Shown here: positions 1 through 64,000 of the stretch, one piece after another
How positions within the stretch are numbered: the first letter of the stretch is position 1
How the letters are laid out: every line of letters begins with the position of its first letter
Source: Candidatus Woesebacteria bacterium GW2011_GWC1_42_9
GTDB lineage: Bacteria > Patescibacteriota > Microgenomatia > UBA8517
Reading direction: 5' to 3'
Length of the DNA stretch: 64,000 nt
NCBI GenBank assembly: GCA_000995185.1
Contig: LCET01000004.1
Location: forward strand, 2,630 to 66,629
Made by a program: the position numbers and the translations under genes
The notes under the pieces: model-generated
What the model saw: the letters and a program-made list of their open reading frames with translations, nothing else
Database searches by the model: none
Told to the model about the DNA's origin: nothing

Positions 1-210
1 GGTACCTTTCTACACCTTAATATTTACTATTAAATAGAAAAACTTGGGGTGTAAATAGTCCCGCAAAGCGGGACTGGGTTCTCCCATTTGGAAATCGTCG
101 GATCAAAGCTTTGTGGCAGCTCCCCGGCGCTTATCGCAGCCTTACGCGTCCTTCATCAGCAACTTATGCCTAGGCATCCACTGTTTGCATTAAGTAGACT
201 TTCGGCATTT
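1..210 (-). rRNA. rrl: 23S rRNA, 5' end (partial; continues beyond window start)
   Basis: Reverse complement reads ...GTGGATGCCTAGGCATAAGTTGCTGATGAAGGACGCGTAAGGCTGCGATAAGCGCCGGGGAGCTGCC...AAGCTTTGATCC...AATGGGAGAACCC, matching the universally conserved 5' domain of 23S rRNA. Confidence 0.75.
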
Positions 211-240
211 CTCTTCAGATGTCAAAGTACAATCCGAGAG

Positions 241-315
241 TGGACCCGAGGGGATTCGAACCCCTGACCCCTACATTGCAAATGTAGTGCTCTAAGCCAA
301 CTGAGCTACGGGCCC
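241..315 (-). tRNA. tRNA-Ala (anticodon UGC)
   Basis: RC gives GGGCCCGTAGCTCAGTTGGCTTAGAGCACTACATTTGCAATGTAGGGGTCAGGGGTTCGAATCCCCTCGGGTCCA; cloverleaf with 7-nt loop TTTGCAA and the G3:U70 Ala identity pair; no CCA encoded. Confidence 0.85.
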
Positions 316-502
316 CTGAGCACAGGAATACTAAATGAAGTTAATTAACGAGGCTAATTTCCACAACTGCCCCCTCGTTTATATGTTTGTGGCATATTCA
401 TAAAGTTTCCGAACTCAAAGTTAGTGAAGATTATACTATTATATTTGGGTCTAGTCAAACAACGAGACAGAATGCCCCTCAAACTGATATACTACGAGGC
501 GC

Positions 503-576
503 GGGCTTGTAGCTCAGTTGGCTAGAGCGCCAAACTGATAATTTGGAGGTCCCAGGTTCGAGTCCTGGCAAGCCCA
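503..576 (+). tRNA. tRNA-Ile (anticodon GAU)
   Basis: GGGCTTGTAGCTCAGTTGGCTAGAGCGCCAAACTGATAATTTGGAGGTCCCAGGTTCGAGTCCTGGCAAGCCCA; anticodon loop CTGATAA; canonical T-loop TTCGAGT; opposite strand to the flanking rRNA genes. Confidence 0.85.
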
Positions 577-578
577 CT
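559..578 (+). repeat. Direct repeat copy 0 (T-arm/acceptor 3' end of tRNA-Ile itself): CGAGTCCTGGCAAGCCCACT
   Basis: Same 20-21 nt string recurs at 628-647 and (1-nt deletion) 928-946. Confidence 0.8.
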
Positions 579-627
579 CGCTCTGCTCACAGACTTTCCA
601 GTTCTCGATATCGCTCCTTTGGATCGT

Positions 628-647
628 CGAGTCCTGGCAAGCCCACT
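628..647 (+). repeat. Direct repeat copy 1 of tRNA-Ile 3' end (att-like)
   Basis: tCGAGTCCTGGCAAGCCCACT identical over 21 nt to 558-578. Confidence 0.8.
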
Positions 648-684
648 TGATTTTCAAATCTCAGTTGGATAAATTGATAGTACA

Positions 685-915
685 ATGTCGCTCACCCAAA
701 AAGACTTTGATGAAATCGAACAAGTAGTTGAAAAGGTTGTTAATAAAAAAACAAGCAATCTCCCCACAAAAGATGAGTTTTTTGGTTCTATGGACAAACT
801 AGTGACAGAAATTAAAGCGTCTCGTGAAGAGCAGACCATATTGTCTCACAGAGTCTCTGATCATGAAGATCGGATTGAAAAGATCGAGAATAAGCTTCAG
901 ATACCCTCAAATTAA
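685..915 (+). CDS. Hypothetical 76-aa charged/coiled-coil protein, lying between tRNA-end repeat copies 1 and 2
   Basis: ORF MSLTQKDFDEIEQVVEKVV...; heptad-like K/E-rich sequence; no recognisable family. Confidence 0.4.
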   Translation: MSLTQKDFDEIEQVVEKVVNKKTSNLPTKDEFFGSMDKLVTEIKASREEQTILSHRVSDHEDRIEKIENKLQIPSN

Positions 916-927
916 TTTAGATAAAGC

Positions 928-946
928 CGAGTCTGGCAAGCCCACT
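928..946 (+). repeat. Direct repeat copy 2 of tRNA-Ile 3' end (att-like, one C deleted)
   Basis: CGAGTC-TGGCAAGCCCACT; 19/20 match to tRNA 3' end. Confidence 0.75.
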
Positions 947-1074
947 AATAAATTACTATCTACCCCATAATATTGACTTTTTGGGAACCGATTATTATCT
1001 CGAGTTCCGAGTCCAGCGCGCAGACGACGGGCACTATGAATGTGTCCCAACTGAATAGCGCTGATTAACATCAA

Positions 1075-1105
1075 AGGGTGAACCCTAAAGTTCACCCTTT
1101 TTTTG
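1075..1105 (+). terminator. Rho-independent terminator (AGGGTGAACCCTAAAGTTCACCCT + T7)
   Basis: Perfect 9-bp stem, 6-nt loop, T-run 1099-1105. Confidence 0.7.
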
Positions 1106-1113
1106 TGTATAAT
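1105..1113 (+). promoter_or_regulatory. TG-TATAAT -10 element directly after the T-run; ATG at 1121 is 7 nt downstream (possible leaderless start)
   Basis: gtgTATAAT at 1105-1113; same 'T-run + (G)GTATAAT' architecture recurs elsewhere in window. Confidence 0.5.
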
Positions 1114-1120
1114 AAGCTTA

Positions 1121-3361
1121 ATGCAGAGCCTTGTGACACTTTTTTTGAAAATTCCCAGAGAAACTGAGGTCACTCCGGAGGCCGCCCAAACTTTCCTGGC
1201 AAGCCTCACCCAAATCAATTCTGTTACAAGTTTCCAAAAATTAAGAGGGTTTAGACCACAAGTGCTATCGCTTGAAATTGCCTCCATTAATTCGCAAATT
1301 ATCTTTTTAATTACTTGCGACAAAGAATTGGTCCCGTTTGTGGAGGCCCAAATCCAGTCAAACTATCCGCTCGTCATCATCGAGCGCATCGAGGATCCTT
1401 TGGGGGAACATAAACTCAGCGTCAAAGAACTAACTCTAAGGAGAGGTAACTATTTCCCAATTAACACTTATCCTTTGTTTCAAGATGTTGATCCCTTGTC
1501 TTCAATACTAACTGTCCTAGCAAAGCTAAAAGTCAATGAGTTTGCCATGGTCCAGTACTCTCTTGAATCAATAAGCGGCTCTTGGCAGGGAGGAGGCCAG
1601 CGCTATGCAGAAACCGGCGGGGGAAAAACAGAAGAAGGGGTTTATATTGCCCATCCCGAAGCCGCGATCATCAAAGAAAAAATATCTTTTCCCGGGTTTG
1701 CGGTATCACTAAGATTAATCGGTTCATCCCAAATTACCCTTAACGCCCTTGCCAGTAGCTTTGGGGTATTTGCAAAATCGGACGGAAATTCCCTAGTCTC
1801 CCGCTCAAAAGGAGTATTCGGGCGAAGGTCGCTTATTAATGATGCCCGCAATCGAAGAGTTACCGACAGGCAAATCCTAAATATTTCCGAAATCGCAACC
1901 ATTTGGCATTTGCCAAGCGAGAAAGTAAAAATCCCCTCCATAGTGTGGGGCACTTCAGTCCTTTCCGAAGCCCCTGAAAACTTACCCGTTTCACAAGATA
2001 AAACCGACGAAGAAAAACAAAATATAAATTTTTTTGCCAAAGCTCCTTATAAAAACAAGGAGACGACTTTTGGTGTTTCCTCAAAAGACAGGAGAAGGCA
2101 TATGTGGGTCGTCGGGAAGACCGGCACCGGCAAATCTACCCTTATTGCCAACATGGCCATTGATGACATTAAAAAGGGGCAGGGGATTGCGGTCATTGAT
2201 CCGCATGGTGATCTTTGCGAAACTATTTTGGACTATATCCCAAGCCACAGGATTAATGATGTTGTTTACTTCAATCCCTTTGATCGCGACCATCCGATTG
2301 TCATTAACCCTCTTGAAGTGACAAGTAAAGAAGAGGCGGAGCTCGTGGTCTCGGGCCTCATGAGTATTTTCACGAAAATTTGGGCAAACGTGTGGTCTGC
2401 CCGGATGGAATATATTCTCCGAAATACCCTCCTTACTCTTTCGCAAGTACCGGAGACAACTTTTGCTGATGTCCTTACAATCCTAACGGATAGAAAATAC
2501 AGGGACCGCATCTGTGAAACAATCGATGATCACTCTCTCAAACAATTTTGGATCACAGAATATAATCAAATGCCGGATAGACTTCAAAAAGAGTCTATTT
2601 CACCGATACAAAACAAGGTCGGGCAGTTTGTGACTTCCCCATTAATCAGAAAAGTGATCGGCTCTCCCAAAAGCACTATTCACTTAGATGAAGTAATGGA
2701 CGAGGGCAAAATTCTCCTCGCAAATCTTTCCCAAGGGAAAATTGGCGAAGATAATTCAGCTTTGCTTGGAGCGACTTTGATAACCAAATTACAGCAAGGA
2801 GCGATGCAAAGAGTAAATATCGATGAAGAAAAACGCCGAGATTTTTACCTCTACGTTGACGAGTTCCAAAATTTTGCCACCACAAGCTTTATCAAAATCC
2901 TTTCAGAAGCCCGAAAATACAGGCTTAATTTGATGCTTGCCAATCAGTACATGGCCCAGATCCCGGAGGATGTCCAAAAGGCGATACTCGGGAATGTGGG
3001 GAGCTTGATCTCATTTGGAGTCGGAGCGGAGGATGCTGAAGTAATTCACAAAGAATTTTCAGAAGTGTTTTCGCAAAATGATTTAGTTAATCTTTCAAAC
3101 TTTCAAGTTGCTGTAAAGCTCATGGTTGAGGGGCATGCTTCGAGGCCGTTTTTGGCACATACTCTGCCTGAGCCAGCAAGTAAAAACCAAAATAGAGAGA
3201 CGGTAATTCAAGTTAGCCGAGAGCGCTGGAGCCAAAAGCCGGGGACAGATATCAAAAGCCATGGTCAAAAATATATTGAGCGCCGCGAAGCCGCTCAAGC
3301 CCGCTCCCGAGAACAACAACAGCCCCAACAAAGACAATATCGCCCTCAACATAGAAATTAG
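1121..3361 (+). CDS. Type IV coupling-protein-like ATPase (VirD4/TraG/TraD family; TraG-D_C-like C-terminal domain), paralog 1
   Basis: Walker A VVGKTGTGKST; DPHGD; Walker B/TraG-D_C block RRDFYLYVDEFQNFATTSF...ILSEARKYRLNLMLANQY...GNVGSLISFGVG. Six-frame track begins at TTG 1103, which overlaps the promoter; ATG 1121 preferred. Confidence 0.75.
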   Translation: MQSLVTLFLKIPRETEVTPEAAQTFLASLTQINSVTSFQKLRGFRPQVLSLEIASINSQIIFLITCDKELVPFVEAQIQSNYPLVIIERIEDPLGEHKLSVKELTLRRGNYFPINTYPLFQDVDPLSSILTVLAKLKVNEFAMVQYSLESISGSWQGGGQRYAETGGGKTEEGVYIAHPEAAIIKEKISFPGFAVSLRLIGSSQITLNALASSFGVFAKSDGNSLVSRSKGVFGRRSLINDARNRRVTDRQILNISEIATIWHLPSEKVKIPSIVWGTSVLSEAPENLPVSQDKTDEEKQNINFFAKAPYKNKETTFGVSSKDRRRHMWVVGKTGTGKSTLIANMAIDDIKKGQGIAVIDPHGDLCETILDYIPSHRINDVVYFNPFDRDHPIVINPLEVTSKEEAELVVSGLMSIFTKIWANVWSARMEYILRNTLLTLSQVPETTFADVLTILTDRKYRDRICETIDDHSLKQFWITEYNQMPDRLQKESISPIQNKVGQFVTSPLIRKVIGSPKSTIHLDEVMDEGKILLANLSQGKIGEDNSALLGATLITKLQQGAMQRVNIDEEKRRDFYLYVDEFQNFATTSFIKILSEARKYRLNLMLANQYMAQIPEDVQKAILGNVGSLISFGVGAEDAEVIHKEFSEVFSQNDLVNLSNFQVAVKLMVEGHASRPFLAHTLPEPASKNQNRETVIQVSRERWSQKPGTDIKSHGQKYIERREAAQARSREQQQPQQRQYRPQHRN

Positions 3362-3370
3362 ACCAAAAAT

Positions 3371-3380
3371 AAGGTATAAT
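3371..3380 (+). promoter_or_regulatory. A-run + GGTATAATTTTCCC promoter motif upstream of 3428 gene
   Basis: aaaaataaGGTATAATTTtccc; near-identical to the motif at 6741-6754 (minus) etc; AGGGAG RBS at 3415-3421. Confidence 0.5.
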
Positions 3381-3427
3381 TTTCCCGCACCATAAATCGA
3401 TAAACGAATCCTTATAGGGAGTGTGTA

Positions 3428-3859
3428 ATGAAAATAGCGACGGCTATTCAACTTTTCTTGTCTATCGCCCTAGTTGTAATCTTTTGTCTTGCTTATCTGC
3501 CAGTAACGGGATCCATAGCAGATGAAACGGCACCGATCGAGGAGCCTGCAGAAATGCAAACAACGCAGGAAGTGGCCGTAGAAAAACTGCAAGATCTCGG
3601 CGAATTTCACGCCTTATGGAGCATTAATGACGGCACGGGAGTGCGTTTAGTTGTCACCGGCGGCCCTGAGAGCACTGCAGTCGGACTGCGCTTTGCTGGC
3701 ATCCAATCTGTGAACGTCGTTGAGGACACAGCCGACATGGCTGATCACACAATGTGGCTTATCATTGTCGCCCTGCGATTACAACCAGACAGGGTGTGTC
3801 AAGTGATTATCGGCAACAGTCCCGCGAGCACCGCCTCGTTTGAATGCCCAATCGGCTAA
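3428..3859 (+). CDS. Hypothetical small protein with N-terminal signal peptide/TM helix
   Basis: MKIATAIQLFLSIALVVIFCLAYLPVTGS...; RBS present; followed by terminator. Confidence 0.55.
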   Translation: MKIATAIQLFLSIALVVIFCLAYLPVTGSIADETAPIEEPAEMQTTQEVAVEKLQDLGEFHALWSINDGTGVRLVVTGGPESTAVGLRFAGIQSVNVVEDTADMADHTMWLIIVALRLQPDRVCQVIIGNSPASTASFECPIG

Positions 3860-3879
3860 ATAATAAACAATGTGATACG

Positions 3880-3911
3880 AGCACTTGGAAGCGATTTCAA
3901 GTGCTTTTTTT
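3880..3911 (+). terminator. Rho-independent terminator (AGCACTTG-loop-CAAGTGCT + T7)
   Basis: 8-bp stem followed by TTTTTTT. Confidence 0.65.
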
Positions 3912-4028
3912 GTGGGGGAAAATCCCTCAACACCTAAATATATGACTAGAAGCGGATCCGGTTTAGTAACCCCAAACCGCGAACTTAAAGGGGGGTGTTT
4001 TTGTCCGTCATTCGGACCTTACTCCTTA

Positions 4029-5519
<1,491 letters not shown>

Positions 5520-5752
5520 GTGACGAGTTATAATTGCCCTGACTGCGTGACTTTGCGCGAGCCAGGCTCGCCATTCACGCTTCCAGTCATATATTTAAGG
5601 TGTCAAAGAACATTTTAATCGAGGCAAATGAAAAACCGCCCTAAGGCGGTCACATATAAACGGGCAAGCCCAGTTAATTAATTACCTCATTAGTAGAAGG
5701 AATCATATCATGATAATTAGAAACAATCAAATTGGCTTTAATAACAATTAAA

Positions 5753-5781
5753 TTGACTATTTTACTAACCTATAATATAAT
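5753..5781 (+). promoter_or_regulatory. Consensus sigma70-type promoter TTGACT-N17-TATAAT for the 5885 gene
   Basis: TTGACT 5753-5758, TATAAT 5776-5781 (a second overlapping TATAAT at 5771-5776). Confidence 0.55.
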
Positions 5782-5884
5782 GCTGTACGCGTGCGATTTT
5801 CGTACGGATGATGTACTGAGTTTGTAGACTACTGGTCTTTGGGCTTGTGTCTGCAACTCACTAGCACATTTTAAGGAGAAGGAA

Positions 5885-6265
5885 ATGTCAGCATATAAGG
5901 TAGTTGGGTTAGATGATAAAAATATGTCATCAACCAGTATCGTAGTGCTTATGGGAAATGCGCTCCCCAATAGCTTTGCGGGGGTTGAAGCGTTGCATTC
6001 ATGCCATGCAAATAAAAGTAGCCCAATGACGTACAACGAAAGATCCTCGATCTATGAATGTCAATGCGGTAGAAGAATTGCACTGAGCAATAACCGCAAG
6101 ACCGAAATCTTTCAGGCGCTGTCAAAAGGAGAAATAACGCTCTCACCTTCAAGCTATGTTGGTGACGGCGGCCAAAACATACCTGTGATTTTGATCACAG
6201 AAGAAGACCTAAAAACACGGAACGAGGCCGGTCCGTACGCAATTGCGATATCTGACAACAAATAA
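5885..6265 (+). CDS. Hypothetical protein (126 aa)
   Basis: ORF with GGAGAAGG RBS; no family recognised. Confidence 0.5.
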   Translation: MSAYKVVGLDDKNMSSTSIVVLMGNALPNSFAGVEALHSCHANKSSPMTYNERSSIYECQCGRRIALSNNRKTEIFQALSKGEITLSPSSYVGDGGQNIPVILITEEDLKTRNEAGPYAIAISDNK

Positions 6266-6333
6266 ATTCTCCTGAATTAAACCTCCCGGGGCAAACACAA
6301 AGATTTGTCCCGGAGGTACTACTAATTTCTTCA

Positions 6334-6365
6334 CAAAAAAAGGGGCAAGCCTCAACGGTTACCCC
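6334..6365 (-). terminator. Rho-independent terminator for 6381-6704 gene (minus strand hairpin GGGGTAACCGTTGAGGCTTGCCCC + T8)
   Basis: Plus strand shows A8 then GGGGCAAGCCTCAACGGTTACCCC. Confidence 0.55.
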
Positions 6366-6380
6366 TTACTAGGTAAAATT

Positions 6381-6704
6381 CTAAGCAAAAGCAAATTCTT
6401 TCTCTTTAACCTCAATACCGTATTCGATAAACTCGGCGCTCAGAGCCTGAAAATCTTTCTCGGCAGTGCGCAACAATGGATAGGCACAGTCTTTTGGGAC
6501 GACCCTTGTGGCCTTCGTTACCAGTGAAATGACCTCTGCAATTCTTTCATTTCTACACAGTAACCCCCAAATTATCCGGCCCTTTTTGTCAGCACTTACC
6601 ACCCAGATTGCATCAACACTGTCGCCAAGCCTATCTAAAACCTCGCATGCACACTCGCCACTGCAACCTTCGGCATCGAACAAAACGACACGCAACGGTA
6701 ACAT
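6381..6704 (-). CDS. Hypothetical small protein (107 aa)
   Basis: ORF with GGAGGG RBS; own promoter and terminator. Confidence 0.55.
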   Translation of the reverse strand: MLPLRVVLFDAEGCSGECACEVLDRLGDSVDAIWVVSADKKGRIIWGLLCRNERIAEVISLVTKATRVVPKDCAYPLLRTAEKDFQALSAEFIEYGIEVKEKEFAFA

Positions 6705-6740
6705 TTCTACCCTCCAGCAATATATCGGACGATGGTGCTT

Positions 6741-6786
6741 GGGGAAATTATACCAAAAAAAAGGGTGAACCCAAAAGATTCACCCC
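6741..6786 (-). promoter_or_regulatory. Terminator hairpin + T8 + GGTATAATTTCCCC promoter module (minus strand)
   Basis: Minus strand: GGGTGAATCTTTTGGGTTCACCC TTTTTTTT GGTATAATTTCCCC; terminates 6803-7108 gene and promotes 6381-6704 gene. Confidence 0.6.
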
Positions 6787-6802
6787 TATCTAATCAGGCG
6801 CG

Positions 6803-7108
6803 CTATTCGATAATATTTGCGCCCAGAGCGGCGGCGAGCTCCGCCTTTAATGTTGGTTTATCGCCGCGAAATACCTGCGACTGGAAGACAGAGCTCCCAA
6901 AATGAACGTCCAGCCCGCGTTGAGTCAAAAGTCCCGCATTGATCCTGTCGGCGTCAACATAGTTCCGACAGATCAATATATGGCACACTGTCTCAAATAT
7001 CTTCCAGGGATAGACGGCCACTCCAATGGTGGAATCTTCCTGAATCGCCTTCACTGCTTCCTGTCGCCCATTAAAAAAAGCAACATCCACCCGCAATCCC
7101 ACCGCCAT
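6803..7108 (-). CDS. Hypothetical small protein (101 aa)
   Basis: ORF flanked by terminator/promoter modules. Confidence 0.55.
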   Translation of the reverse strand: MAVGLRVDVAFFNGRQEAVKAIQEDSTIGVAVYPWKIFETVCHILICRNYVDADRINAGLLTQRGLDVHFGSSVFQSQVFRGDKPTLKAELAAALGANIIE

Positions 7109-7155
7109 TTCTTGCTCTCCTTTAAATGTTGGTTATCGATTTCTGTTGCCTGGCA

Positions 7156-7194
7156 ATTATATCAAAAAGGGGCAAAATCCAAAAGATTTGCCCC
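7156..7194 (-). promoter_or_regulatory. Terminator hairpin + T5 + GATATAATTGCC promoter module (minus strand)
   Basis: Minus strand: GGGGCAAATCTTTTGGATTTTGCCCC TTTTT GATATAATTGCC. Confidence 0.55.
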
Positions 7195-7208
7195 TTGTCA
7201 GGCAGTAC

Positions 7209-7490
7209 CTAGATGACCGACACCTGTGATATAAGATCAACAACTGTTTGAGGGTCTGGAACAGTGGTGCGTATAGACGGCCACCGTAAAACCCTGCCGC
7301 TTACCGCATCAGGAAGGACCTCTGCCACTTTATTAAGATCCTCAACATTCTTTGACACCAACACGGCGTAGGGATACTCCTCTCCCTCACACCTAAAGAC
7401 GGCAATGTTGGACGGATTATGTGGATCCATAATCGCCTCAAGTGCCCCAACGAGACTCTCCACGACAGTAACTATCATTTCTTCCTCCAA
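7209..7490 (-). CDS. Hypothetical small acidic protein (93 aa)
   Basis: ORF flanked by the same modules. Confidence 0.55.
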   Translation of the reverse strand: MEEEMIVTVVESLVGALEAIMDPHNPSNIAVFRCEGEEYPYAVLVSKNVEDLNKVAEVLPDAVSGRVLRWPSIRTTVPDPQTVVDLISQVSVI

Positions 7491-7528
7491 AAAAACTCAA
7501 ACGGACGAATGGAAAGAATAAACTAGAG

Positions 7529-7576
7529 GAATTATACCAAAAAAAATAGGCGGACCTAAATAAATAGATTCGCCTA
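7529..7576 (-). promoter_or_regulatory. Terminator hairpin + T8 + GGTATAATTCC promoter module (minus strand)
   Basis: Minus strand: TAGGCGAATCTATTTATTTAGGTCCGCCTA TTTTTTTT GGTATAATTCC. Confidence 0.55.
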
Positions 7577-7597
7577 CCCCGCCGCCGACAAAAAAGA

Positions 7598-8083
7598 CTA
7601 GCTAACCCGCCGAATTGCGAGCTGTTTTTTCAGTTCGCACTCGCGGGATTGCAAAACCTTCCATAAATGGCGCAACCGACCTGAGACTTCTTCGCCTGAG
7701 ATTTTTTGAGGAACTGAAAATTCATTGCCGGCGCAAGTTTTGATTACATCGACGACAATGGTCACCTTTCCGTCCCCTCCTCCGTTTTGGTTCTTGACCA
7801 TAACGGGTTCAGGTTGCCGAAAAAATTGATACAGAAGAACCAAGTTATCGTTGTAAGGAGATGACGCCTTCACCCAATAATGATTGGTTGGCAGATCGCC
7901 ATCAACGGTTGGAATTCCCATACCAAGTTTCCTCTCATTCTCCAGTATTCGAAATACAGATGTCCTGGCCCTTTCAAAGAACCAGTTAATCTCGTCGCGT
8001 CTGTTTGTAAACTTCGGTACTCCGTTGCTCTCATCCTCCGGCCTATTAAAGACGGGGTCTGGATTCTTGCCATCTTGAGACAT
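7598..8083 (-). CDS. Hypothetical protein (161 aa)
   Basis: ORF with GGAGGAAAAATG RBS. Confidence 0.55.
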   Translation of the reverse strand: MSQDGKNPDPVFNRPEDESNGVPKFTNRRDEINWFFERARTSVFRILENERKLGMGIPTVDGDLPTNHYWVKASSPYNDNLVLLYQFFRQPEPVMVKNQNGGGDGKVTIVVDVIKTCAGNEFSVPQKISGEEVSGRLRHLWKVLQSRECELKKQLAIRRVS

Positions 8084-8212
8084 TTTTCCTCCAGTGAGGA
8101 TTTTAAAATATACAGCGTGAGTCGGCGGCTGTTAAAGAACTGATGAAATATACATTAACTATGGGTTAGCTGTCAAGAAATATAGTGGACTCATCCAACT
8201 TAAACCATTATT

Positions 8213-8878
8213 ATGGTACTCATGGACTTTGGATTTGATCTCGCCGAACTAATCAAAACTGTAGGCTATTTCGGGATATTTTTCATAACCTTTGCCGAGT
8301 CTGGCTTGTTTTTTGGCTTCTTTTTCCCCGGCGACTCGCTTTTGTTTACCGCGGGGTTTCTGGCTTCGCAGGGATTTTTAGACATAAGGATATTGGCAGT
8401 ACTTACTGTCATTGGTGCGATCGGCGGAGACTCCGTCGGCTACTTTACAGGCAATAAATTTGGAAGATGGCTCATGCGGCAAAAAGAATCGTTTTTCTTC
8501 AAAAAAGAATATATCGAGAGAGCGCAAGTTTTCTACAACAAGCACGGAGGGAAAACTTTGATCATCGCTCGTTTTATCCCGGCCGTGCGGACATTTGTCC
8601 CTATTGTCGCCGGGATGGCCGATATGGAATATCGGAGATTTATTAGCTTTAATGTCATTGGAGGGCTTCTTTGGGGAGCTGGGATGCCCTTAGCAGGCTA
8701 CTGGCTGGGATCAAAAATCCCAGGGGTCGATAAATACTTACTTCCAATAGTTGCCGTGATTATTTTTATCTCGATTCTGCCGGGGATAATTCATATGAGG
8801 CACGATATCAAAAAAGTAATCACCCACGACAAAGTTTTAGGCCGGCTGTATAAACTAAAAAAGTTTTGGCTAGGCTAA
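8213..8878 (+). CDS. DedA/TVP38 family membrane protein
   Basis: FFGFFFPGDSLLFTAGFLAS... and conserved GG..R motif typical of DedA. Confidence 0.75.
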   Translation: MVLMDFGFDLAELIKTVGYFGIFFITFAESGLFFGFFFPGDSLLFTAGFLASQGFLDIRILAVLTVIGAIGGDSVGYFTGNKFGRWLMRQKESFFFKKEYIERAQVFYNKHGGKTLIIARFIPAVRTFVPIVAGMADMEYRRFISFNVIGGLLWGAGMPLAGYWLGSKIPGVDKYLLPIVAVIIFISILPGIIHMRHDIKKVITHDKVLGRLYKLKKFWLG

Positions 8879-8911
8879 CCTGCTATAATACCAAGCTTAG
8901 TCTTAGTATAT

Positions 8912-8987
8912 GGCCCCATCGTCTAGTGGCCTAGGACGGCGGGTTTTCATCCCGCAAACTCGGGTTCGATTCCCGATGGGGTCACCA
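8912..8987 (+). tRNA. tRNA-Glu (anticodon UUC), CCA encoded
   Basis: GGCCCCATCGTCTAGTGGCCTAGGACGGCGGGTTTTCATCCCGCAAACTCGGGTTCGATTCCCGATGGGGTCACCA; TGCTATAAT -10 at 8881-8889. Confidence 0.85.
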
Positions 8988-9021
8988 AAAGGGAAATCTC
9001 GTTGGATAAAACCAGTGTTTT

Positions 9022-10908
9022 ATGTGTGGAATATCAGGCAAAGTATACTTTGACAGGAACCAAGTCACTCCCCGACAACTGCAATTAATGGCTCTAAAGC
9101 TTTCTGATCGCGGCCCAGATGGTAAGGGTTATTTTATATCAAAAAATAAACAAGTAGGCTTTGCCCACAATCGTCTTTCCATTATCGATCTGACAATCAA
9201 AGGACGCCAACCTATGGTTTACAAAGAGCGGTATGTTATTACCTTCAACGGCGAAATCTATAACTTCAAAGAAGAAAAAGCAAAACTCATTAAAAAAGGA
9301 TACACTTTTCAATCAAACACTGACACAGAAGTCGTCGTCGCCCTCTACTCAGAATACGGCAAGGCTCTCCTTGATCATCTCAGGGGCATGTTCGCTTTTG
9401 CCATCTATGACATAAAAGAGGAACAACTACTGCTTGCAAGAGATAGGATAGGTAAAAAACCACTCAAGTACTATTTAGATCAAAATACTCTTATTTTTGC
9501 ATCCGAACTTAAAGCTATTCTCACCCAGCGGGAAGTAAAGCGAGCTATCGATTACAAAGCAATTCAACTTTATTTAACCTATGGATATATCCCTGCGCCC
9601 CAAACCGGATTCCAAAAAATAAGAAAGCTCGAGCCTGGAAGTTATCTTTTATTCAACTTAAAAACCAAAAAAATAGAGCATCGCCGATATTGGCAACCAA
9701 CGTTCGACCAGAAACTTCAGCTCTCCGAAAGAGAATGGTGCAATAAAATACTTCAAACCTTAAGTGAAGCAACAAAGATGAGAATGTATGCCGATGTCCC
9801 ACTTGGAGCTTTTCTCTCAGGTGGCATAGACTCCAGTAGTATTGTGGCTCTAATGTCCACTTTCTCAAAAAAGCCAGTTAAAACTTTTACCATTACTTTT
9901 GAAGACAAGGATCTAAACGAAGGGCCTTTTGCCCTAAATATCGCAAGAAAATATCATACTGACCATCATGAATTGCTTGCCAAACCCCAATCAGTAGAGA
10001 TACTCCCTTCTTTGGCACATCAATACGAGGAGCCATTCGCAGACTCCAGCACTGTGGTGACTTGGATGATCTCACAGCTGGCGAGAAAACACATTAAAGT
10101 TGTTTTAACTGGAGATGGAGGAGATGAAAATTTTGCCGGTTACCCCAATAGATACCTACGCCTCAAAAGGGATGTTGATTATAATCGCTGGATACAATAT
10201 ATCAGGCCGTTTACGGTTGAGATTCTTAAAGGTTACTGCCAAATAACTGACAATCTGCAGGCAGTAAGGATAAAAAAATTCCTCGAAAAGTCGAGACTGC
10301 CAATCTACGAACGTTTCGCGTCATATAACCAGATATTTAAACCAGAAGAAATTCTCCTTAATGCTTCAGGAGAATTATCTCAAGTAAACAAAAAATATGA
10401 CCCTCATCATATAGTTGAGTCCTGTTTTAATTTGTTTGAGGGCAAAGACTTAAAGGACGCAGGGCTTAAATTTGATCTGTTGTTCTTTCTACCAGACGAT
10501 CTTCTTGTCAAAATGGATATTGCCACAATGGCCATGGGGCTTGAAGCCCGGTCCCCATTCCTCGATCAAGAATTAGTCGAACTTGCCTGCAAAATCCCTT
10601 TTAATCTCAAAGTTAGAAATGGAGAAACAAAATATATTCTAAAAAAGGCCCTACTAGATATTATTCCCAGAGAAAATCTTTACCGACCCAAGGTTGGTTT
10701 TACTATCCCCTTAGGAAAATGGTTTAAACAGGAACTACACCAATATGCCAGCCATCTCCTTCTCACCAAGGGATCCAAAACCAGACATATTTTAAAATAC
10801 AGCTATGTTAAACAAATGGTAGAAAGTAATAATCAAAAGCAGGATTTTGGACCGAGGCTTTGGGCACTAATGTTTCTTGAGCTTTGGATAAGAGAATATT
10901 TTGGCTAA
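9022..10908 (+). CDS. asnB: Asparagine synthetase (glutamine-hydrolysing)
   Basis: N-terminal MCGI (Cys2 Ntn amidotransferase), PP-loop SGGIDSS. Confidence 0.85.
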   Translation: MCGISGKVYFDRNQVTPRQLQLMALKLSDRGPDGKGYFISKNKQVGFAHNRLSIIDLTIKGRQPMVYKERYVITFNGEIYNFKEEKAKLIKKGYTFQSNTDTEVVVALYSEYGKALLDHLRGMFAFAIYDIKEEQLLLARDRIGKKPLKYYLDQNTLIFASELKAILTQREVKRAIDYKAIQLYLTYGYIPAPQTGFQKIRKLEPGSYLLFNLKTKKIEHRRYWQPTFDQKLQLSEREWCNKILQTLSEATKMRMYADVPLGAFLSGGIDSSSIVALMSTFSKKPVKTFTITFEDKDLNEGPFALNIARKYHTDHHELLAKPQSVEILPSLAHQYEEPFADSSTVVTWMISQLARKHIKVVLTGDGGDENFAGYPNRYLRLKRDVDYNRWIQYIRPFTVEILKGYCQITDNLQAVRIKKFLEKSRLPIYERFASYNQIFKPEEILLNASGELSQVNKKYDPHHIVESCFNLFEGKDLKDAGLKFDLLFFLPDDLLVKMDIATMAMGLEARSPFLDQELVELACKIPFNLKVRNGETKYILKKALLDIIPRENLYRPKVGFTIPLGKWFKQELHQYASHLLLTKGSKTRHILKYSYVKQMVESNNQKQDFGPRLWALMFLELWIREYFG

Positions 10909-11795
10909 ACCAATAACCTTCCATAATTAGTGATCTCGATGTCGTGTTCTTCAATAAATTTTTTTAGGCGCGGACTTCGGAGAGCTTTAAATTCAACCCG
11001 CCGTGAAGATTTATTTGTGTAATATTCAAAAAATGGACTGGTATATTTAACTTCTTTTGCAGGGAGGGCGGGGTGAGAAACAATGTCAATAAGAGAATAA
11101 TTCTTTTCTGAAGCGTGCCTCAAAATCCCAAGGATTACTTCCTCGCTCATGTTGTCCGTATGCAAGACCCCAAAGCATGCCTCGCTTTTTTTGAGATAAT
11201 ATTTTCGAAATAGCGGAGTGCACTTTCGGGCGCAAAATTTGAGAATCCCAAACTTAATAATATTTTTATTCAGTAAAGGTCTCGTGTCATTTTTTAAGCC
11301 GCTCGTAAGATAATAATCTTCTTCAGAAAAACGAATATATCGAAGGTGGTATTTTTTAGTTAAGCGCGCAACGATTGCAAAAATGGGCGGGATCATATGA
11401 ATATGATCATGGCCATTAACATGGTCAATTGGTAGCCGCTCCTTTTTTGCAACTTCAAATTGGTGAGAAAGGTCGCGCTCTATGGCTTGAAGAAGAGACT
11501 TAGAATGGAAAACATATAACTCTTGAAAATAATGCTGGAAACGTCTTTTATACAAGCCTTGTTCGTCGGCAAGCTCGCTTGTGACGGTTGGCCCATCCGT
11601 CAAATTTAAATGAAGTCCAAGGCCAATTTTTTTAAAGGACTTCGTCCGAAAAGTGCGAAGGGCATGTTTATGGTCCACACCATTTACAGTGAGAGAAGCA
11701 CTCGAAGTGATTCCAAAATTAACACACTTCGCAATTGCATTTGTAAAGGCAAGATTATGACCAAAATCGTCATTATGAACGATGACTTTCATCAA
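10905..11795 (-). CDS. YdjC/ChbG/HpnK-family carbohydrate deacetylase
   Basis: MKVIVHNDDFGHN..., GLGLHLNLTDGP motifs of YdjC family. Confidence 0.7.
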   Translation of the reverse strand: MMKVIVHNDDFGHNLAFTNAIAKCVNFGITSSASLTVNGVDHKHALRTFRTKSFKKIGLGLHLNLTDGPTVTSELADEQGLYKRRFQHYFQELYVFHSKSLLQAIERDLSHQFEVAKKERLPIDHVNGHDHIHMIPPIFAIVARLTKKYHLRYIRFSEEDYYLTSGLKNDTRPLLNKNIIKFGILKFCARKCTPLFRKYYLKKSEACFGVLHTDNMSEEVILGILRHASEKNYSLIDIVSHPALPAKEVKYTSPFFEYYTNKSSRRVEFKALRSPRLKKFIEEHDIEITNYGRLLV

Positions 11796-12744
11796 TATTT
11801 AGGGTTTCTTTAACGATGTAACTGGGCCTCTTTTTAACCTCACTAAAAATAACGCCAAGATATTCACCGAGGATACTCATATAAATAATAATAAAGCCAT
11901 TGAGAATGATGCTCAAAAACGCCAGGGTTTTGTAGCCTTCAATAATTGGCCGATTTGCTCTGAGGGCCAGCAAAAGATCAAAAAAGAAGACTATCATCGT
12001 GACAATGATAACAACCGAGCCAACAACAAACGCCAAACGAAGCGGTTTCAAACTAAAAGAAACAAATCCCTCAACAAACATGTTGACAAAAGCGCTTAGG
12101 GAATAAGAAGAATTGCCGAAACGCCTTTTGTTTACACGATAAGATATTTCGGTAATATTTTTACCGGCCAAGGAGACCATCCCTCGAAGGAAAAATTTGG
12201 TCTCGTGGGAAGATTTAAGATAAGTAACCACTTCACTTGAGATGAGCCGGAAGTCAGAAACAGCAGGTCTAATGAGTCCGCCAGTTATTTTTTGCCAAAG
12301 AAAATAGCCAATTTTGCGCCCCTGGCGAGTAGCAAAGTCAACACTTTTATCCTCAGCCTTACAGGCGTTCACTACATCAAAACCTTTTTGCCAAAGAGCC
12401 ACAAATTTAGGAATAAGAGTAGGTGGGTGCTGAAAATCGGCATCCATAGTGATAATGGCTACGCCCTTGGCACACAGTAAACCGGCGCGAAGAGCGGCCT
12501 GGTGACCGGACCTTTTATACAAAAAGACTCCTTTAATTTTCTTACTTCGGCGACAAAGATTTGTAATCTCAGAGCGAGTCTTATCTTTACTGCCATCATC
12601 CACACAAATAATTTCGTAGTTAAAACCAGATGGGATATTTTTGATAATCTCGGGGACTAAAAGCTTTATATTTTCTGCCTCATTGTGACAAGGCAACACA
12701 ACACTCAATAACTTTCTCATAAAAATGCTCACCAATGATATCAT
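11773..12744 (-). CDS. GT2 polyprenyl-phosphate sugar transferase (DPM1/ArnC/GtrB-like) with C-terminal TM helices
   Basis: LSVVLPCHNEAENI...VDDGSKDKT...ITMDADFQHPP; two C-terminal hydrophobic helices. Confidence 0.8.
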   Translation of the reverse strand: MISLVSIFMRKLLSVVLPCHNEAENIKLLVPEIIKNIPSGFNYEIICVDDGSKDKTRSEITNLCRRSKKIKGVFLYKRSGHQAALRAGLLCAKGVAIITMDADFQHPPTLIPKFVALWQKGFDVVNACKAEDKSVDFATRQGRKIGYFLWQKITGGLIRPAVSDFRLISSEVVTYLKSSHETKFFLRGMVSLAGKNITEISYRVNKRRFGNSSYSLSAFVNMFVEGFVSFSLKPLRLAFVVGSVVIIVTMIVFFFDLLLALRANRPIIEGYKTLAFLSIILNGFIIIYMSILGEYLGVIFSEVKKRPSYIVKETLNIDESHRS

Positions 12745-12750
12745 TAGAAA

Positions 12751-13824
12751 ATGGAAAAGCGAATCTATATATTTTCCAGGGTTATCTTCTTGTTCTTTGC
12801 GATTATAGCCAGTATTTGGCTCCCTTTAAGAGAGGGGTACATTAACGAAATCTCATCCTGGGCAAATTTTGACGGGCGTCACTACATCACAATTGCCACA
12901 CAGGGCTATGATCGCTTTAATTTTGTCTTTTTTCCCCTATATCCAGGTCTCATATATTTACTTCATAAAATTTTCTCGCTAAATCCAGTTATCGCGGGAT
13001 TATTAATTAGCTATCTGTCTTTTTATGCCGCGCTTGTAGTTTTCAAAAAATTAGGAGAACTGGATTTCAAAAAATCTGAAGTTAAGTGGTCAATGATTTT
13101 CCTAGCTCTTGCACCAACAGCTTATTATTTTCAAGCAGTTTACACTGAGTCGCTGTTTTTACTATTAATCCTTCTTACTTTCTGGTTTGCACGAAAGAAA
13201 AGTTGGTTAATGGTGGGAGTTTTTGGCTTTTTAGTTTGTTTAACCAGGCATAGCGGGATTGCCTTAATTCCGGCTTTAATTGCCGAGTGGTTTTATCAGA
13301 GAAAAGATTCACAAGAGAAAAGAGACTACAAAATAATCCCAGCCATTGGACTAACCATTCTTGGAACACTTTCATTTATGGCATACACCAAAGTTTTCTT
13401 TGGAGACTTTTTCCTTTTTAAGAAATCATTCGCGGCTTGGGAGCGAGACGAAATTATTTTTCCCCTCCAAACAGTCTATCGATATCTTAAAATATTTATC
13501 TTCGTTAATCCGAGACTTTTAGTTTATTGGATTGCCGTTCTTGAATTTATAAGTTTCCTTGCGGCCATAATATTAGGGCTTTACACGACCTTAAAAATTC
13601 GAGTTTCGTATGGAATCCTCATCCTTACGCTTCTAGCCATGGGGTCATTAAGTGGTACATTAATTGGAACTCCAAGATATCTACTACACATGTTCCCAAT
13701 TTATTGGGCAATAACAAATATGACGGCCACTCGAAATAATTTAAGATACTTATACTTAGGCATTTCAATCGCGCTGGGATTTATTTTGACGAGCCTTTTT
13801 GTGAGAGGATACTTTGTATCCTAA
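12751..13824 (+). CDS. Polytopic membrane protein, putative GT-C-type glycosyltransferase (by architecture and context)
   Basis: ~10 predicted TM helices; divergent partner of GT2/YdjC genes. Confidence 0.4.
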   Translation: MEKRIYIFSRVIFLFFAIIASIWLPLREGYINEISSWANFDGRHYITIATQGYDRFNFVFFPLYPGLIYLLHKIFSLNPVIAGLLISYLSFYAALVVFKKLGELDFKKSEVKWSMIFLALAPTAYYFQAVYTESLFLLLILLTFWFARKKSWLMVGVFGFLVCLTRHSGIALIPALIAEWFYQRKDSQEKRDYKIIPAIGLTILGTLSFMAYTKVFFGDFFLFKKSFAAWERDEIIFPLQTVYRYLKIFIFVNPRLLVYWIAVLEFISFLAAIILGLYTTLKIRVSYGILILTLLAMGSLSGTLIGTPRYLLHMFPIYWAITNMTATRNNLRYLYLGISIALGFILTSLFVRGYFVS

Positions 13825-14346
13825 TTAGCTTAAGGCAAGCCTAATTCTCTCCTCCGCCTTCTCTGGAGTTGATTTGCTTACTAAGGCAACCTCTTCCACG
13901 ATCCGACTGATAGCAAGCTTAAGAACCTCATTTTTTGCCCTTGTAAAGCCGTCTCCATCTCTCTCCTTCGCTCTCCAAAATTTCCGGACAACACTTGACG
14001 ACTTTTCTATTTGATTCATATCAAGGACAGACTTCGCCTCAATAACATCAAGGTCGGCCTTATTGCTTGATTTTTTCGAAAAACTCCTTAATATCTCGTT
14101 CAGCTGATTTCTTATGATCGGCTTCCTTATATTGATCATCCCTAAATTCTCCCTGGGAATAGAGCAAGTGTAAGAATTATTTTTAGTCTTTGCGAAGAAT
14201 GGCCGATAGTAAACTTTCTTTTCGTCTACTTTATAAACCTGATACACATCCCCTCTTTCAACAAACTTGCTTCCGACCTTTACTTTGGTTAACAATTGAA
14301 GCTCATTATACCACAAACTTAACTTTCTTAGATTTTTTAAGCGCAC
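13825..14346 (-). CDS. Hypothetical protein (173 aa; GTG start)
   Basis: ORF only. Confidence 0.4.
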   Translation of the reverse strand: MRLKNLRKLSLWYNELQLLTKVKVGSKFVERGDVYQVYKVDEKKVYYRPFFAKTKNNSYTCSIPRENLGMINIRKPIIRNQLNEILRSFSKKSSNKADLDVIEAKSVLDMNQIEKSSSVVRKFWRAKERDGDGFTRAKNEVLKLAISRIVEEVALVSKSTPEKAEERIRLALS

Positions 14347-14377
14347 TTTAGTATAATATCGAAGCCCTCATGCGTTC

Positions 14378-14449
14378 GGGCCCGTAGCTCAATGGTAGAG
14401 CAACACCCTTTTAAGGTGATGGTTGAAGGTTCGAGTCCTTCCGGGCTCA
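14378..14449 (+). tRNA. tRNA-Lys (anticodon UUU)
   Basis: GGGCCCGTAGCTCAATGGTAGAGCAACACCCTTTTAAGGTGATGGTTGAAGGTTCGAGTCCTTCCGGGCTCA; AGTATAAT -10 at 14350-14357. Confidence 0.75.
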
Positions 14450-14454
14450 CTCAT

Positions 14455-14528
14455 TGCGGGATGGTGTAACGGTAGCACGCCTCTCTTTGGAAGAGGAAAT
14501 TGGGGTTCAACTCCCTGTCCCGCAACCA
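14455..14528 (+). tRNA. tRNA-Gln (anticodon UUG), U1:A72, CCA encoded
   Basis: TGCGGGATGGTGTAACGGTAGCACGCCTCTCTTTGGAAGAGGAAATTGGGGTTCAACTCCCTGTCCCGCAACCA. Confidence 0.65.
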
Positions 14529-14529
14529 A

Positions 14530-14913
14530 ATGACTTGCGAAGTTCCTACAGAAGCAAAAGAATCAGACAGGAATCCCCCAATGGTCATAGCGATTTCGTG
14601 GGCGCAATATAAAGAAGGGAAACACATCTTTGGATATTTATTCTCCCAAGAAGCGACGCAACAAATGAGGGAGTGGTTAAAAGACCACAAAGAAGAAGTA
14701 GCCAAAACCAAAACAGGCACGAAGCCCCCATTTAAACTCGATTCTATCTCCCCTAACTTAAAAATAGACTTCCCTTGGGCGCATAGTGCAATCTATCCTG
14801 GTATAACCGTATATGACGAAGAGAACGAATTAAAGCATGAATTAATTCTTCAGGCAATTGAGTCTTTTGGATGGGATAGCGACTTTAAAATAATAAAAGT
14901 CACGCGCTGGTAA
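14530..14913 (+). CDS. Hypothetical protein (track ORF 14500 start lies inside tRNA-Gln; ATG 14530 used)
   Basis: ORF only. Confidence 0.4.
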   Translation: MTCEVPTEAKESDRNPPMVIAISWAQYKEGKHIFGYLFSQEATQQMREWLKDHKEEVAKTKTGTKPPFKLDSISPNLKIDFPWAHSAIYPGITVYDEENELKHELILQAIESFGWDSDFKIIKVTRW

Positions 14914-14921
14914 TTAATATT

Positions 14922-15467
14922 ATGAAAAAATTAAAAGCCAAAGAGTTGAGAGACTCAAATCCTTCACAAGCGGAGCTACTTAAAATTAAGCGTAATCCAA
15001 TTTACTTTGTATTAGATGAAATCTTAGATACTTATAACATTGGATCAATGTTTAGATTGGCAGATGCCGTCGCGGCTGAGAAAATATATCTTTGCGGTAA
15101 AATGGAAACTCCGCCCTCAAGCCGCATCCACAAAGCCGCTATCGGGACCGAAAACTGGGTCCCTTGGGCCGCCGCTGGCTCCGCACAGGAGGCAGTCAGA
15201 GAACTCAAAAAAAATAATATTCAGATAATAGCTATCGAGCAGAATAAAAAATCAATCCCTTATTCACAATTATCCAATAATCTACGCTTCCCGGTTGCCT
15301 TGGTATTGGGGCACGAAACTAAAGGAGTTAATAAAAATGTATTAAAGGAAGCAGACCAAATTGTAGAACTCCCTATGCTTGGAATTAATAATTCATTTAA
15401 CGTTTGGGGGTGTGCCGCCGTGATCGCCTACAAACTGCTAGAGCTACAAGGCCTCCTCGATCACTGA
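14922..15467 (+). CDS. SpoU/TrmH-family RNA 2'-O-methyltransferase
   Basis: SPOUT motifs LVLGHETKGV and LNNSFNVWGCAAVIAYKL. Confidence 0.75.
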   Translation: MKKLKAKELRDSNPSQAELLKIKRNPIYFVLDEILDTYNIGSMFRLADAVAAEKIYLCGKMETPPSSRIHKAAIGTENWVPWAAAGSAQEAVRELKKNNIQIIAIEQNKKSIPYSQLSNNLRFPVALVLGHETKGVNKNVLKEADQIVELPMLGINNSFNVWGCAAVIAYKLLELQGLLDH

Positions 15468-16214
15468 TTTGAGGTTTTCAAACGGGACCGCGCCGGGAAG
15501 AAGCCAGGCCTCGCCGTTTTTATTCACTATAAAACTCCCTGGAGTACCCGTTACTCCCGCCGTCTCTCCAGCCGATTGCTGATCGGCCACTTTGTCTTTA
15601 AACTTTCCGCCTTCCAAGCAAGTCTTCACAGAATCGGAGCTTACCCCTGCCTCACCGGCAATTTTCAAAAACACTTCATTAGAAAGCCCTTGGTCTTGGA
15701 CTGAAAACACTTTATCGGCAAAATTCCAAAAAGCTTTGTCCCCACCTAATTCAAACACACATTCGCTCGCCTCAGCGCCAGACTGTGCATTAGGATGAAG
15801 CGATACTAATGGAAAATGCCGATACACCCAAGCAACTTTTCCGCCATATTCATCTACAGCTTGCTGGGCGGTCGGGTGAAACTTTGAGCAGAAAGGACAC
15901 TCAAAATCCGAATATTCAATCAAAAAAACCTGGGCATCTCGATTTCCTTTAAGATGGTCATCGTCGCCAATAGGAGGAATCCTTTTAGCTTGGTCCTCAC
16001 TCAATTTCCCATTAGGAGGGGCTTGATTCCCCGAATCAGGAACGGTAGGGTCGCCAGCTCCAGCGACTTTCGAAGGAGAACCGCCGGTCTCTAAAATAGA
16101 AACTTTCTGCCACATCACCCCCAAGGCAAAAGCCATTCCAATAACCAGGACTAAAAGTACGGGGACTACCCTATCTGTGAGTTTTATCTGTGGAGTCTCG
16201 GCCATTCGTCTCAA
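15444..16214 (-). CDS. DsbA-like thiol:disulfide oxidoreductase with N-terminal TM anchor
   Basis: DFECPFCSKF (CxxC) in thioredoxin fold; TM helix near N-terminus. Confidence 0.75.
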   Translation of the reverse strand: MRRMAETPQIKLTDRVVPVLLVLVIGMAFALGVMWQKVSILETGGSPSKVAGAGDPTVPDSGNQAPPNGKLSEDQAKRIPPIGDDDHLKGNRDAQVFLIEYSDFECPFCSKFHPTAQQAVDEYGGKVAWVYRHFPLVSLHPNAQSGAEASECVFELGGDKAFWNFADKVFSVQDQGLSNEVFLKIAGEAGVSSDSVKTCLEGGKFKDKVADQQSAGETAGVTGTPGSFIVNKNGEAWLLPGAVPFENLKSVIEEAL

Positions 16215-16240
16215 GAGTATGTATTAATAGATAATTTTTG

Positions 16241-17182
16241 TCAACCCTTTAATTCTTCTAAATATTTCAGGGCATCCATGGCCGCCATGCACCCAAATCC
16301 CGCGGCAGTTACTGCCTGTTTATAGCGATAATCGTGGACATCGCCTGCCACAAAAACACCCGGAGTGTTGATTGGATATTTTGCATACCCTTTCTCATCC
16401 AGATCAATCTTCCCTGAAAATATTTTCGTTGAAGGAGTGTGGCCTATGGCCACAAATATTCCGTCTATAGCCAGTTCAGAAGTTTTTGAAGTTTGATTAT
16501 TTAATAGTTTAACGCCTTCGACTTTTTGATCACCCAAAATCTCCATCACTTCGGTATTCCAAATTATTTTAATATTTTTATTATTAAGAACCTTTTGCTG
16601 CATCGCCTTTGAAGCTTTAAATTGATCCCTTCTATGAATGATTGTCACCTCGGTGGCATATTTTGTGAGGACTAAAGCTTCTTCCATCGCACTATCGCCC
16701 CCACCAACCACTGCGACTTTTTTACCTTTAAAAAAAGGGGCATCACAAGGAGCGCACGAACTTACTCCCCTTCCCAATAGTTTTTGTTCACCAGGTACTC
16801 CAAGCCAACTAATTTCCGCTCCTGTGGCAATAATGACCGATTTCGCTTTATATTTTTTGCCGCCAGCAACGGCCACAAAGGGCTTTGAGCTAACATCAAG
16901 TTCCGTAACATTCTCCTCAATTACTAAAGCACCAAAACGCTCTGCTTGCTTGCGCATTAATCCCATAAGTTCAGGCCCATGAACTCCATCTGGAAAGCCG
17001 GGGAAATTATCAACGGTTGTTGTGAGCATCAGCTGACCACCCCACTTGACCCCTCCAAGAACAAGGGTGGAAGCCGCGCCGCGGGTCGCATAGATTGCCG
17101 CCGTCAGCGAAGACGGGCCGGAGCCGACCAACAATACATCCCAAGCCTCACCTTCTGCAGGTTTCTTTGCTAATTCCATCAT
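16241..17182 (-). CDS. trxB: Thioredoxin-disulfide reductase
   Basis: FAD/NAD(P) Rossmann motifs, redox-active SCAPCDAPFF. Confidence 0.85.
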   Translation of the reverse strand: MMELAKKPAEGEAWDVLLVGSGPSSLTAAIYATRGAASTLVLGGVKWGGQLMLTTTVDNFPGFPDGVHGPELMGLMRKQAERFGALVIEENVTELDVSSKPFVAVAGGKKYKAKSVIIATGAEISWLGVPGEQKLLGRGVSSCAPCDAPFFKGKKVAVVGGGDSAMEEALVLTKYATEVTIIHRRDQFKASKAMQQKVLNNKNIKIIWNTEVMEILGDQKVEGVKLLNNQTSKTSELAIDGIFVAIGHTPSTKIFSGKIDLDEKGYAKYPINTPGVFVAGDVHDYRYKQAVTAAGFGCMAAMDALKYLEELKG

Positions 17183-17439
17183 ACAGCCGGTTTTTCTTCT
17201 GGCTTGTCAGGTTCCATCGGGGCACCTACAGGGGGTGTCCCCATATCTCCTCCCTCCATGGGCTTCTCACCCACAGGCGGAGTCGGGACTACAGGACTTT
17301 CGCCGCCCACTGGAGCCGGGGTTACCGGAACTGCAGGAACTGACGGCATACCTGTTGGCGAAACAGGAGCACTTGCCGGCATATCTGTTGCTGGCGGAAC
17401 TCCCATTCCTGTACCCACTGGTTTGTTTTGGTCATCCAT
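17179..17439 (-). CDS. Pro/Thr/Val-rich low-complexity small protein between trxA and trxB (frame uncertain)
   Basis: 4-bp overlap with trxB start; the opposite-strand ORF 17204-17476 is equally low-complexity. Confidence 0.35.
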   Translation of the reverse strand: MDDQNKPVGTGMGVPPATDMPASAPVSPTGMPSVPAVPVTPAPVGGESPVVPTPPVGEKPMEGGDMGTPPVGAPMEPDKPEEKPAV

Positions 17440-17455
17440 AGTATCACCTCCCTAC

Positions 17456-17800
17456 TTAAATAGCTTTCTTAATTAATTCTTCAAAGGCTTCTTTTCCACT
17501 AAACCCAATTTGACGTCCGAACTCTTTCCCTTCTTTAAAGATGATTGTTGTAGGGATGCTCATCACTCCATACTTACTAGCGACTTCTTGGCTCTCGTCA
17601 ACATTCAGTTTCACTACATTAACTTTACCTGAGTAACTTTCCGCAAGCTCATCTATCACAGGTCCCGCCGTTTTGCATGGACCACACCAAGGAGCCCAAA
17701 AATCAACCAACACAGGAAGTCTCGATTTCAAAACTTTCTCTTCAAAATCAACACCAGTTATATCACTTGCTACCATGCCACCCACTATAGCGTTTGACAT
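17456..17800 (-). CDS. trxA: Thioredoxin
   Basis: WCGPCK active site. Confidence 0.9.
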   Translation of the reverse strand: MSNAIVGGMVASDITGVDFEEKVLKSRLPVLVDFWAPWCGPCKTAGPVIDELAESYSGKVNVVKLNVDESQEVASKYGVMSIPTTIIFKEGKEFGRQIGFSGKEAFEELIKKAI

Positions 17801-17821
17801 ATTGGCTAGTCAACCACTGAT

Positions 17822-18355
17822 TCAAAACAAAAATCCCAAAAATATCAATATCACCAGATTAACAACTAAATAAGCAATCGTCCTCTGTTTGTCAAAAATT
17901 ATTTTTAACTGCCAAAACCAGTTATTCACATTCCCTGTTTCCTTGTAATCAATATACTGGTCAACCAAAAGATGAAGTAAAAATGACAACACGATCCCTC
18001 TCCCTAAAAGACTATCTGACGAACTAATTACATAAAAGGCAAGTATCGTAAATACCATCTGAAACAAGCCGGAGTGAAAAATTAATTGCTTTCTTTCTGA
18101 TCTTGTCTGAGAGAGAAGATTAATGGTCCTTTTATATTCGCTATTTTGCATCATCAAGTCCGCCCGCTGGCTAGTTAGCTCATGCGGCCTTAAAAACTTA
18201 ACGTAAATAAAGTGATCCACGTCAGGGATAATTGTCCCAATAAGGCTCCCAACGACAAACCATAGATAAGTATCCTCAGACCAGCCTTCCGCTAGAAGCA
18301 CGAGTAGAACAAACACTAAAGCCGAGATTAAATGAAAAGCCAGATCCTTTTTCAT
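17822..18355 (-). CDS. Membrane protein, possibly DUF457/YdjM-like metal-dependent hydrolase
   Basis: Four TM helices; IIPDVDH motif. Confidence 0.4.
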   Translation of the reverse strand: MKKDLAFHLISALVFVLLVLLAEGWSEDTYLWFVVGSLIGTIIPDVDHFIYVKFLRPHELTSQRADLMMQNSEYKRTINLLSQTRSERKQLIFHSGLFQMVFTILAFYVISSSDSLLGRGIVLSFLLHLLVDQYIDYKETGNVNNWFWQLKIIFDKQRTIAYLVVNLVILIFLGFLF

Positions 18356-18378
18356 CTACTTCCAGATTACATCGATCT

Positions 18379-18696
18379 TTACAGTACCTGCAAGCGGTGG
18401 ATCGCTAAATCCACTTGCTTTTCGGAAATAAATTTTACGCCCTCACTAACTAACCTTGCCTTTTGCTCCCTCCAGCCGTCAAAAGCAAAATTTTCGGCGA
18501 CCATCCCTTCTTTATTTACCACTCTATGGCAAGGAATTTTGGTTGAAGTATTTGCATGCAGCGCCCAGCCAACTTTGCGTGCATCGCGTGAACCTACCAA
18601 TGCCGCCACCTGTCCATACGTCGCCACCTTCCCTCTAGGAATCTTTTCTACTATCTTATAAACCCTAGTAAAAAAATTACTTCTCCTTTTTAGCAT
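18379..18696 (-). CDS. ogt: Short methylated-DNA-[protein]-cysteine S-methyltransferase (Ogt) DNA-binding domain with active-site Cys
   Basis: IPCHRVVN (PCHR active-site motif). Confidence 0.75.
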   Translation of the reverse strand: MLKRRSNFFTRVYKIVEKIPRGKVATYGQVAALVGSRDARKVGWALHANTSTKIPCHRVVNKEGMVAENFAFDGWREQKARLVSEGVKFISEKQVDLAIHRLQVL

Positions 18697-18958
18697 CTTT
18701 AAGTTGTTTTAATTTCCACATAAAAAGTCTTGCCTTAGATTTAACTTCGTAAGCATCTTTAACAAAATTTTTGGCAATTTCCAAATGCGCTCTTGAAGTC
18801 TCCTTTGCAAGCTTCATATATAAAGCTTTATGTCTGATATCCCCTAATTCTTGGGCTAAATCGTACCCATACTTTTGGAACTCCCTACTAATATATTTAT
18901 CTTTGGTATTCTCAAATCTACCCAGTACCTCGCCGATCTTTTTGAAATCACGCCCCAT
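18677..18958 (-). CDS. Hypothetical small basic protein
   Basis: ORF only. Confidence 0.4.
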   Translation of the reverse strand: MGRDFKKIGEVLGRFENTKDKYISREFQKYGYDLAQELGDIRHKALYMKLAKETSRAHLEIAKNFVKDAYEVKSKARLFMWKLKQLKDAKKEK

Positions 18959-19529
18959 TTTTATTCTCTTTTGCCCATTTCGGGTAATAATTGTCGATCA
19001 ATTCAGCAAAAATTTTTTCCATTACCTCATCTATTTTCTGCCGCTCTTCTTTGGGGAAGTCTTTCAAGACATAATCCTCGCCAGGAATTCTATCTTTTAA
19101 TCCTCGGTTGTCTACCCCTATCCTAATCCTCCAAAAACCGGAAAAGCCTAATTGTTCTTCTATAGAATTCACGCCCTTGTGGTCCTTCGGGCCTACACCC
19201 TCTTGGATTTTATATTCCCCTAACTTTATGTCCAAATCATCGTGCACAACCCAAAGATCGCCAGGTTTAACGTTGTTATATTTAACAAACTTTTTAATGG
19301 CGATTCCGGATTTATTCATAAAGGTTCGGGGTTTAACTAGAGTAATCTGCGGGGACGGCCCAACCTGAAGCGACATATACTTATCAGTAACCGACCAGCT
19401 CTTGACCGATACCTCTAGATGCTCACCCGCTACTCGCTTTGAAAATAAATCCAAAAACACAAACCCCACATTGTGACGGCTAAAAGAACACTTACCGCCA
19501 GGATTCCCAAGACCCACGATAACTTTCAT
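18948..19529 (-). CDS. pth: Peptidyl-tRNA hydrolase
   Basis: MKVIVGLGNPG...HNVGF. Confidence 0.85.
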   Translation of the reverse strand: MKVIVGLGNPGGKCSFSRHNVGFVFLDLFSKRVAGEHLEVSVKSWSVTDKYMSLQVGPSPQITLVKPRTFMNKSGIAIKKFVKYNNVKPGDLWVVHDDLDIKLGEYKIQEGVGPKDHKGVNSIEEQLGFSGFWRIRIGVDNRGLKDRIPGEDYVLKDFPKEERQKIDEVMEKIFAELIDNYYPKWAKENKNGA

Positions 19530-19543
19530 CCAAAAATTATAGC

Positions 19544-19879
19544 TTACTTAAGCAATTTGTGCGCAAATTTCCCGACATAAGGCACTTCCCATTTCTCTCC
19601 TTGCCAGGCTTTAAATATCAAAAGCAGCCATAAAGCAAATCCTACAAGGGATAAAACTGGAACCAGAGGGATAAGAACTATCGTTACTCCCATAACCATT
19701 TGCAATACAAACAATCCTCCAAAAACTAAAATTGATTGCATTGCATGGAAACGGACATAAGCATCCTTCTCAATCAGAAGAAATAATATGCCGGTAATTG
19801 GCCCCAATACATAGCAGAGAGCTCCAAGTGTATTTACAGGAAGACCAGTTGTTGTTTTCTTAGCAGCCATAATTATCAC
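19544..19879 (-). CDS. DUF4870-like small membrane protein
   Basis: LCYVLGPITGILFLLIEKDAYVRFHAMQS pattern plus TM helices. Confidence 0.5.
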   Translation of the reverse strand: MIIMAAKKTTTGLPVNTLGALCYVLGPITGILFLLIEKDAYVRFHAMQSILVFGGLFVLQMVMGVTIVLIPLVPVLSLVGFALWLLLIFKAWQGEKWEVPYVGKFAHKLLK

Positions 19880-19987
19880 CTCCTTCTATTTCAATAGTAC
19901 ACGGAGAAATCGAGAAGCGAAAGATATAAAATTCCAATTAAATATAGAAGTCGTACGGAGGGCTCATTATCCGTACGACGGAAGGAA

Positions 19988-20482
19988 CTAATCATAGCGA
20001 TATGGATGGATAAAGCGGTCTATGGCAAAAAACTCCTCGGCTTCATCCGCATACACTACAAATGTCCCAAGATTTGGGTGGAATTCATCTCCACACGGTT
20101 CGTCATCTCTCAGGACAAAGACAAACTCATCGGCAAGCTCAAAATGCCAAGCCACCCAAATACAAAGACCTTCAATTTCAAGAACCAGGTCATTGTAAAC
20201 AAGGATGTCGCCTTCTTCCGGCTCAAAAACGCCTTGCTCGCCAAAGTCAACTTCCGGACCAACCCCAGCCTCCTGAAGGATCGTCCAGATAGAGTCAGCG
20301 CTATATTCGATCGCGTGGCCCATGACATCGGCATTTAGCCAATACCAATACCAATACGATTCCGAGCCTTGACGGAATTCCATCCAGCCGCTTTCGATCA
20401 CAACCTCTTCTTCCTGTGCTCCCATTGGTGTTACTATGAGCCCAACCAACAGCAGTACTACAACGATTACTTTAAGGCGCAT
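19988..20482 (-). CDS. Hypothetical secreted acidic protein (signal peptide)
   Basis: MRLKVIVVVLLLVGLIVTPMGAQ... Confidence 0.5.
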   Translation of the reverse strand: MRLKVIVVVLLLVGLIVTPMGAQEEEVVIESGWMEFRQGSESYWYWYWLNADVMGHAIEYSADSIWTILQEAGVGPEVDFGEQGVFEPEEGDILVYNDLVLEIEGLCIWVAWHFELADEFVFVLRDDEPCGDEFHPNLGTFVVYADEAEEFFAIDRFIHPYRYD

Positions 20483-20693
20483 CTCTGCACTCCTTTCACC
20501 TATCGTTATCCCATCCTAACACAAATATAGGACAAGTAAATAATTACTTTGAAGTCTAATTTCCCGCTTCAAACCCAGGAAGCACAGTATACCTTCCCAA
20601 GGGATCAACCATATAAAGATTGATTGTGGAGGAAGGGAAGGGTAATGTTTTTTGTTATACTCCCAAACCAAAGCCATACTAAATTATAACCGC

Positions 20694-22406
20694 CTATGAG
20701 TTTTTCTGTAATTTATAGAGACTCTCCAGCTCCTTAAGACTCGTGGCATCACCCACAGACTTATCACCCCGAAAGCGGACCAAGCGCGGGAAGCGAAGGG
20801 CAAGGCCAGCGGTATGCTTTGGAGATTTTGTCACTTCATCCGCGGCAAGCTCCACCACCACTTCCGGCGAGGTCCAAAAATCAGGCTCCAAATCTTTGTG
20901 AACTTCATACTCCTTGGGCTTTTCTTTAACAGTAAGTCTTTTCAAGCGCTTGGCTAATTCGCGAAATTGCTCGTCAGTTAATCCTGTCCCCACTTTAGTA
21001 ACTGTCTTTATTTTTTGATTTTTCCCAGGGTCCACTACTCCTGCCAAAAATTGCCCGATCCCAAACTTCACTCTTTTGCCCTTTCCCTGGGTGTAGCCCA
21101 TGACTACACAGTCAACTGTATCAGCTAGCTTGCCGCGCGCTTCCTCTATCTCCTTCATTTTTACCCAGCGCCAGCCTGTTCTCCCTGAGATATATTTACT
21201 ATCCGCTTTTTTTACAATTACCCCTTCTAGTCCTTGCGAAAGCTCCTCCTTATGTTTATCTTCAATAATCTTTGGGTCATCGGTAACGACGTACTCATCA
21301 ACTTGAAACAACAAATTCTTTTTGATTAACTTCTCAAGTTTCTCCCTCCTTTTAAGGTAAGTTAAATTCATTAAATTATTTCCATTTTCAAAAAGGACAT
21401 CAAAAATTTGAAAGCGAAGGGGGATATCTCCCGACAAACGTTTGATATCGTGCTTCCTTCTCCTTTGCATCGTGTGCTGAAAATCAACCATCTTTTTCGT
21501 TTTTGGATCAAGCCCCACCGCTTCCGAATCAAAAATCACAGACTTTGCCTCTGTATACTTTCCAATTTCCTCAAGCTCCGGAAACATATGGCTCACATCA
21601 TTAAGATTCCTGGTAAATGCCCTCACTTTCTCTCCCCGCTTGAAATGGATCTGGACCCTAAGCCCGTCAAACTTTGGCTCGACTGCCACTTCGCCCATTT
21701 TTTTAATCATTTCCGTTGGACTTTTAAGCCTTTGTGCGAGTATAGGAAGAATCGGTACGCCAAATGTCGGGGAATATTTTTCTGCCTTTTTAACTCCATT
21801 TACTTTGACCCGCGCCGCAAGCTTGCCAACATCAGGGAGCACTTTGTACATTTCCTCAATTTCTTTTTTTCTACTTTTGTCCCCCGACTCCATCACTGAA
21901 AGCGCATCAATTATTGTCTTATCGCTAAACCCAAGCCTTAATCTCCCCAGCGGGATCCTCACAAGAAACTTGGCAGACAACGGGTCAAGTTCTGCCAACA
22001 TTTTTGCTATTCCACTAATTTTTCTTTCCTGGCTTCCTCCTCCTTCATCCTCGGCCACTTTTCTCAAAGAATCATAAATCTCATTAACAGTTGCTTTCGA
22101 ATCATGCCTTCTCGCAAAAGTTTGAGCGACGTTCCCAAGGTCTCCTTTCTCTTTATATAAACTGCGGACCATTTTGGGATCTTTTTTGTAGGCTTCTGCA
22201 ATTGCCAAGATCATCATCCGGTCCGCCAAATTAAAGACTACGTTTTCATAGGCTGGAGCAAGCCTTCCAAGAAGTAAATAAACAGTCTTTTCGATTTCAT
22301 TTTTATCGGCACCCTTAAAAAGCTCTGCCAAAATACGAGTAATCTCATTTCGGGCAGAAGTTTTTTCTAACTTTTCCAAACATATCGCTAAGGTTTTAAA
22401 AGTCAT
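20694..22406 (-). CDS. ATP-dependent DNA ligase
   Basis: KxDG adenylation motif in EPKFDGLRVQIH; ligase motifs. Confidence 0.8.
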   Translation of the reverse strand: MTFKTLAICLEKLEKTSARNEITRILAELFKGADKNEIEKTVYLLLGRLAPAYENVVFNLADRMMILAIAEAYKKDPKMVRSLYKEKGDLGNVAQTFARRHDSKATVNEIYDSLRKVAEDEGGGSQERKISGIAKMLAELDPLSAKFLVRIPLGRLRLGFSDKTIIDALSVMESGDKSRKKEIEEMYKVLPDVGKLAARVKVNGVKKAEKYSPTFGVPILPILAQRLKSPTEMIKKMGEVAVEPKFDGLRVQIHFKRGEKVRAFTRNLNDVSHMFPELEEIGKYTEAKSVIFDSEAVGLDPKTKKMVDFQHTMQRRRKHDIKRLSGDIPLRFQIFDVLFENGNNLMNLTYLKRREKLEKLIKKNLLFQVDEYVVTDDPKIIEDKHKEELSQGLEGVIVKKADSKYISGRTGWRWVKMKEIEEARGKLADTVDCVVMGYTQGKGKRVKFGIGQFLAGVVDPGKNQKIKTVTKVGTGLTDEQFRELAKRLKRLTVKEKPKEYEVHKDLEPDFWTSPEVVVELAADEVTKSPKHTAGLALRFPRLVRFRGDKSVGDATSLKELESLYKLQKNS

Positions 22407-22601
22407 TTAGTTTGTGCCCGCCGAGAAAAAAATAAATATCAAAATAACCACTCCTATAAAAATCATCCCAAAAAGTACGCTAATTAGCCCATACCATTCC
22501 TCGTGAATTACTTTATTAGTGCCTTCCCCAATCAAAGCCAAACCAAACAAAGTTGGCAGAATCAGTATCATATATAATAATTGCGGGCCAGTTACACTCA
22601 T
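22407..22601 (-). CDS. Small membrane protein (64 aa)
   Basis: Two hydrophobic helices. Confidence 0.35.
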   Translation of the reverse strand: MSVTGPQLLYMILILPTLFGLALIGEGTNKVIHEEWYGLISVLFGMIFIGVVILIFIFFSAGTN

Positions 22602-23659
22602 GGTCGTTTCAAGTTATACCGGGCGGCTTTTGTCCTCCCTTCCTTTTCAATTATACCCTTGTTTATTAAGTCAGCGACGTCTCTTAAAATTGTATCATCA
22701 CTAACCATCGTCAATACATTTTTCAGATCGCTCATCGCCGCCTGTTTATTTTCAGAAATATACTCAATAAGCTTCATTTGCCTGGCAGAAAGAGCAACCT
22801 GTTCTCCGATCCGGGCACGAAGCCGAGAATCAACAGAGAGTTTTCTAACTTTCTCTTTTATCTTTACTAGCTCCACCCCAAGAGTTTCCGAAAAATACTC
22901 AATCCAGCTTGTTAAATCCCTCGCGGCGATATCGGTAGATTGCCTATCGACCTCATTAAAGGCGCCATAATATGCATCAAGATCCCGATCAAAATGTTCC
23001 TCCAACGAGAAAAATCGCTTAATGTCATAGCCTTCTTTTAGCATGACAAGGGCCGCATAGGCGCGAGAGGCTCTGCCGTTTCCTTCCACAAACGGATGGA
23101 TCGCAACTAAAACATAGTGGACAATGGCCGCTTTTATCACCGGGTGAATTTCGCGGGATTCTCTCGAGTTAAGCCAATTAAAAAAATCTTCCAGGAGATA
23201 GGGGATTTCCAAAGCCGGCGGAGGAGACAAAATCACCTTTCCGGTCCCCTCTTCCCGGATAACCACCTGAGTACTCCTTAAGACTCCAGACTTTTCTTCC
23301 GGAATTAGCCGGTACACAGTGGCTCTGTGGATCATCAGTAGGGAATCCAAATTGTAAGTATCCTGCTTTGCAAAATCTTCAAGAGTGCGTACGACATGCC
23401 GGTAGTTGATCACTTCCTGGACATCTCGCTCTCTGGCATATACCTCCTGCCCATCCAAAACCTGCTTTGTCTGGTCAAGCGTCAGGGCATTTCCTTCTAT
23501 TTGCGTGCCATGATATACAGTTCTGATAATTGCATCTGATTGAAACTGCTTCTCATAATCCGGTACCAGTGGAGCGTTCTCGATGACTTCCTTAGAAGCT
23601 TCTACTTGCCCAATATTTCGGAGAATTTTGTTGCTAATGATGTATTTTGGTGAATACAT
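22598..23659 (-). CDS. Fic-family protein (canonical motif)
   Basis: HPFVEGNGRASR; N-terminal TQIEGN inhibitory-like motif. Confidence 0.8.
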   Translation of the reverse strand: MYSPKYIISNKILRNIGQVEASKEVIENAPLVPDYEKQFQSDAIIRTVYHGTQIEGNALTLDQTKQVLDGQEVYARERDVQEVINYRHVVRTLEDFAKQDTYNLDSLLMIHRATVYRLIPEEKSGVLRSTQVVIREEGTGKVILSPPPALEIPYLLEDFFNWLNSRESREIHPVIKAAIVHYVLVAIHPFVEGNGRASRAYAALVMLKEGYDIKRFFSLEEHFDRDLDAYYGAFNEVDRQSTDIAARDLTSWIEYFSETLGVELVKIKEKVRKLSVDSRLRARIGEQVALSARQMKLIEYISENKQAAMSDLKNVLTMVSDDTILRDVADLINKGIIEKEGRTKAARYNLKRP

Positions 23660-23668
23660 GCGGCAATT

Positions 23669-24481
23669 TTACCGCATAATCCGCGGTAAAAACAAGCCCA
23701 GCTCGGAAGCTAAATCATCAGCATTGTAGTAACTGCCATTTTTTTTGAAAAGCTCCTCCCCGGCGCGTTTGGCGAGATAGCTTGCGGATGAGGCTGAAAT
23801 AAATCGTCCGTTGCTTGCTAATAACCCCACAACTAGCCCAGCCAATACATCCCCCATACCGCCTTTTCTCATCCCCCAGTTTCCCCCTTCCACTTTGATC
23901 GATTTTGTTGGCGAACAAATAACGTCATATTTCCCTTTTAGTAATATCGTGCAGTTATATTTCTCAGCAATTTCCTGGGGGTCAGCATCCCCAAAAAGCA
24001 TTTCATATTCCCTTTTACTTGGAGTAAGGATCGCTCCTTTAGGGATCCAATTAGGATTCATTAATTGAAGACTTCCGGCGTCTATTACCCACTTTCTATT
24101 TGGGAAATTCTTAAGTAGATTTTCTGTAGTTTCTCTAGTAGATCTACCGGCTTCGTCGCACTCTTTCTTTGATAAATTTTTTTCGCTCTTTGCCCTCATA
24201 AATCCGGGACCAATAAGGACCGCGTCAGATTTTTCAATATAGTCTCCCACTTCCCTCCATGGGATCCATATAAACGAAGACAGCTCCGATTTAAGATGAG
24301 CGGCCACATCACGATGAGATTTTACCGGGGAAGCAAAAAAGACAAGGCTCACAATTCTGGAAGCAACTTTTAAAGATAATAACGGCGCGCCATGGAACAA
24401 GTTCGATCCGCCAATAATTATGACTTGTTTACCCGGCTCAAGAGTAAGCTTGCCTAAATCAGACTCTTTGAAGACTTTCAT
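23669..24481 (-). CDS. nnr: NAD(P)H-hydrate dehydratase (YjeF C-terminal domain)
   Basis: LIGPGF... and GGMGDVLAGLVVGLLA. Confidence 0.75.
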   Translation of the reverse strand: MKVFKESDLGKLTLEPGKQVIIIGGSNLFHGAPLLSLKVASRIVSLVFFASPVKSHRDVAAHLKSELSSFIWIPWREVGDYIEKSDAVLIGPGFMRAKSEKNLSKKECDEAGRSTRETTENLLKNFPNRKWVIDAGSLQLMNPNWIPKGAILTPSKREYEMLFGDADPQEIAEKYNCTILLKGKYDVICSPTKSIKVEGGNWGMRKGGMGDVLAGLVVGLLASNGRFISASSASYLAKRAGEELFKKNGSYYNADDLASELGLFLPRIMR

Positions 24482-24669
24482 TTATCGTACGTTTCATCCA
24501 CCCAAGTAGGCACTTTTTTTGGTGGATTTTTTTTAAATTCTTCCCACCACTGCGGCTTAGCTGGAACGTCTTTTTTTATCTTGGGCTCATTTGGAGGGGA
24601 TTCAGAATCTAAATAAGTTCTTTGCTTGGGTGTATCTTTAGCAGGTTCTGACATAGCTCTTTCGACCAC
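24478..24669 (-). CDS. Hypothetical small K/P-rich protein
   Basis: ORF only. Confidence 0.3.
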   Translation of the reverse strand: MVERAMSEPAKDTPKQRTYLDSESPPNEPKIKKDVPAKPQWWEEFKKNPPKKVPTWVDETYDK

Positions 24670-24680
24670 GTTAGTCTATT

Positions 24681-25754
24681 TTAACCTTTTAATTCGATCT
24701 TTTCTACTCCCTTAAAATTTTTTATAAAATGCGGGTCGGCTGTGGTAATTATCGTCTGGAACTTTTTAGTTGCCAGCTTCACAATTTTCCGGTGAGATTT
24801 ATCAAGCTCAGAAAAGATATCATCCAACAAAAGCAGAGGGTCTTCTTTAGTCTCGCTTTTTATATACGAAAGCTCGGCTAATTTTACCCAAAGCACCCCC
24901 ATTCTCTGCTCCCCTCTACTGCCATAGGCCACAAGCTCTCTTCCCCGCCGCGAAGCCTTACCGGGCTTCACTTTAAATATAAAATCATCCCGGTGCGGCC
25001 CCACTAAGGTCATCCCTGCGGCCACCTCTTCACGGGCATATTGAGCAAGGCGCTCCTCACTTATCCCGCTCAGGTCATATTCAAGATTAAACTCAGTTTC
25101 GTTTAAGGAAGGACTATCATTAATAAAATCAATCAGTTTCTGCCGGGAGGAAGTTAAATAATTTCCATTTTTAATTAAAAGCTTGTCCCAGAATGTTAAG
25201 TGCGTTCTGGGGGCGCCCTCCTCGCGAATTGATATCAAAATCCGGTTTCTCCTTCTCAGTCCTTTCTCGTAAGCCAAGAGAGACCTTCGATATTCATAAT
25301 CAGATTGAGACAACACTGAGTCCAAGAAACGCCTCCTAATGCTTGGGGACTCCAAAACCAAATCTAAATCTTCTGGGCTAAATAAAACAACCCGAAGATT
25401 ACTCGCGAAATCCACCAGTCTTTTGGGGGTGTTATTTACTAAAAGTCTTTTTTTGGGAGCGCGCTCTCCGCTAATTTCTCCCCGAGTTAAGACCACTTCC
25501 AAATCAGTAGAAATATCATTATAAAGGACCCTTCCCTTGGTGTGCGCAAGACCTTTTTTGTAACTTATCATTTCGTCTTCAACTCGGGCTTTAAAACTTT
25601 TACCCACTGACAAAAGATAAATTGCCTCAAGCAAATTTGTTTTCCCACTCCCATTTGGACCAACAACGATGGTTGTGCCATCGGAAAACTCAAACAATTT
25701 TTCACTAAAATTCCTAAAGCCTTGAATCCTAACCTTTTGAAGCAACATTCGCAA
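24681..25754 (-). CDS. recF: DNA replication/repair protein RecF
   Basis: GPNGSGKTNLLEAIYLLS. Confidence 0.85.
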   Translation of the reverse strand: MRMLLQKVRIQGFRNFSEKLFEFSDGTTIVVGPNGSGKTNLLEAIYLLSVGKSFKARVEDEMISYKKGLAHTKGRVLYNDISTDLEVVLTRGEISGERAPKKRLLVNNTPKRLVDFASNLRVVLFSPEDLDLVLESPSIRRRFLDSVLSQSDYEYRRSLLAYEKGLRRRNRILISIREEGAPRTHLTFWDKLLIKNGNYLTSSRQKLIDFINDSPSLNETEFNLEYDLSGISEERLAQYAREEVAAGMTLVGPHRDDFIFKVKPGKASRRGRELVAYGSRGEQRMGVLWVKLAELSYIKSETKEDPLLLLDDIFSELDKSHRKIVKLATKKFQTIITTADPHFIKNFKGVEKIELKG

Positions 25755-25769
25755 ATTATAACCTAAAGA

Positions 25770-26600
25770 CTATTTCTTTTGACAAACGGGACAAATGAAG
25801 GTGCCGCGGCCGCCAACGACTATTCGCTTAATTACACCGCTTTTACACTGAGAACATTTTTTGCCAGACAATGAATACGCCACAAAATGATGATTGTATT
25901 CCCCCTCATCCCCCATCGCCGTTACATAATTTGTCTCACTCGATCCTTTAAGCTTAAGTCCCTTCTTAAGAACCCTAATAATGGCTTTATATAAATAAAC
26001 TGTCTCAGTTTTACTTAAACTATTTGCAGGACGAGCAGGATGGATTTTGGCCAAAAGTAAAGCTTCGTTAGCATAAATATTCCCAATTCCAGATATTTTC
26101 GATTGATCCAAGAGCAACACCTTTATCATTTTTTTGGTTGAAGAGAGAATTTCAACAAACTTTTTCAAAGTCAGGTCCCGCAATGGTTCCGGCCCGAGTT
26201 TTAATACAAAATCACTTTTGACTACCCTAATCCACCCAAAAATCCTCAGATCATTAAAAAATAACTTGCCGTTTTTATCCAGATCAAAAACCACTCTTGT
26301 ATGCTTTCCTGGGGCGCCCCCTGCTCGTGATGCTAATTTGGGGGGATTGCTTAACTTTGGTCCTCGATAAATTAGCTGACCGGTCATTTTAAGATGAATT
26401 GCAAGCGACAACTTATTGTCTAAATCAATTACTAATATCTTTGCAAATCTCCGTACAGACTTTATTTTTGCGCCAACTATTTTTGTCTTATCACCTTGAA
26501 AAATCTTGGCATGAGTTACCGTAACATTGACAATTTTATGCCCCACCAAAAATTTATCTAATTGAATTCTAATTGTTTCTACTTCCGGAAGTTCAGGCAT
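25770..26600 (-). CDS. mutM: Formamidopyrimidine-DNA glycosylase (Fpg/MutM)
   Basis: N-terminal MPELPEVE; C-terminal zinc finger. Confidence 0.85.
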   Translation of the reverse strand: MPELPEVETIRIQLDKFLVGHKIVNVTVTHAKIFQGDKTKIVGAKIKSVRRFAKILVIDLDNKLSLAIHLKMTGQLIYRGPKLSNPPKLASRAGGAPGKHTRVVFDLDKNGKLFFNDLRIFGWIRVVKSDFVLKLGPEPLRDLTLKKFVEILSSTKKMIKVLLLDQSKISGIGNIYANEALLLAKIHPARPANSLSKTETVYLYKAIIRVLKKGLKLKGSSETNYVTAMGDEGEYNHHFVAYSLSGKKCSQCKSGVIKRIVVGGRGTFICPVCQKK

Positions 26601-27711
26601 GGGTATTTACAAACAAACTTATTTTACTAACAAATTTTTCTTTAGAAAACCTTTTAGCGTTATTCTGGAGAGCCCTTTTGCTCCACTTAGTGCGATTAAG
26701 TTTGTTAATCGCTTTTTGAATTGTCTTTGCGTCAGTATCGTCAATTAATATCCCGGTTTTCCCATTTACTACAGATTCCTTAAAGCCCCCACCATTAAAA
26801 GCAATCACCGGGGTCCCAGCGGCTTGGGACTCAACTACGGTCATCCCAAAATCCTCATCACGCGCGAGCGCCACAAAGCCCTTTGCCATGGCATACAATT
26901 TCCACAAAGCGTCGTCGTCAACTCTGCCCAAAAATTCAACATATCCCTCTCCTTGTTTTTCCAAATTACTTTTAATATTTGTGAACCCGGCCGTCCCGCC
27001 AACTATTTTCAGAGGCACTTTTATTTTCTTAAATGCCCGAACAGCCTCTTCTAATCCCTTAGCGCCGGTTATCCTTGAGGCAATTAAAAAGAAATTTTGC
27101 TTTTCAATTCCTTCACTTGCAGTAATAATTTCCGAGACGTTAACAGGGGGATAAATCACCGTGGATTTTTTGTGGTAGAATTTTTGGATTCTTGCACTTA
27201 CGTTTTCAGAGTTTGCGATCCAATGATCAATTTTTTGTGCACTCTTATAATCAAAAATTCTCAAAAAATGGGCAATAATATTGCCATAAATTCTCACTGG
27301 CCAATATTTTTGCCAATCCATCCCAGTTTTGAAACCATATAAAAAGCGCGGCGGGGTATGACAATACGCAATGACTTTGGTCCGACGACTGGCGGATTCC
27401 CCGACCTTAAATCCCCGGGCAATATAATTGGAACAAGAACTAATGACTAAATCATATTTGGTTAAATCATGGCTCTTCCAGATCCACGGAAGCAGGAAAC
27501 GAAGCGGGCTATAGAGACGCCCATGTTTGATTATCAAAGCTAATTTACTTTCGTAAATTGTAAAATTCTTAAATTCGCGGCCAGCATCAGAATTTCTAAT
27601 ATAAAAAGCGGTGTAGATCGGGGCCTTGGGGTAAATCTCAGTGAGAACTTTCAAGACTCTCTCCGCACCTCCGAATTCCTTTATATAGTCATGGACTAAT
27701 GCCACTTTCAT
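26593..27711 (-). CDS. GT4 (GT-B) glycosyltransferase
   Basis: EDFGMTVVESQAAGTPVIA. Confidence 0.8.
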   Translation of the reverse strand: MKVALVHDYIKEFGGAERVLKVLTEIYPKAPIYTAFYIRNSDAGREFKNFTIYESKLALIIKHGRLYSPLRFLLPWIWKSHDLTKYDLVISSCSNYIARGFKVGESASRRTKVIAYCHTPPRFLYGFKTGMDWQKYWPVRIYGNIIAHFLRIFDYKSAQKIDHWIANSENVSARIQKFYHKKSTVIYPPVNVSEIITASEGIEKQNFFLIASRITGAKGLEEAVRAFKKIKVPLKIVGGTAGFTNIKSNLEKQGEGYVEFLGRVDDDALWKLYAMAKGFVALARDEDFGMTVVESQAAGTPVIAFNGGGFKESVVNGKTGILIDDTDAKTIQKAINKLNRTKWSKRALQNNAKRFSKEKFVSKISLFVNTHA

Positions 27712-27757
27712 GACTCAAATTATACTTCATCTAAAAAAATAAAGCCGCTGTTTATCT

Positions 27758-28138
27758 CTAAACGGCGGCCTTGCCAAATATCTCCCTAAGATTTATTTTG
27801 AGAGTTTCCCTCTGGTCACTTTTGATAATGACCCACCACTCCCTATTTCTGGAAGGGCGCATTGACTTTACAAACCCCATCCATGGCCAAGGGAAACTAA
27901 CCCTATGTATTATCCCCCTACCAATAAGAACGACTTCCTCGTGCTTTATCTCATCACCTGGCGACCTTAGCATTACCTCATCATAGGACACTGCATGGAT
28001 GTCCAAACCACCCAAGAAAATACACGAGGCAATTTTAATTCTTATTTCCGTTGAACGAGGACTTGATTCCTTCGACACGTAGTCAATAAATAACTCACGC
28101 GCTTCAGAGTGCAATAGATTCAACATTACAAATTTCAT
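27758..28138 (-). CDS. Hypothetical protein (126 aa)
   Basis: ORF with upstream TGGTATAATTTC motif at 28176-28190. Confidence 0.45.
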   Translation of the reverse strand: MKFVMLNLLHSEARELFIDYVSKESSPRSTEIRIKIASCIFLGGLDIHAVSYDEVMLRSPGDEIKHEEVVLIGRGIIHRVSFPWPWMGFVKSMRPSRNREWWVIIKSDQRETLKINLREIFGKAAV

Positions 28139-28200
28139 CCGAAACGTCTCCCTCTGTTAATGATCAGTCGTAGGAGAAATTATACCAATTTTCCGGGAAA

Positions 28201-29097
28201 TTAGAAGAGAGAGGTCTGAGAGGAAGACTTAATCATGCCATCAATCTTATGTAGCCGCACACTCAAGGTTTTGAAACCGTATTCTCTAAACAAAGCAAGA
28301 GATTTTTCATTTTCCAAGCTTTCTAACTTAGCGCCTTTCAAATCAAACTTTAATTTAACATCGGTTTTTATTTTAGCTAGTTTTTGCGACATTAACGCCG
28401 ATTCTTTATGCTCTTTTAATTTATTTGCTACTCGGAGAGGAATCTTATCGAGATTCTTGTAGATATTATCCAAATTTTTGTATTTACCGATCAAATCAAC
28501 CGCCGTTTTGGGCCCAATCCCTGGGACACCTTTATAATTATCAGAAGGATCCCCCACTAAAGCTTTATAATCAACAATCTGCGACGGGTTAATCCCCAAG
28601 CGCTTCTTAGTTTCTTTCATCCCGATAATTTCTGTGTTGGCCAGGCCCTTAACTGGCAAGCATACTTTTGTTTTGCTATTTATCAGCTGGAAAATATCCC
28701 TGTCGCCGGTCACGATAACCACCTCTTCCACTGCAATCTTTTTAGCAATCGTCCCAATGGCATCGTCCGCTTCCACTCCTGAAATTCTAAATGATGGTAT
28801 GCCTAATGCATCCACTATTTTATAGGCTTTGGAGAATTGGGAAATTAGATCACTGTGAGCTTTGGGGCGCTGTGCCTGGTAATCTTCAAAAATTTCATTC
28901 CTAAATGTGGGACCTTTATGGTCAAAAGCAAATACCAAATGCGTTGGTGATAAATCAGTAATTACTCTAAATAACATTGAAACTAATCCGTAAATCGCAT
29001 TAATTGGTTCTTTTTCCGGAGTGGTTAATGGGGGGAGTGCATGGTATGCCCGGTGCAATACTGCATTCCCGTCAATGATTACTAGCTTACTTGCCAT
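28201..29097 (-). CDS. 5'-3' exonuclease (Pol I N-terminal/FEN-like domain)
   Basis: LVIIDGNAVLHRAYHAL... Confidence 0.8.
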   Translation of the reverse strand: MASKLVIIDGNAVLHRAYHALPPLTTPEKEPINAIYGLVSMLFRVITDLSPTHLVFAFDHKGPTFRNEIFEDYQAQRPKAHSDLISQFSKAYKIVDALGIPSFRISGVEADDAIGTIAKKIAVEEVVIVTGDRDIFQLINSKTKVCLPVKGLANTEIIGMKETKKRLGINPSQIVDYKALVGDPSDNYKGVPGIGPKTAVDLIGKYKNLDNIYKNLDKIPLRVANKLKEHKESALMSQKLAKIKTDVKLKFDLKGAKLESLENEKSLALFREYGFKTLSVRLHKIDGMIKSSSQTSLF

Positions 29098-30934
29098 TTA
29101 CCTTCTTCCCGACAATCTTCTCAAAATCTTCCCGGTCCATCGTCTCCTTTTTCAATAACACTTCAACTACATTATCTAGTAACTTTCTTCTCGACTTAAC
29201 AATTTTTTTGGATTCTACATAGCAACTATCAATAATTTTCTTTATCTCCAAATCAACCTTCTCCTGCAAAGCTTGCGAAATATTGCCGCCCTCAATCCAC
29301 TTCGGCGCTCCATTATCCAAATAAGCTTCATCTTGATTACTCCAATTAATTGGACCCAGTCCACTCATCCCAAGATCTACCACCATGGCGCGGGCAAGCG
29401 TCGTTGCTTGTCTGATGTCATTCCCTGCCCCCGCTGTCATCTCATTAAAAACAACTTCTTCCGCAGCACGCCCCCCAAGCATCGCAATTATTTGCTCCAG
29501 CAAATGAGTTTTGGTTTCATGGGTCCTGTCTGCTGAGGGAGGGATAAGGGTGTGCCCTAAGCTCATCCCGCGAGCGACTATAGAAATCCGATGCACCGGG
29601 TCAGTTTTCGGCAAAAAATGAGTGGCGATTGCGTGGCCGCCTTCGTGGTATGCTGTGATCCTTCTGTCCTCTTCTGATTGCAATTTTTTCTTTGCCGGGC
29701 CAAGTTTTACCTTTGTTGCGGCCTCCTCCACATCGCTCATATTTACATCTGTTTTTCCGCTTCTAGCCGCATAAATTGCCGCTTCATTAAGCATATTTTC
29801 CAAGTCCGCACCGCTAAAGCCTACGGTCCGATCAGCAACCACCCCCCAATTAATCCCACCAACAAACCTTTTCCCCTGAGCATGGATTTTTAGAATCGCG
29901 CTTCTACCGTCTTTATCAGGCATATCTAATACAACTCTTCTATCAAATCGGCCCGGCCGAAGTAGTGCTGGGTCCAAAAGATCTCCCCTGTTAGTTGCGG
30001 CCACAACCACGACATTATCATTTGGAGTAAATCCATCCATCTCAACCAATATTTGATTTAAGGTTTGCTCGCGTTCATCATGCCCTCCGATTATCCCGCG
30101 CCCTCTTTGCCTTCCAATTGCGTCGATTTCATCGATAAAAATAATTGCCGGTGCACTTGCTTTAGCTTGTCCAAACAAATCGCGCACTCTTGAAGCTCCT
30201 ACTCCAACTAGCATTTCCATAAATTCACTTCCAGCGATTGAGAAGAAAGGTACCCCAGCCTCTCCTGCCACAGCTCGAGCCAAAAGGGTCTTCCCTACTC
30301 CCGCCGGTCCCACCAAAAGAGCTCCCTTTGGCGTCCTTGCGCCAATGCGTTTATATTTAGCGGGGCTTTTCAAAAAATCAACCACTTCTTCAAGCTCCTT
30401 CTTGGCTTCATCCACACCAGCAACATCCGCAAAAGTAATGTTTTGTTTACCCTTAGCAAAAAGCTTTGCCCGGCTTCTTCCAAAAGAGAATATCTCTCTG
30501 GCTCCCCTGCTTTGAGAGCGAACTAAAAATAAAAAGAATGCTCCCATCAAAACTACTGGGAGAAGTATCCCTAAAATCTCGCCCACTACCTTGATCACCG
30601 TAGTGTCTACAACAACAAACTCCACACTTAAAGGGTCAATACCTGATTTTTCCAAAAGTTCCGGGAATGTTAATCCGGATTCCTTTGTAGAGATCTTTTC
30701 TTCGCCGCTATTATAAATAAAGGTCAGTTTCTCATCCTCAACTTTTACTTGCCTTACCTCGTCCTTCCTGATATCACCAAGCCCTTGCGACAGATCAATC
30801 CTACTGTCATCAATCTGTGTTTGAAAAAATCCAAGAAGGAATGGAGCGATAATCAATAAAATTATAAACCCATACATCGCCTTTTGAAGATTTATTTTAA
30901 TTTTAAACTGGGCTTTCTTTTCCTTCTTCATCAC
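29087..30934 (-). CDS. ftsH: ATP-dependent zinc metalloprotease FtsH
   Basis: AAA Walker [14 protein letters not shown] zinc motif, N-terminal TM. Confidence 0.9.
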
Positions 30935-30951
30935 AGCGTATTCTACACTAA

Positions 30952-31311
30952 TTACCCGACCCTAGCTCCATTTGAAACTTTTTTAGTGACCTTAAAAAGG
31001 ATAGGTGCGGTCTTCTCATCCTCCTTCGGCACTATCATGATCATCATCCCTTCACTCTCATCCCCCTCCGGCCCAATCTTTTTAGGCGCTAAATTAATGA
31101 TAAATGGATATTGATTGCCGACTAATTCTTTGGGTTCAAAAAATTTCATAATCCCAGCAAAGATCGTCTTTTCCCCTCCGCCAGCTGACGGATCGCCAAA
31201 ATCAACCGTAAGCTTCATCACCCAATGACTCCACTTTGGAACCTCAGCACTTACTATAGTACCAATTCTAATGTCTAATCTTTGAAAATCCTCAATATTT
31301 ATTTTATCCAT
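30952..31311 (-). CDS. tRNA-binding OB-fold protein (Myf/CsaA/EMAP-like)
   Basis: DFQRLDIRIGTIVSAE; next to trpS. Confidence 0.6.
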   Translation of the reverse strand: MDKINIEDFQRLDIRIGTIVSAEVPKWSHWVMKLTVDFGDPSAGGGEKTIFAGIMKFFEPKELVGNQYPFIINLAPKKIGPEGDESEGMMIMIVPKEDEKTAPILFKVTKKVSNGARVG

Positions 31312-32307
31312 CTACAGAAGCCCTATTTTCTTCTTGGCTTCACCTACTGTCCTTGAGGCAATCTTTCGGGCTTTTTTAGCTCCATCGAGAATTACGCCAT
31401 CAACATATTTCGGATCATTCACAAGTTCCTCTCTCCTTTTTTGGATCGGCCCAAGCTCTTTATATATTGCCTCAGCAAGCTCAGGCTTTAGCTCGCTATA
31501 TTTTATCCCTGATTTGGTATATTGGTTTTGATATTTGTCGCGCCTTTCATCACCCAAAAAGAGTCCAATTAAATCAAAGAGGACTTTCACTCCTCCCTCT
31601 TTGGGAACGCTTACCCCTTTCCCTGAGTCTGTGGGAACCCTTGCAATTTTGTCCTTAATAGTATTCAGGTCGTCTGTGAGATTAATGTAGCTTCCCTCAA
31701 TGGACTTACTCATTTTCCCCTCGCCGGTGAGACTTGGGATATACTCGCCCTTTGTAGCAAACCTGGTCGGCTCTGGAAAATCAGTTCCAAACTTGGAATT
31801 CATTTTACGGGCAATCTCCCGCGCTACTTCCAAATGGGGCTCTTGATCTATCCCCACCGGGACTTTATCGGCCTTATAAATCAAAATATCGGAAGCCATT
31901 AAAATCGGATAGTTCAAAAGTGCCATTGTGTTTTCTTTTGGATATTGGGTCACTTTTTCCTTATATGTCGGTAAATGCTGCATTCTGGCAATACTCACCA
32001 CACTGGAAAGTAAAAAGGCTAATTCTGTATGCTCGGGGACCTGAGACTGCACAAATAAAATGCTTTTTTCAGGGTCAAGACCTGCCGCCAAGTAATCTAG
32101 GATCACTTCGCGGGTATTTTGGGGAAGTTTTTTTGGATCATATGGAGTGGTGATCGCGTGAAGGTCTGCCACCATATATAGTGTCTCGTAGTTTGGTCCG
32201 CCAGTCGGCGGATTCTGAAGCTCAAGCATGCCGCGCACTGCCCCTAAATAGTTACCCAAATGGAGCCGCCCTGTTGCACGAATGCCAGATAAAACTCGTT
32301 TCTTCAT
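31312..32307 (-). CDS. trpS: Tryptophan-tRNA ligase
   Basis: HIGH-like GRLHLGNY and KMSKS. Confidence 0.85.
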   Translation of the reverse strand: MKKRVLSGIRATGRLHLGNYLGAVRGMLELQNPPTGGPNYETLYMVADLHAITTPYDPKKLPQNTREVILDYLAAGLDPEKSILFVQSQVPEHTELAFLLSSVVSIARMQHLPTYKEKVTQYPKENTMALLNYPILMASDILIYKADKVPVGIDQEPHLEVAREIARKMNSKFGTDFPEPTRFATKGEYIPSLTGEGKMSKSIEGSYINLTDDLNTIKDKIARVPTDSGKGVSVPKEGGVKVLFDLIGLFLGDERRDKYQNQYTKSGIKYSELKPELAEAIYKELGPIQKRREELVNDPKYVDGVILDGAKKARKIASRTVGEAKKKIGLL

Positions 32308-32420
32308 GGCTCAATTCTAACTCAGTTAACGATTAATTGAAAGCATGTCCTATAATTTGATTATGCTTAAACAATATGCTATATTTCATTCGACAATTCT
32401 AACTTACAGGAGGTTTAGAG

Positions 32421-32630
32421 GTGATTAAAATTCCGAGGCGTTACGATCGTAAAATCGAGAGTGAAATTAAGGAAATGCGTGCCGAAGATAATCAAGCCGC
32501 GGCCGGCGACATTCTTGGCGAGCTTGATGAAGCGCGTCAGCAAATGGAAGCCCGCTGGCAACAATTTCTCGAACAAGAGGAAATTGCTGAAACCTGGGCC
32601 GCCTGCCGGGATTATCCCGAAGTCTTTTAA
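32421..32630 (+). CDS. Hypothetical small acidic protein (GTG start, GGAGG RBS)
   Basis: ORF followed by strong terminator. Confidence 0.5.
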   Translation: MIKIPRRYDRKIESEIKEMRAEDNQAAAGDILGELDEARQQMEARWQQFLEQEEIAETWAACRDYPEVF

Positions 32631-32646
32631 AAATTGTCAGAACCCA

Positions 32647-32680
32647 AATGCCTGATCATTAATTTGCTCAGGCATTTTTT
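32647..32680 (+). terminator. Rho-independent terminator (AATGCCTGA-loop-TCAGGCATT + T6)
   Basis: 9-bp stem + TTTTTT. Confidence 0.7.
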
Positions 32681-32738
32681 ATGGGGTGGAAAGACTCAAA
32701 AATGATATACTTACTCAGATTTCGTATCAAAAATTACG

Positions 32739-32807
32739 TGCGGGGTAGTGTAGGGTGCACGGGAGGCTCATAATCTCCCAGACTAGGTCCGACTCCTAGC
32801 CCCGCAA
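32739..32807 (+). tRNA. tRNA-like gene with CAU anticodon, noncanonical T-loop (TCCGACT) and short D-loop; identity uncertain (initiator/Met/Ile2) or pseudo-tRNA
   Basis: TGCGGGGTAGTGTAGGGTGCACGGGAGGCTCATAATCTCCCAGACTAGGTCCGACTCCTAGCCCCGCAA folds into cloverleaf with 7-bp acceptor (U1:A72). Confidence 0.4.
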
Positions 32808-32812
32808 CATAT

Positions 32813-32885
32813 GGCAGGGTAGCTCAGTAGGTAGAGCACAGGATTCATAAACCTGCGGTCGTGGGTTCGATTCCCACCCCTGCTA
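32813..32885 (+). tRNA. tRNA-Met (anticodon CAU)
   Basis: GGCAGGGTAGCTCAGTAGGTAGAGCACAGGATTCATAAACCTGCGGTCGTGGGTTCGATTCCCACCCCTGCTA. Confidence 0.7.
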
Positions 32886-33263
32886 CTAAAATAACTTGAG
32901 CCACTTTTGCCAATTCTGAAGAGGAATTTCGTTTTCTAATTCACGCTCAATCCTCGGAGATAGCTTTCGAAGTGTTTCACTGTCGGGCAGGACAACGACA
33001 ATTTCCCCCTCCTTCGCGAGACCCAACTTATCGCGCGCTTGCTTTTCGATATAATCCTCGCTTCTCACAAACTTAATTTGGTCGGCCAAATCCCGATTTT
33101 TTTTATCTAATTCTTCCAAAGCAGAATAAGCATCATCAATCGCCCGATTTATCCGATATAATCGCATGACATTTCGAGCCAGCGAAAGCGATAAAACAAG
33201 TAATATTGCCGCCACAAGATACCGAATTAACCTATGTTTTGGCAATTTATCTTTGATACCCAT
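32886..33263 (-). CDS. FtsB/DivIC-like septum formation initiator
   Basis: N-terminal TM, coiled coil, EDYIEKQARDKLGLAKEGE. Confidence 0.6.
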   Translation of the reverse strand: MGIKDKLPKHRLIRYLVAAILLVLSLSLARNVMRLYRINRAIDDAYSALEELDKKNRDLADQIKFVRSEDYIEKQARDKLGLAKEGEIVVVLPDSETLRKLSPRIERELENEIPLQNWQKWLKLF

Positions 33264-33301
33264 AATGTTGACGTCTATAAATCCTGTGATATCATATAGT
33301 T

Positions 33302-34165
33302 ATGTCGAATGAACCACTTAAGACTTTATTGCCTAAGTTTATCAAAAATTTAGAGGAGGCAGGAAGATCACCTTCAACCATCCTCGCCTACCGCTCCGAT
33401 TTGGTGCAATTGATTGACTACCTGGAAAAATTCAGCAAGGTAACCACTGATCAAGTCAAATCGCAAGATCTCGAGGGCTTCCGTGACTATTTACTAAGTC
33501 AGAAATATACCCCAAAGTCTGTATCTAGAAAACTAAATGCTATTAAGACCTTTTTTAGATGGTTGGTAACCAATAGTCTTATAGTCAAGGATGTTTCGCG
33601 TGATGTAGAACATCCTAGAATAGAGGCAACTTTGCCAAAGTTTTTGACCCAACTTGAATATCGCGCTTTAAGGGACGCAGTCCGAGCTGATCAGCGCATT
33701 GCCACGATTGTAGAATTAATCTTACAAACCGGCATGAGGATCTCAGAAATTGCGAATCTCAAAGCAAAAAATGTTCTTCAAAAGGAAATTATCATCGAAG
33801 CTTTCGCCACCCAGCCAGAAAGAAAAATCCACCTTAACGCAACTGCCAAAAAATCAGTCGATGACTATCTGAAAATCCGTCCGGAAACAGGGGAAGAATT
33901 TTTGTTTGTCAGCAAAAACGGGAAGCAACTGGCAGTAAGAAATATCAGGGCAGCGATAGACCGCCATATGCAAAGAGCCGGAGTTCCAAATTACTCTGTA
34001 AATGATCTTCGAACTACTTTTATAGTTGAGAACTTGAAACGAGGAGTGGATTTGGTAGTTATCTCAAAAATGGCCGGCCACAAGCGCCTCTCAACGACAG
34101 AGCGCTACCTTCAGTTGGCCGAAATCTCCGAGCACGGCGGCAAACAGTTAATAGAAGAACTGTAA
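33302..34165 (+). CDS. Tyrosine recombinase (XerC/XerD-like phage-integrase family)
   Basis: Core-binding AYRSDLVQLIDYL; catalytic R (GMRISE), LR box, AGHKRLSTTERY (H..Y). Confidence 0.8.
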   Translation: MSNEPLKTLLPKFIKNLEEAGRSPSTILAYRSDLVQLIDYLEKFSKVTTDQVKSQDLEGFRDYLLSQKYTPKSVSRKLNAIKTFFRWLVTNSLIVKDVSRDVEHPRIEATLPKFLTQLEYRALRDAVRADQRIATIVELILQTGMRISEIANLKAKNVLQKEIIIEAFATQPERKIHLNATAKKSVDDYLKIRPETGEEFLFVSKNGKQLAVRNIRAAIDRHMQRAGVPNYSVNDLRTTFIVENLKRGVDLVVISKMAGHKRLSTTERYLQLAEISEHGGKQLIEEL

Positions 34166-34171
34166 CTCTAG

Positions 34172-34244
34172 TGGGCCGGGAAGGATTCGAACCTTCGACT
34201 TCCAACTTATAAGATTGGCACTCTAACCGCTGAGTTACCGGCCC
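34172..34244 (-). tRNA. tRNA with anticodon UAU (tRNA-Ile(UAU)-like)
   Basis: RC: GGGCCGGTAACTCAGCGGTTAGAGTGCCAATCTTATAAGTTGGAAGTCGAAGGTTCGAATCCTTCCCGGCCCA; anticodon stem CCAAT/GTTGG, loop CTTATAA. Confidence 0.6.
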
Positions 34245-34321
34245 AAGATAATCCCTATTATACCAATATTACTTCTTTTCTTGTGGTGGAGATCCTTTTC
34301 TTTCATTCTGGGGCAATCCTA

Positions 34322-36637
34322 CTATAGCTTCGCGCGTCTGGCAATTTCAGATTCCACGAGCCGTAGGTCCCGCCCATATCGCAGCCTACTCATCTCCCGG
34401 ATGATCCCGGCAATTTTTGGATTTGATCCAGAAATAATCTTTTCAAGATCCATTGTAAGATCAACTGAAAAAGGAGGAACTGGCTCATTGTTCACAATTG
34501 TCTTCATATAAACATGGAAGCGCTCAATATTTAATAAATCATCCTCTTCAAAGCTTGGAACAAACTCGTGGGCTAGATAATTGGCATCCGATACTCCTAC
34601 GCGGTATGAAATCAGTGTCCCCACATTCCCAAAAATCGCATTTTTAATATCTTCATCAATCTGCCCTACAAACTGATTTGCCACTGTCAAGTTTAAGCGG
34701 TATTTCCTTGCTTCAGAGAGAATCTGAGCAAAATCGGGAGTGGCAAAATTTTGAAACTCATCAACGTAAAGATAAAAATCCCGGCGTTTTTCTTCAGGTA
34801 TATCGGACCTGCTCATCGCCGCCATTAAAATTCTTGGGACAAGTATTAATCCCAAGAAATTGGAATTCTCTTCTCCTAGTTCCCCTTTTGCAAGATTTAC
34901 TAAAAGTATTTTCCCTTGATCCATAATTTCCCGAAAATCAAACGACGATTTAGATTGACCGATAATATTTCTGACCATCTTATTGGTAACGAACCTCCCA
35001 AATTTACTGGTGATATAGTCCAAGGTTTCTGATTTGTGGAACTCAGACGTCTGGGCAATTTGATCAGTCCAATAACGCCTGACAATGGGGTCCTGAACTT
35101 TGGGGAGTATTTCACGGACATACTCGGGATCAGTCAAAATCCTCATTACCTCTATAAACGTACTTCCCTCTTCGCTCATGGCCGTAAGCATCGCATTCCT
35201 CACGGCATGCTCAAATCTCGGACCAACTATTCCAGTCTTGTAAGGATCAAAAAGCTTGTACATTAAATTAATAATCGATGTCGTCACGAAGTGCTTTTGG
35301 TCCTCGGTCTGTGCTTCTAAAAGATTTAATCCCATCGGCCTCTCGCTATCACCCGGCCTAAAGTAAATCACATCTTCGCTTCTCTCAGAAGGAATGTAAT
35401 TTAAAATATCCTCAACTGCATCTCCATGAGGATCTATAAAGCACACTCCCCGCCCAGCATTTATATCCTGCCTGATCATGGATTTTAAAAATTCAGTCTT
35501 CCCGGTGCCAGTTTTCCCAATAATATACATATGGCGCTGGCGGTCGCTCTCCGCCATAAATACCGGCCTTCTTACCCCGCGAAAACTACTCACCCCAACA
35601 TAGAGTCCTTCAGTTGGTATTTGTGCGGGCGCTGGCGCACGCTTGGCATGAATCCAATCAATATGGGGAGTGGTAATCGCCTTGTTTGGAAAATGAAAAA
35701 TAGAAGCTAATTCCTCGGAATTTAAAATTGATCGCCGGTTACTACCTAAATGCATTGCAGGCTGATAACGGTAAATAAAATCTTCGACAAAACTTGCTTT
35801 TCTTCTAACTTTTCTCGTGCCAAGCTGATTATGTTCCCCATTAAATTGGGACATTGTTCCCAATATATTTGAAAGGTGCGCTTTAGCCGATTCGCTGTTT
35901 CCCGAAACAACAACAACCCGAATGGAAGTTTCAAATCCAGGCTTTGAAGATTTATTCTCAATCGCTTCAAGGGTTTTTGCGCTTGTTGAAAATTTGGCAC
36001 TTTCAGGGTCAGCTTCCTGTTTTTTGGTGCTGCTGACAAATCCCTTGCCTGCTTTTTGCCACTTACCTTCTGCCGGGGAAATTAATATTTGGACCGCGGC
36101 CGCCTCCCCTTTCCCCATCTTTGCCATGGCACTAGTAAGGGAAGATAGGGGATCAGTGGGCAAATCTTTATAAGTAGTCAGGGGGTAATGATTTTCTTTC
36201 TTTAGTTGTAGGGCGGAGTACGCCACAGACCCCTCCTCTCCAAAAATTTCATACTCCGGGACTTCAAGAATCTCGGCATCTTGATATGCTCCATGGATCT
36301 GCTTTTCGATCATGTCCCGATATTCATTAAATGTCCAGACATAAAACTTTATATCCTCCAGCCTGGCAACAATCTCAAAAGAAATCACCGGCTGAGTGGA
36401 GAAACGCATCTTAAACCCGCCTTTTTTAATGGAATAGAGGGAGGCAATAATCTGCTCCATCGCATCGATCTTCACTTCATTGCTCCGAGATACCTTTACC
36501 AAAAGAAGTGAAGAATTAAGTGACCTTCCTTCTCTGTCATGCAGACGAATTTGACTGATGATATACCAAGCGATTCCAGCTGCAAATATCACGAGAGCTC
36601 CAGTAACGATTAGGGCAATAAACAGTGTCGTTAGCAT
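34322..36637 (-). CDS. Type IV coupling-protein-like ATPase (VirD4/TraG/TraD family), paralog 2, N-terminal TM helix
   Basis: IIGKTGTGKTEF, DPHGD, EEKRRDFYLYVDEFQNFATPDF, ILSEARKYRLNL (blocks identical to paralog 1). Confidence 0.75.
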   Translation of the reverse strand: MLTTLFIALIVTGALVIFAAGIAWYIISQIRLHDREGRSLNSSLLLVKVSRSNEVKIDAMEQIIASLYSIKKGGFKMRFSTQPVISFEIVARLEDIKFYVWTFNEYRDMIEKQIHGAYQDAEILEVPEYEIFGEEGSVAYSALQLKKENHYPLTTYKDLPTDPLSSLTSAMAKMGKGEAAAVQILISPAEGKWQKAGKGFVSSTKKQEADPESAKFSTSAKTLEAIENKSSKPGFETSIRVVVVSGNSESAKAHLSNILGTMSQFNGEHNQLGTRKVRRKASFVEDFIYRYQPAMHLGSNRRSILNSEELASIFHFPNKAITTPHIDWIHAKRAPAPAQIPTEGLYVGVSSFRGVRRPVFMAESDRQRHMYIIGKTGTGKTEFLKSMIRQDINAGRGVCFIDPHGDAVEDILNYIPSERSEDVIYFRPGDSERPMGLNLLEAQTEDQKHFVTTSIINLMYKLFDPYKTGIVGPRFEHAVRNAMLTAMSEEGSTFIEVMRILTDPEYVREILPKVQDPIVRRYWTDQIAQTSEFHKSETLDYITSKFGRFVTNKMVRNIIGQSKSSFDFREIMDQGKILLVNLAKGELGEENSNFLGLILVPRILMAAMSRSDIPEEKRRDFYLYVDEFQNFATPDFAQILSEARKYRLNLTVANQFVGQIDEDIKNAIFGNVGTLISYRVGVSDANYLAHEFVPSFEEDDLLNIERFHVYMKTIVNNEPVPPFSVDLTMDLEKIISGSNPKIAGIIREMSRLRYGRDLRLVESEIARRAKL

Positions 36638-36976
36638 TTACTTTTTAAAAATTACATGAATTCCATCCAGAACCGCCTGTTTAACTCTCCTCAGCCAAAA
36701 CACTCCAAACCAAGTACTAGCTTCATCAACATTACCCTTTGATAACTCTTCCAGCTCACTTTGATTGTCAGCCGGGATATTTGTTACCGCCGGTTTTGGC
36801 GGCATAGGTGCTTGAACTTCTTTTATCGTCCCCCCGATAATTGGTGCAGGCTGGCTACTACTACTCTTCGCTGAAGCAACGCCGACAGATGCTTCTTGGG
36901 ATGGTGTTACCTCCAATTTTGGCCCGCCTTGTTCAGGCGGAGTTTGAACCTCCGGAAATCTCTCTGGCGTGGTCAT
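36638..36976 (-). CDS. Hypothetical P/S-rich small protein, translationally adjacent to the coupling-protein gene
   Basis: Stop abuts ATG of 34322-36637 gene. Confidence 0.45.
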   Translation of the reverse strand: MTTPERFPEVQTPPEQGGPKLEVTPSQEASVGVASAKSSSSQPAPIIGGTIKEVQAPMPPKPAVTNIPADNQSELEELSKGNVDEASTWFGVFWLRRVKQAVLDGIHVIFKK

Positions 36977-36987
36977 GTCTCATTCTA

Positions 36988-37509
36988 TCATTTCCAAATC
37001 TCCTCGGTCACACCGGCTCGGAAATTGGACTCGCGGGCGAGGGTAAACAATAAATCTGAAATTCTATTTAGATATTTTAAAATTCCCGTGCTCACCTTTT
37101 CCCTTTGCGAAAGAGCAACCACCTGACGCTCCGCACGCCTGGAAAGCGAACGGCAGTATTGCAAATGAACGGAAAACTTGGTCCCGCTTGCCAGAATAAA
37201 ATTAGATAATTTTAGAAGAATTTTATCTAGCTCATCAATTTTCTTTTCTAATCTTTTAGCCTTTTCGGTGCCAAACCTAGCCTTATTCCCTGCCAAAATA
37301 GAATTTAGCAAAAATAAATCCCGCTGAAGTGAACTTATAAATTCTTTCGTCTGAGAATTTTCAGAATAGGAAGCCGTCACTCCTAAATAGCTATTTAATT
37401 CATCAACCGCTCCTATGGCGCGGATCTTTACGGAATCCTTTCTAATCCGGTCCTTCGAAGCCAAAGTTCCCGTAGTTCCAGAGTCGCCTTTTTTGGTATA
37501 TATACCCAT
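36988..37509 (-). CDS. ATP:cob(I)alamin adenosyltransferase, PduO-type
   Basis: MGIYTKKGDSGTTG...RAIGAVDELNSYLG. Confidence 0.75.
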   Translation of the reverse strand: MGIYTKKGDSGTTGTLASKDRIRKDSVKIRAIGAVDELNSYLGVTASYSENSQTKEFISSLQRDLFLLNSILAGNKARFGTEKAKRLEKKIDELDKILLKLSNFILASGTKFSVHLQYCRSLSRRAERQVVALSQREKVSTGILKYLNRISDLLFTLARESNFRAGVTEEIWK

Positions 37510-37699
37510 TTCTTTGTTGGTATTCTACCAATATTTTCTATAATCAACAATTTCCCCCCCTCACGGCATCACGGCACCACCTCCCTCCACACAATCTTGT
37601 TTGGAGAGAGGGAGGAAGGGAAATGAAGATAATTGGCAGGATTCATCGTGAATGTTTCCGCAGGATTTGCATTCCCTCCGCCGAGATTGCGGGAGAGGG

Positions 37700-38194
37700 T
37701 TACCCCTGAGAGGGTAACCACTGATCCCAGGGTGGTGAGTGGTTGGTAAACCCCCCATCTGCAAAGAAGATCCCCTGCAAAGAGGTGACTGTTGGGTCAA
37801 CGATGATGTCCCCGCTCACTACAATCAAAAGAAAATCGTTGGCTGTACTGGCCAGAGTGACATTCCCGGTGATTGTGAGGTTCCCCTCCACAAAAAGGAC
37901 CACTTTCCCATTGATGGTGGCATTTGTGAGGGTGAGGTCTCCTGGAGAGGCGAACCATTTGTAGCCGTCAGGAGAAAGAGATCCTCCAGAGAATCCCCCT
38001 GTCCCCATTGTCCCGCTAGCCGCATTGGTGACTGCATCAGAGGGGATCTTTCCCTCAAAGATGGCGTAGTCCAGAGACTCATTCCCGGAGAAAGCGAGAG
38101 GGGCGTCTACTTTCCAAGGGGTATCCCCTCCTCCAAGCCCAAGGTTCCCTGAATACAGGGCAATGGCGGTGGATGAATTGGCATTTGAGGCCAC
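37700..38194 (-). CDS. Beta-helix-like repeat protein (probable C-terminal part of a secreted adhesin-like protein)
   Basis: NLTITGNVTLASTANDFLLIVVSGDIIVDP repeats; start overlaps stop of upstream ORF (TGATG); GC-rich. Confidence 0.45.
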   Translation of the reverse strand: MASNANSSTAIALYSGNLGLGGGDTPWKVDAPLAFSGNESLDYAIFEGKIPSDAVTNAASGTMGTGGFSGGSLSPDGYKWFASPGDLTLTNATINGKVVLFVEGNLTITGNVTLASTANDFLLIVVSGDIIVDPTVTSLQGIFFADGGFTNHSPPWDQWLPSQG

Positions 38195-38652
38195 TAAGTA
38201 GCTGTGCCTCTGACTCTGGCAGTTCCGGGAGTGAGGCCAGTGACATTGGTGGTGTATGAAGGGAGAGTGCTGTCCCTGGTGGGGTTAATGGAAATGCTTC
38301 CGGTGAGTCCCCCGATTGGGGCATTAACGGCAGTGAAATCAACCCACTGGACAGTCCCATTGGCTACCCCCTGCACGGTGGCGGCGACCACCCCCACTGG
38401 CCCACCCACCGAGACAGTGACATCATTCAAGGTGACACCAGTGCAGGAAGCGGCAGGAGCACAGCCTGGACAGCTGGCGTCATTACTGGCACTGCAATCT
38501 GTGTAGCAAACGGTCACATTGTCCACATTACTGCGGCAATACCCGGTTCTTCTCCTGCAAGCTGCACAAGGGAAAGTCGTTGCTTCTGCCATCGGCTCCA
38601 CACAGAGCTGGAGAAGGTGTAGGTGTGGGGGTTGGGGTGGGAGCTGCCGCAC
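38194..38652 (-). CDS. Cys-rich segment, likely frameshifted continuation of 38528-38998 ORF
   Basis: Overlaps 38528-38998 by 125 nt in another frame. Confidence 0.35.
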   Translation of the reverse strand: MRQLPPQPPHLHLLQLCVEPMAEATTFPCAACRRRTGYCRSNVDNVTVCYTDCSASNDASCPGCAPAASCTGVTLNDVTVSVGGPVGVVAATVQGVANGTVQWVDFTAVNAPIGGLTGSISINPTRDSTLPSYTTNVTGLTPGTARVRGTAT

Positions 38653-38998
38653 AAAAGCCTCCGGAGGGCGATCCGGTCCCTAAAGTACAACCAATTTGAT
38701 CCCCTTGACCATCTGTAACAGGGCTACAAGCTGTATTTAGCCAAGCACTCCATGTGCACTGGCCAAAATTCCAATAACAAGATGCATTATGAGTACTTGG
38801 GGTACCTGGACTACAAGATGCGATGTTCTTACGTTTAATCGGGTTATAAGTGTAATTACAGGTATATTGTGTATAGAAATATGTAGTTGAGCCGCAATAG
38901 GCTTGAGCCTTGACAGTTTTATAAGAGGAGAAAAAGGCTGCGGAAGCAAGCAGTAGGGCTCCTGAAATAAGAATGAATTTGGATAATTTCATTATCAT
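38528..38998 (-). CDS. Secreted Cys-rich protein with (TP)n linker (N-terminal part)
   Basis: Signal peptide MIMKLSKFILISGALLLASAAFF; 12 Cys; APTPTPTPTPSP. Confidence 0.5.
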   Translation of the reverse strand: MIMKLSKFILISGALLLASAAFFSSYKTVKAQAYCGSTTYFYTQYTCNYTYNPIKRKNIASCSPGTPSTHNASCYWNFGQCTWSAWLNTACSPVTDGQGDQIGCTLGTGSPSGGFCAAAPTPTPTPTPSPALCGADGRSNDFPLCSLQEKNRVLPQ

Positions 38999-39585
38999 GG
39001 CACTGGGATTGCAATGCTTGTGACCGGACTTACAGTTATCTTTTGGGTTGTTTGAGCTTCACTAATTAGGGATTTAGCAGTAGATTCGTCCATATCGACA
39101 AAGATAATTACTTGGGTGCCGGGCTTTGTGTATTTGGCTATTTCCTCAAAACTCTCAATCCTCCACTCCTGGGTGGGACCGAACTGCCCCCCCCTTAATT
39201 TGAGTGTAAGGAGAGTGCCCGTGGCGGGTTCGTCATTTATTTTCCCTTCTACGGTTGCATTTTGATTATTTTCCATCGGAACAGAGAGAGTGATATTTCC
39301 TCCGGAAGCCAGAGAATCATCAACAACAACTCCGGAGATAACAAGCTTCATTACCGGGTCCCACTCCATTCCCATTTTGTATGCCGCTGGCGTAGAGCTC
39401 TTTAGCGCGGGATTTGGTGCTTGATAAATGGGGACTTTTGCTTTTTGAGACGTATCTATGGCCGTTGAGGCAGGAGTGCTATTTGAGCCGGCCGGCGTAC
39501 CCTGAAAAGTAAAGTACTGGTAAAGTAGAAATCCGGCGGCACCAAGAGTAAGAATAAAAACAATTGCAAGCAGGACTTTCTTCAC
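38995..39585 (-). CDS. Secreted/membrane-anchored hypothetical protein
   Basis: MKKVLLAIVFILTLGAAGFLL... signal/TM. Confidence 0.5.
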   Translation of the reverse strand: MKKVLLAIVFILTLGAAGFLLYQYFTFQGTPAGSNSTPASTAIDTSQKAKVPIYQAPNPALKSSTPAAYKMGMEWDPVMKLVISGVVVDDSLASGGNITLSVPMENNQNATVEGKINDEPATGTLLTLKLRGGQFGPTQEWRIESFEEIAKYTKPGTQVIIFVDMDESTAKSLISEAQTTQKITVSPVTSIAIPVP

Positions 39586-39669
39586 AACTTAAGTATATCT
39601 ATTTTACAACAGAGGAATCAAGGAAACATGGATAAGTTTGCATTAACTGATACTTTTTGATACACTAGT

Positions 39670-39698
39670 TTTGTGACATAGCTAGTCTATTTCACAAA
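39670..39698 (+). promoter_or_regulatory. Inverted repeat TTTGTGA-N15-TCACAAA (candidate operator) upstream of 39728 gene
   Basis: 7-bp perfect arms. Confidence 0.35.
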
Positions 39699-39727
39699 AA
39701 CGTACGTTTTTAGTAAGGAGAGCCATC

Positions 39728-39934
39728 ATGGCCGACAAGGATCCTGGCAAGATTGCCAAGACCAACCTCGCCCGGGATGGACGTCCTGATCACACGACCT
39801 ATTCTTACGGCGGTATTCGTCGAAGCTACGACTCCGATAAGGGAGAAAATCGTCGCAACGAACACTACGCCGAGAATGGTCCTGCGAAGGATGCGAATCC
39901 GGTCGAGCCGTCTGCGCCAACTAAAGGTAATTAA
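39728..39934 (+). CDS. Small hydrophilic protein (68 aa), AAGGAGAG RBS
   Basis: ORF with strong RBS; GC-rich relative to surroundings. Confidence 0.5.
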   Translation: MADKDPGKIAKTNLARDGRPDHTTYSYGGIRRSYDSDKGENRRNEHYAENGPAKDANPVEPSAPTKGN

Positions 39935-40007
39935 AACCAATTGAGTTGACTCAGATGGAGCAATTTGCACGGAGAGTGGGCGGATTTCGAATCATAAACC
40001 ACTCTCT

Positions 40008-40379
40008 GTGTATAATATATTTATGAAAAGCAAGGGATCAGATATGCACTCTTATCGAAAGCAGTTAACTTCGTATTTGAAAAGAATAAAATCTAGCTCT
40101 TCTTTAAAAAATCTTTCGGAAAATGATGTCAAAGAGGTATTTCTCTTAATTAGAAAGGATTTTATTTCCTACAAATTAGACTTAGAAGAATTTGCGCATT
40201 TATGCGATCATTTATGGTCTGAAATTCCAGATAAAGATATGGGGACTCCTTTTGGCTCAATGCTTTTGAGTACAGCGGAATTATCATATTACATTCGTAA
40301 AGCAAATAATGACGAAACAGCAGATATCGTTTCCAGTACTCTAAAGGAAGCCTTAACCTATAAGACGAAAATTGGATAG
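40008..40379 (+). CDS. Hypothetical protein (123 aa), AT-rich
   Basis: ORF only. Confidence 0.4.
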   Translation: MYNIFMKSKGSDMHSYRKQLTSYLKRIKSSSSLKNLSENDVKEVFLLIRKDFISYKLDLEEFAHLCDHLWSEIPDKDMGTPFGSMLLSTAELSYYIRKANNDETADIVSSTLKEALTYKTKIG

Positions 40380-40561
40380 ATAGGCCGTGTTTCAATCTTC
40401 ATGATTTATATCTTGGTGGCTTATTTCCTTTGTCAAGATCGTTCACCACTTCACTAATCAAGTATATTATTGAGGAAGTTCTAGGGTCAATCCTCTACAA
40501 AAAAGTTATGATAAAATATAGTCCAGCTAAATTGGAATGGAATATATTCCCAAAATTATCT

Positions 40562-40768
40562 TTAAACTAGATCTTGATGAAGAGGTGCAAATGCTTTATT
40601 CATGATTTTAACCTCGGGTTGCCAGCCTGCATAAAAACAGTAAGAACAACGAAGGTTACATCCTGCTGACACAACTTTTATGACAGGACTGAAGCGAGAA
40701 TATATCCAGCTAGACATGAGCTTGCCTCTCCTTTTATTTAAACGTGCGTATGTCGAGAATTTTACCAT
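40562..40768 (-). pseudogene. N-terminal fragment of a radical SAM (SPASM/maturase-like) protein
   Basis: VVSAGCNLRCSYCFY (CxxxCxxC) then premature stop after 68 aa. Confidence 0.5.
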
Positions 40769-40802
40769 ATATACGATTTTTTAGCATGAAGGGATTGTTT
40801 TT

Positions 40803-41006
40803 TTACCGAGGTTCACGGCGTGGTAATTGGTGTGACATTGACACATAAGGACTTTTGCGAAGCCCAAATATGTCAGTTTCATGGAGGACAATGTTAGCGA
40901 CAAAGCCACTTGCCGAAGCAAAATGGAAATACCACCATTCAAAGTATCCCGTCGCCTCGCTAAAATGCGACCCATTAACAAGGTTGTGCATACAGACTCC
41001 TTTCAA
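40803..41006 (-). pseudogene. Short fragment with CrtC/hydroxyneurosporene-synthase-like EWWYF motif
   Basis: GYFEWWYFHFASASG; only 67 aa. Confidence 0.3.
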
Positions 41007-41074
41007 TGTGCGATTTGTATACTTTTGGTATACTAAACCCAGTATTGTAAAGTAAAATACTATAAGTAGCTACT

Positions 41075-41479
41075 ATGGTCATAGATAAGGTATTAATTAT
41101 TGCAAGTGCAATTATAAAAAACGGTGAGCAGAAAATACTACTCCTCAAGCGCGGCAAGACAAAAACCTTCCAGGGGAACTGGCAACTTCCAGAAGGGAAA
41201 CTAGAAGTAGGTGAAAAACCCCAAGATGCACTTAGACGAGAGTTAAAAGAAGAACTAGGGGCTGGGGTTGATACTTTAACGCTTGAAAATGTCAGCCAAT
41301 CCACTCTCGAAGCAAAGGGGACAAAGTATCTAGCATTCAGAATAATTTTTAAAGTTAAATTAAAGGAAAACAAAATTACATTGAGTAGTGAACACTCAGA
41401 TTATAGATGGGTCAATACAACAGATATACCTTCTATGGTGCTTCTTCCAGGAACAATGGAAGCCATATCTGGCAACTAA
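41075..41479 (+). CDS. NUDIX hydrolase
   Basis: Nudix box GKLEVGEKPQDALRRELKEELG. Confidence 0.8.
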   Translation: MVIDKVLIIASAIIKNGEQKILLLKRGKTKTFQGNWQLPEGKLEVGEKPQDALRRELKEELGAGVDTLTLENVSQSTLEAKGTKYLAFRIIFKVKLKENKITLSSEHSDYRWVNTTDIPSMVLLPGTMEAISGN

Positions 41480-41543
41480 GCAGATGGCTCTGTGTTAAAA
41501 ATAGTTCATTTCTACCCTTGTGAGGATTTTTAGTAAAGCAAAT

Positions 41544-43028
41544 TTAGTTCTGGGGGTAGGAGGGGGCGACCATCCACTCGGGGAAAGATAGCTCCCCGAT
41601 AGAAGTCAAAAGAATCATTCCGTTTTCGTCTCTGATAATCCCTTCTTCTTGCCCCGTTCTGAGGTATCTAAACACGGCGGAAGCTCTTGAGTAGGACGCC
41701 TCCTCATACAAGATACTGGAGCAAAAAACATCTTGCAGGCACTGCTCTTCATTCATGCCGTACTGTTCTTGAAAAATGTCTAATAATTCTTGCCTGGATG
41801 GGTAGTCATTCATGTCAAAGAAAACTTGGGTTCCAGGAAGCACACTTTCAAATTTTGAAAACATCTCTGGTACGGGAATACTAATGGAACTTCCTCCACT
41901 ACCATGGCCAATCATTGCTTCTGCGGGTATATCTATCCTGATGCGCTCGGTTCCCTGGTTGTTATATGTGGGTACTACCACGATCACGCTATAATAAGGC
42001 AAGCTTTCTCCGAGGATCTCCACGTATCTTATTTCATTATCAACATAAATGGCGGCATTGTCACCAAACATGATAGCATCCCCTACTGTTGACTCAATTC
42101 CAGGGCCTAATGGTAGATAACTCCCTGATATCTGGTAAGTTATTAATGGTATATTATCGACAACGGCGCTCCCTCTACCAATTGAAAGGGTGTAATCTTC
42201 GGCTGGATTGCCTGTACCTCTCCCTGTGGGAACTAGCTGAATATTGTCCCCCGCTTGCCGCTCATATGCTTCCAAAAACTCCCTCATGGGCAAATTCATA
42301 ATTTCTGCTCCTCCCCCTCCGGTCCTCTTCCCCAAAAGCTCACCTGTCCCTTGGGAAGGGTCTTCATTTTCATGGTTTGGGATGGTTATGGTGAGGATCT
42401 CACCGGTGCTTCGGTCAAGAATGTAAATGTTGCCGTCCCACTCTGCTTGGTCTGATTGATACCAAAGGACTGGTGAAATTCGCCCGGTCACTGCATTGTA
42501 TGAGCTCCAGGTGATGTAATTTACACCACCCTGTTCGACGGGGAAATCAAGAAGTTGTTCCCACAAGCCGTCAGTCCCTTGAAAAAATGCTCTTTCCCGG
42601 CCGTCCTCCTCATCGGTATAATAAACCAGGATATTTGAAGAATCACCACTGGTTAACCTAAGAATATTAACGTCCTCATTTGAATTTACCCTGAGCTCAA
42701 AGGGAGCAGTTCCGCCAAAGCTTCCATCTTCGTTAAAGAGGAGCATTGCGGTTGAGAAAGATATTTGGCTAATGATGTCTTCCCGCTCTGCCGGATCTGT
42801 TATCGCCGTGGGCTCAACCTCTGTCCGAGCTGATTCTGGGGTTTGGGGGATTTCAGTTGGGGTGGGGTCTACTTGCCCTGCCTGTTCAGTGAAGGTCACT
42901 CCAAGCTTGCGACGCTGTGCCTCCTCGGGTTGGTCGTGTTTTTCAACATGAACTTCAACTGGCTTAGGTGTTTTGTCTAAACTCTTGAGCGCTTCAGTGT
43001 CAAGGTTTTGCTGATCCATTTCTATCAT
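41544..43028 (-). CDS. Large hypothetical protein (494 aa), acidic
   Basis: ORF only. Confidence 0.5.
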   Translation of the reverse strand: MIEMDQQNLDTEALKSLDKTPKPVEVHVEKHDQPEEAQRRKLGVTFTEQAGQVDPTPTEIPQTPESARTEVEPTAITDPAEREDIISQISFSTAMLLFNEDGSFGGTAPFELRVNSNEDVNILRLTSGDSSNILVYYTDEEDGRERAFFQGTDGLWEQLLDFPVEQGGVNYITWSSYNAVTGRISPVLWYQSDQAEWDGNIYILDRSTGEILTITIPNHENEDPSQGTGELLGKRTGGGGAEIMNLPMREFLEAYERQAGDNIQLVPTGRGTGNPAEDYTLSIGRGSAVVDNIPLITYQISGSYLPLGPGIESTVGDAIMFGDNAAIYVDNEIRYVEILGESLPYYSVIVVVPTYNNQGTERIRIDIPAEAMIGHGSGGSSISIPVPEMFSKFESVLPGTQVFFDMNDYPSRQELLDIFQEQYGMNEEQCLQDVFCSSILYEEASYSRASAVFRYLRTGQEEGIIRDENGMILLTSIGELSFPEWMVAPSYPQN

Positions 43029-43365
43029 AATAGCATAAAAAAATAATTCCTCGAATTATATCCTATAGCCGGTACAAGTCAAGTTTTTTGGCCATAAAAA
43101 AACCCGCCTCAGCGGCGGGGGCAAAAAGCCTCTCTGCCTTTAGCAGCAAAGAGACCAGATATAGTAAGTGCAAGCCTCTCTTTCCTCATTTCCAGGTTTA
43201 TTCTATCATAGCTGTCAAACAGGCGGCAACCCTAGTGTCATCTGGCTTAGTTCACTCACCTACTAATCTAGTCATAATCTTTTCATTTAATGCCTAATTA
43301 ACCTCACAACATAAAGGAAAGACTCTCCTTGACATAAGGATAAGATTACGATAAGTTTAATCAAA

Positions 43366-44322
43366 ATGCCCACGGTTACTTATAATCTTTCAACTAAAAT
43401 AAAGCTCACCATCTCCGAGATTGAGCGTACTCGAGTTAAAATCCTTCTCTATCCCCTTCCGTTTGAAAAAGAGAACAAATTAAAATGGGAAGCCGATATC
43501 TCAAGAGCCTATTGGTCGCTGGTAATTACTGGAAATAAACTTAACCGCAAAAGAATTGCGTCTCTACTCAGTTCCCCGTTTTCCTACAAAACACAAAGCA
43601 CTGAAGAAAGGGACATCCTAAGATACCGGCAAGCCCTTGAATATATTTACTATAACTGGTACGGGTCAGACAAAAGCCTTAATTACAATGTCGTAGCCTA
43701 TTTATACAAAATTGCTTGCCAGCCAACCGACACGATAAAATTTGTCTCTACCCGAGCAAAGACGGATCTTATTAAGACTCTTGAGTACCTAAATCGATCA
43801 AACGAACATCCAATTATTCAAGCTGGGATCGCGCTTATGCAAATGAGGACCTTATCCCCATTCGAAAACTACAACGGCATCGTAAGCCGGCTTGTAAGTC
43901 AACTTTATCTATATAAGGGAGGTTATGATTTTAGAGGTCTTTTGATACTTGATGAATTCTGGCACAAAGACATGGATAACTACCGAAGGCTCGTTAACAC
44001 TGCCAGGCAGACTCAAAACCTGACAAATTGGCTCGAATACTACATTGAGGCGATCAATATCCAGCTAGTCAAGGCCCTTAATAACATGCGCTCATCTAGA
44101 TCACACGAATGGATAGATAATCACTTTTGGTCCCTTAATGAAAGACAAAAGGAAATCCTCTCTATGCTCAAAGATCCCACAGCCACCCTCACAAATCGCC
44201 GTGTCCAAAGGATCTTTAAAATTTCTCAGATCACCGCCAGCCGCGACCTATCGAAGCTTGCTAAGCTAAGACTACTTCTGAGCCACAGTAAGGGCAGGAG
44301 TACTTTTTATACAAAAGTGTAA
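43366..44322 (+). CDS. Fic-family paralog with degenerate catalytic motif and C-terminal HTH
   Basis: LSPFENYNGIVSR in place of HPFxxGNGRxxR; C-terminal ITASRDLSKLAKLRLL. Confidence 0.55.
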   Translation: MPTVTYNLSTKIKLTISEIERTRVKILLYPLPFEKENKLKWEADISRAYWSLVITGNKLNRKRIASLLSSPFSYKTQSTEERDILRYRQALEYIYYNWYGSDKSLNYNVVAYLYKIACQPTDTIKFVSTRAKTDLIKTLEYLNRSNEHPIIQAGIALMQMRTLSPFENYNGIVSRLVSQLYLYKGGYDFRGLLILDEFWHKDMDNYRRLVNTARQTQNLTNWLEYYIEAINIQLVKALNNMRSSRSHEWIDNHFWSLNERQKEILSMLKDPTATLTNRRVQRIFKISQITASRDLSKLAKLRLLLSHSKGRSTFYTKV

Positions 44323-44567
44323 CAATTCCGCTTGCGAGGTGTCGGTCTACTTGTATGGTTTCTCCTTTCAAGGAGAGTCAAAGGAATAAAATTTGTGAAA
44401 GTTAACCTTTTATGGCAATACGTATATAGTTTTTGGGTCATTTTAGGCTTCCTATTATTGATTATCATAAAATTATTAATTTATGAGGCTATAATCTGAG
44501 GACCTTTTGTGTACAAAAAAATTGATTATTAATATTATATTTATAATTTCGATACCTGTAGTTTTTC

Positions 44568-45758
44568 GTGTCATTTTCAGACTTACCTTTAGGCGTGGGT
44601 AAAATAGTACTTGAAGGGTGTCTCCTTTCAAGATACTATGAAATTAGTATGACTGCCAAAAACCTGTCTAGGAGTGTTGTGGGTGGAGCGTATTATTACA
44701 TTCACAATGAGGGGATTGAAAATAAGAACATCTTCAGTGATGAAGAAGACTGCAAAGTCTTCCGAGGGTTTCTTGAGGATTACCTCAGCCCTCAAGAACA
44801 TCCTGAAAAAACAAAAAAGGTCTTTACTGTGCAAGGGCGCTCCTACCGAGGCATCCCCCACCAGCCAAAAAATTACTACGACAAAATCGAATTGACAGCA
44901 TACGGTCTAGCGCCGAACCGTTTCAATTTGCTTCTTCATCACAAAACTGACTCCCCTGAAAGGTTTATAAGATCTTTGTGTACCAGATACTCAATGTACT
45001 TTAATAAAAAATATCATCGCACCGGCTCCCTATTTGATGGACCCTATAAATCAATCACTATAGAGGATAATCTTCGACTCCTGCATTTAACCCGCTATAT
45101 TCATCTACTCTCCACCGACAATTCTTCTTATGAAGAATTCGTTGGCAAAAGGACCACTTCATGGATCAAGCCAAAAATCATCCTGTCTATGTTTGACAAA
45201 CTAAAAACTGATCTTACTGGCGAAGTAAAGAGCTATAGAGACTTCGTAGAGAAATATACCCCAAGCCAAAATGAAAGTACACTACTTGAAGGGATTGTCC
45301 TTGAAAGGAGAAACCATGCAAGGAACATTTCAAAAGACCTTGAAAGCAATGCTATTAAGACATCTTTTGATACCAAAAATCCTAGTAATATAACGCCTAC
45401 TAAATTGGAAGTTTTTACAATTGTCGGAGTATTCCTGCTACTTCTCGCCTTTGGTGTAAGAAATGTAATCATGGCTTCCACTGACAAAATAGAAAGTCCC
45501 GAGCCTTCTCCAACCCCTTTAATGATAGAAACGGTAGAAGTAGAACCAAAAACAATGCTGGAAATAAGGATTACTGACGGAGCAACGAGTGTAAATATCC
45601 GCCAAGAGCCAACAGTCCAATCAAATAAAATCGGCGAAGCCCTAGAAGCTGATACATTTGAATTTACTTCCGCAGACTCGGGATGGTATGAGATCAAATT
45701 GGCCGATGGATCAGCGGGATATATCTCAGAAAGATATATTGAAGAAATAAACAACTAA
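44568..45758 (+). CDS. Hypothetical protein with TM helix and C-terminal bacterial SH3-like domain (start uncertain)
   Basis: C-term VNIRQEPTVQSNKIGEALEADTFEFTSADSGWYEIKLADGSAGYI. Confidence 0.45.
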   Translation: MSFSDLPLGVGKIVLEGCLLSRYYEISMTAKNLSRSVVGGAYYYIHNEGIENKNIFSDEEDCKVFRGFLEDYLSPQEHPEKTKKVFTVQGRSYRGIPHQPKNYYDKIELTAYGLAPNRFNLLLHHKTDSPERFIRSLCTRYSMYFNKKYHRTGSLFDGPYKSITIEDNLRLLHLTRYIHLLSTDNSSYEEFVGKRTTSWIKPKIILSMFDKLKTDLTGEVKSYRDFVEKYTPSQNESTLLEGIVLERRNHARNISKDLESNAIKTSFDTKNPSNITPTKLEVFTIVGVFLLLLAFGVRNVIMASTDKIESPEPSPTPLMIETVEVEPKTMLEIRITDGATSVNIRQEPTVQSNKIGEALEADTFEFTSADSGWYEIKLADGSAGYISERYIEEINN

Positions 45759-46340
45759 ATGCGTAAAATCTTAACTTACTACATTTTTATGATCGCAAGC
45801 CTGGTTGTAATTGCGATGTTTGTGACTGCCACAACCTACGCTCAGCTAGCTATCGGCATTCTTCTTTTCCCACTATTAGTCTATTATTACTTTAAAGTTT
45901 TACCACGCAAGACCGCGATCCAGCCAGCTGTCGTGGAATTACCTAGAAAAGTTGACGAAGACATCCTTGATATCGACAAACGGGCGTTTTTGAAGCTCGT
46001 TGGCGCCGCAGGACTCTCTCTTTTCCTCTCCTCAATTTTCATTAAAAAAGCCGAGGCGGCGTTTTTCGGAAGTGATCCAGGGCAAGTCTCTCTCCAAGAC
46101 GCTTCTGGCAATAAAATCAATCCAGCTGAGCGCCAGCCCACGGATGGATACAGAATTTCTGAGATCGATGATTCTGTGGTGGCATATTACGGGTTTACAA
46201 ATAAGGACGGCGCCTGGTTTATTATGAAAGAAGACACTGAAGCGGGGTCCTTCCGCTATGCAAAAGGAGATTCAAACCTTGCCAGTGTCTGGGATAAGCG
46301 TAAAAATCTTAAGTACGATTACTATAACAATGTTTTCTAG
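45759..46340 (+). CDS. Membrane/secreted hypothetical protein
   Basis: Two N-terminal TM helices, KRAFLKLVGAAGLSLF signal-like segment. Confidence 0.45.
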   Translation: MRKILTYYIFMIASLVVIAMFVTATTYAQLAIGILLFPLLVYYYFKVLPRKTAIQPAVVELPRKVDEDILDIDKRAFLKLVGAAGLSLFLSSIFIKKAEAAFFGSDPGQVSLQDASGNKINPAERQPTDGYRISEIDDSVVAYYGFTNKDGAWFIMKEDTEAGSFRYAKGDSNLASVWDKRKNLKYDYYNNVF

Positions 46341-46357
46341 AACATTGATGTGCTATT

Positions 46358-47008
46358 ATGGGGCGCATGAAAGGCGAATCGTTCTCCCCTAGCAAGTATT
46401 TTAGTTTAATTGCAAAATGTTCGCTTGATTTTATAGATTCCCCTAAATACGAAAAAGTAGTAGAAACACTATTAAAGTGTTATGAAAGAGGCGGGATAGT
46501 ATTTACAATGGGATGCGGAGGATCCGCCTCTACGGCGACCCACTTTGCTGCGGATTTAGCAAAGACAACTGCGGCTAACGACAAAATAGGCTTCAAGGCA
46601 ATCTCGCTTGTTGATAATATTCCTCTTGTCAGCGCTTGGACAAACGATAAGGGCTGGAACACTATATTTGCAGGCCAACTTGAGCAGTGGATCACAAAGA
46701 ACGATGTCTTGGTAGGGTTTTCGGTGCACGGAGGGACCAAGCGAGGTGACGAAGCAGGTCCTTGGTCCCAAAACTTAGTCTCCGCGATGGCGCTTGCAAA
46801 GAAAAGAAAGGCAAAAATCATCGGCTTTTCTGGCTTTGACGGTGGAGCGATGGAAGAGATGGCTGACGTTTCAATAATTGTTCCAACAAGCTCTGAGCTT
46901 TATGGCACTCCCATAGTTGAAGCTATGCATATAGTAATACACCACTCGATAATTTTTGATCTTAAAGATAGAATTAAAAGCACTAATGGCAAAAAGACAG
47001 CCGCTTAA
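46358..47008 (+). CDS. SIS-domain sugar-phosphate isomerase (GmhA-like sedoheptulose-7-P isomerase)
   Basis: GIVFTMGCGGSASTATHFAADL...; SIS fold. Confidence 0.65.
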   Translation: MGRMKGESFSPSKYFSLIAKCSLDFIDSPKYEKVVETLLKCYERGGIVFTMGCGGSASTATHFAADLAKTTAANDKIGFKAISLVDNIPLVSAWTNDKGWNTIFAGQLEQWITKNDVLVGFSVHGGTKRGDEAGPWSQNLVSAMALAKKRKAKIIGFSGFDGGAMEEMADVSIIVPTSSELYGTPIVEAMHIVIHHSIIFDLKDRIKSTNGKKTAA

Positions 47009-47786
47009 TACTTCCGGCATATTTTACGATTCAGCCGATCTAGCGGGCTTAAAAAAATGGTTTGATGCTGGCATCCTTGGAGGGGCAACAACTAACCCTC
47101 TCATCTTACAAAGAGAAGGGGTACTAAATATACCAAAGCATATCTTAAAGATGATTAATATAACAGGATCGGGGTTCCCAATATCTATCGAGATCCCAGA
47201 TTCCGATATGCCAGAGAAAGATATGATTAGCCTGGCCTTGAAATACCATAAAATGTATCCGAAAAATGCTGTGATCAAAATCCCCATGGACCCTAGAGAG
47301 CCCCATAAAGCCTTTGAGGTAATGTATAAACTCGGACAGAAAGGGGTAAGGCTAAACGCCACCCTTGGCCTTGGCATGGGGCAATTAGTCGGAGCCGCTG
47401 AGGCCCTCCGCTTAAGTAATGCCGTTGGCGATAATTACATAAGCTTGTTCTGGGGAAGGCGTGAAGAAGCGAGAGATCAGATAGTAAAAGATATGGTGAG
47501 AGATGGTATGAACCTAAATGATGCACTAGAGAAAGTCCCAGATGCGGCCGCATGTGTAGCTATGACCTTAAGATATCTTGAAAACCATAATCTCTCGACA
47601 CGTGTACTTGTAAGTAGCATTAGAAGCACTGATCAAATCGAAAAAGCCTTCGCCGTGGGGGCAGACATTGTCACTATCCCCCCTAATTTAATCAGTCAGT
47701 GGATGTTTAGCCAAAGAGGAATTGAGACTGTAGAAGAATTTAACGAAGCTTATCGCAGCGTAAAGAACAAAATTACCCTGATTTAA
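46986..47786 (+). CDS. Transaldolase/fructose-6-phosphate aldolase family
   Basis: FYDSADL...GATTNP motif; ATG 46986 chosen (track start 46956 overlaps upstream gene). Confidence 0.7.
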   Translation: MAKRQPLNTSGIFYDSADLAGLKKWFDAGILGGATTNPLILQREGVLNIPKHILKMINITGSGFPISIEIPDSDMPEKDMISLALKYHKMYPKNAVIKIPMDPREPHKAFEVMYKLGQKGVRLNATLGLGMGQLVGAAEALRLSNAVGDNYISLFWGRREEARDQIVKDMVRDGMNLNDALEKVPDAAACVAMTLRYLENHNLSTRVLVSSIRSTDQIEKAFAVGADIVTIPPNLISQWMFSQRGIETVEEFNEAYRSVKNKITLI

Positions 47787-47790
47787 GTAT

Positions 47791-48474
47791 TTATTTCTTC
47801 AGATCAACTTTATCCCACCCAGAATAGATTTCCTGGGCGCCGGCGTCTTTTAGTTTTTTGATAACCTCTTGTGTGTAATAAACAGGCATGCCAATAACAT
47901 GAGCTCCAGCGGCGCGGCCTGCTTGGACACCCCGACCTGAATCTTCAAAAACGATTAAGTTTTTAGGAGCAACCCCTAGTCTCCTGGCGCATTCGAGATA
48001 GATATCTGGAGCGGGCTTAGTATGAACGACATCCTCTCCGGTAACAATCATCTTCTGAGGAAAAAATTCTTGCAGGCCAGCCCTTGCAACGTAATCGTAT
48101 GCCAACTTTTTTTTAATAGCGCTACCAATACTCATCGGAACTCCCTCTCTTTTGACTTCCCCGAGAAAATCAAAGATTCCCGCCCGCGTGGGGAGCTTTT
48201 TTTGTCCTTTAAGCCATTCGGCGAATAATTTATCTTTTAATTCATGTATTTCTTGAGGATTTAGCTTTTTATCACCCAATTCATAAAGGTCCTGAGCAAT
48301 AGCTTCATCAGGACCACCAAGGAAGTGGGGAATTTCCTGGATTGCCTCATCAATGGTCAGAGTCAACCCCACCGCCTCGGCACATTTCAAATGAGCGGCA
48401 TGATGACCGTTTCTCTCAAGGTCAACTACTGGACCTTCCAAATCAAAAGCAAGCCCACTTTTTATCTTTGGCAT
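47791..48474 (-). CDS. HAD-superfamily phosphatase/phosphomutase (beta-PGM-like, capped)
   Basis: LAFDLEGPVVDLE (motif I), VFEDSGRGVQAGRAAGAHVIGM (motif IV). Confidence 0.7.
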   Translation of the reverse strand: MPKIKSGLAFDLEGPVVDLERNGHHAAHLKCAEAVGLTLTIDEAIQEIPHFLGGPDEAIAQDLYELGDKKLNPQEIHELKDKLFAEWLKGQKKLPTRAGIFDFLGEVKREGVPMSIGSAIKKKLAYDYVARAGLQEFFPQKMIVTGEDVVHTKPAPDIYLECARRLGVAPKNLIVFEDSGRGVQAGRAAGAHVIGMPVYYTQEVIKKLKDAGAQEIYSGWDKVDLKK

Positions 48475-49460
48475 TAGCTTGAATAGACAATTGTCGTCCC
48501 ATGATAATCAAATTGCATAGGCATATAGACTAAACCCGCCTTCTCTAAAGAAGAAATCAGTATGTGCGACTTTCCAGGACAATAAAAAAGCAAGAAACCT
48601 CCCCTTCCGGCGCCAACCAATGTTCCTCCAATTGCCCCGTTTTTTAATCCCAGATCATACCAGCGATCAATTTGGTCATTAGTTGGCTCGTCCGGTCGAA
48701 CTCTTTTGATTTGCCAATGTTTATCTAATAATTTCCCAAACAGTAAGCCATCTTTTTTCATAAGTGCGTCCTTCATCTCAAAACAAATTTCCTGTGCTGC
48801 AGAAAAATTACCAACCATCTTTTTATCTTTCTTGAGGTTAAGTTCTTTTTGGATAGTTAGAGTTTTCTTGGATGGACGGCGCAAACGCGTATCAAAAAGA
48901 TAAAGATTCTGCTCAACTTCCCGAGCAATGCCTGCATCAAATTGATCAGCGATAATTTTAACTTTACCCCGGCGATTAATCCTAAAAGCAGTCAGCCCTC
49001 CAATGGCAGTGGCATATTCATCCTGCTTTCCGGCGGGAGACTTTAGAATATCGATATTAATATGGCAAGCCTCTTCTGCTAGTTTAGTCCCAGAAACAGG
49101 CTCCTTTTTGAAATTGTGCAGGGCGTTTAAGAGACCTACGCAAAAGGCGCCCGAGGAGCCAAGGCCCGAATGACTCGGTAGATCAATAAAAGAGATAAGT
49201 TCCAAAGGTTGATCTATTTGCAAAAATTTAAGGCAAGCACGGGTTAACTTATCTTTGATTAGATTGATATTCTTTGCCTCTTGAACCTCAAAATACTTAG
49301 TAACAAAATTTCCATGGTATTTCCGATCGTGGACTAAGACATACATATACTTATCGATTGCTGCAGAAATAAAAAAACTTCCGTACTGAGAGTAAAAAGA
49401 GGGCAAATCCGTTCCCCCACCACCAACCTCTATTCGTAGAGGAGTCCTACTAATAATCAT
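48474..49460 (-). CDS. GHMP-family sugar kinase (HddA/heptose-7-P kinase-like)
   Basis: PSHSGLGSSGAFCVGLL GHMP motif. Confidence 0.7.
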   Translation of the reverse strand: MIISRTPLRIEVGGGGTDLPSFYSQYGSFFISAAIDKYMYVLVHDRKYHGNFVTKYFEVQEAKNINLIKDKLTRACLKFLQIDQPLELISFIDLPSHSGLGSSGAFCVGLLNALHNFKKEPVSGTKLAEEACHINIDILKSPAGKQDEYATAIGGLTAFRINRRGKVKIIADQFDAGIAREVEQNLYLFDTRLRRPSKKTLTIQKELNLKKDKKMVGNFSAAQEICFEMKDALMKKDGLLFGKLLDKHWQIKRVRPDEPTNDQIDRWYDLGLKNGAIGGTLVGAGRGGFLLFYCPGKSHILISSLEKAGLVYMPMQFDYHGTTIVYSS

Positions 49461-49525
49461 GTAGTTATGTTATCTCCTTGATTCACCGCTTGCAATAATA
49501 GGCTACTTAGTCAAGAATATGGCAA

Positions 49526-50827
49526 ATGAAAATTGCTGTCGTTGGGTTATGGCATTCAGGTGAAGTTTATTCAGGGTGTTTAGCAGACTTAGGTAACCAC
49601 ATTATCGGAATTGATAAAAACTCCAAGATCGTCAATAATCTAAATCGCGGGATTGCTCCCCTGGCTGAACCCAAACTGGAAGATATTATTAATAGAAACA
49701 TAAAAAAAGGGCGACTAAAATACATAACTGATTTTAGTACTATTTCCTCATGCGATGCAATTTGGATGACAATAGATACCCCGATAGATAAGGCCGCTCA
49801 TGGTAATTTGAGTAAAATATTTACATATATCAAGAAGTCTTTGCCTTTTATTAAAAACGGGGCGATTTTAATCATATCAAGCCAACTTCCTGTTGGAACT
49901 TCTAAAAAAATTATTAAATTTATTAAAGCAAACAGAAAAAATTTTATGTTTGACTATGCATATATACCGGAAAATTTACAATTAGGTAAAGCTGTAGATA
50001 GTTTCATGAAACCTTCAAGAGTTGTTATTGGTACAGATGATATCAAGCGTTTAGAGGTGATAATAAAAATTTTTGAGAAACTTAAAACAAATATACTTCT
50101 CGTAAACATCGCCTCAGCAGAGATGGTAAAACACGCAACGAACGCTTTTCTGGCTACTTCTCTAAGCTTTATCTATGACATTGCCGATGTTTGCGAAAAA
50201 GTTGGCGCCGATGTCACCGAGGTTTCCCAAAGCCTTCGGGCGGATTCGCGAATTGGCGAGAAAGCCTATTTGGATGCTAGCGCCGGGTTTTCAGGAGGGC
50301 ATCTGGATCGTGATTTACAATACTTAAGAAAAATTGCAAAAGATCAAAAACTAAATTTGCCCGTAATTTCCTCAGTACTGAAGAAAAACAAAAAAAGAAG
50401 CGCAATAGTTTTTGAGAGGATTTCCCCACTTTTAAAGACGTTTCAAGGCAAAACTATAACATTTTGGGGTATAACCTACAAGAGCGGCACACCAACATTA
50501 ACTCATTCGTTGCCGTTAAAGTTGGCCAAGGAAGCGGTGAGCCAGGGCTCAAAAATAAATCTTTGTGATCTCTGGGTAAATAAAGATGACATTAAAGGAG
50601 AAATCAATGGAGAATATGGTTATTTTACCGACCCTTATGAATCAGTTAAATCCAGTAATGCTACTATCTGTATTACTCCCTGGCCAGAACTTAAAAACCT
50701 GAACTTCAAAAAAATTGCCAGATCAATGGCCAACCCAAAGATATTTTTTGATGCCCGCAATTATTTTAACGATGAAAAAAATATAATTGAAAGAGCAGGT
50801 ATAAAATATATAGGAGTCGGACGATGA
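49526..50827 (+). CDS. UDP-glucose/GDP-mannose dehydrogenase-family protein with non-canonical active-site region
   Basis: N-terminal Rossmann MKIAVVGL...; position of GGxCxPKD reads GFSGGHLDRD (Cys to His). Confidence 0.55.
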   Translation: MKIAVVGLWHSGEVYSGCLADLGNHIIGIDKNSKIVNNLNRGIAPLAEPKLEDIINRNIKKGRLKYITDFSTISSCDAIWMTIDTPIDKAAHGNLSKIFTYIKKSLPFIKNGAILIISSQLPVGTSKKIIKFIKANRKNFMFDYAYIPENLQLGKAVDSFMKPSRVVIGTDDIKRLEVIIKIFEKLKTNILLVNIASAEMVKHATNAFLATSLSFIYDIADVCEKVGADVTEVSQSLRADSRIGEKAYLDASAGFSGGHLDRDLQYLRKIAKDQKLNLPVISSVLKKNKKRSAIVFERISPLLKTFQGKTITFWGITYKSGTPTLTHSLPLKLAKEAVSQGSKINLCDLWVNKDDIKGEINGEYGYFTDPYESVKSSNATICITPWPELKNLNFKKIARSMANPKIFFDARNYFNDEKNIIERAGIKYIGVGR

Positions 50828-51828
50828 AAAAAATCCATTTCGCTTTAATAGGTGCCGGGAAAATGGGGACAAGATGGGCACTTGTTCTGCCTAAAAGTAT
50901 CAATGCCACTCTCGATGTGATTGTAAGTATGCATCTGGATAGAGCCAAAGGCCTGGCAAGCCAGATTCCTCAATGCAAAGCCACCAACAATATCGGCGAT
51001 GTACTAAATAATAAGGGGATAGATGCAATTGTAATTGCCACTCCACATAGTTCCCTATCCCTAATCACGAGAATGGCATTTAAAGCCGGCAAACACGTAC
51101 TCTGCGAAAAACCGGGGGCAATACATTCTCACGACATTAAAAAAAATATCGCATTGGCGAAGAAAATGGGGCTTACATATATGATTGGTTATAATCATCG
51201 GTTCCATGATGGCTTTATTAAAGCCAGAAGTCTCTACCAGAAAGGAACAATTGGCAAGATTATATTTATCAGAGCCAGGTATGGTTTTTGTGGCAGGCCT
51301 GGCTACGACAAAGAGTGGCGTCTTGATAGATCAATAAATGGTGGCGGACATTTGATAGATCAGGGTGTGCACATGATCGACTTGGCGATGTCCTTCATCG
51401 GTAAAATCCAAAAAGTTCAGGGGTTTACGAGCGACACCTTCTGGAAGAAAGGCACTGAAGATAATGCATTTGTGCTTCTTCAGGGCAAAAACAAAGTTAT
51501 AGCTTCAATTCATACCAGTTTGACCCAGTGGAAAGCACTCCATAATTTTGAAATTTACGGGACTAAAGGCTACCTATCCATAGAAGGGCTTGGGATGAAG
51601 TATGGTGGAGAAGAAAAGTTGATAATTGGTAAGCGTGCGAAGGACTTTACCGGCGAAGTGAAAGAAAAAGTGATTGCTTGTAATAGTGTTGCCGATGATT
51701 CGTTAGCTTTAGAGCTAAAAGAGTTTATTTCTGCGATAAGGCAAGAGAGATCAACAACTCCCTCTCCCAATGATGCTTACGAAACCCTAAAAATTGTAGA
51801 AAAGATATACAGTGACAACAAACTATGA
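50824..51828 (+). CDS. Gfo/Idh/MocA-family NAD(P)-dependent oxidoreductase
   Basis: IHFALIGAGKMG Rossmann + family core. Confidence 0.75.
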   Translation: MKKIHFALIGAGKMGTRWALVLPKSINATLDVIVSMHLDRAKGLASQIPQCKATNNIGDVLNNKGIDAIVIATPHSSLSLITRMAFKAGKHVLCEKPGAIHSHDIKKNIALAKKMGLTYMIGYNHRFHDGFIKARSLYQKGTIGKIIFIRARYGFCGRPGYDKEWRLDRSINGGGHLIDQGVHMIDLAMSFIGKIQKVQGFTSDTFWKKGTEDNAFVLLQGKNKVIASIHTSLTQWKALHNFEIYGTKGYLSIEGLGMKYGGEEKLIIGKRAKDFTGEVKEKVIACNSVADDSLALELKEFISAIRQERSTTPSPNDAYETLKIVEKIYSDNKL

Positions 51829-52940
51829 AGCGAAAGGAAATAGTCTTAGTCACGGGAGGGGCAGGATTTGTCGGAAGCCATTTAGTAGACGCTCTAATAA
51901 GAGAGGGATACAAAACACGTATCTTAGACAACTTGTCTCCCCCCACGCATGATCGTCATATGCCCGACTGGGTTAACAAGAAAGCTGAGTTTGTAAAAGG
52001 GGACGTAAGAAAGAAAAAGGATTGGGTCAATGCGTTAAGCGGAGTTTCCATTGTGTTCCATTTGGCGGCCTATATGGATTATCACTTTGATTTTAGTCGA
52101 TACGCGGACACTAACGTACGGAGTACCACTCTTTTGTATGAGGCTGCAGTTCAAGCTAAACTCCCCCTAAAAAAGATCGTATTTGCCTCTTCTCAATCAG
52201 TTTATGGAGAAGGAAAGTACTTCTGTAAGAAACATGGAATATTTTATGCAGGACCCAGACCTGAAAGCCAATTAAAAAGACACGAGTGGGATGTTAGATG
52301 CCCGAAAGATCACGCTATTGCAAAACTTCTCCCCGAACTTGAAGCCGACGAATTACACCCACAAATACCCTACGGAATAACTAAAGCCGCATCCGAAAAA
52401 TTATGCCTGACTCTGGGAAAAACATATAACATTCCTACGGTGGTCGTTAGACCTTCAATTATACAAGGGTCAAGACAGTCTATTAGGAGTTTCTCAGGAG
52501 CGTTAAAAGACTTTTGTATTAAAGCTCTGGCGGGTACTCCCATAATGATGTACGAGGATGGAGCCGGTGTTCGTGACTTTGTTAATGTCCACGATGTTAT
52601 TGATGCCTACCTTTTAGTTCTAAAAAACAAAAGAGCCGATTATGAAATTTTCAACGTAGGAAGCGGTAAAAATACATCCCTGATGAAGTTAGCTAAAATG
52701 GTTTTTGCTATCGCCAAGTCACAATCCACTCCTACCGCGACGGGTGAATTTCGAATCAACTCTCCCCGAAGTTCAAAGATGAATATCAGCAAACTAAAAA
52801 AACTTGGCTGGAGGCCCCGGCGCACTTTAAACGATAGCATCAAAGAATATGTGGCCTGGGTAAAAGGTTATCCTGAAGCAACTAAGGCTTGGAAAAAAAC
52901 GTACGAGAAGATGATAAGAAGCGACATATTAAGGAAATGA
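51825..52940 (+). CDS. NAD-dependent nucleotide-sugar epimerase/dehydratase (extended SDR)
   Basis: VLVTGGAGFVGSHLVDAL; YGITKAASEKL (YxxxK). Confidence 0.8.
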   Translation: MKRKEIVLVTGGAGFVGSHLVDALIREGYKTRILDNLSPPTHDRHMPDWVNKKAEFVKGDVRKKKDWVNALSGVSIVFHLAAYMDYHFDFSRYADTNVRSTTLLYEAAVQAKLPLKKIVFASSQSVYGEGKYFCKKHGIFYAGPRPESQLKRHEWDVRCPKDHAIAKLLPELEADELHPQIPYGITKAASEKLCLTLGKTYNIPTVVVRPSIIQGSRQSIRSFSGALKDFCIKALAGTPIMMYEDGAGVRDFVNVHDVIDAYLLVLKNKRADYEIFNVGSGKNTSLMKLAKMVFAIAKSQSTPTATGEFRINSPRSSKMNISKLKKLGWRPRRTLNDSIKEYVAWVKGYPEATKAWKKTYEKMIRSDILRK

Positions 52941-53620
52941 AAGCAATAATACTTGCAGCGGGAGAAGGCAGAAGGATGAGGCCGCTCACAAATAAAAGAC
53001 CAAAACCTCTTCTAAAAATAAATGGGAAACCGATCATTGACTATATTCTGGAATCTTTCCCGACTGAAATTAATGAAGTGATAATTTCGGTTAAATACTT
53101 AGCTGGCCAGATAAAAAAACACGTCAACAAAAAATCAGGATTTAAGGTGAAGTATGTTTTAGGATCTGACAAAGGGTCCGCATATAGTTTTATTGCCGCC
53201 AGGAAGCATCTTTACGATGAGCGATTCTTAGTTGTACAAGGGGATGACATTCCTCACCCTGATGATATCGCCAACTGTCTTAAAAAGGATTTGAGTTATC
53301 TTACTTTTGAATCACATAATCCCCAAGCTCACGGGATAGGTTACTTGCGAAAGGACGGTTCTATTAAAAAAATTATTGAAAAGCCTAAAAAAACTACATC
53401 TACTCTTGGAGTTAATGGGGTAATGGTCTTAAATACAAACATCTTCAACTACTCACCTACTTTGATTCGAGGTGAATATTATTTCAGTACCATGATTGGC
53501 GCATTCGTTCGGGACCATAAAGTATTTCCTGTGAAGGCCAGAGATTTTATCGGAGACATTACCACGCCAGGAGATTTAATTAGAGTTGAAAATATCCTTA
53601 AAAAAAGTCATCATCGGTGA
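52937..53620 (+). CDS. Sugar-phosphate nucleotidyltransferase
   Basis: MKAIILAAGEGRRMRPLTNKRPKPLL; ATGA overlap with upstream gene. Confidence 0.8.
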   Translation: MKAIILAAGEGRRMRPLTNKRPKPLLKINGKPIIDYILESFPTEINEVIISVKYLAGQIKKHVNKKSGFKVKYVLGSDKGSAYSFIAARKHLYDERFLVVQGDDIPHPDDIANCLKKDLSYLTFESHNPQAHGIGYLRKDGSIKKIIEKPKKTTSTLGVNGVMVLNTNIFNYSPTLIRGEYYFSTMIGAFVRDHKVFPVKARDFIGDITTPGDLIRVENILKKSHHR

Positions 53621-53621
53621 T

Positions 53622-54518
53622 ATGGCCATAGATTTATCAGTGGTAATTCCCAATAGAAACTCACAATTTGCAACAAAAACAATCCAAGATTTACTTGAGA
53701 AGGCCGCTACAAATATCGAAGTGGTCGTAAATGTCGACGAGAACTGGCCTGACCCCCTGTTAGACGATAAAAGGGTTACATATATTCATCCTGGAGAGCC
53801 CCGCGGGATGAGATGGGGAATAAATTCATGTGTGGCATTAGCCCATGGCAAATACATAATGAAAACAGACGACCACTGCATGTTTGCCCCTGGTTTTGAC
53901 AAAATCCTCATCAAAAACCATCTCAAGGACAACTGGGTGCAAATCCCACGTCGATATTCTCTCGATGCCGAAAATTGGAAAATAAACGATAGTAGGCCTT
54001 ATCGCGATTATTTATATCTTTGCTTCCCAGAAAAAGGCAAAAAACACGATGACGGTATGCACGGCGTTGAATGGTGGGACAGACAAAGAAAGAGGTCCAA
54101 TCCAAAATACGATATCGATGACACTCCGAGCATGCAGGGCTCCTGCTGGTTTATGACTAAAAACCACTTCAATAATTTTTTACACGGCTTAAGCGAAGAG
54201 GGTTATGGACAATTTTCTCAGGAATCCCAAGAAATTGGCAACAAGACGTGGCTTGGCGGGGGTGCGCTAAAAGTAAATAAAAAAACTTGGTATGCCCATC
54301 TGCACAAAGGAAAGCACTACGGGAGGATGTACCATATTAGCCACGAAGAGAATCAGCGGATGATAGATGGAACAAATTGGTCAGCCAAATATTGGATGAA
54401 TAATCGCTGGAAGGACCGCATTCACGATATTGACTGGCTGGTTGATAAGAAGTTTCCCGGGATGCCAACATGGCCAAAAAACTGGAAGAAAATTTGGGCA
54501 TCTTATGGACAGTCTTAG
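53622..54518 (+). CDS. GT-A-like glycosyltransferase, paralog A
   Basis: LSVVIPNRN...; TDDHCMF; C-terminal KTWYAHLHKG...WP.NW. Confidence 0.55.
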   Translation: MAIDLSVVIPNRNSQFATKTIQDLLEKAATNIEVVVNVDENWPDPLLDDKRVTYIHPGEPRGMRWGINSCVALAHGKYIMKTDDHCMFAPGFDKILIKNHLKDNWVQIPRRYSLDAENWKINDSRPYRDYLYLCFPEKGKKHDDGMHGVEWWDRQRKRSNPKYDIDDTPSMQGSCWFMTKNHFNNFLHGLSEEGYGQFSQESQEIGNKTWLGGGALKVNKKTWYAHLHKGKHYGRMYHISHEENQRMIDGTNWSAKYWMNNRWKDRIHDIDWLVDKKFPGMPTWPKNWKKIWASYGQS

Positions 54519-54522
54519 ATAG

Positions 54523-55434
54523 ATGGCAAAAGTATCAATCATTGTCCCAAGTTGTAATGAAGCCTTTGAAGTTTCACCTGGCGTTACTGTACTCCAAAGA
54601 ACAGTGCAGGAAATTTACGAGAAGGCCACAGGCGACTTTGAGGTTATTGTTGGCTTTAATGGCCCGCCATATCAAAAGTTCCCAGAATATCCAAATTTCA
54701 AGACTGTAAATTTACCTGAGAACGTTGGCATAAAAATGATGGTCAATATCTTGGCGATTATGACAAAAGGAAAATATATTTACAAAACTGACGCACACTG
54801 CATGTTTGGAAAAGGCTTTGATGAAATTTTGCAAGCGGACATGGAAGACAACTGGGTCGTAACTCCCCGATTCTATGTATTAAACGCCAAAGAATGGAAG
54901 TGGCAGGATAATAGACATTACGACTATTTCTATTTATGTTGTCCTTTTACTGATCCCAGAGGGTTTCGATTCAAAGCCGGCGGACATTGGCCGCAAAGGA
55001 CCGCAGAGCGGGAGGGAAACCATAAATACGACATTGATGAAACCCCGCAATTTCATGGGTCGGGCTGGTTTGTGGAAAAAGATTTCTTTCTCAACAAAAT
55101 TGGCGGCTTCCCTTGTCTGGACCCCATGGGACATGCTCAGGAACCGCCGAATATTGGACTTAAGACCTGGCTCGGGCCTTGGGAAGGAAAAGTCATGGTC
55201 AATAAAAAAACTTGGTATGCGCATATGCACCAGGATGGATCAGCCAAAGGTTATCGATACACAAGACAGCAAGAGCGCACCTCATATGATGTATGGGCAA
55301 GGTATTGGATGGGTGACAAGTGGGAAGAAAGGATACATAATATCGATTGGTTCATAGAAAAGTTTATGCCCATGCCCACCTGGCCAGAAAACTGGCGTGA
55401 ACTACTAGAAAATTACCGAAAGAGCAATAAATAG
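54523..55434 (+). CDS. GT-A-like glycosyltransferase, paralog B
   Basis: Collinear with paralog A (TDAHCMF, KTWYAHMHQ, TWPENW). Confidence 0.55.
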   Translation: MAKVSIIVPSCNEAFEVSPGVTVLQRTVQEIYEKATGDFEVIVGFNGPPYQKFPEYPNFKTVNLPENVGIKMMVNILAIMTKGKYIYKTDAHCMFGKGFDEILQADMEDNWVVTPRFYVLNAKEWKWQDNRHYDYFYLCCPFTDPRGFRFKAGGHWPQRTAEREGNHKYDIDETPQFHGSGWFVEKDFFLNKIGGFPCLDPMGHAQEPPNIGLKTWLGPWEGKVMVNKKTWYAHMHQDGSAKGYRYTRQQERTSYDVWARYWMGDKWEERIHNIDWFIEKFMPMPTWPENWRELLENYRKSNK

Positions 55435-55944
55435 ATGGCAACAAAGATGTATGTATCCGGCAAATACGGAACCCACCTCGCACCCCTCATTAAGGCAGTG
55501 TCCAAAACTACCGGCGATATCCTAGAGCTTGGAATGGGAGTATTCAGTACCCCATACTTACACTATCAATGTGTCCTTTCCAATAGAAAATTAGTTTCCT
55601 TCGAGAACTATCCAGATTGGGCACAATTTTTCATCAACTATGGATATAAGCACCCAAATCACGAGATTATTGTTGTCGATCATTATGATAAGGCGGACAT
55701 TGAAAAAGAATGGGACGTAGTTTTAGTGGATCATTCTCCATCCGAAAGAAGGATCGTCGATATCAAGCGCCTGGCCAATTTAGCCAAATACATTATCATT
55801 CATGACTCAAATGGAAGATATGAGAAAATTTACCACTATTCAGAAATATATCCTCTATTTAAGTACCGGACCATCTGGGACAAAGATAGTAATCACGCAA
55901 CTGTGCTCAGTAACTTCATCAATCTCGACAATTTCTGGGAATGA
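55435..55944 (+). CDS. Short TylF/Methyltransf_24-like protein (possibly degenerate)
   Basis: ILELGMGVFST motif-I-like. Confidence 0.4.
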   Translation: MATKMYVSGKYGTHLAPLIKAVSKTTGDILELGMGVFSTPYLHYQCVLSNRKLVSFENYPDWAQFFINYGYKHPNHEIIVVDHYDKADIEKEWDVVLVDHSPSERRIVDIKRLANLAKYIIIHDSNGRYEKIYHYSEIYPLFKYRTIWDKDSNHATVLSNFINLDNFWE

Positions 55945-56615
55945 ACAGCACCATAGAATTAATTGGCAAAAAATTTGGCGTCGATGTTTCAACTAAGTCC
56001 CAAGTAATATTGGGGAAAATCAACCGAACAATTCTGACTCAAACTTTCGCTGAATTGGGATTTAATAAGGGAGCCGAAATCGGAGTAGCCGAGGGTCTCT
56101 ATTCTAAAGTTCTCCTCGATAATATTCCGGGTCTCAAATTATACGGCGTTGACATTTGGAGTAATTATCCTGGCTACGCGGAGTTAAAAGACCCCAAACA
56201 GCTTTACATTGAGGCATTAAAAAGATTAAAACCTTACAACTGCAAACTCATCAGAAAATTTAGCATGGATGCTGTCCTTGAGTTCGCCGACAATTCCTTG
56301 GACTTTGTTTTCATAGACGGCGGGCATGATTTTAAAAATGTTGCCTGCGATATTTGCGAGTGGTCAAAAAAAGTACGTGCCGGGGGCATTGTCTTTGGAC
56401 ACGATTATAAATATCACCAGGCCTATGTGCAAAAAACGCCAGGCCATTACACCAAATATAGACATGCCATTGAAGTAAAAATTGTTGCAGATGCATTCCG
56501 CGATGCAAAAAAAATCCGCCCGTGGTTTGAACTATATCCAGAAATTCCTGACCCTACTTTCGGACGGGATAATCCCTGCTGGATGTTTGTAAGACAAGAA
56601 GGAGACAAGTTATGA
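55941..56615 (+). CDS. TylF/MycF-like class I SAM-dependent O-methyltransferase, paralog 1
   Basis: GAEIGVAEGLYS; FVFIDGGHDF; GGIVFGHDY. Confidence 0.65.
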   Translation: MNSTIELIGKKFGVDVSTKSQVILGKINRTILTQTFAELGFNKGAEIGVAEGLYSKVLLDNIPGLKLYGVDIWSNYPGYAELKDPKQLYIEALKRLKPYNCKLIRKFSMDAVLEFADNSLDFVFIDGGHDFKNVACDICEWSKKVRAGGIVFGHDYKYHQAYVQKTPGHYTKYRHAIEVKIVADAFRDAKKIRPWFELYPEIPDPTFGRDNPCWMFVRQEGDKL

Positions 56616-57424
56616 ACAAAAAGAAGGTAAAAGAGTACTGGGACCAGCGGCCCTGCAACATTCGGCATTCACCTAAACCAGTAGGGACTGTTGAATATTT
56701 CAACGAAGTGGAGGATCGCCGATATTTCGTCGAACCGCATATTCTCCAATTCGCCAAATTTCCTCACTGGAAGGGAAAGCGGGTCTTGGAAATTGGCTGT
56801 GGAATAGGGACAGATATGATACGTTTCGCTCGTACCGGTGCAAAGGTTACCGCCGTCGAGTTCTCCCAAAAGTCTTTAAAAATCGCCAAACAGCGCGCCA
56901 AAGTTTTTAAATTGCAAAATAAAATAAAGTTTTATCAAGGTGACGCCGAGCATCTCACTGATTTTGTCCCTATTGCCCCTTATGATCTCGTTTACTCCTT
57001 TGGCGTCATCCACCATACACCACACCCAGAAAAAGTGATCGAACAAATACGCAATTATGTGCGGCCCGGCACCGTCATCAAACTGATGGTCTATTACCGA
57101 TATTCCTGGAGGGTGTTCTGGATTCTTTTGACCTTTGGCCGGGGACAATTTTGGCGGCTTAACGAACTGGTTGCACGCCATTCCGAAGCGCAGACTGGCT
57201 GCCCCATCACTCACCTTTATTCCCGGCGACAAATACGCAGATTACTTCATGGCTATAAAATTATAGAGATGCATGTTGACCATATTTTTCCGTACCGTAT
57301 CGCCGACTACACTAATTACCATTACCGCAAAGTGTGGTATTTTAGATGGATGCCTGGGCCCATATTTGCGTGGTTGAAACAAAATTTCGGCTGGCATTTA
57401 TTAGTCACTGCCGAGGTATACTAG
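56612..57424 (+). CDS. Class I SAM-dependent methyltransferase (Methyltransf_11/25-like)
   Basis: VLEIGCGIGTD motif I. Confidence 0.7.
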   Translation: MNKKKVKEYWDQRPCNIRHSPKPVGTVEYFNEVEDRRYFVEPHILQFAKFPHWKGKRVLEIGCGIGTDMIRFARTGAKVTAVEFSQKSLKIAKQRAKVFKLQNKIKFYQGDAEHLTDFVPIAPYDLVYSFGVIHHTPHPEKVIEQIRNYVRPGTVIKLMVYYRYSWRVFWILLTFGRGQFWRLNELVARHSEAQTGCPITHLYSRRQIRRLLHGYKIIEMHVDHIFPYRIADYTNYHYRKVWYFRWMPGPIFAWLKQNFGWHLLVTAEVY

Positions 57425-57434
57425 CTAAAGAAAA

Positions 57435-57863
57435 ATGGTGGCTCAAGGATATACAATCATTAATAATATCGACTTTGAACCTGGTGAAGTGGTTATTGAA
57501 ATTGGATCAGAAAGAGGAGAAGGTTCTACTGGATATTTGGACAACTTCGACTGGACATACGAAGGTACTGAGAATATACCACGAGTAAGGCGTTGTGTAG
57601 CGAAGTACAAAGAACTGGGGGTTGATTTGAATAACACAGATAGCCAGAAAGCCCATTTGCAACAATCTGTCCTCGTGTCTGATTATGTTGCTAAAAATGG
57701 CGTTATTCTCTTTGATGATACCTGGCAACCAAGTGAGGGTGTATTTAGCGGGAAGGGTGGCACAGCAGTACCTTGGTTACTAAGCCACGGTTTTGAGATT
57801 TACAAAACGTACAATACACCGAATTTAGAGTGGAACTTCGTATCGGTTATAAAAACATCATGA
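57435..57863 (+). CDS. Short TylF-like domain protein
   Basis: VVIEIGSERGEGST...ILFDD. Confidence 0.4.
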   Translation: MVAQGYTIINNIDFEPGEVVIEIGSERGEGSTGYLDNFDWTYEGTENIPRVRRCVAKYKELGVDLNNTDSQKAHLQQSVLVSDYVAKNGVILFDDTWQPSEGVFSGKGGTAVPWLLSHGFEIYKTYNTPNLEWNFVSVIKTS

Positions 57864-58666
57864 TATACGCCGTCTACCGCTGTTTGTATGGTGAAGATTT
57901 TATCCAAGAATCGATAAGATCAATTAGGGATTATGTCGATAAGATTTTTATATTCTGGGATGACAAGCCTTGGGGAGACATAGAATCATGTATTTATAAA
58001 GGGGAAGAAGTTAAGTTTCCGAAGAAATTCGACAACATTCTTGACAAAATTCAAGAGTTAAACGACCCTAAAGTCGTCTTGATACACGATCATGTTGAGA
58101 ACAACCTTGGACAATTTACCCATCTCATTAATGACATTATTCTTAAGAATTGGCAAAAACCTGACCTGTTTATAGTGATCGAAGTAGACCATGTTTTAAA
58201 ACAATCAGAGATGAAGAGAGCTTTGGGACATATGTCTTCTGGACAAATCAGGCACGCGACCACCAAACCATTAGAATTATGGAAAACATATGAATACAGA
58301 ATACCCGAGAGAAACAGATTAGCAACTGTATTCTGGAATATGGACGGACTAGAACGCTTACCAGATACCGGCAGACAGGCCAACGCTGGACAAACAGCGG
58401 TCTTGCCGGTTTATACTCATAACTTTGGCTTTTGCTTTAATCCTCAGACTATGTATTGGAAACACTTAACAGCGCTGGGTTACGCTAAAAAAATAGGTGA
58501 CCGACTCCCAAATGAGGATTGGTATGATAAATGGTTAAATTGGTCAATCAATGACGATAATAAAGATTTAGAAATATCTAAAGGACGTGAACATACAATT
58601 CCCTATGCCTATCGATATGATGTTAATGAATTGCCTGAGGCTATCAAGGATAAATATAAACTATGA
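57860..58666 (+). CDS. Hypothetical glycosyltransferase-like protein (ATGA-coupled to upstream gene)
   Basis: ATG 57860 overlaps stop of 57435-57863; no clear family. Confidence 0.4.
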   Translation: MIYAVYRCLYGEDFIQESIRSIRDYVDKIFIFWDDKPWGDIESCIYKGEEVKFPKKFDNILDKIQELNDPKVVLIHDHVENNLGQFTHLINDIILKNWQKPDLFIVIEVDHVLKQSEMKRALGHMSSGQIRHATTKPLELWKTYEYRIPERNRLATVFWNMDGLERLPDTGRQANAGQTAVLPVYTHNFGFCFNPQTMYWKHLTALGYAKKIGDRLPNEDWYDKWLNWSINDDNKDLEISKGREHTIPYAYRYDVNELPEAIKDKYKL

Positions 58667-59760
58667 GCAGACACGAAAGATTAACCCAAATATATTCGAC
58701 ATGGGGAGACAAACTCCTCCAACACACCGATGTTCTAAACTCGATTCAAGAGAAAAGACAATTCCAGCCAATTACAATTCAGTTAGCGCCTGTCGAAGCT
58801 TGCGAGAGCGACTGTCCGTTTTGTTCAGTTGCAGCAAGACCAATCAAAAGTTATTTACCTTTTGATCAATTAAGCAAATGTTTGCAAGATTTTAGATCAC
58901 TAGGGGCAAAAAGCCTCGAGATTACTGGCGGTGGCAATCCACTTTTATATCGAGATCGAGAAAACGGAAAAAACATTAATGATGTTGTCCAACTAGCGGC
59001 TAAATTGGGCTTAGATATCGGCATAATCACCAACGGCCACGATTTAAAGGTTCTCAATCCAGGGTTATACGATCAAATCAACTGGATTAGAATTAGTCTC
59101 ATCAAGCTTGACGAAGGAGTAGCCCCAGAAGCTTATGACTTTCACGGCTTTCCTGAGTCCAAACTAGGTTTTAGTTATATAATTTATGAAACGGGCGGTG
59201 TTCCCGATCCCCTTTCCAAAACTGGACGAACATATACAGGTACCACTGCAGAAACAATCCAAAAGATGGCAAGTTTAGTTGAAATGCATCCCGATGTAAA
59301 ATTTGTGAGAATCGCCGGCAACTGCTTAATCAAGGGCAATAACGCAGTTATTCGAGATAAATATAAAGATGTCATTGATGCTGTTGATGAACACGGTAAG
59401 TTCTTCATTAAAGATATTGGCGACAATGATTCTCCGTTCAATGATGGCTGCTATATTGGTATGATCAGGCCTTATGTCGCCCCCTCTCCGACGGGTGACG
59501 GTTACATGGTTTATACCTGCACCAGTCATGTTCTTAATACCCGAACCTATGATCCGGCTTATGCGTTATGTAAAATTGAAGATATAATACCTGCTTGGCA
59601 AAGAATGAATGAAAAATTTGCCACCGATGGCCATCCATATGAGGTAAAAGGCAATGGCGGACATAATTGGTGCCATTCATGCAAATTTTGTTATTACCAC
59701 AATAATAACCAATTATTACACTCTGTGTCTAACGAGATGCCAGACAAGAACTTTCCGTGA
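58663..59760 (+). CDS. Radical SAM enzyme with C-terminal Cys cluster
   Basis: CESDCPFC (CxxxCxxC), GGGNPLL SAM motif, C-terminal CHSCKFC. Confidence 0.7.
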   Translation: MSRHERLTQIYSTWGDKLLQHTDVLNSIQEKRQFQPITIQLAPVEACESDCPFCSVAARPIKSYLPFDQLSKCLQDFRSLGAKSLEITGGGNPLLYRDRENGKNINDVVQLAAKLGLDIGIITNGHDLKVLNPGLYDQINWIRISLIKLDEGVAPEAYDFHGFPESKLGFSYIIYETGGVPDPLSKTGRTYTGTTAETIQKMASLVEMHPDVKFVRIAGNCLIKGNNAVIRDKYKDVIDAVDEHGKFFIKDIGDNDSPFNDGCYIGMIRPYVAPSPTGDGYMVYTCTSHVLNTRTYDPAYALCKIEDIIPAWQRMNEKFATDGHPYEVKGNGGHNWCHSCKFCYYHNNNQLLHSVSNEMPDKNFP

Positions 59761-59775
59761 AAGAAAAAACTTTCC

Positions 59776-60387
59776 ATGAAATACGGCAAAGACTATTTTA
59801 AGAATCTAAATTACACCGACTACCTAGAAAGGCGCGATAAGTATCTCAATCACGCCAAAGAACTTCATGAATTTCTAGGTAGATTAGGACTTATCTCTGA
59901 AAAAAGTTCAATAATGGATTATGGTTGTGCAGTTGGCTTTTTAATGGAGGGGTTTAAGGAGCTTGGGTATCAGAATGTATATGGATACGATATCTCTAAA
60001 TGGGCTGTTGCCCAGGCTAAAGCTAAGGGTTTAAAGATTCTTAATCATATTGATCACCAGTCCTTTGGTGTTATTATTTGTCTTGATGTTTTTGAACACA
60101 TGACTGATCGTGAAATCCATAAGGTTTTTAATCAATATGAATCCAATGTTATGATAGTTAGAATTCCTTGCTCTAGCGATGGGAAACGGTTTATGCTTAA
60201 TATCTCAAACAATGACCCAACCCATAGCAATCTCAAAACTAAGAATGGTTGGCTTAAGTTGTTAAAAAAATTGGGATACACAACCATCCTGCCGTTAAAT
60301 TTACTTACAATTTACGATACTCCCGGAGTGATGTGTGCGCTGGGTTTAAAACCTAAAGCATACTTGAATCACAAATCATCTCTTTGA
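59776..60387 (+). CDS. Class I SAM-dependent methyltransferase
   Basis: IMDYGCAVGF motif I; VIICLDVFEHM. Confidence 0.65.
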   Translation: MKYGKDYFKNLNYTDYLERRDKYLNHAKELHEFLGRLGLISEKSSIMDYGCAVGFLMEGFKELGYQNVYGYDISKWAVAQAKAKGLKILNHIDHQSFGVIICLDVFEHMTDREIHKVFNQYESNVMIVRIPCSSDGKRFMLNISNNDPTHSNLKTKNGWLKLLKKLGYTTILPLNLLTIYDTPGVMCALGLKPKAYLNHKSSL

Positions 60388-60391
60388 AAAT

Positions 60392-62257
60392 ATGATTAGC
60401 GTCATAATCCCAAGCAGAAACAGACCAAATGAATTGCTTATCTCTCTTACGAGTCTAGGACTAGCAAAACATGGCCTGGAAGCCCTTGTTTGGCTCGATG
60501 ATGATGACCCGCAGCTTGATAAATATAAAGAATTTTTTGGATCAGATCCAAATGTCAGACTGTTTATCAAAGAACGGGTTGGCTACAAAAATACTTATGT
60601 GATGCTAAATTTCCTTTGCACTGAAGCCAAATATGATTGGATCCTCCAATTTAATGATGACGCTTACATGGAGTACCCCCACTGGTTTGAAATATTCAAA
60701 GACTTTGTCAGAGAATTTGAGCCCACTAACCAACCAATTGTCATTAACCTTTGGGGGCAGGGGGAAACAATTCTTAATCTTTTCCCACTTGTCAGCAGGA
60801 AATTTATTGACCTGCTTGGCTACTACACCATGTACCCTGTTTGCGATGATTGGATCCGCATGGTCGGCATTAGCGCAAATATTTCATACGACCTAAAAGG
60901 AATAAAACCAAAGCACCGGAAATACGGAGGAGAAGACCAATTAACCGATAAAACTTTTGAAGAAGTTCAAAATGACCGGGGGATGATGAAAAGGACCTAT
61001 GACCACAGGCGCACCCCGTATAGACAGCAGTTGCGGCAGGAAATTTCCAAAATCGTCGATTACAACATGTCCACCGAATCTTGCAGACTTTCCGAAAGAA
61101 TAAAAACTGTCGGCTTTATCGGACTTGGAAAATTAGGTCTGCCGATCGCGGAGGCAATCGCAAAGCGGGGCTTTAACGTCCTTGGGTATGACATTAAAAA
61201 AGTTAAAACCACTCTTCCGCTTGCAAAATCTATTAATGAACTGGTTAAAAAAAGCGACCTTGTCTTTTGTGCAGTACAAACTCCCCACAATCCTCTGTTT
61301 GAAGGCGATAAGCCCCTTCCCAAAAGACGAGCAGATTTCGATTATTCATATCTCGTTAAGGCTGTAAAGGCGGTGGCCGCGGTTAACAAAAGAACAAATT
61401 TAACTGTAATTTCGACTTGCCTGCCGGGTACTTATAATCGCGTTATCAAGCCGCTTTTAAGCGATAAGATTAATTATCTCTATAACCCATTTTTTATCGC
61501 CATGGGCAGAGAGGTAGAAGATTACATGAACCCGGAATTTGTGTTAATCGGCGGGGACGATACCGCGATATTAAAACACTTTTATACCAAGCTTCATGGA
61601 CGCGATAGAGCCTTTGTCACCGACATAACCACAGCAGAAGGGATCAAAGTTTTCTATAACACCTTTGTCACTGCAAAAATAGTTTTGGGAAATATGTACG
61701 GAGAGTTTGCCCATAGGCTAGGGATGAACGTCGATGACATCCATAGTGCCTTAACTAAAGCTACCTTCCGTCTCATTAGCCCTATGTACCTAAAGTCAGG
61801 CGTTGGAGACGGCGGCGGATGTCACCCCCGCGACAATATCGCCCTAAGTTTTCTGGCAAAAAAGATTAATTTAAGCTCTAATTTGTTTGACACGCTTATG
61901 ACCGCACGAGAAAATCACATGGGATGGTTGGGAACCATTTTCAAGGAAGAAATGAAATCATCGGGACTTCCGGGAATAATATTAGGTAAATCTTTTAAAC
62001 CGGAAACTAGCTTGCAAACAGGAAGCCCTGCCATACTCCTGGCAAACATTTTAAAGCGAAAACGCGTAGCTTTTAAACACTATGAATTTGATTATCCAAA
62101 AAAGTTACCGGTTGCAGTCTATCTTCTGGCAACCCAACACCCCCAATACCGAGAGTTAGGGTATCCAAAGGGCAGTATTGTTATTGATCCCTTCAGGTAT
62201 ATCAACAAAATAAACGGTGTAAAAATTATCGCAATTGGTAAAAAATATGAAATTTAG
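60392..62257 (+). CDS. Fusion: N-terminal GT-A-like domain + C-terminal nucleotide-sugar dehydrogenase (UDP-glucose/GDP-mannose DH family)
   Basis: N-term MISVIIPSRNRPNEL; C-term VGFIGLGKLGLPIA Rossmann and GDGGGCHPRDN catalytic-Cys motif. Confidence 0.65.
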   Translation: MISVIIPSRNRPNELLISLTSLGLAKHGLEALVWLDDDDPQLDKYKEFFGSDPNVRLFIKERVGYKNTYVMLNFLCTEAKYDWILQFNDDAYMEYPHWFEIFKDFVREFEPTNQPIVINLWGQGETILNLFPLVSRKFIDLLGYYTMYPVCDDWIRMVGISANISYDLKGIKPKHRKYGGEDQLTDKTFEEVQNDRGMMKRTYDHRRTPYRQQLRQEISKIVDYNMSTESCRLSERIKTVGFIGLGKLGLPIAEAIAKRGFNVLGYDIKKVKTTLPLAKSINELVKKSDLVFCAVQTPHNPLFEGDKPLPKRRADFDYSYLVKAVKAVAAVNKRTNLTVISTCLPGTYNRVIKPLLSDKINYLYNPFFIAMGREVEDYMNPEFVLIGGDDTAILKHFYTKLHGRDRAFVTDITTAEGIKVFYNTFVTAKIVLGNMYGEFAHRLGMNVDDIHSALTKATFRLISPMYLKSGVGDGGGCHPRDNIALSFLAKKINLSSNLFDTLMTARENHMGWLGTIFKEEMKSSGLPGIILGKSFKPETSLQTGSPAILLANILKRKRVAFKHYEFDYPKKLPVAVYLLATQHPQYRELGYPKGSIVIDPFRYINKINGVKIIAIGKKYEI

Positions 62258-62358
62258 TCCCGGCTATGGCAGTCATTTGCCAGTCTTAGTAAAAGACAAA
62301 AACCATACACATCGTTACCAAGAAATTTTATAGATCCTCTCTATGTTCTATCGCAAAT

Positions 62359-63078
62359 ATGAATGATTTAACCATACTTTATTACACTGCCAACACTATC
62401 CCTGACATTCCTGGGCAGAGAATAAGAGACTACCTTCAAAAAATCATTCAAAATAAATATCCGATAATTAGTGTTTCCCAAAAACCTATCAATTTAGGGA
62501 AAAATATTTGCGTGGGTCAAATCGGCAGATCGAAATACAATGAGTATAAACAAATATTGATTGGTGCCAGAGAAGCTAAAACAAAATATATAGCAACTGC
62601 TGAAGATGACACACTCTATTCGGCAGATCACTTTACCTTCCGACCAGCAGATGACTATTTTTATTATGAAACAAATATGTGGCTAGCTCGCGAAGAATAC
62701 TTCTGGCGGATGGAAAATGTAAATGCCCGTTTTGGTATGTGGGGGTGTATGGCAAGGAAAGATATTCTAGTGAAAAACCTAACCCAAAGATATTCACTAT
62801 TTCCCACTGATCCGTTACCAAAAAGTGATAAAAATAATTCTAAATATCGTAGTCTGAGGTGGGGTGAACCAGGTACACACGATGAACAATTCGGTATGGA
62901 AAATAAACGAAAATTGTTTACATCCAAAGAGCCAACCATAACCTTTATATACAAACAATCAATGGGCGGAAGGCACTTTCTGGGGCGCTATGGTAATAGC
63001 AATCCTGAAAATACAGCAAAAAAAATAAAGAAACACGGAGAATCCAAAAAATTATGGAAAACTTATTGGATAGACTAA
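62359..63078 (+). CDS. GT-A-like family paralog C (shorter)
   Basis: KYIATAEDDTLYSADHF aligns with TDDHCMFAPGFD of paralogs A/B. Confidence 0.4.
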   Translation: MNDLTILYYTANTIPDIPGQRIRDYLQKIIQNKYPIISVSQKPINLGKNICVGQIGRSKYNEYKQILIGAREAKTKYIATAEDDTLYSADHFTFRPADDYFYYETNMWLAREEYFWRMENVNARFGMWGCMARKDILVKNLTQRYSLFPTDPLPKSDKNNSKYRSLRWGEPGTHDEQFGMENKRKLFTSKEPTITFIYKQSMGGRHFLGRYGNSNPENTAKKIKKHGESKKLWKTYWID

Positions 63079-63116
63079 TTAATCCAAATAAATCATAATC
63101 AAGTATTAAAATACTC

Positions 63117-63749
63117 ATGAATTCAGCACTACAATACATCAAAAATAAATATAATCTCGACTATAATATAGAATCTCCCATCACTCTAGCTCCGTTTCAT
63201 CGTTACCACCAGTTAGTTGATTTATTTAGAGAACTTGAATTCATCAAAGGAGCAGAGATAGGCACTGCAAGAGCAGTATATGCAGAAATCCTTTGTAAAG
63301 GGATACCTGATCTAAAACTATACTGCGTCGATCCATGGCTAGCTTATGATGAATACGACGAAAGATGGGCACAAGAACAGATAGAAATGGATAGGATATT
63401 TGAAGAAGCAAAAAACAAACTGTCAAATTATAATTGCGAAATCATCAAAAAGACTAGCATGGAAGCGTCCAAAGACTTCAAACCCAACAGCTTAGATTTT
63501 GTTTTCATAGATGGAAACCACGATTTCGAATATGTAGTCAACGACATAATTGCTTGGATGAAAATTGTAAAACCAGGTGGAATAATATCGGGTCATGATT
63601 TCACCACAAATGTAGTCAAGGGAACACACTTTCAAATTCCCTACGCTGTGCGAGCATATGCACAGGCCTACGACATACATCCCTGGTTTGTATTGCATCA
63701 CAGTGGCACCGTTGATTGTTGGATGTGGGTAAAACCAGACAAAACTTGA
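63117..63749 (+). CDS. TylF/MycF-like class I SAM-dependent O-methyltransferase, paralog 2
   Basis: GAEIGTARAVYA; FVFIDGNHDF; GGIISGHDF. Confidence 0.65.
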   Translation: MNSALQYIKNKYNLDYNIESPITLAPFHRYHQLVDLFRELEFIKGAEIGTARAVYAEILCKGIPDLKLYCVDPWLAYDEYDERWAQEQIEMDRIFEEAKNKLSNYNCEIIKKTSMEASKDFKPNSLDFVFIDGNHDFEYVVNDIIAWMKIVKPGGIISGHDFTTNVVKGTHFQIPYAVRAYAQAYDIHPWFVLHHSGTVDCWMWVKPDKT

Positions 63750-63780
63750 CAATAGAAATTAAATATTTCAAGATGTTTAC

Positions 63781-64000
63781 ATGAGAAGCATAAAGCTTCA
63801 AATATCTTTTACTATACTTCTCTCTTTGATTTTTCTTTTATCCACTCCCACTGAAGCTTCTGCAGTAATTCAAAACCTAAACGGTGCAACTGGACAAACT
63901 CAAACTTTCCAAAACGATTCAAATGTAACTATAAATTCAAACAACGACGTCCACTCCTTGGGTTGGACAGGATTCCTACCTGCCTCCAGAGGTGGAACAG
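63781..64000 (+). CDS. Secreted protein, N-terminal part (runs off window end)
   Basis: MRSIKLQISFTILLSLIFLLSTPTEASA signal peptide; no stop before 64000. Confidence 0.45.
   Translation, partial: MRSIKLQISFTILLSLIFLLSTPTEASAVIQNLNGATGQTQTFQNDSNVTINSNNDVHSLGWTGFLPASRGGT

Follow-up and report, generated by a model that had tools for sequence, protein, structure and literature searches.

A glycan-locus gene module in a groundwater Woesebacteria genome resembles the GDP-octose/lincosamide part of lincomycin and celesticetin biosynthesis

The window analysed here is a 64,000-nucleotide stretch of contig LCET01000004.1 from a groundwater Woesebacteria bacterium of the candidate phyla radiation (CPR). 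At 46358-53620 it encodes, back to back, a SIS isomerase, a transaldolase (TAL), a HAD phosphatase, a GHMP kinase, and four proteins designated L, Z, M, and NT, followed by glycan genes:

46358..47008, + strand: SIS, SIS-domain ketose-phosphate/aldose-phosphate isomerase of an LmbN-like subfamily (Pfam SIS_2, PF13580)
46986..47786, + strand: TAL, short-type class I transaldolase of 266 aa (PF00923, 103 bits)
47791..48474, - strand: HAD-IA phosphatase, capped, beta-PGM/YqaB-like (HAD_2/Hydrolase)
48474..49460, - strand: GHMP-family anomeric sugar-phosphate kinase, proposed HddA/LmbP role (GHMP_kinases_N/C)
49526..50827, + strand: L, UDP-glucose/GDP-mannose-dehydrogenase (UGDH) fold, LmbL-like subfamily (three UDPG_MGDP_dh domains)
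50824..51828, + strand: Z, Gfo/Idh/MocA NAD(P) oxidoreductase, LmbZ/CcbZ-like (Pfam GFO_IDH_MocA and C-terminal domains)
51825..52940, + strand: M, extended SDR of epimerase/reductase type (Epimerase/GDP_Man_Dehyd)
52937..53620, + strand: NT, sugar-1-phosphate nucleotidyltransferase of 227 aa (NTP_transferase; start from gene callers)
53622..63749, + strand: glycan genes downstream of the module (Pfam)

As read from their spacing, the module genes are tightly coupled, with overlaps of 23 nt between SIS and TAL, 1 nt between kinase and HAD, and 4 nt each for L/Z, Z/M, and M/NT; TAL starts at ATG 46986 rather than TTG 46956. An earlier note on this DNA had described five clustered enzymes and three downstream genes as a GDP-heptose pathway. 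All eight were located in this interval, and profile matches to each gene confirmed the families. The general logic also held, from ketose-phosphate to aldose-phosphate, 1-phosphorylation, removal of the terminal phosphate, nucleotide activation, and tailoring. The specific GmhA-HddA-GmhB-HddC assignment did not, as all four genes fall below equivalog cut-offs: SIS scores 97.8 bits against 209 for gmhA (TIGR00441), its top NCBIfam match, the kinase 135.7 against 600 for HddA (NF049969), likewise its top match, and NT 54 against 300 for HddC, while the HAD had no GmhB match among curated profiles or solved structures. SIS was thus rejected as a GmhA equivalog. The eight genes form one module that would make a nucleotide-activated seven- or eight-carbon sugar. 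We infer its substrates and final product, and the carbon number purely so; because the one relative of the module that has been studied produces lincomycin's eight-carbon sugar, the product could be an octose instead of the heptose that the note proposed.

For comparison with the antibiotic pathway, our "Lmb-like" references were proteins of syntenic clusters in Rhodococcus and on a metagenomic contig, which stand in for the Streptomyces lincolnensis and S. caelestis sequences. The cluster in Rhodococcus sp. 06-235-1A has the gene order S-O-P ... Z-carrier protein-N-M-L, as in the lmb operon, together with PmbA_TldD, Erm-like RrnaAD, PIG-L, luciferase-like, and AMP-binding genes.

The window SIS carries the motifs GCGGSASTATHF and FSVHGG. 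It belongs to a subfamily with the signature GGSASTA.HF / FSVHGG, to which the isomerase of lincosamide-type antibiotic clusters also belongs. By phmmer it scores 179 bits against the SIS of a biosynthetic cluster with 69% GC (L014) and 133 bits against the Rhodococcus LmbN-like SIS, compared with 70 bits against the best solved GmhA. Among characterised families GmhA, not GutQ/KpsF, is nearest; the subfamily nevertheless splits from canonical GmhA in a neighbour-joining tree and differs from it by Glu to Asp and Gln to Glu changes at what we take to be GmhA catalytic or metal ligands. In one related locus (L016), the TAL-linked SIS/kinase pair adjoins a GmhA-like/HddA-like pair with far higher model scores, yet below the cut-offs; in another (L021), such a pair shares the locus with a GmhA above its cut-off. 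This distinct subfamily beside canonical or near-canonical heptose genes speaks against the heptose assignment and argues for a different substrate.

TAL is proposed to make the ketose-phosphate substrate of SIS. Aligned with the Thermoplasma transaldolase, it has the Asp/Glu/Lys of the catalytic site, the Asn-Thr pair, and the Arg that binds phosphate; it also has Leu in place of Phe132 and an insertion of about 35 aa. SIS-TAL adjacency is conserved across phyla, and TAL-HAD and TAL-HAD-SIS fusion proteins exist, which bind TAL to the module pathway. NCBI names the window protein 'CcbR'. By sequence comparison it is only marginally closer to the TAL of the antibiotic-type cluster, with 85 bits by phmmer and 98 by BLAST, than to ordinary short TAL/FSA proteins, with 59 by phmmer and up to 89 by tblastn; the TAL phylogeny is star-like, and module TALs do not form a single clade.

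The HAD is proposed to strip the terminal phosphate from a sugar bisphosphate, the role of GmhB and LmbK. As the earlier note had recognised, it is a capped, beta-PGM-like protein rather than GmhB: among solved structures it is closest to TM_1254, CbbY, and beta-PGM. It does not group firmly with beta-phosphoglucomutases, reaching 94.5 of the 153 bits required by the PGMB-YQAB-SF model. Its motif I, FDLEGP, has Glu at the catalytic Asp+2 position, which counts against an octose pathway. In a CPR relative (L011) and most other loci, a GmhB/HisB-type HAD occupies the slot between TAL and kinase. The window kinase matched solved heptokinases, a putative Campylobacter jejuni HddA (4n3o, 8e-34) and Burkholderia pseudomallei WcbL (5e-28), in preference to mevalonate kinases and galactokinases (1e-5 to 1e-8). 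It is equally near HddA (121 bits) and the Rhodococcus LmbP-like kinase (104 bits), and scores 243 bits, with 41% identity, against the TAL-linked kinase of L016.

L has lost the UGDH nucleophile. Where UGDH reads GYGGSCFPKD, L reads GFSGGHLDRD, with His for Cys and Arg for Lys, and its N-terminus has GLWHSG in place of the Rossmann motif GxGYVG. The catalytic Cys is missing in all L orthologues. L proteins of the Rhodococcus and L014 clusters carry GLWHLG or GTWHLG and AFSGATLRRD, so that the GLWHxG and FSG..L.RD signatures are common to both; the window protein has His at the nucleophile position, whereas the cluster proteins and most relatives have Thr. Together they constitute a single clade that excludes Cys-containing UGDHs. 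The second oxidation by UGDH needs a cysteine nucleophile, and given these substitutions, thioester two-step oxidation to a uronic acid is not expected of L.

Z shares 33% identity with the Gfo protein in the lincosamide-type cluster of Rhodococcus (E 1e-51, 150 phmmer bits), compared with 90 bits to the best solved Gfo structure and 52-56 bits to 3q2k/3q2i, presumably WlbA-type entries. Together with the Cys-less L, this nearest relative undercuts the suggestion of Campylobacter-like heptose tailoring. Orthology of the window SDR, NT, and HAD to LmbM, LmbO, and LmbK was not found in phmmer comparisons with the Lmb-like cluster proteins. M was rejected as an LmbM orthologue at 46-49 bits; its best solved relatives are GalE-type 4-epimerases, and it scores 293-316 bits against SDRs of Acidobacteriota and Chloroflexota modules. 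NT lies nearest to the archaeal GlmU N-terminal domain, at 140.8 bits, and to the RmlA-long and AglF families, and it scores 22 bits against the Rhodococcus LmbO-like NT.

Downstream lie genes for two GT2 glycosyltransferases and a conserved 169-aa ORF, together with several encoding SAM methyltransferases and one encoding a radical-SAM-like protein; a GT2-UGDH fusion there has retained the catalytic Cys (UGDH domain at 60392-62257). GT2, 169-aa, and Methyltransf_24 genes travel with the module in five related loci (L007, L009, L011, L012, and L013), and the downstream genes probably use and decorate its product.

The module is widespread among uncultivated microbes: the NT-kinase-SIS-phosphatase-TAL core also occurs in Chloroflexota, DPANN archaea, CPR, Acidobacteriota, and one cultured cyanobacterium. 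Since the same gene set recurs around TAL homologues at 55-73% identity, the clustering is not due to chance. Across other phyla, we counted neighbours within 6 kb of a close SIS homologue in 28 genome loci where this homologue had no less than 5 kb of sequence to either side. A GHMP kinase and an SDR were each present in 25, an NT in 22, and a GmhB-type HAD in 21; TAL was found in 20 of the loci, Z in 12, and L in 10. TAL was absent within this radius in 8 of the 28 complete loci, which counts against an octose pathway. The SIS subfamily is accompanied by L and Z in archaea, Acidobacteriota, Chloroflexota, one cyanobacterium, and the actinobacterial clusters. The module of the cyanobacterium Halotia wernerae, which should already make sedoheptulose-7-phosphate (S7P), retains its own TAL. 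The CPR relative L011 has a DegT aminotransferase besides its GmhB-type phosphatase.

We take LmbL to have the UGDH fold and LmbZ the Gfo fold, from the literature and from the L014 and L015 (Rhodococcus) clusters. In the early lincosamide route, LmbR transaldolase, LmbN isomerase, LmbP kinase, LmbK phosphatase, and LmbO nucleotidyltransferase act before GDP-octose is converted to GDP-lincosamide by LmbM epimerase, LmbL dehydrogenase, LmbZ/CcbZ oxidoreductase, and LmbS/CcbS aminotransferase (PMC12945683, PMC4351081). LmbR uses fructose-6-phosphate (F6P) or S7P as donor and ribose-5-phosphate as acceptor (PMC5854111). Of the nine families of enzymes in this route, the window encodes eight and L011 all nine. 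In gene content and partly in sequence, the module is homologous to this sub-pathway, and the whole gene set suits the GDP-octose route better than the heptose assignment.

Our best reading, to which we give a probability of about 0.55, is a lincosamide-like NDP-octose pathway that supplies the adjoining glycosyltransferases. Weighing against it are the TAL comparisons and phylogeny, the kinase's equal nearness to HddA, and the different subfamilies of the SDR, NT, and HAD. The dedicated TAL would transfer the C3 dihydroxyacetone unit of F6P (or S7P) to ribose-5-phosphate, giving an octulose 8-phosphate that the LmbN-like SIS would convert to octose 8-phosphate. The GHMP kinase would phosphorylate C1, the HAD would take off the 8-phosphate, and NT would form the NDP-octose. 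Z and the Cys-less L could then oxidise and dehydrate the side chain, like LmbL/CcbZ (6,8-dehydration). As the window has no aminotransferase, the SDR would epimerise or reduce the keto intermediate to an 8-deoxy-type octose, which the neighbouring GT2 enzymes may move to a surface glycan and the methyltransferases may decorate.

The main rival, conceivable if rather unlikely, is that the product is instead an NDP-heptose, with TAL supplying S7P from F6P and erythrose-4-phosphate in a cell with a reduced pentose-phosphate pathway. SIS would then be a divergent GmhA and the kinase HddA, with the HAD replacing GmhB, NT replacing HddC, and L, Z, and M tailoring the NDP-heptose, for example to a deoxy-heptose. 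The best named matches of SIS and kinase (GmhA and HddA/WcbL) and the GmhB-type phosphatase of most related loci agree with this, and the reduced central metabolism of CPR and DPANN makes a dedicated S7P supply plausible. Heptoses are common glycan components, we know of no aldo-octoses in glycans, and the phylogeny does not show TAL to be LmbR-like. Such a pathway leaves TAL with a supply role only, however, and a private TAL is kept by a cyanobacterium and by Acidobacteriota, which should have no shortage of S7P. All four core genes are well under the curated cut-offs, the SIS subfamily differs from GmhA, including the two ligand changes, and it would be redundant beside the GmhA/HddA-like genes of L016 and L021. 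The isomerase, Z, and L are of the kinds found in lincosamide-type octose clusters; to our knowledge, the known Campylobacter heptose-tailoring enzymes are neither UGDH-like nor of Gfo type.

We consider it highly improbable that two unrelated pathways lie side by side, or that TAL is merely a housekeeping enzyme. L would then be an ordinary UDP-glucose (or UDP-GlcNAc) 6-dehydrogenase acting with Z, M, and NT towards a uronic-acid-derived sugar in the manner of WbpA/WbpB, with SIS, TAL, kinase, and HAD a separate unit. L carries the annotation UDP-glucose 6-dehydrogenase, clears the cut-off of the generic NDP-sugar dehydrogenase model (296 against 190 bits), and is nearer overall to real UGDH structures (236 bits) than to cluster L proteins (117-151 bits). 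The gene groups also sit on different transcription units, and L is absent from most of the related loci, as is Z. Against this, L and all its orthologues lack the cysteine nucleophile, a genuine Cys-containing UGDH domain lies elsewhere in the fusion protein, and Z is far closer to the lincosamide-type Z than to WlbA-type entries. L and Z accompany the SIS subfamily across archaeal, bacterial, and actinobacterial-cluster loci, and the overlapping SIS/TAL pair is kept across phyla, unlike a housekeeping gene.

With the UGDH family, L shares the three-domain fold, the central-domain Lys/Asn, and the Asp after the nucleophile position. The known heptose pathway shares with the window its reaction logic and its SIS and GHMP superfamilies, and the best solved SIS relatives are GmhA structures; the window phosphatase and NT are of other types, its tailoring enzymes differ from the Campylobacter SDR/cupin enzymes, and we know of no transaldolase in characterised heptose loci. 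Compared with the lincosamide system, the module lies in a CPR glycan locus with GT2 and methyltransferase genes rather than in an antibiotic cluster. The window has no NRPS-like, mycothiol, or resistance gene and no aminotransferase, which the related CPR locus has; its phosphatase is HAD-IA rather than GmhB/HisB-type, and its NT and SDR belong to other subfamilies than LmbO and LmbM. Both systems nevertheless bring together TAL, SIS, GHMP kinase, HAD, NT, UGDH-fold, Gfo/Idh/MocA, and SDR families in one locus, and the lincosamide-type clusters of Rhodococcus and the 69% GC contig have the same SIS, Z, and L subfamilies as the window.

The run of eight genes at 46358-53620 in this groundwater Candidatus Woesebacteria is tightly packed, and the families assigned to it in the earlier note were borne out.

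Genes of the eight-gene module, in window positions
46358-47008, + strand: SIS isomerase, here SIS (Pfam/NCBIfam and gene calls)
46986-47786, + strand: transaldolase, here TAL (true ATG start, 266 aa)
47791-48474, - strand: HAD-IA hydrolase, here HAD
48474-49460, - strand: GHMP kinase
49526-50827, + strand: L, UDP-glucose-dehydrogenase-like (UDPG_MGDP_dh family)
50824-51828, + strand: Z, Gfo/Idh/MocA oxidoreductase
51825-52940, + strand: M, extended SDR
52937-53620, + strand: nucleotidyltransferase, here NT (NTP_transferase)

The TAL gene starts within the SIS gene (23-nt overlap), the HAD and kinase genes share 1 nt, the divergent kinase and L genes are separated by 65 bp, and L/Z, Z/M and M/NT each overlap by 4 nt. 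Following the module on its 3' side are genes for two glycosyltransferases of family GT2, for several methyltransferases, for a radical-SAM-like protein and for a fusion of GT2 with UGDH; no aminotransferase was found by Pfam between 43 and 64 kb of the window. Amid the methyltransferases of this glycan locus, 58663-59760 encodes a protein of 365 aa that bears a radical-SAM signature of CxxxCxxC type, scoring 27 bits against a Pfam cut-off of 29.5. A 169-aa ORF at 55435-55944 is without a Pfam match; unassigned ORFs of 169-170 aa lie beside the module GT2 genes in two related CPR loci (L009 and L011) and one is called in a third (L007), and it may be an unrecognised piece of glycan machinery.

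Elsewhere, the window carries a 16S rRNA gene (4030-5519, - strand) and the start of a 23S gene (1-204, - strand), with ~3.8 kb between them. Located in this spacer are a tRNA-Ala, a tRNA-Ile on the plus strand and, also on the plus strand, an ORF of 752 aa (1103-3361) that has TrwB/TraG/HerA domains and resembles coupling proteins of type IV secretion; another ORF of this kind is at 34322-36637. Also observed were an archaeal/eukaryotic-type ATP-dependent DNA ligase (20694-22406) and a tRNA-Ile with anticodon TAT (34171-34244).

The earlier note read the module as the GDP-heptose route GmhA-HddA-GmhB-HddC. Every core gene scored far under the equivalog cut-offs for that route: SIS reached 97.8 bits on the GmhA model TIGR00441 (cut-off 209.45), the kinase 135.7 bits on the HddA model NF049969 (cut-off 600) and NT 54.1 bits on the HddC model NF049965 (cut-off 300), while HAD gave no match to GmhB among NCBIfam profiles and solved structures. 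The competing family assignments that the note had named did not appear. The best solved relatives of the kinase were HddA/WcbL heptokinases (8e-34 to 5e-28) rather than galacto- or mevalonate kinases (1e-5 to 1e-8), and SIS was nearest to GmhA structures (1e-18; DiaA, 2e-7) rather than grouping with GutQ/KpsF. HAD was of the capped beta-PGM/YqaB type (HAD-IA), as the note had it, and not a HisB-type uncapped GmhB; TM_1254, CbbY and beta-PGM were closest, with no cut-off reached that would place it firmly with beta-PGM. With scores below the cut-offs and none of these assignments observed, the heptose reading is allowed, not established.

The same families can be compared with the lincosamide octose route, which comprises the transaldolase LmbR, C8 isomerase LmbN, kinase LmbP, phosphatase LmbK and guanylyltransferase LmbO, followed by tailoring by the dehydrogenase LmbL, epimerase LmbM, oxidoreductase LmbZ/CcbZ and aminotransferase LmbS (PMC12945683, PMC4351081). 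GDP-octose is converted to GDP-lincosamide by LmbM, LmbL, CcbZ and CcbS, and the operon order is lmbVTQRSOPZNML (PMC12945683, PMC4351081). In the LmbR reaction a C3 unit passes from F6P or S7P to ribose-5-P, yielding octulose 8-phosphate (PMC5854111), and a carrier protein is fused to LmbN or CcbZ (PMC4351081).

Proteins of two loci, L014 and L015, stand in for the Lmb proteins in all our comparisons, and phmmer bits against these stand-ins and against PDB entries are on the same scale; the PDB matches to window proteins included no entry for LmbL, LmbM, LmbZ or LmbR. L014, a contig of 69% GC, encodes, in this order, TAL-HAD, SIS, SDR, UGDH-like, AMP-binding, PIG-L, methyltransferase, luciferase-like and PKS proteins, and may be an undescribed lincosamide-related cluster. 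A homologue search with its L protein returned actinobacterial relatives, S. lincolnensis being absent, and led to L015 from Rhodococcus sp. 06-235-1A, which reads DegT-NT-GHMP ... Gfo-carrier protein-SIS-SDR-UGDH-like, then HAD, PmbA_TldD, an Erm-like RrnaAD, PIG-L and a luciferase-like gene. In order and inventory, including the carrier protein, L015 matches lmb. Its contig (SRR5865864_83) holds homologues of LmbS, O, P, C, Z, carrier protein, N, M, L, K, IH/Q, E and Y, together with an Erm-like methyltransferase and a P450; no description of this Rhodococcus lincosamide-type cluster was found.

SIS gave 179 bits to its L014 counterpart and 133 to that of L015, compared to 70 for the best GmhA, and was 36-45% identical to the SIS proteins of these two clusters, which here represent LmbN of S. 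lincolnensis. The motifs GGSASTA.HF and FSVHGG and an insertion are common to the window and cluster proteins, and in a neighbour-joining tree the window SIS fell in a clade apart from GmhA, with differing motifs. A true GmhA from a related CPR locus (L021, Nealsonbacteria) scored 225 bits on the GmhA model against the cut-off of 209. In the SIS subfamily, Glu is replaced by Asp in AAEL/AADL and Gln by Glu before the conserved His, positions that we take to be GmhA catalytic residues and metal ligands. Against these homologues SIS is thus specifically Lmb-like, of LmbN type. Members of this subfamily are routinely named 'sedoheptulose 7-phosphate isomerase', an annotation error that can be corrected whatever the carbon number of the product.

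The L protein departs from UDP-glucose dehydrogenases at the active site. Its GFSGGHLDRD aligns with the UGDH motif GYGGSCFPKD (3gg2, 4a7p, 2y0e), with Cys replaced by His and Lys by Arg, so that the catalytic cysteine of G-x-G-G-S-C-x-x-K-D is missing, and this Cys-less motif is kept in orthologues. The Rossmann motif is GLWHSG in place of GxGYVG. Corresponding proteins from L014, L015 and Allokutzneria carry GLWHLG (GTWHLG in L015) and AFSGATLRRD, and in L proteins from modules of archaea, Acidobacteriota and Chloroflexota the motifs are GLWHLG and GF[AGS]GGTL.RD. The Cys-less proteins formed one clade in a neighbour-joining tree without bootstrap, in which the outgroups were two Cys-containing UGDHs only, a protein of locus L041 and the window GT2-UGDH fusion, both outside the clade. 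By phmmer, L gave 117-151 bits to the Lmb-like stand-ins compared to 236 for a real UGDH (3gg2). From motifs and clade together, the label 'UDP-glucose 6-dehydrogenase' is very probably wrong for L; Cys-less L proteins routinely bear this name, an error independent of carbon number. The 621-aa fusion at 60392-62257 joins a GT2-like N-terminal part to a UGDH-like domain which, unlike L, has the catalytic Cys (GDGGGCHPRD).

Z scored 150 bits to the cluster Z protein (33% identity), compared to 90 for the best solved Gfo and 52-56 for 3q2k/3q2i, which are presumably WlbA-type, and is specifically Lmb-like. The adjacent, overlapping L and Z genes together form a pair of LmbL and LmbZ/CcbZ type, judged against the stand-in cluster proteins.

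Orthology to the lincosamide proteins was not found for HAD, NT and M. The kinase gave 104 bits to the LmbP-like stand-in and 121 to HddA (4n3o), leaving its predicted affinity ambiguous, and HAD did not match the LmbK-like phosphatase of the stand-in clusters. NT gave 22 bits to the LmbO-like stand-in; among NCBIfam profiles it scored 140.8 on the archaeal GlmU N-terminal domain and 105 on RmlA-long, profile scores that are not directly comparable with phmmer bits. M scored 46-49 bits to LmbM-like SDRs against 124 to the GalE type and is not an LmbM-type epimerase, and no LmbS-type aminotransferase was found between 43 and 64 kb. At the level of sequence, M, NT and HAD look like non-orthologous fillers of the LmbM, LmbO and LmbK roles.

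HAD is predicted to be the terminal phosphatase, as had been provisionally proposed. In L011, as in most of the other loci, a GmhB/HisB-type enzyme takes its place, and the filling of this slot by non-orthologous enzymes backs the assignment. HAD phosphatases and mutases normally carry an Asp+2 general acid/base; motif I of HAD, FDLEGP, has Glu instead, as does its orthologue at L007:10743-11486. ORFs of 164-169 aa lie between TAL and kinase in three further CPR loci (L009:10723-11217, L012:10801-11298 and L013:10717-11226), and another ORF of 281-285 aa occupies the phosphatase slot in two of them (L012:11591-12436 and L013:11223-12080). The four tested, of 164, 165, 169 and 281-285 aa, had no NCBIfam match, and one of these slot ORFs may be a novel phosphatase.

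TAL is dedicated to the cluster, overlapping the SIS gene and being kept across relatives. NCBI names it 'CcbR', and it gave 85 bits to the Lmb-like stand-in compared to 59 for a Thermoplasma TAL. The TAL tree was star-like and thus uninformative on affinity to LmbR: module-linked TALs fell in several groups, and the window TAL did not go specifically with the cluster TAL. No Lmb or Ccb names occurred among the clusters of 20 distant TAL representatives, and the tblastn matches on plasmids were confined to generic fsa genes, none above 30% identity. At L014:4258-5490 and in proteins P0192, P0324 and P0332, a short TAL is naturally fused to a GmhB-type phosphatase, one of these fusions being TAL-HAD-SIS. 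The cluster of P0192, a distant TAL representative, was considered as a TAL-SIS fusion, which Pfam ruled out; P0192, whose contig is L014, is a TAL-HAD fusion and one cluster member a TAL-HAD-SIS triple fusion.

CPR contigs with TAL homologues 55-73% identical to the window protein carry the same module. L007 reads SIS-TAL / HAD-GHMP / L-adh_short-Z-M-NT; in L009, L012 and L013 the genes are interleaved with GT2 and Methyltransf_24 genes and the short ORF stands in place of HAD; and L011, on a 684-kb contig, adds a DegT aminotransferase, so that all nine Lmb families are present. A genome scan with a SIS-subfamily alignment and the patterns G[CN]GGSASTA and [TS]HF[AVT]ADL[AC]K matched at least 600 stretches, at least 521 of them confirmed. 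The best 80 of these loci came from Chloroflexota/Dehalococcoidia, DPANN, Bathyarchaeota, several CPR phyla, Acidobacteriota, Planctomycetota, Verrucomicrobiota and the cultured cyanobacterium Halotia wernerae UHCC 0503, with no Streptomyces among them. In 28 loci whose SIS is close and whose flanks are complete, the genes within 6 kb included a GHMP kinase 25 times, an SDR 25 times, NT 22 times, a GmhB-type HAD 21 times, TAL 20 times, Z 12 times and L 10 times, usually in the order (SDR)-NT-kinase-SIS-HAD-TAL. TAL was absent from all 15 loci whose SIS is more distant. Halotia has methyltransferase-kinase-class IV aminotransferase-Z-L-SDR-TAL opposite SIS-NT. The window genes very likely belong to a widespread, uncharacterised TAL-linked module for an NDP-higher sugar, and it is highly improbable that two unrelated pathways simply lie side by side here. 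Common ancestry of the module with the lincosamide octose genes for SIS, L and Z is probable.

We favour an octose-type sugar as the predicted product, at a probability of roughly 0.55. Against it, the kinase is not specifically LmbP-like, the TAL tree is uninformative and, to our knowledge, aldo-octoses are without precedent in glycans. In the Dehalococcoidia locus L016, however, the TAL-linked SIS and kinase (81 bits on GmhA, 160 on HddA) sit beside a second SIS (190 on gmhA, 206 on PRK13936) and a second, more canonical HddA-like kinase (264), higher yet under the cut-offs, and L021 likewise combines a subfamily SIS with the GmhA that passes. Such pairs would duplicate each other if they shared a substrate, which argues for a TAL-linked substrate other than sedoheptulose-7-P. 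The loci of Halotia and Acidobacteriota (L032) also keep their own TAL; S7P is expected to be abundant in cyanobacteria and Acidobacteriota, and this private supply points the same way. The SIS subfamily also changes the presumed GmhA catalytic and metal-ligand positions. We regard a heptose product as unlikely. More tentatively, and at slightly less than even odds, the octose-type product would be an NDP eight-carbon aldose, lincosamine-like (8-deoxy/6-keto) and amine-less here, destined for a cell-surface glycan.

We know of no aldo-octose nucleotide sugars outside lincosamide antibiotic biosynthesis, and our literature search found no paper tying octose or lincosamine to CPR or glycan loci. 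If the octose reading is true, the presence of the TAL-linked module in CPR, DPANN, Bathyarchaeota, Chloroflexota, Acidobacteriota and a cyanobacterium would make octoses widespread but overlooked glycan sugars, and the surface glycans of many uncultivated lineages would hold a sugar class outside standard composition analyses. The lincosamide antibiotic pathway would then be a recruitment of an older glycan pathway, hinting at the origin of the lincomycin sugar.

The window module would bring sugar chemistry of lincosamide type into the setting of surface glycans. Relatives include an aminotransferase of DegT type in L011 and of class IV in Halotia. Compared to the lincosamide amino-octose pathway, the window copy has no transaminase, and enzymes of other types stand in for the phosphatase, SDR and NT, whereas the TAL, SIS, GHMP kinase, HAD, NT, UGDH-like, Gfo/Idh/MocA and SDR families are common to both.

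Follow-up and report, generated by a model that had tools for sequence, protein, structure and literature searches.

A packed gene array for glycan assembly and tailoring in a Woesebacteria genome, with a possible role in glycosylation and methylation of a serine-rich protein

Results

A single-strand array for glycan assembly and tailoring

By its gene content, the region beginning at 49526 is one tightly packed array for glycan assembly and tailoring, with many glycosyltransferases (GTs) and methyltransferases and a radical SAM enzyme. Homology and gene neighborhood, on which the reading is based, give it roughly an even chance of serving cytoplasmic O-glycosylation and O-methylation of a 1036-aa serine-rich protein. 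The region was compared with 75 related Patescibacteria loci, many cut at +/-10 kb and phylogenetically non-independent, so that counts among them overstate support.

The window, the whole 64,000-nt stretch of DNA analyzed, comes from a tiny groundwater bacterium. All ORFs called as genes from 49526 to 63749 lie on the plus strand, as the first-pass annotation had stated. The five 4-nt stop/start overlaps it listed (52937, 55941, 56612, 57860 and 58663) are real, and two further ones at 50824 and 51825 bring the ATGA junctions to seven. Remaining gaps measure 0-15 nt, save two: one of 38 nt in front of 63117 and one of 101 nt, the widest within the array, ahead of 62359. A scan of the intergenic gaps found no terminator-like sites; promoter-like and terminator-like counts in the array were close to shuffled expectation in a simple scan that internal promoters may escape. 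GC content is even across the region. The whole array, ~23 co-directional genes from 49526 to ~71640 (window-equivalent coordinates), extends past the window end.

Between 53622 and 63749 all proteins are soluble enzymes without transmembrane (TM) segments: two GT27-like GT-A transferases (g06 and g07), g12 with its GT-A fold, the GT-dehydrogenase fusion g15, the probably GT-A-like g16, five credible proteins of methyltransferase fold and one deleted remnant, and the radical SAM enzyme. The GT-A fold of 57860-58666 and the fusion of a GT to an NDP-sugar dehydrogenase at 60392-62257 had been overlooked earlier.

Upstream genes for sugar-nucleotide supply

The genes preceding g06 are:

44568-45758, plus strand: u00, 396 aa, with a single TM segment and SH3_3 at the C-terminus (Pfam SH3_3, 2.2e-9)
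45759-46340, plus strand: u0, 193-aa membrane protein, two N-terminal TM segments
46358-47008, plus strand: SIS-domain isomerase, GmhA-like (sedoheptulose-7-P isomerase; Pfam SIS_2; best NCBIfam match gmhA, 6.4e-28, under the curated cut-off)
46956-47786, plus strand: transaldolase/fructose-6-P aldolase family (Pfam TAL_FSA, 2.5e-29)
47791-48474, minus strand: HAD phosphatase, beta-phosphoglucomutase-like (Pfam HAD_2; NCBIfam PGMB-YQAB-SF, 8.6e-27)
48474-49460, minus strand: GHMP gene, HddA-like (best NCBIfam match HddA, 2.4e-39, under cut-off)
49526-50827, plus strand: g02, NDP-sugar (UDP-glucose type) 6-dehydrogenase opening the plus-strand array (three UDPG_MGDP_dh domains; NCBIfam NDP-sugDHase, 2.8e-88, over cut-off)
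50824-51828, plus strand: g03, Gfo/Idh/MocA oxidoreductase, a sugar or NDP-sugar dehydrogenase (domain matches; ATGA overlap with g02)
51825-52940, plus strand: g04, extended SDR, NDP-sugar epimerase/dehydratase (Pfam Epimerase, 8.9e-44; ATGA overlap)
52937-53620, plus strand: g05, sugar-1-phosphate nucleotidylyltransferase (Pfam NTP_transferase, 1.1e-23)

u00 is a conserved neighbor: 21 of the 75 related loci have a family member upstream of the GT cluster, and 31 have u0 immediately ahead of it. u0 has no match in Pfam or PHROG; in its alignment a conserved D-K-R-x-F-L-K-L-I-G motif precedes a hydrophobic stretch, an arrangement like a twin-arginine signal, and a C-terminal domain of ~95 aa is conserved as well. 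Because GmhA and HddA are the best NCBIfam matches of the SIS and GHMP genes, both sub-cut-off, a heptose supply from this pair is plausible. The TAL_FSA protein is a possible source of sedoheptulose-7-P, and in 5-6 related loci its gene accompanies those of the SIS and GHMP proteins. The HAD protein is a candidate sugar-phosphate phosphatase; a GmhB-type assignment was rejected, its NCBIfam match being PGMB-YQAB-SF. For g05, HddC was just a lower NCBIfam match (1.2e-14).

GT27-like glycosyltransferases and an ancient duplication

53622-54518, plus strand: g06, soluble GT-A glycosyltransferase, ppGalNAc-T (GT27)-like (Pfam GT2, 2.1e-10; family profile)
54523-55434, plus strand: g07, same GT27-like family, an ancient g06 paralog (BLAST against g06)
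62359-63078, plus strand: g16, marked by an invariant 'EDD.LY' motif (homology to the C-terminal half of a 560-aa GT)

In g06 the DxH motif reads TDDHC, a Gal/GalNAc-T-like motif (QESQEIGNKTWLGGG) holds conserved Glu residues, and the His lies in WYAHLH. The g06/g07 family profile matches ppGalNAc-T9, T4, T1 and T2 with a best E of 3.7e-7, covering 4-267 of 298 positions and lining up the DxH, both Glu, W..GG and His, whereas other GT2 structures match its first ~90 residues only. We call these enzymes GT27-like because the profile spans the whole ppGalNAc-T catalytic domain with motifs aligned. GT7 and GT2 enzymes acting on sugar acceptors also have these active-site motifs, which leaves a protein acceptor putative.

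Of the paralogous GT-A trio that the first-pass annotation had proposed from the motifs TDDHCMF, TDAHCMF and AEDDTLY, the g06/g07 pair holds (38.6% identity, E=5e-64 by BLAST) and g16 falls away, showing no BLAST similarity to either. Homologs of g06 number more than 2000, the top 120 at 63-85% identity, and g07 has separate orthologs in other loci (54-90%). Since orthologs of the two across genomes (63-91% identity) are far closer than g06 is to g07 (~38%), the 'paralog expansion' of the first-pass annotation is ancient and Patescibacteria-wide, nothing peculiar to this genome.

g16, unmatched in Pfam, is probably GT-A-like. It matches the GT27-like family weakly at the profile level (hhalign E=0.0024, AEDD aligned with TDDH) and shares 31% identity (E=6e-16) with residues 333-476 of a bifunctional 560-aa GT encoded beyond the window (L001:17613-19292), whose N-terminal half is a third g06/g07 paralog and whose C-terminal half is a g16 relative.

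Methyltransferases and the conserved core

55435-55944, plus strand: g08, small protein of 169 aa (family profile, hhalign)
55941-56615, plus strand: g09, Methyltransf_24 (MT24) class I methyltransferase, putative sugar O-methyltransferase (Pfam PF13578, 2e-13)
57435-57863, plus strand: g11, 142 aa, remnant left by an in-frame deletion, from a methyltransferase-like family of ~200 aa (homolog comparison)
63117-63749, plus strand: g17, Methyltransf_24 methyltransferase, g09 paralog (Pfam, 6e-16)

Four of the methyltransferase genes had been described as TylF-like, and none matches Pfam TylF at E<=0.01. The two supposed full-length TylF/MycF copies, g09 and g17, belong to Methyltransf_24 by Pfam; they share 38% identity (E=4.5e-45, BLAST) and, with g06/g07, form the only true paralog pairs in the array. 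Of the supposed short copies, g08 is weakly methyltransferase-like: without a Pfam match, its family profile matches PDB 3ntv (E=5.9e-4) and a tRNA 5-hydroxyuridine methyltransferase and aligns with the MT24 family at motif I and an 'IDH' motif (hhalign E=0.003), so that g08 probably has a class I methyltransferase fold. The other, g11, has lost ~66 residues between 'EGSTG' and 'YLDNFDW' relative to homologs of 180-225 aa, a few with PF13578, and is probably inactive.

The MT24 family profile weakly matches PDB chain 6g7d (E=0.0079, over only ~38 residues), which we take to be the mycobacterial MeT1 sugar 1-O-methyltransferase. Because relatives carry GT-methyltransferase fusions (GT27-like with MT_23, GT27-like with FkbM, g16-like with MT24, and g12 with MT_23), the array's methyltransferases very likely act on sugars.

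By homology, several GT27-like GTs, several MT24 genes and the g08 and g16 types make up a core that recurs in the 75 Patescibacteria loci. The group of GT27-like, g16 and g21 proteins accounts for 252 ORFs in 75/75 loci, the MT24 family for 150 ORFs in 62/75, and the g08 family is present in 34-35/75. Loci of at least 15 kb hold a median of three GT-type and two methyltransferase-type ORFs each. Many Patescibacteria lineages have the core genes (g06-g09, g16, g17, the 560-aa GT and u0) on the chromosome, in syntenic arrangement.

A phage-affiliated cassette with a radical SAM enzyme

Genes g10-g15 form a 5.6-kb accessory cassette with relatives mostly in T4-like and huge phages, making the array an evolutionary mosaic of a phage-like cassette within a CPR core.

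56612-57424, plus strand: g10, class I methyltransferase, first cassette gene (Pfam Methyltransf_31/23/25)
57860-58666, plus strand: g12, rare GT-A-fold glycosyltransferase-like protein (AF2 pLDDT 98; Foldseek)
58663-59760, plus strand: g13, radical SAM enzyme (CX3CX2C at C47/C51/C54)
59776-60387, plus strand: g14, Methyltransf_23, obligate radical SAM partner (Pfam, 9.7e-11)
60392-62257, plus strand: g15, N-terminal GT-A-like domain fused to an NDP-sugar 6-dehydrogenase (Pfam, NCBIfam)

The radical SAM gene and two further class I methyltransferases (g10 and g14) had been recognized from the start. g10 matches phrog_22502 over its full length (6.3e-57), and its family occurs in just 1-2 of the 75 CPR loci. 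g12 has no match in Pfam, NCBIfam or PHROG, and its family comprises only 177 representative clusters in 1.84 billion proteins; the predicted structure is a GT-A fold, with Foldseek matches to SunS, heparosan synthase 2, WrtF and TarS, and relatives elsewhere are fused to GT29, GT2 or methyltransferase domains. Invariant in the g13 family are CX3CX2C plus C221, C263, C286, C340 and C343, pointing to a probable auxiliary Fe-S cluster. The g13 model (AF2 pLDDT 89.8) lies closest to DesII, SuiB, viperin, SpeY, BtrN and BlsE (TM about 0.5), of which DesII and BlsE act on sugar-nucleosides.

The g14 type, whose best PDB sequence match is MccD (2e-4), accompanies a radical SAM gene in 54/61 viral loci and in 7/7 inspected phage and phage-like contexts, where the gene order is GT, radical SAM, MT_23. 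g15 matches phrog_9148 UDP-glucose dehydrogenase (7.5e-65) and phrog_14945 glycosyltransferase (2.9e-8). Only a minority of phage copies link the cassette to heptose.

A serine-rich protein and tat genes beyond the window

The most informative part, with the serine-rich protein gene that ends the array and the tatA, tatA/B and tatC genes after it, lies past the window end and was invisible to the first-pass annotation.

63781-64000, plus strand: 5' portion of g18, secreted, 414 aa, continuing beyond the window end (full sequence L001:15119-16363)

The N-terminus of g18 looks like a signal peptide, and the protein's Asn/Ser/Thr-rich 'NTAVG' repeats resemble those of phage tail spikes (phrog_4636 tail spike, 5.5e-23); g18 homologs adjoin GT27-like genes in L069 and L078. 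The array's last gene, with its ATG 2 nt past the preceding stop, encodes the 1036-aa protein, which is 39% Ser with SPSAS repeats; its central ~700 residues are SPSAS-type repeats with 50% Ser, and the DNA repeats are degenerate (64-74% matches). The protein has no signal peptide, twin-arginine motif or cell-wall anchor. SPSAS repeat proteins occur in 13 of the 75 related loci, on the GT strand every time, and in 0/61 viral loci, with none within the window; other related loci carry different S/T-rich proteins. The gene immediately 3' of the bifunctional GT has S+T of at least 0.20 in 15/26 loci, compared with 89/1078 ORFs overall. After the serine-rich gene come tatA, a second tatA/B-type (TatA_B_E) gene and tatC, the last found in 22/75 related loci; by adjacency, Tat is a candidate partner of the serine-rich protein.

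Discussion

With the serine-rich protein and tat genes in view, a glycoprotein becomes a likelier product than a free glycan. Of the chemistry proposed earlier, sugar methylation is very likely and heptose plausible. In the pathway we propose, upstream genes would make NDP-sugars, possibly including NDP-heptose and uronic acid, and GT27-like enzymes would work in the cytoplasm, initiating and lengthening O-linked glycans on the serine-rich repeats, while MT24 and g08-type methyltransferases O-methylate sugars during addition. Radical SAM g13 and its partner methyltransferase may remodel one sugar or sugar nucleotide, by a dehydrogenase-, lyase- or decarboxylase-type step and then alkylation, for transfer by the neighboring g12. 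The adjoining Tat system is the candidate export route.

A tentative alternative is a surface polysaccharide, be it a capsule, a secondary cell-wall polymer or the precursor of an S-layer glycan, that peripheral soluble GTs build on a polyprenyl-phosphate carrier. The genes for its priming transferase, for a flippase or exporter and for a ligase would then lie elsewhere, with the serine-rich protein unrelated or glycosylated outside the cell. Bacterial glycan clusters rich in GT2, methyltransferase and NDP-sugar genes mostly use carrier-linked assembly, in which soluble GTs are normal, and pathways for S-layer glycans and capsules use supply genes like the heptose-type ones here. The window also encodes, at 11773-13824, a GtrB-like membrane GT2 and a 9-TM protein, and a few related loci encode Wzy_C+TPR (four loci) or MurJ-type (three loci) membrane proteins; however, no conserved flippase, ABC exporter, polyprenyl-phosphate GT or priming phosphoglycosyltransferase was found within +/-10 kb in the 75 loci. 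The full-length kinship of the GT family with protein-acting ppGalNAc-Ts and the strong enrichment of S/T-rich proteins immediately 3' of the bifunctional GT also speak against this alternative.

It is improbable that the product is an intracellular polymethylated polysaccharide, for which the mycobacterial methylmannose and methylglucose polysaccharides offer an analogue and on which GTs and O-methyltransferases would alternate in the cytoplasm with no export. All-soluble enzymes, the lack of a conserved exporter, and co-expanded, frequently fused GT and methyltransferase genes would suit it, as would the 6g7d match were it not so short, but the conserved neighboring S/T-rich proteins, secreted g18 and tat genes would go unexplained, and no MmpH-like glycoside hydrolase partner was seen.

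Still less probable is that the region belongs to, or arose from, a phage or other mobile element and serves surface or receptor modification, with phage-type glycan genes and a tail-spike-like protein as in the host-recognition clusters of T4-like marine phages. g10, g12-g15 and the g18 repeats do have phage relatives or PHROG matches, and Pelagimyophage clusters bring together tail fibers, GTs, rfaE, UDP-glucose dehydrogenase and radical SAM cassettes (PMC7029224), but the exchange signature looks confined to g10-g15, within a region of uniform GC that lacks genes for phage replication, packaging and capsids and whose core is chromosomal and syntenic. Least probable of all is the mosaic of unrelated operons with separate promoters and no common product that the first-pass annotation had set against its own reading: mosaic origin is apparent, and the 101-nt gap and possible internal promoters are compatible with it, but tight overlaps, sugar-nucleotide or glycan chemistry in every gene, and the co-occurrence and fusion of the same families across many genomes speak against unrelated neighbors.

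Across the full catalytic domain, g06 and g07 resemble the polypeptide GalNAc-transferases, with which animals make mucins. As its relatives suggest, the array may represent a bacterial system in which a serine-rich protein is coated with methylated sugars by enzymes similar to the animal mucin type.

Organization of the plus-strand array

Every called gene between 49526 and 63749 lies on the plus strand, in agreement with the first-pass annotation, and each of the 4-nt overlaps listed there (52937, 55941, 56612, 57860 and 58663) reads ATGA; further ATGA overlaps were found at 50824 and 51825. All remaining gaps measure 0-15 nt apart from the one ahead of 63117 (38 nt) and the one ahead of 62359 (101 nt). 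A simple scan found no terminator-like sites in the intergenic gaps, and its counts of promoter-like and terminator-like sites were about those of shuffled sequence, so that the scan speaks neither for nor against internal signals. From gene order and spacing, it is reasonable to infer that the array is a single transcription unit. Members of the array include the following.

53622-54518, plus strand: g06, transferase, paralog of g07
54523-55434, plus strand: g07, transferase, paralog of g06
55435-55944, plus strand: g08, small protein with weak profile support
55941-56615, plus strand: g09, Methyltransf_24
57435-57863, plus strand: g11, apparent deleted remnant
57860-58666, plus strand: g12, GT-A fold in the predicted structure
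59776-60387, plus strand: g14, Methyltransf_23 (MT_23) partner of the radical SAM enzyme g13
60392-62257, plus strand: g15, GT-like N-terminus fused to an NDP-sugar dehydrogenase
62359-63078, plus strand: g16, weak profile link to the g06 family
63117-63749, plus strand: g17, Methyltransf_24

Counted by domain, the span contains five of GT-A type and one dehydrogenase; alongside them are a radical SAM enzyme and five proteins with a credible methyltransferase fold, as well as a sixth reduced to a remnant. When the products were compared all against all by BLAST, g06/g07 and g09/g17 emerged as the only true paralog pairs. GC content is even across the region, and the window is bacterial, with a 16S rRNA gene and the start of a 23S gene. 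The g13 protein is 100% identical to one from Candidatus Woesebacteria bacterium GW2011_GWB1_43_14, and identical contigs were recovered from groundwater metagenomes.

GT27-like transferases

The adjacent transferases g06 and g07 share 38.6% identity (BLAST, E=5e-64). Orthologs of each in other genomes reach about 90% identity, far above the similarity of g06 to g07, indicating that their duplication is ancient. There are more than 2000 g06 homologs, of which the best 120 are 63-85% identical and belong to Patescibacteria where named. A GT-A paralogous trio with g16 as its third member had been proposed, but the span contains only the g06/g07 pair, and the true third paralog is the N-terminal half of a 560-aa bifunctional glycosyltransferase (GT) encoded past the window end (34% identity, E=3e-48). 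The C-terminal half of that protein is homologous to g16 (E=6e-16). At the level of BLAST, which shows no similarity, we rejected g16 as a g06/g07 paralog; the two are linked by a weak profile match, in which the invariant EDD.LY of g16 aligns with the TDDH motif of the g06 family (E=0.0024). In another Woesebacteria genome, the ortholog of the 560-aa GT (L047:10868-14410, plus strand) is interrupted by an intein (Intein_splicing, Hint_2), which is unusual for a glycosyltransferase.

The g06 family profile matches the polypeptide GalNAc-transferases ppGalNAc-T T9, T4, T1, T2 and T12 over positions 4-267 of 298 (best E=3.7e-7); matches to other GT2 structures are limited to the first ~90 residues. 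Invariant residues of the family alignment include D83-x-H85 and H226, which align to the DxH motif and to the His of 'GH(I/V)F' in ppGalNAc-Ts. Within the Gal/GalNAc-T motif (WGGENxE...W.CGG), E201, E204 and 'TWLGGG' are conserved and aligned, and WGG is replaced by F-[AS]-Q in the g06 family. Both proteins are ~300 aa long and lack a ricin-type lectin domain, any other extra domain and transmembrane (TM) segments; since the lectin domain and membrane segment are absent, we name them GT27-like rather than members of GT27.

The first-pass annotation left g12 unclassified, and this protein has no match in any family library searched and no sequence match to the PDB or to other GT families. GT-A glycosyltransferases are the leading Foldseek matches of its AF2 model (pLDDT 98), related nucleotidyltransferases rank lower, and residues D27 and D110 are nearly invariant. 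On this model g12 is assigned a GT-A glycosyltransferase fold (a Rossmann-like sandwich), an assignment of fold only, with catalysis putative. In the metagenomic proteins P0247, P0253, P0258, P0267, P0272 and P0292, a g12-type GT-A domain is fused to GT29 (sialyltransferase-family) domains, which hints that some g12 relatives handle nonulosonic- or ulosonic-acid-type sugars.

Methyltransferases

Class I SAM-dependent methyltransferase Pfam matches above cut-offs were obtained for g09, g10, g14 and g17. The paralogs g09 and g17 (38% identity, BLAST E=4.5e-45) match Methyltransf_24 and, weakly, Methyltransf_11 at E<=0.01, and the nearest solved relatives of this MT24 group are family-3 (CCoAOMT-like) O-methyltransferases (E about 5e-4). 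The first-pass annotation had counted four TylF-like genes, g08, g09, g11 and g17. We rejected TylF/MycF membership for all four, as none has a PF05711 match at E<=0.01; g08 and g11 have no Pfam match of any kind at that threshold.

The g08 family profile and the MT24 profile find the same PDB entry, 3ntv, and align to each other at the SAM-binding motif and an 'IDH' motif (hhalign E=0.003), so g08 is probably a small methyltransferase-fold protein. Proteins of the g11 family are 180-225 aa long, and a few carry a Methyltransf_24 domain. The window copy lacks ~66 residues between 'EGSTG' and 'YLDNFDW' that are present in an 85-88%-identical relative, keeping motif I and losing the segment that bears motif II. 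With this internal deletion, and with profile comparisons not significant, g11 was rejected as a working short methyltransferase and by its sequence is a deleted remnant. Several relatives elsewhere carry fusions of GT and methyltransferase domains, and these give the strongest indication that the methyltransferases have the glycan as their target.

Sugar supply

For the upstream SIS and GHMP genes, NCBIfam matches best to GmhA (6.4e-28) and HddA (2.4e-39) respectively, neither of which reaches its curated cut-off. The upstream HAD phosphatase is beta-phosphoglucomutase-like rather than GmhB-type, and g05 is a generic nucleotidyltransferase with HddC as a lower-ranked match. The genes g02-g04 encode an NDP-sugar 6-dehydrogenase, a Gfo/Idh/MocA oxidoreductase and an SDR. 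Tailoring enzymes specific to heptose, such as one of DmhA type, were not found at the window locus. Plausible building blocks would be an NDP-heptose and a uronic or keto sugar.

A radical SAM enzyme in a phage-affiliated cassette

The radical SAM enzyme reported earlier, g13, was borne out by an invariant CX3CX2C motif (C47, C51, C54) and by an AF2 model (pLDDT 89.8) that superposes on radical SAM structures with probability 1.0; its Pfam PF04055 score is 27.0 bits, just below the 29.5 cut-off. Four more invariant cysteines suggest an auxiliary cluster. The nearest structures are DesII, SuiB, viperin, SpeY, BtrN and BlsE, at TM about 0.5 and 12-16% identity, and the NCBIfam BlsE model matches at E=3.8e-4, below its 400-bit cut-off, values that place g13 outside close membership of DesII/BlsE-type families. 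It represents a distinct uncharacterised family whose substrate is plausibly a sugar or sugar nucleotide.

In PDB sequence comparisons g14 matches MccD best (E=2e-4), in the N-terminal part only. MccD uses SAM to transfer an aminocarboxypropyl group, not methyl, and 'methyltransferase' may be the wrong label for g14.

Among 551 homologs of g13 the best 120 are 59-78% identical. Genes g10 and g12-g15 occur together in one of the 75 related Patescibacteria loci described below (L050). All six inspected long non-CPR contigs with a g13 homolog are phage-like (gp32, gp23, DnaB, RecA/UvsX, ribonucleotide reductase or PolB), and in all six a Methyltransf_23 gene lies directly 3' of the radical SAM gene. 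At least one GT lies upstream of it in five of them; in the sixth, L085, the genes immediately upstream match no family. One 204-kb contig also encodes g12 (52% identity) and the dehydrogenase (40%). Scanning IMG/VR recovered 61 viral loci with a g13 homolog; one outlier has 28% identity and all others fall within 50-68%. Of these 61 loci, 54 encode the MT_23 partner, which is directly downstream in at least 39 of 51, and a GT25 or GT8-like gene usually lies just upstream of the radical SAM gene. Other cassette members also have phage matches: g10 matches phrog_22502 over its full length (6e-57) and the dehydrogenase of g15 matches phrog_9148 (7.5e-65). Examples of the cassette include Tara and IMG/VR contigs and Synechococcus phage SynMITS9220M01, whose radical SAM protein is a distant relative (25% identity). 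Phage glycan cassettes have been noted beside tail fibres (PMC7029224).

The window, one set of Tara marine contigs and SynMITS9220M01 all have heptose genes beside the cassette. Such genes occur in a minority of the 61 viral loci, and a general link between the cassette and heptose was therefore rejected; as most viral loci lack them, we do not claim heptose as the cassette substrate. The viral-locus cytidylyltransferase is fused to a mannose-6-P-isomerase-type cupin.

A serine-rich protein and Tat genes beyond the window

Identical contigs show that the plus-strand array runs on past the window end. Genes there and an upstream membrane protein gene, u0, are listed in order along the strand; L151 coordinates refer to sequence beyond the window end.

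45759-46340, plus strand: u0, small membrane protein, 193 aa
starts 63781, plus strand: g18, 414-aa secreted protein with tail-spike-like repeats (first gene of the continuation, beginning inside the window)
second gene, plus strand: 165-aa protein
third gene, plus strand: truncated dehydrogenase-like protein
fourth gene, L151:13159-14841, plus strand: 560-aa bifunctional GT
fifth gene, plus strand: 151-aa methyltransferase
L151:15418-18528 (window-equivalent about 68534-71644), plus strand: serine-rich repeat ORF, 1036 aa, ATG 2 nt past the preceding stop
L151:15885-18179, minus strand: 764-aa public gene call, antisense of the serine-rich ORF
L151:18793-19893, plus strand: two TatA_B_E genes and tatC, directly after the serine-rich gene

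The 1036-aa protein is 39% Ser overall. From N- to C-terminus it consists of a ~165-aa domain, a repeat region of ~700 residues built of SPSASxS units (50% Ser) and a ~130-aa domain with a conserved counterpart in another locus (E=6e-12). The underlying DNA repeats are degenerate (64-74% matches), which sets the ORF apart from a simple microsatellite. We take this plus-strand ORF as the real gene and reject the 764-aa minus-strand call, an Asp/Glu/Ala/Leu/Gly-rich low-complexity product, as its antisense artefact. Such antisense miscalls probably hide this class of serine-rich proteins in databases.

The N-terminus of the 1036-aa protein, 'MAVLTKEANAHT...', is not hydrophobic, and the protein has no signal peptide, no twin-arginine motif and no C-terminal LPXTG; for want of the first two, Tat export is a lead and nothing firmer. 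A further export lead is the KRxFLK motif of u0. After two TM helices, u0 carries an internal, highly conserved D-K-R-x-F-L-K-L-I-G followed by a hydrophobic stretch, which by sequence resembles a twin-arginine signal; a conserved ~95-aa C-terminal domain comes after this motif region.

Conservation across Patescibacteria

A scan of one genome per prokaryotic species yielded 75 distinct loci, whose ORFs were then all clustered; their labels include Woesebacteria, Microgenomates, Saccharibacteria, Zambryskibacteria, WWE3, Levybacteria, Collierbacteria and Paceibacterota. In loci of 15 kb or more, the median is three GT-type and two methyltransferase-type ORFs.

Table. Recurrence of array gene families in the 75 loci (family; ORFs; loci)
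GT27-like / g16 / 560-aa GT group; 252; 75/75
MT24 methyltransferases; 150; 62/75
g08; 42; 34/75
u0 small membrane protein (window 45759-46340); 32; 31/75

SPSAS-type repeat proteins are encoded in 13 of the 75 loci, always on the GT strand; none of the 61 viral loci encodes one, and neither does the window. In 15 of 26 loci, Ser and Thr together make up at least 20% of the product encoded immediately 3' of the bifunctional GT; among all ORFs, 89 of 1078 reach this proportion. In 22 of the 75 loci tatC is no more than 10 kb away from the GT cluster, where it is arranged differently. The main rival to a protein acceptor would be a carrier-linked surface polysaccharide with its export genes located elsewhere. 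Near the cluster, no conserved flippase, ABC exporter, priming GT or GT-C was found in the 75 loci; Wzy_C+TPR (4 loci) and MurJ (3 loci) occur there sporadically.

Other features of the window

The 16S gene (4030-5519, minus strand) and the 23S start (1-204, minus strand) are about 3.8 kb apart, separated by the following features.

240-315, minus strand: tRNA-Ala
503-577, plus strand: tRNA-Ile-GAT
1103-3361, plus strand: 752-aa ORF

Another tRNA-Ile, at 34171-34244 (minus strand), has the anticodon TAT, which is uncommon in bacteria, and two adjacent tRNA-Met(CAT) genes lie at 32739-32886. Apart from the main array, three adjacent ORFs at 10905-13824 look like a membrane-side glycosylation set.

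10905-11795, minus strand: taken as YdjC-like from the N-terminal sequence alone
11773-12744, minus strand: GT2 with three predicted TM segments, read as GtrB-like
12751-13824, plus strand: 9-TM protein

Four small tandem ORFs at 37700-39585 (minus strand), with 18-22% Ser/Thr and mostly a hydrophobic N-terminus, may be pilin-like or other surface proteins.

Proposed function and comparison with known systems

The best-supported reading of the locus is a system that would O-glycosylate protein in the cytoplasm and tailor the glycan, with the serine-rich repeat protein as the proposed acceptor. Under it, a protein would receive the glycan, the sugars would be methylated, and the role and substrate given to the radical SAM pair (g13/g14) stay conjectural. 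Extended to its full form, the proposal is of an undescribed, Patescibacteria-wide O-glycosylation in which ppGalNAc-T-like enzymes put heavily O-methylated glycans, here maybe with heptose or a radical-SAM-remodelled sugar, on signal-less Ser-rich proteins in the cytoplasm; the products would reach the surface by an unconventional route, perhaps Tat, with u0 as partner, and the GT-radical SAM-MT_23 cassette, exchanged with T4-like and huge phages, would supply a new rare sugar. We consider this complete scheme speculative and rather unlikely to hold in all its parts. The literature searched on CPR glycosylation, bacterial GT27 and phage radical SAM/heptose cassettes does not describe the system, offering general remarks on phage GT and radical SAM cassettes only.

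Candidate Phyla Radiation bacteria are attached to other cells and have tiny genomes. Despite this, the locus type spends about 20 kb on surface-glycan chemistry and recurs across the radiation, a cost and recurrence that make it likely to play a central part in the way these cells present to their hosts and to phages. Should the GT27-like enzymes indeed glycosylate the Ser-rich repeat proteins, they would form a bacterial counterpart of mucin-type O-glycosylation with an enzyme set unlike that of Gram-positive serine-rich repeat protein (SRRP) loci. The radical SAM and methyltransferase pair is strongly conserved, at 50-68% identity between a groundwater bacterium and viral contigs of diverse metagenomes, and, having no characterised member, may mark an unknown sugar modification that many large phages use.

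Among known systems, the GT27 polypeptide GalNAc-transferases, which initiate mucin-type O-glycosylation in animals, align with g06, g07 and the 560-aa GT across the whole GT-A catalytic domain, sharing the DxH, the metal-binding His further downstream and, from a Gal/GalNAc-T motif in which WGG is replaced, both Glu and W..GG; the bacterial genes also adjoin genes for extremely Ser-rich repeat proteins. However, sequence identity is low (profile E about 4e-7), the ricin-type lectin domain, membrane anchor and secretory-pathway location of GT27 enzymes are missing, loci carry multiple g06-type paralogs, and several relatives are fused to methyltransferases. Like TylF/MycF, g09 and g17 are class I SAM-dependent and encoded beside GTs, making sugar O-methylation a plausible role, but they match Methyltransf_24, not PF05711.

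The NDP-heptose pathway (GmhA, HddA, GmhB, HddC) is partly paralleled by the SIS isomerase, GHMP kinase, phosphatase and nucleotidyltransferase clustered with the window GTs, all scoring under the curated cut-offs, and this gene set accompanies the GT cluster in 5-6 related loci. The sugar-acting enzymes DesII, BlsE, BtrN and SpeY are among the best structural neighbours of g13, twitch/SPASM members have extra cysteines resembling its own, and g13 sits among NDP-sugar genes that include a uronic-acid-forming dehydrogenase. Unlike those four enzymes, the g13 family is internally 50-78% conserved, paired with MT_23, usually preceded by a GT, and found mostly in phages. Host-recognition clusters of T4-like marine phages (pelagimyophages, cyanomyophages) share the GT-radical SAM-MT_23 unit, sometimes with UDP-glucose dehydrogenase and heptose genes, whereas the window cassette lies inside a chromosomal Patescibacteria locus and has g12 as its GT.

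Gram-positive SRRP loci (Fap1/GspB/SraP with GtfA/GtfB and accessory Sec) follow the same logic as the array and its serine-rich gene: a very large protein of Ser-rich repeats that also has a variable non-repeat domain, soluble cytoplasmic GTs and adjoining export genes. The proposed system would work like these loci, yet without any of their defining components. GtfA/GtfB (GT4, Glycos_transf_1) and SecA2/SecY2/Asp are absent from the called genes of the array locus, and the 1036-aa protein does not have the long signal peptide and LPXTG anchor of SRRPs. Instead, the array combines GTs of GT-A type with neighbouring export genes for tatA, a second tatA/B-type gene and tatC, and differs further in its large methyltransferase complement.
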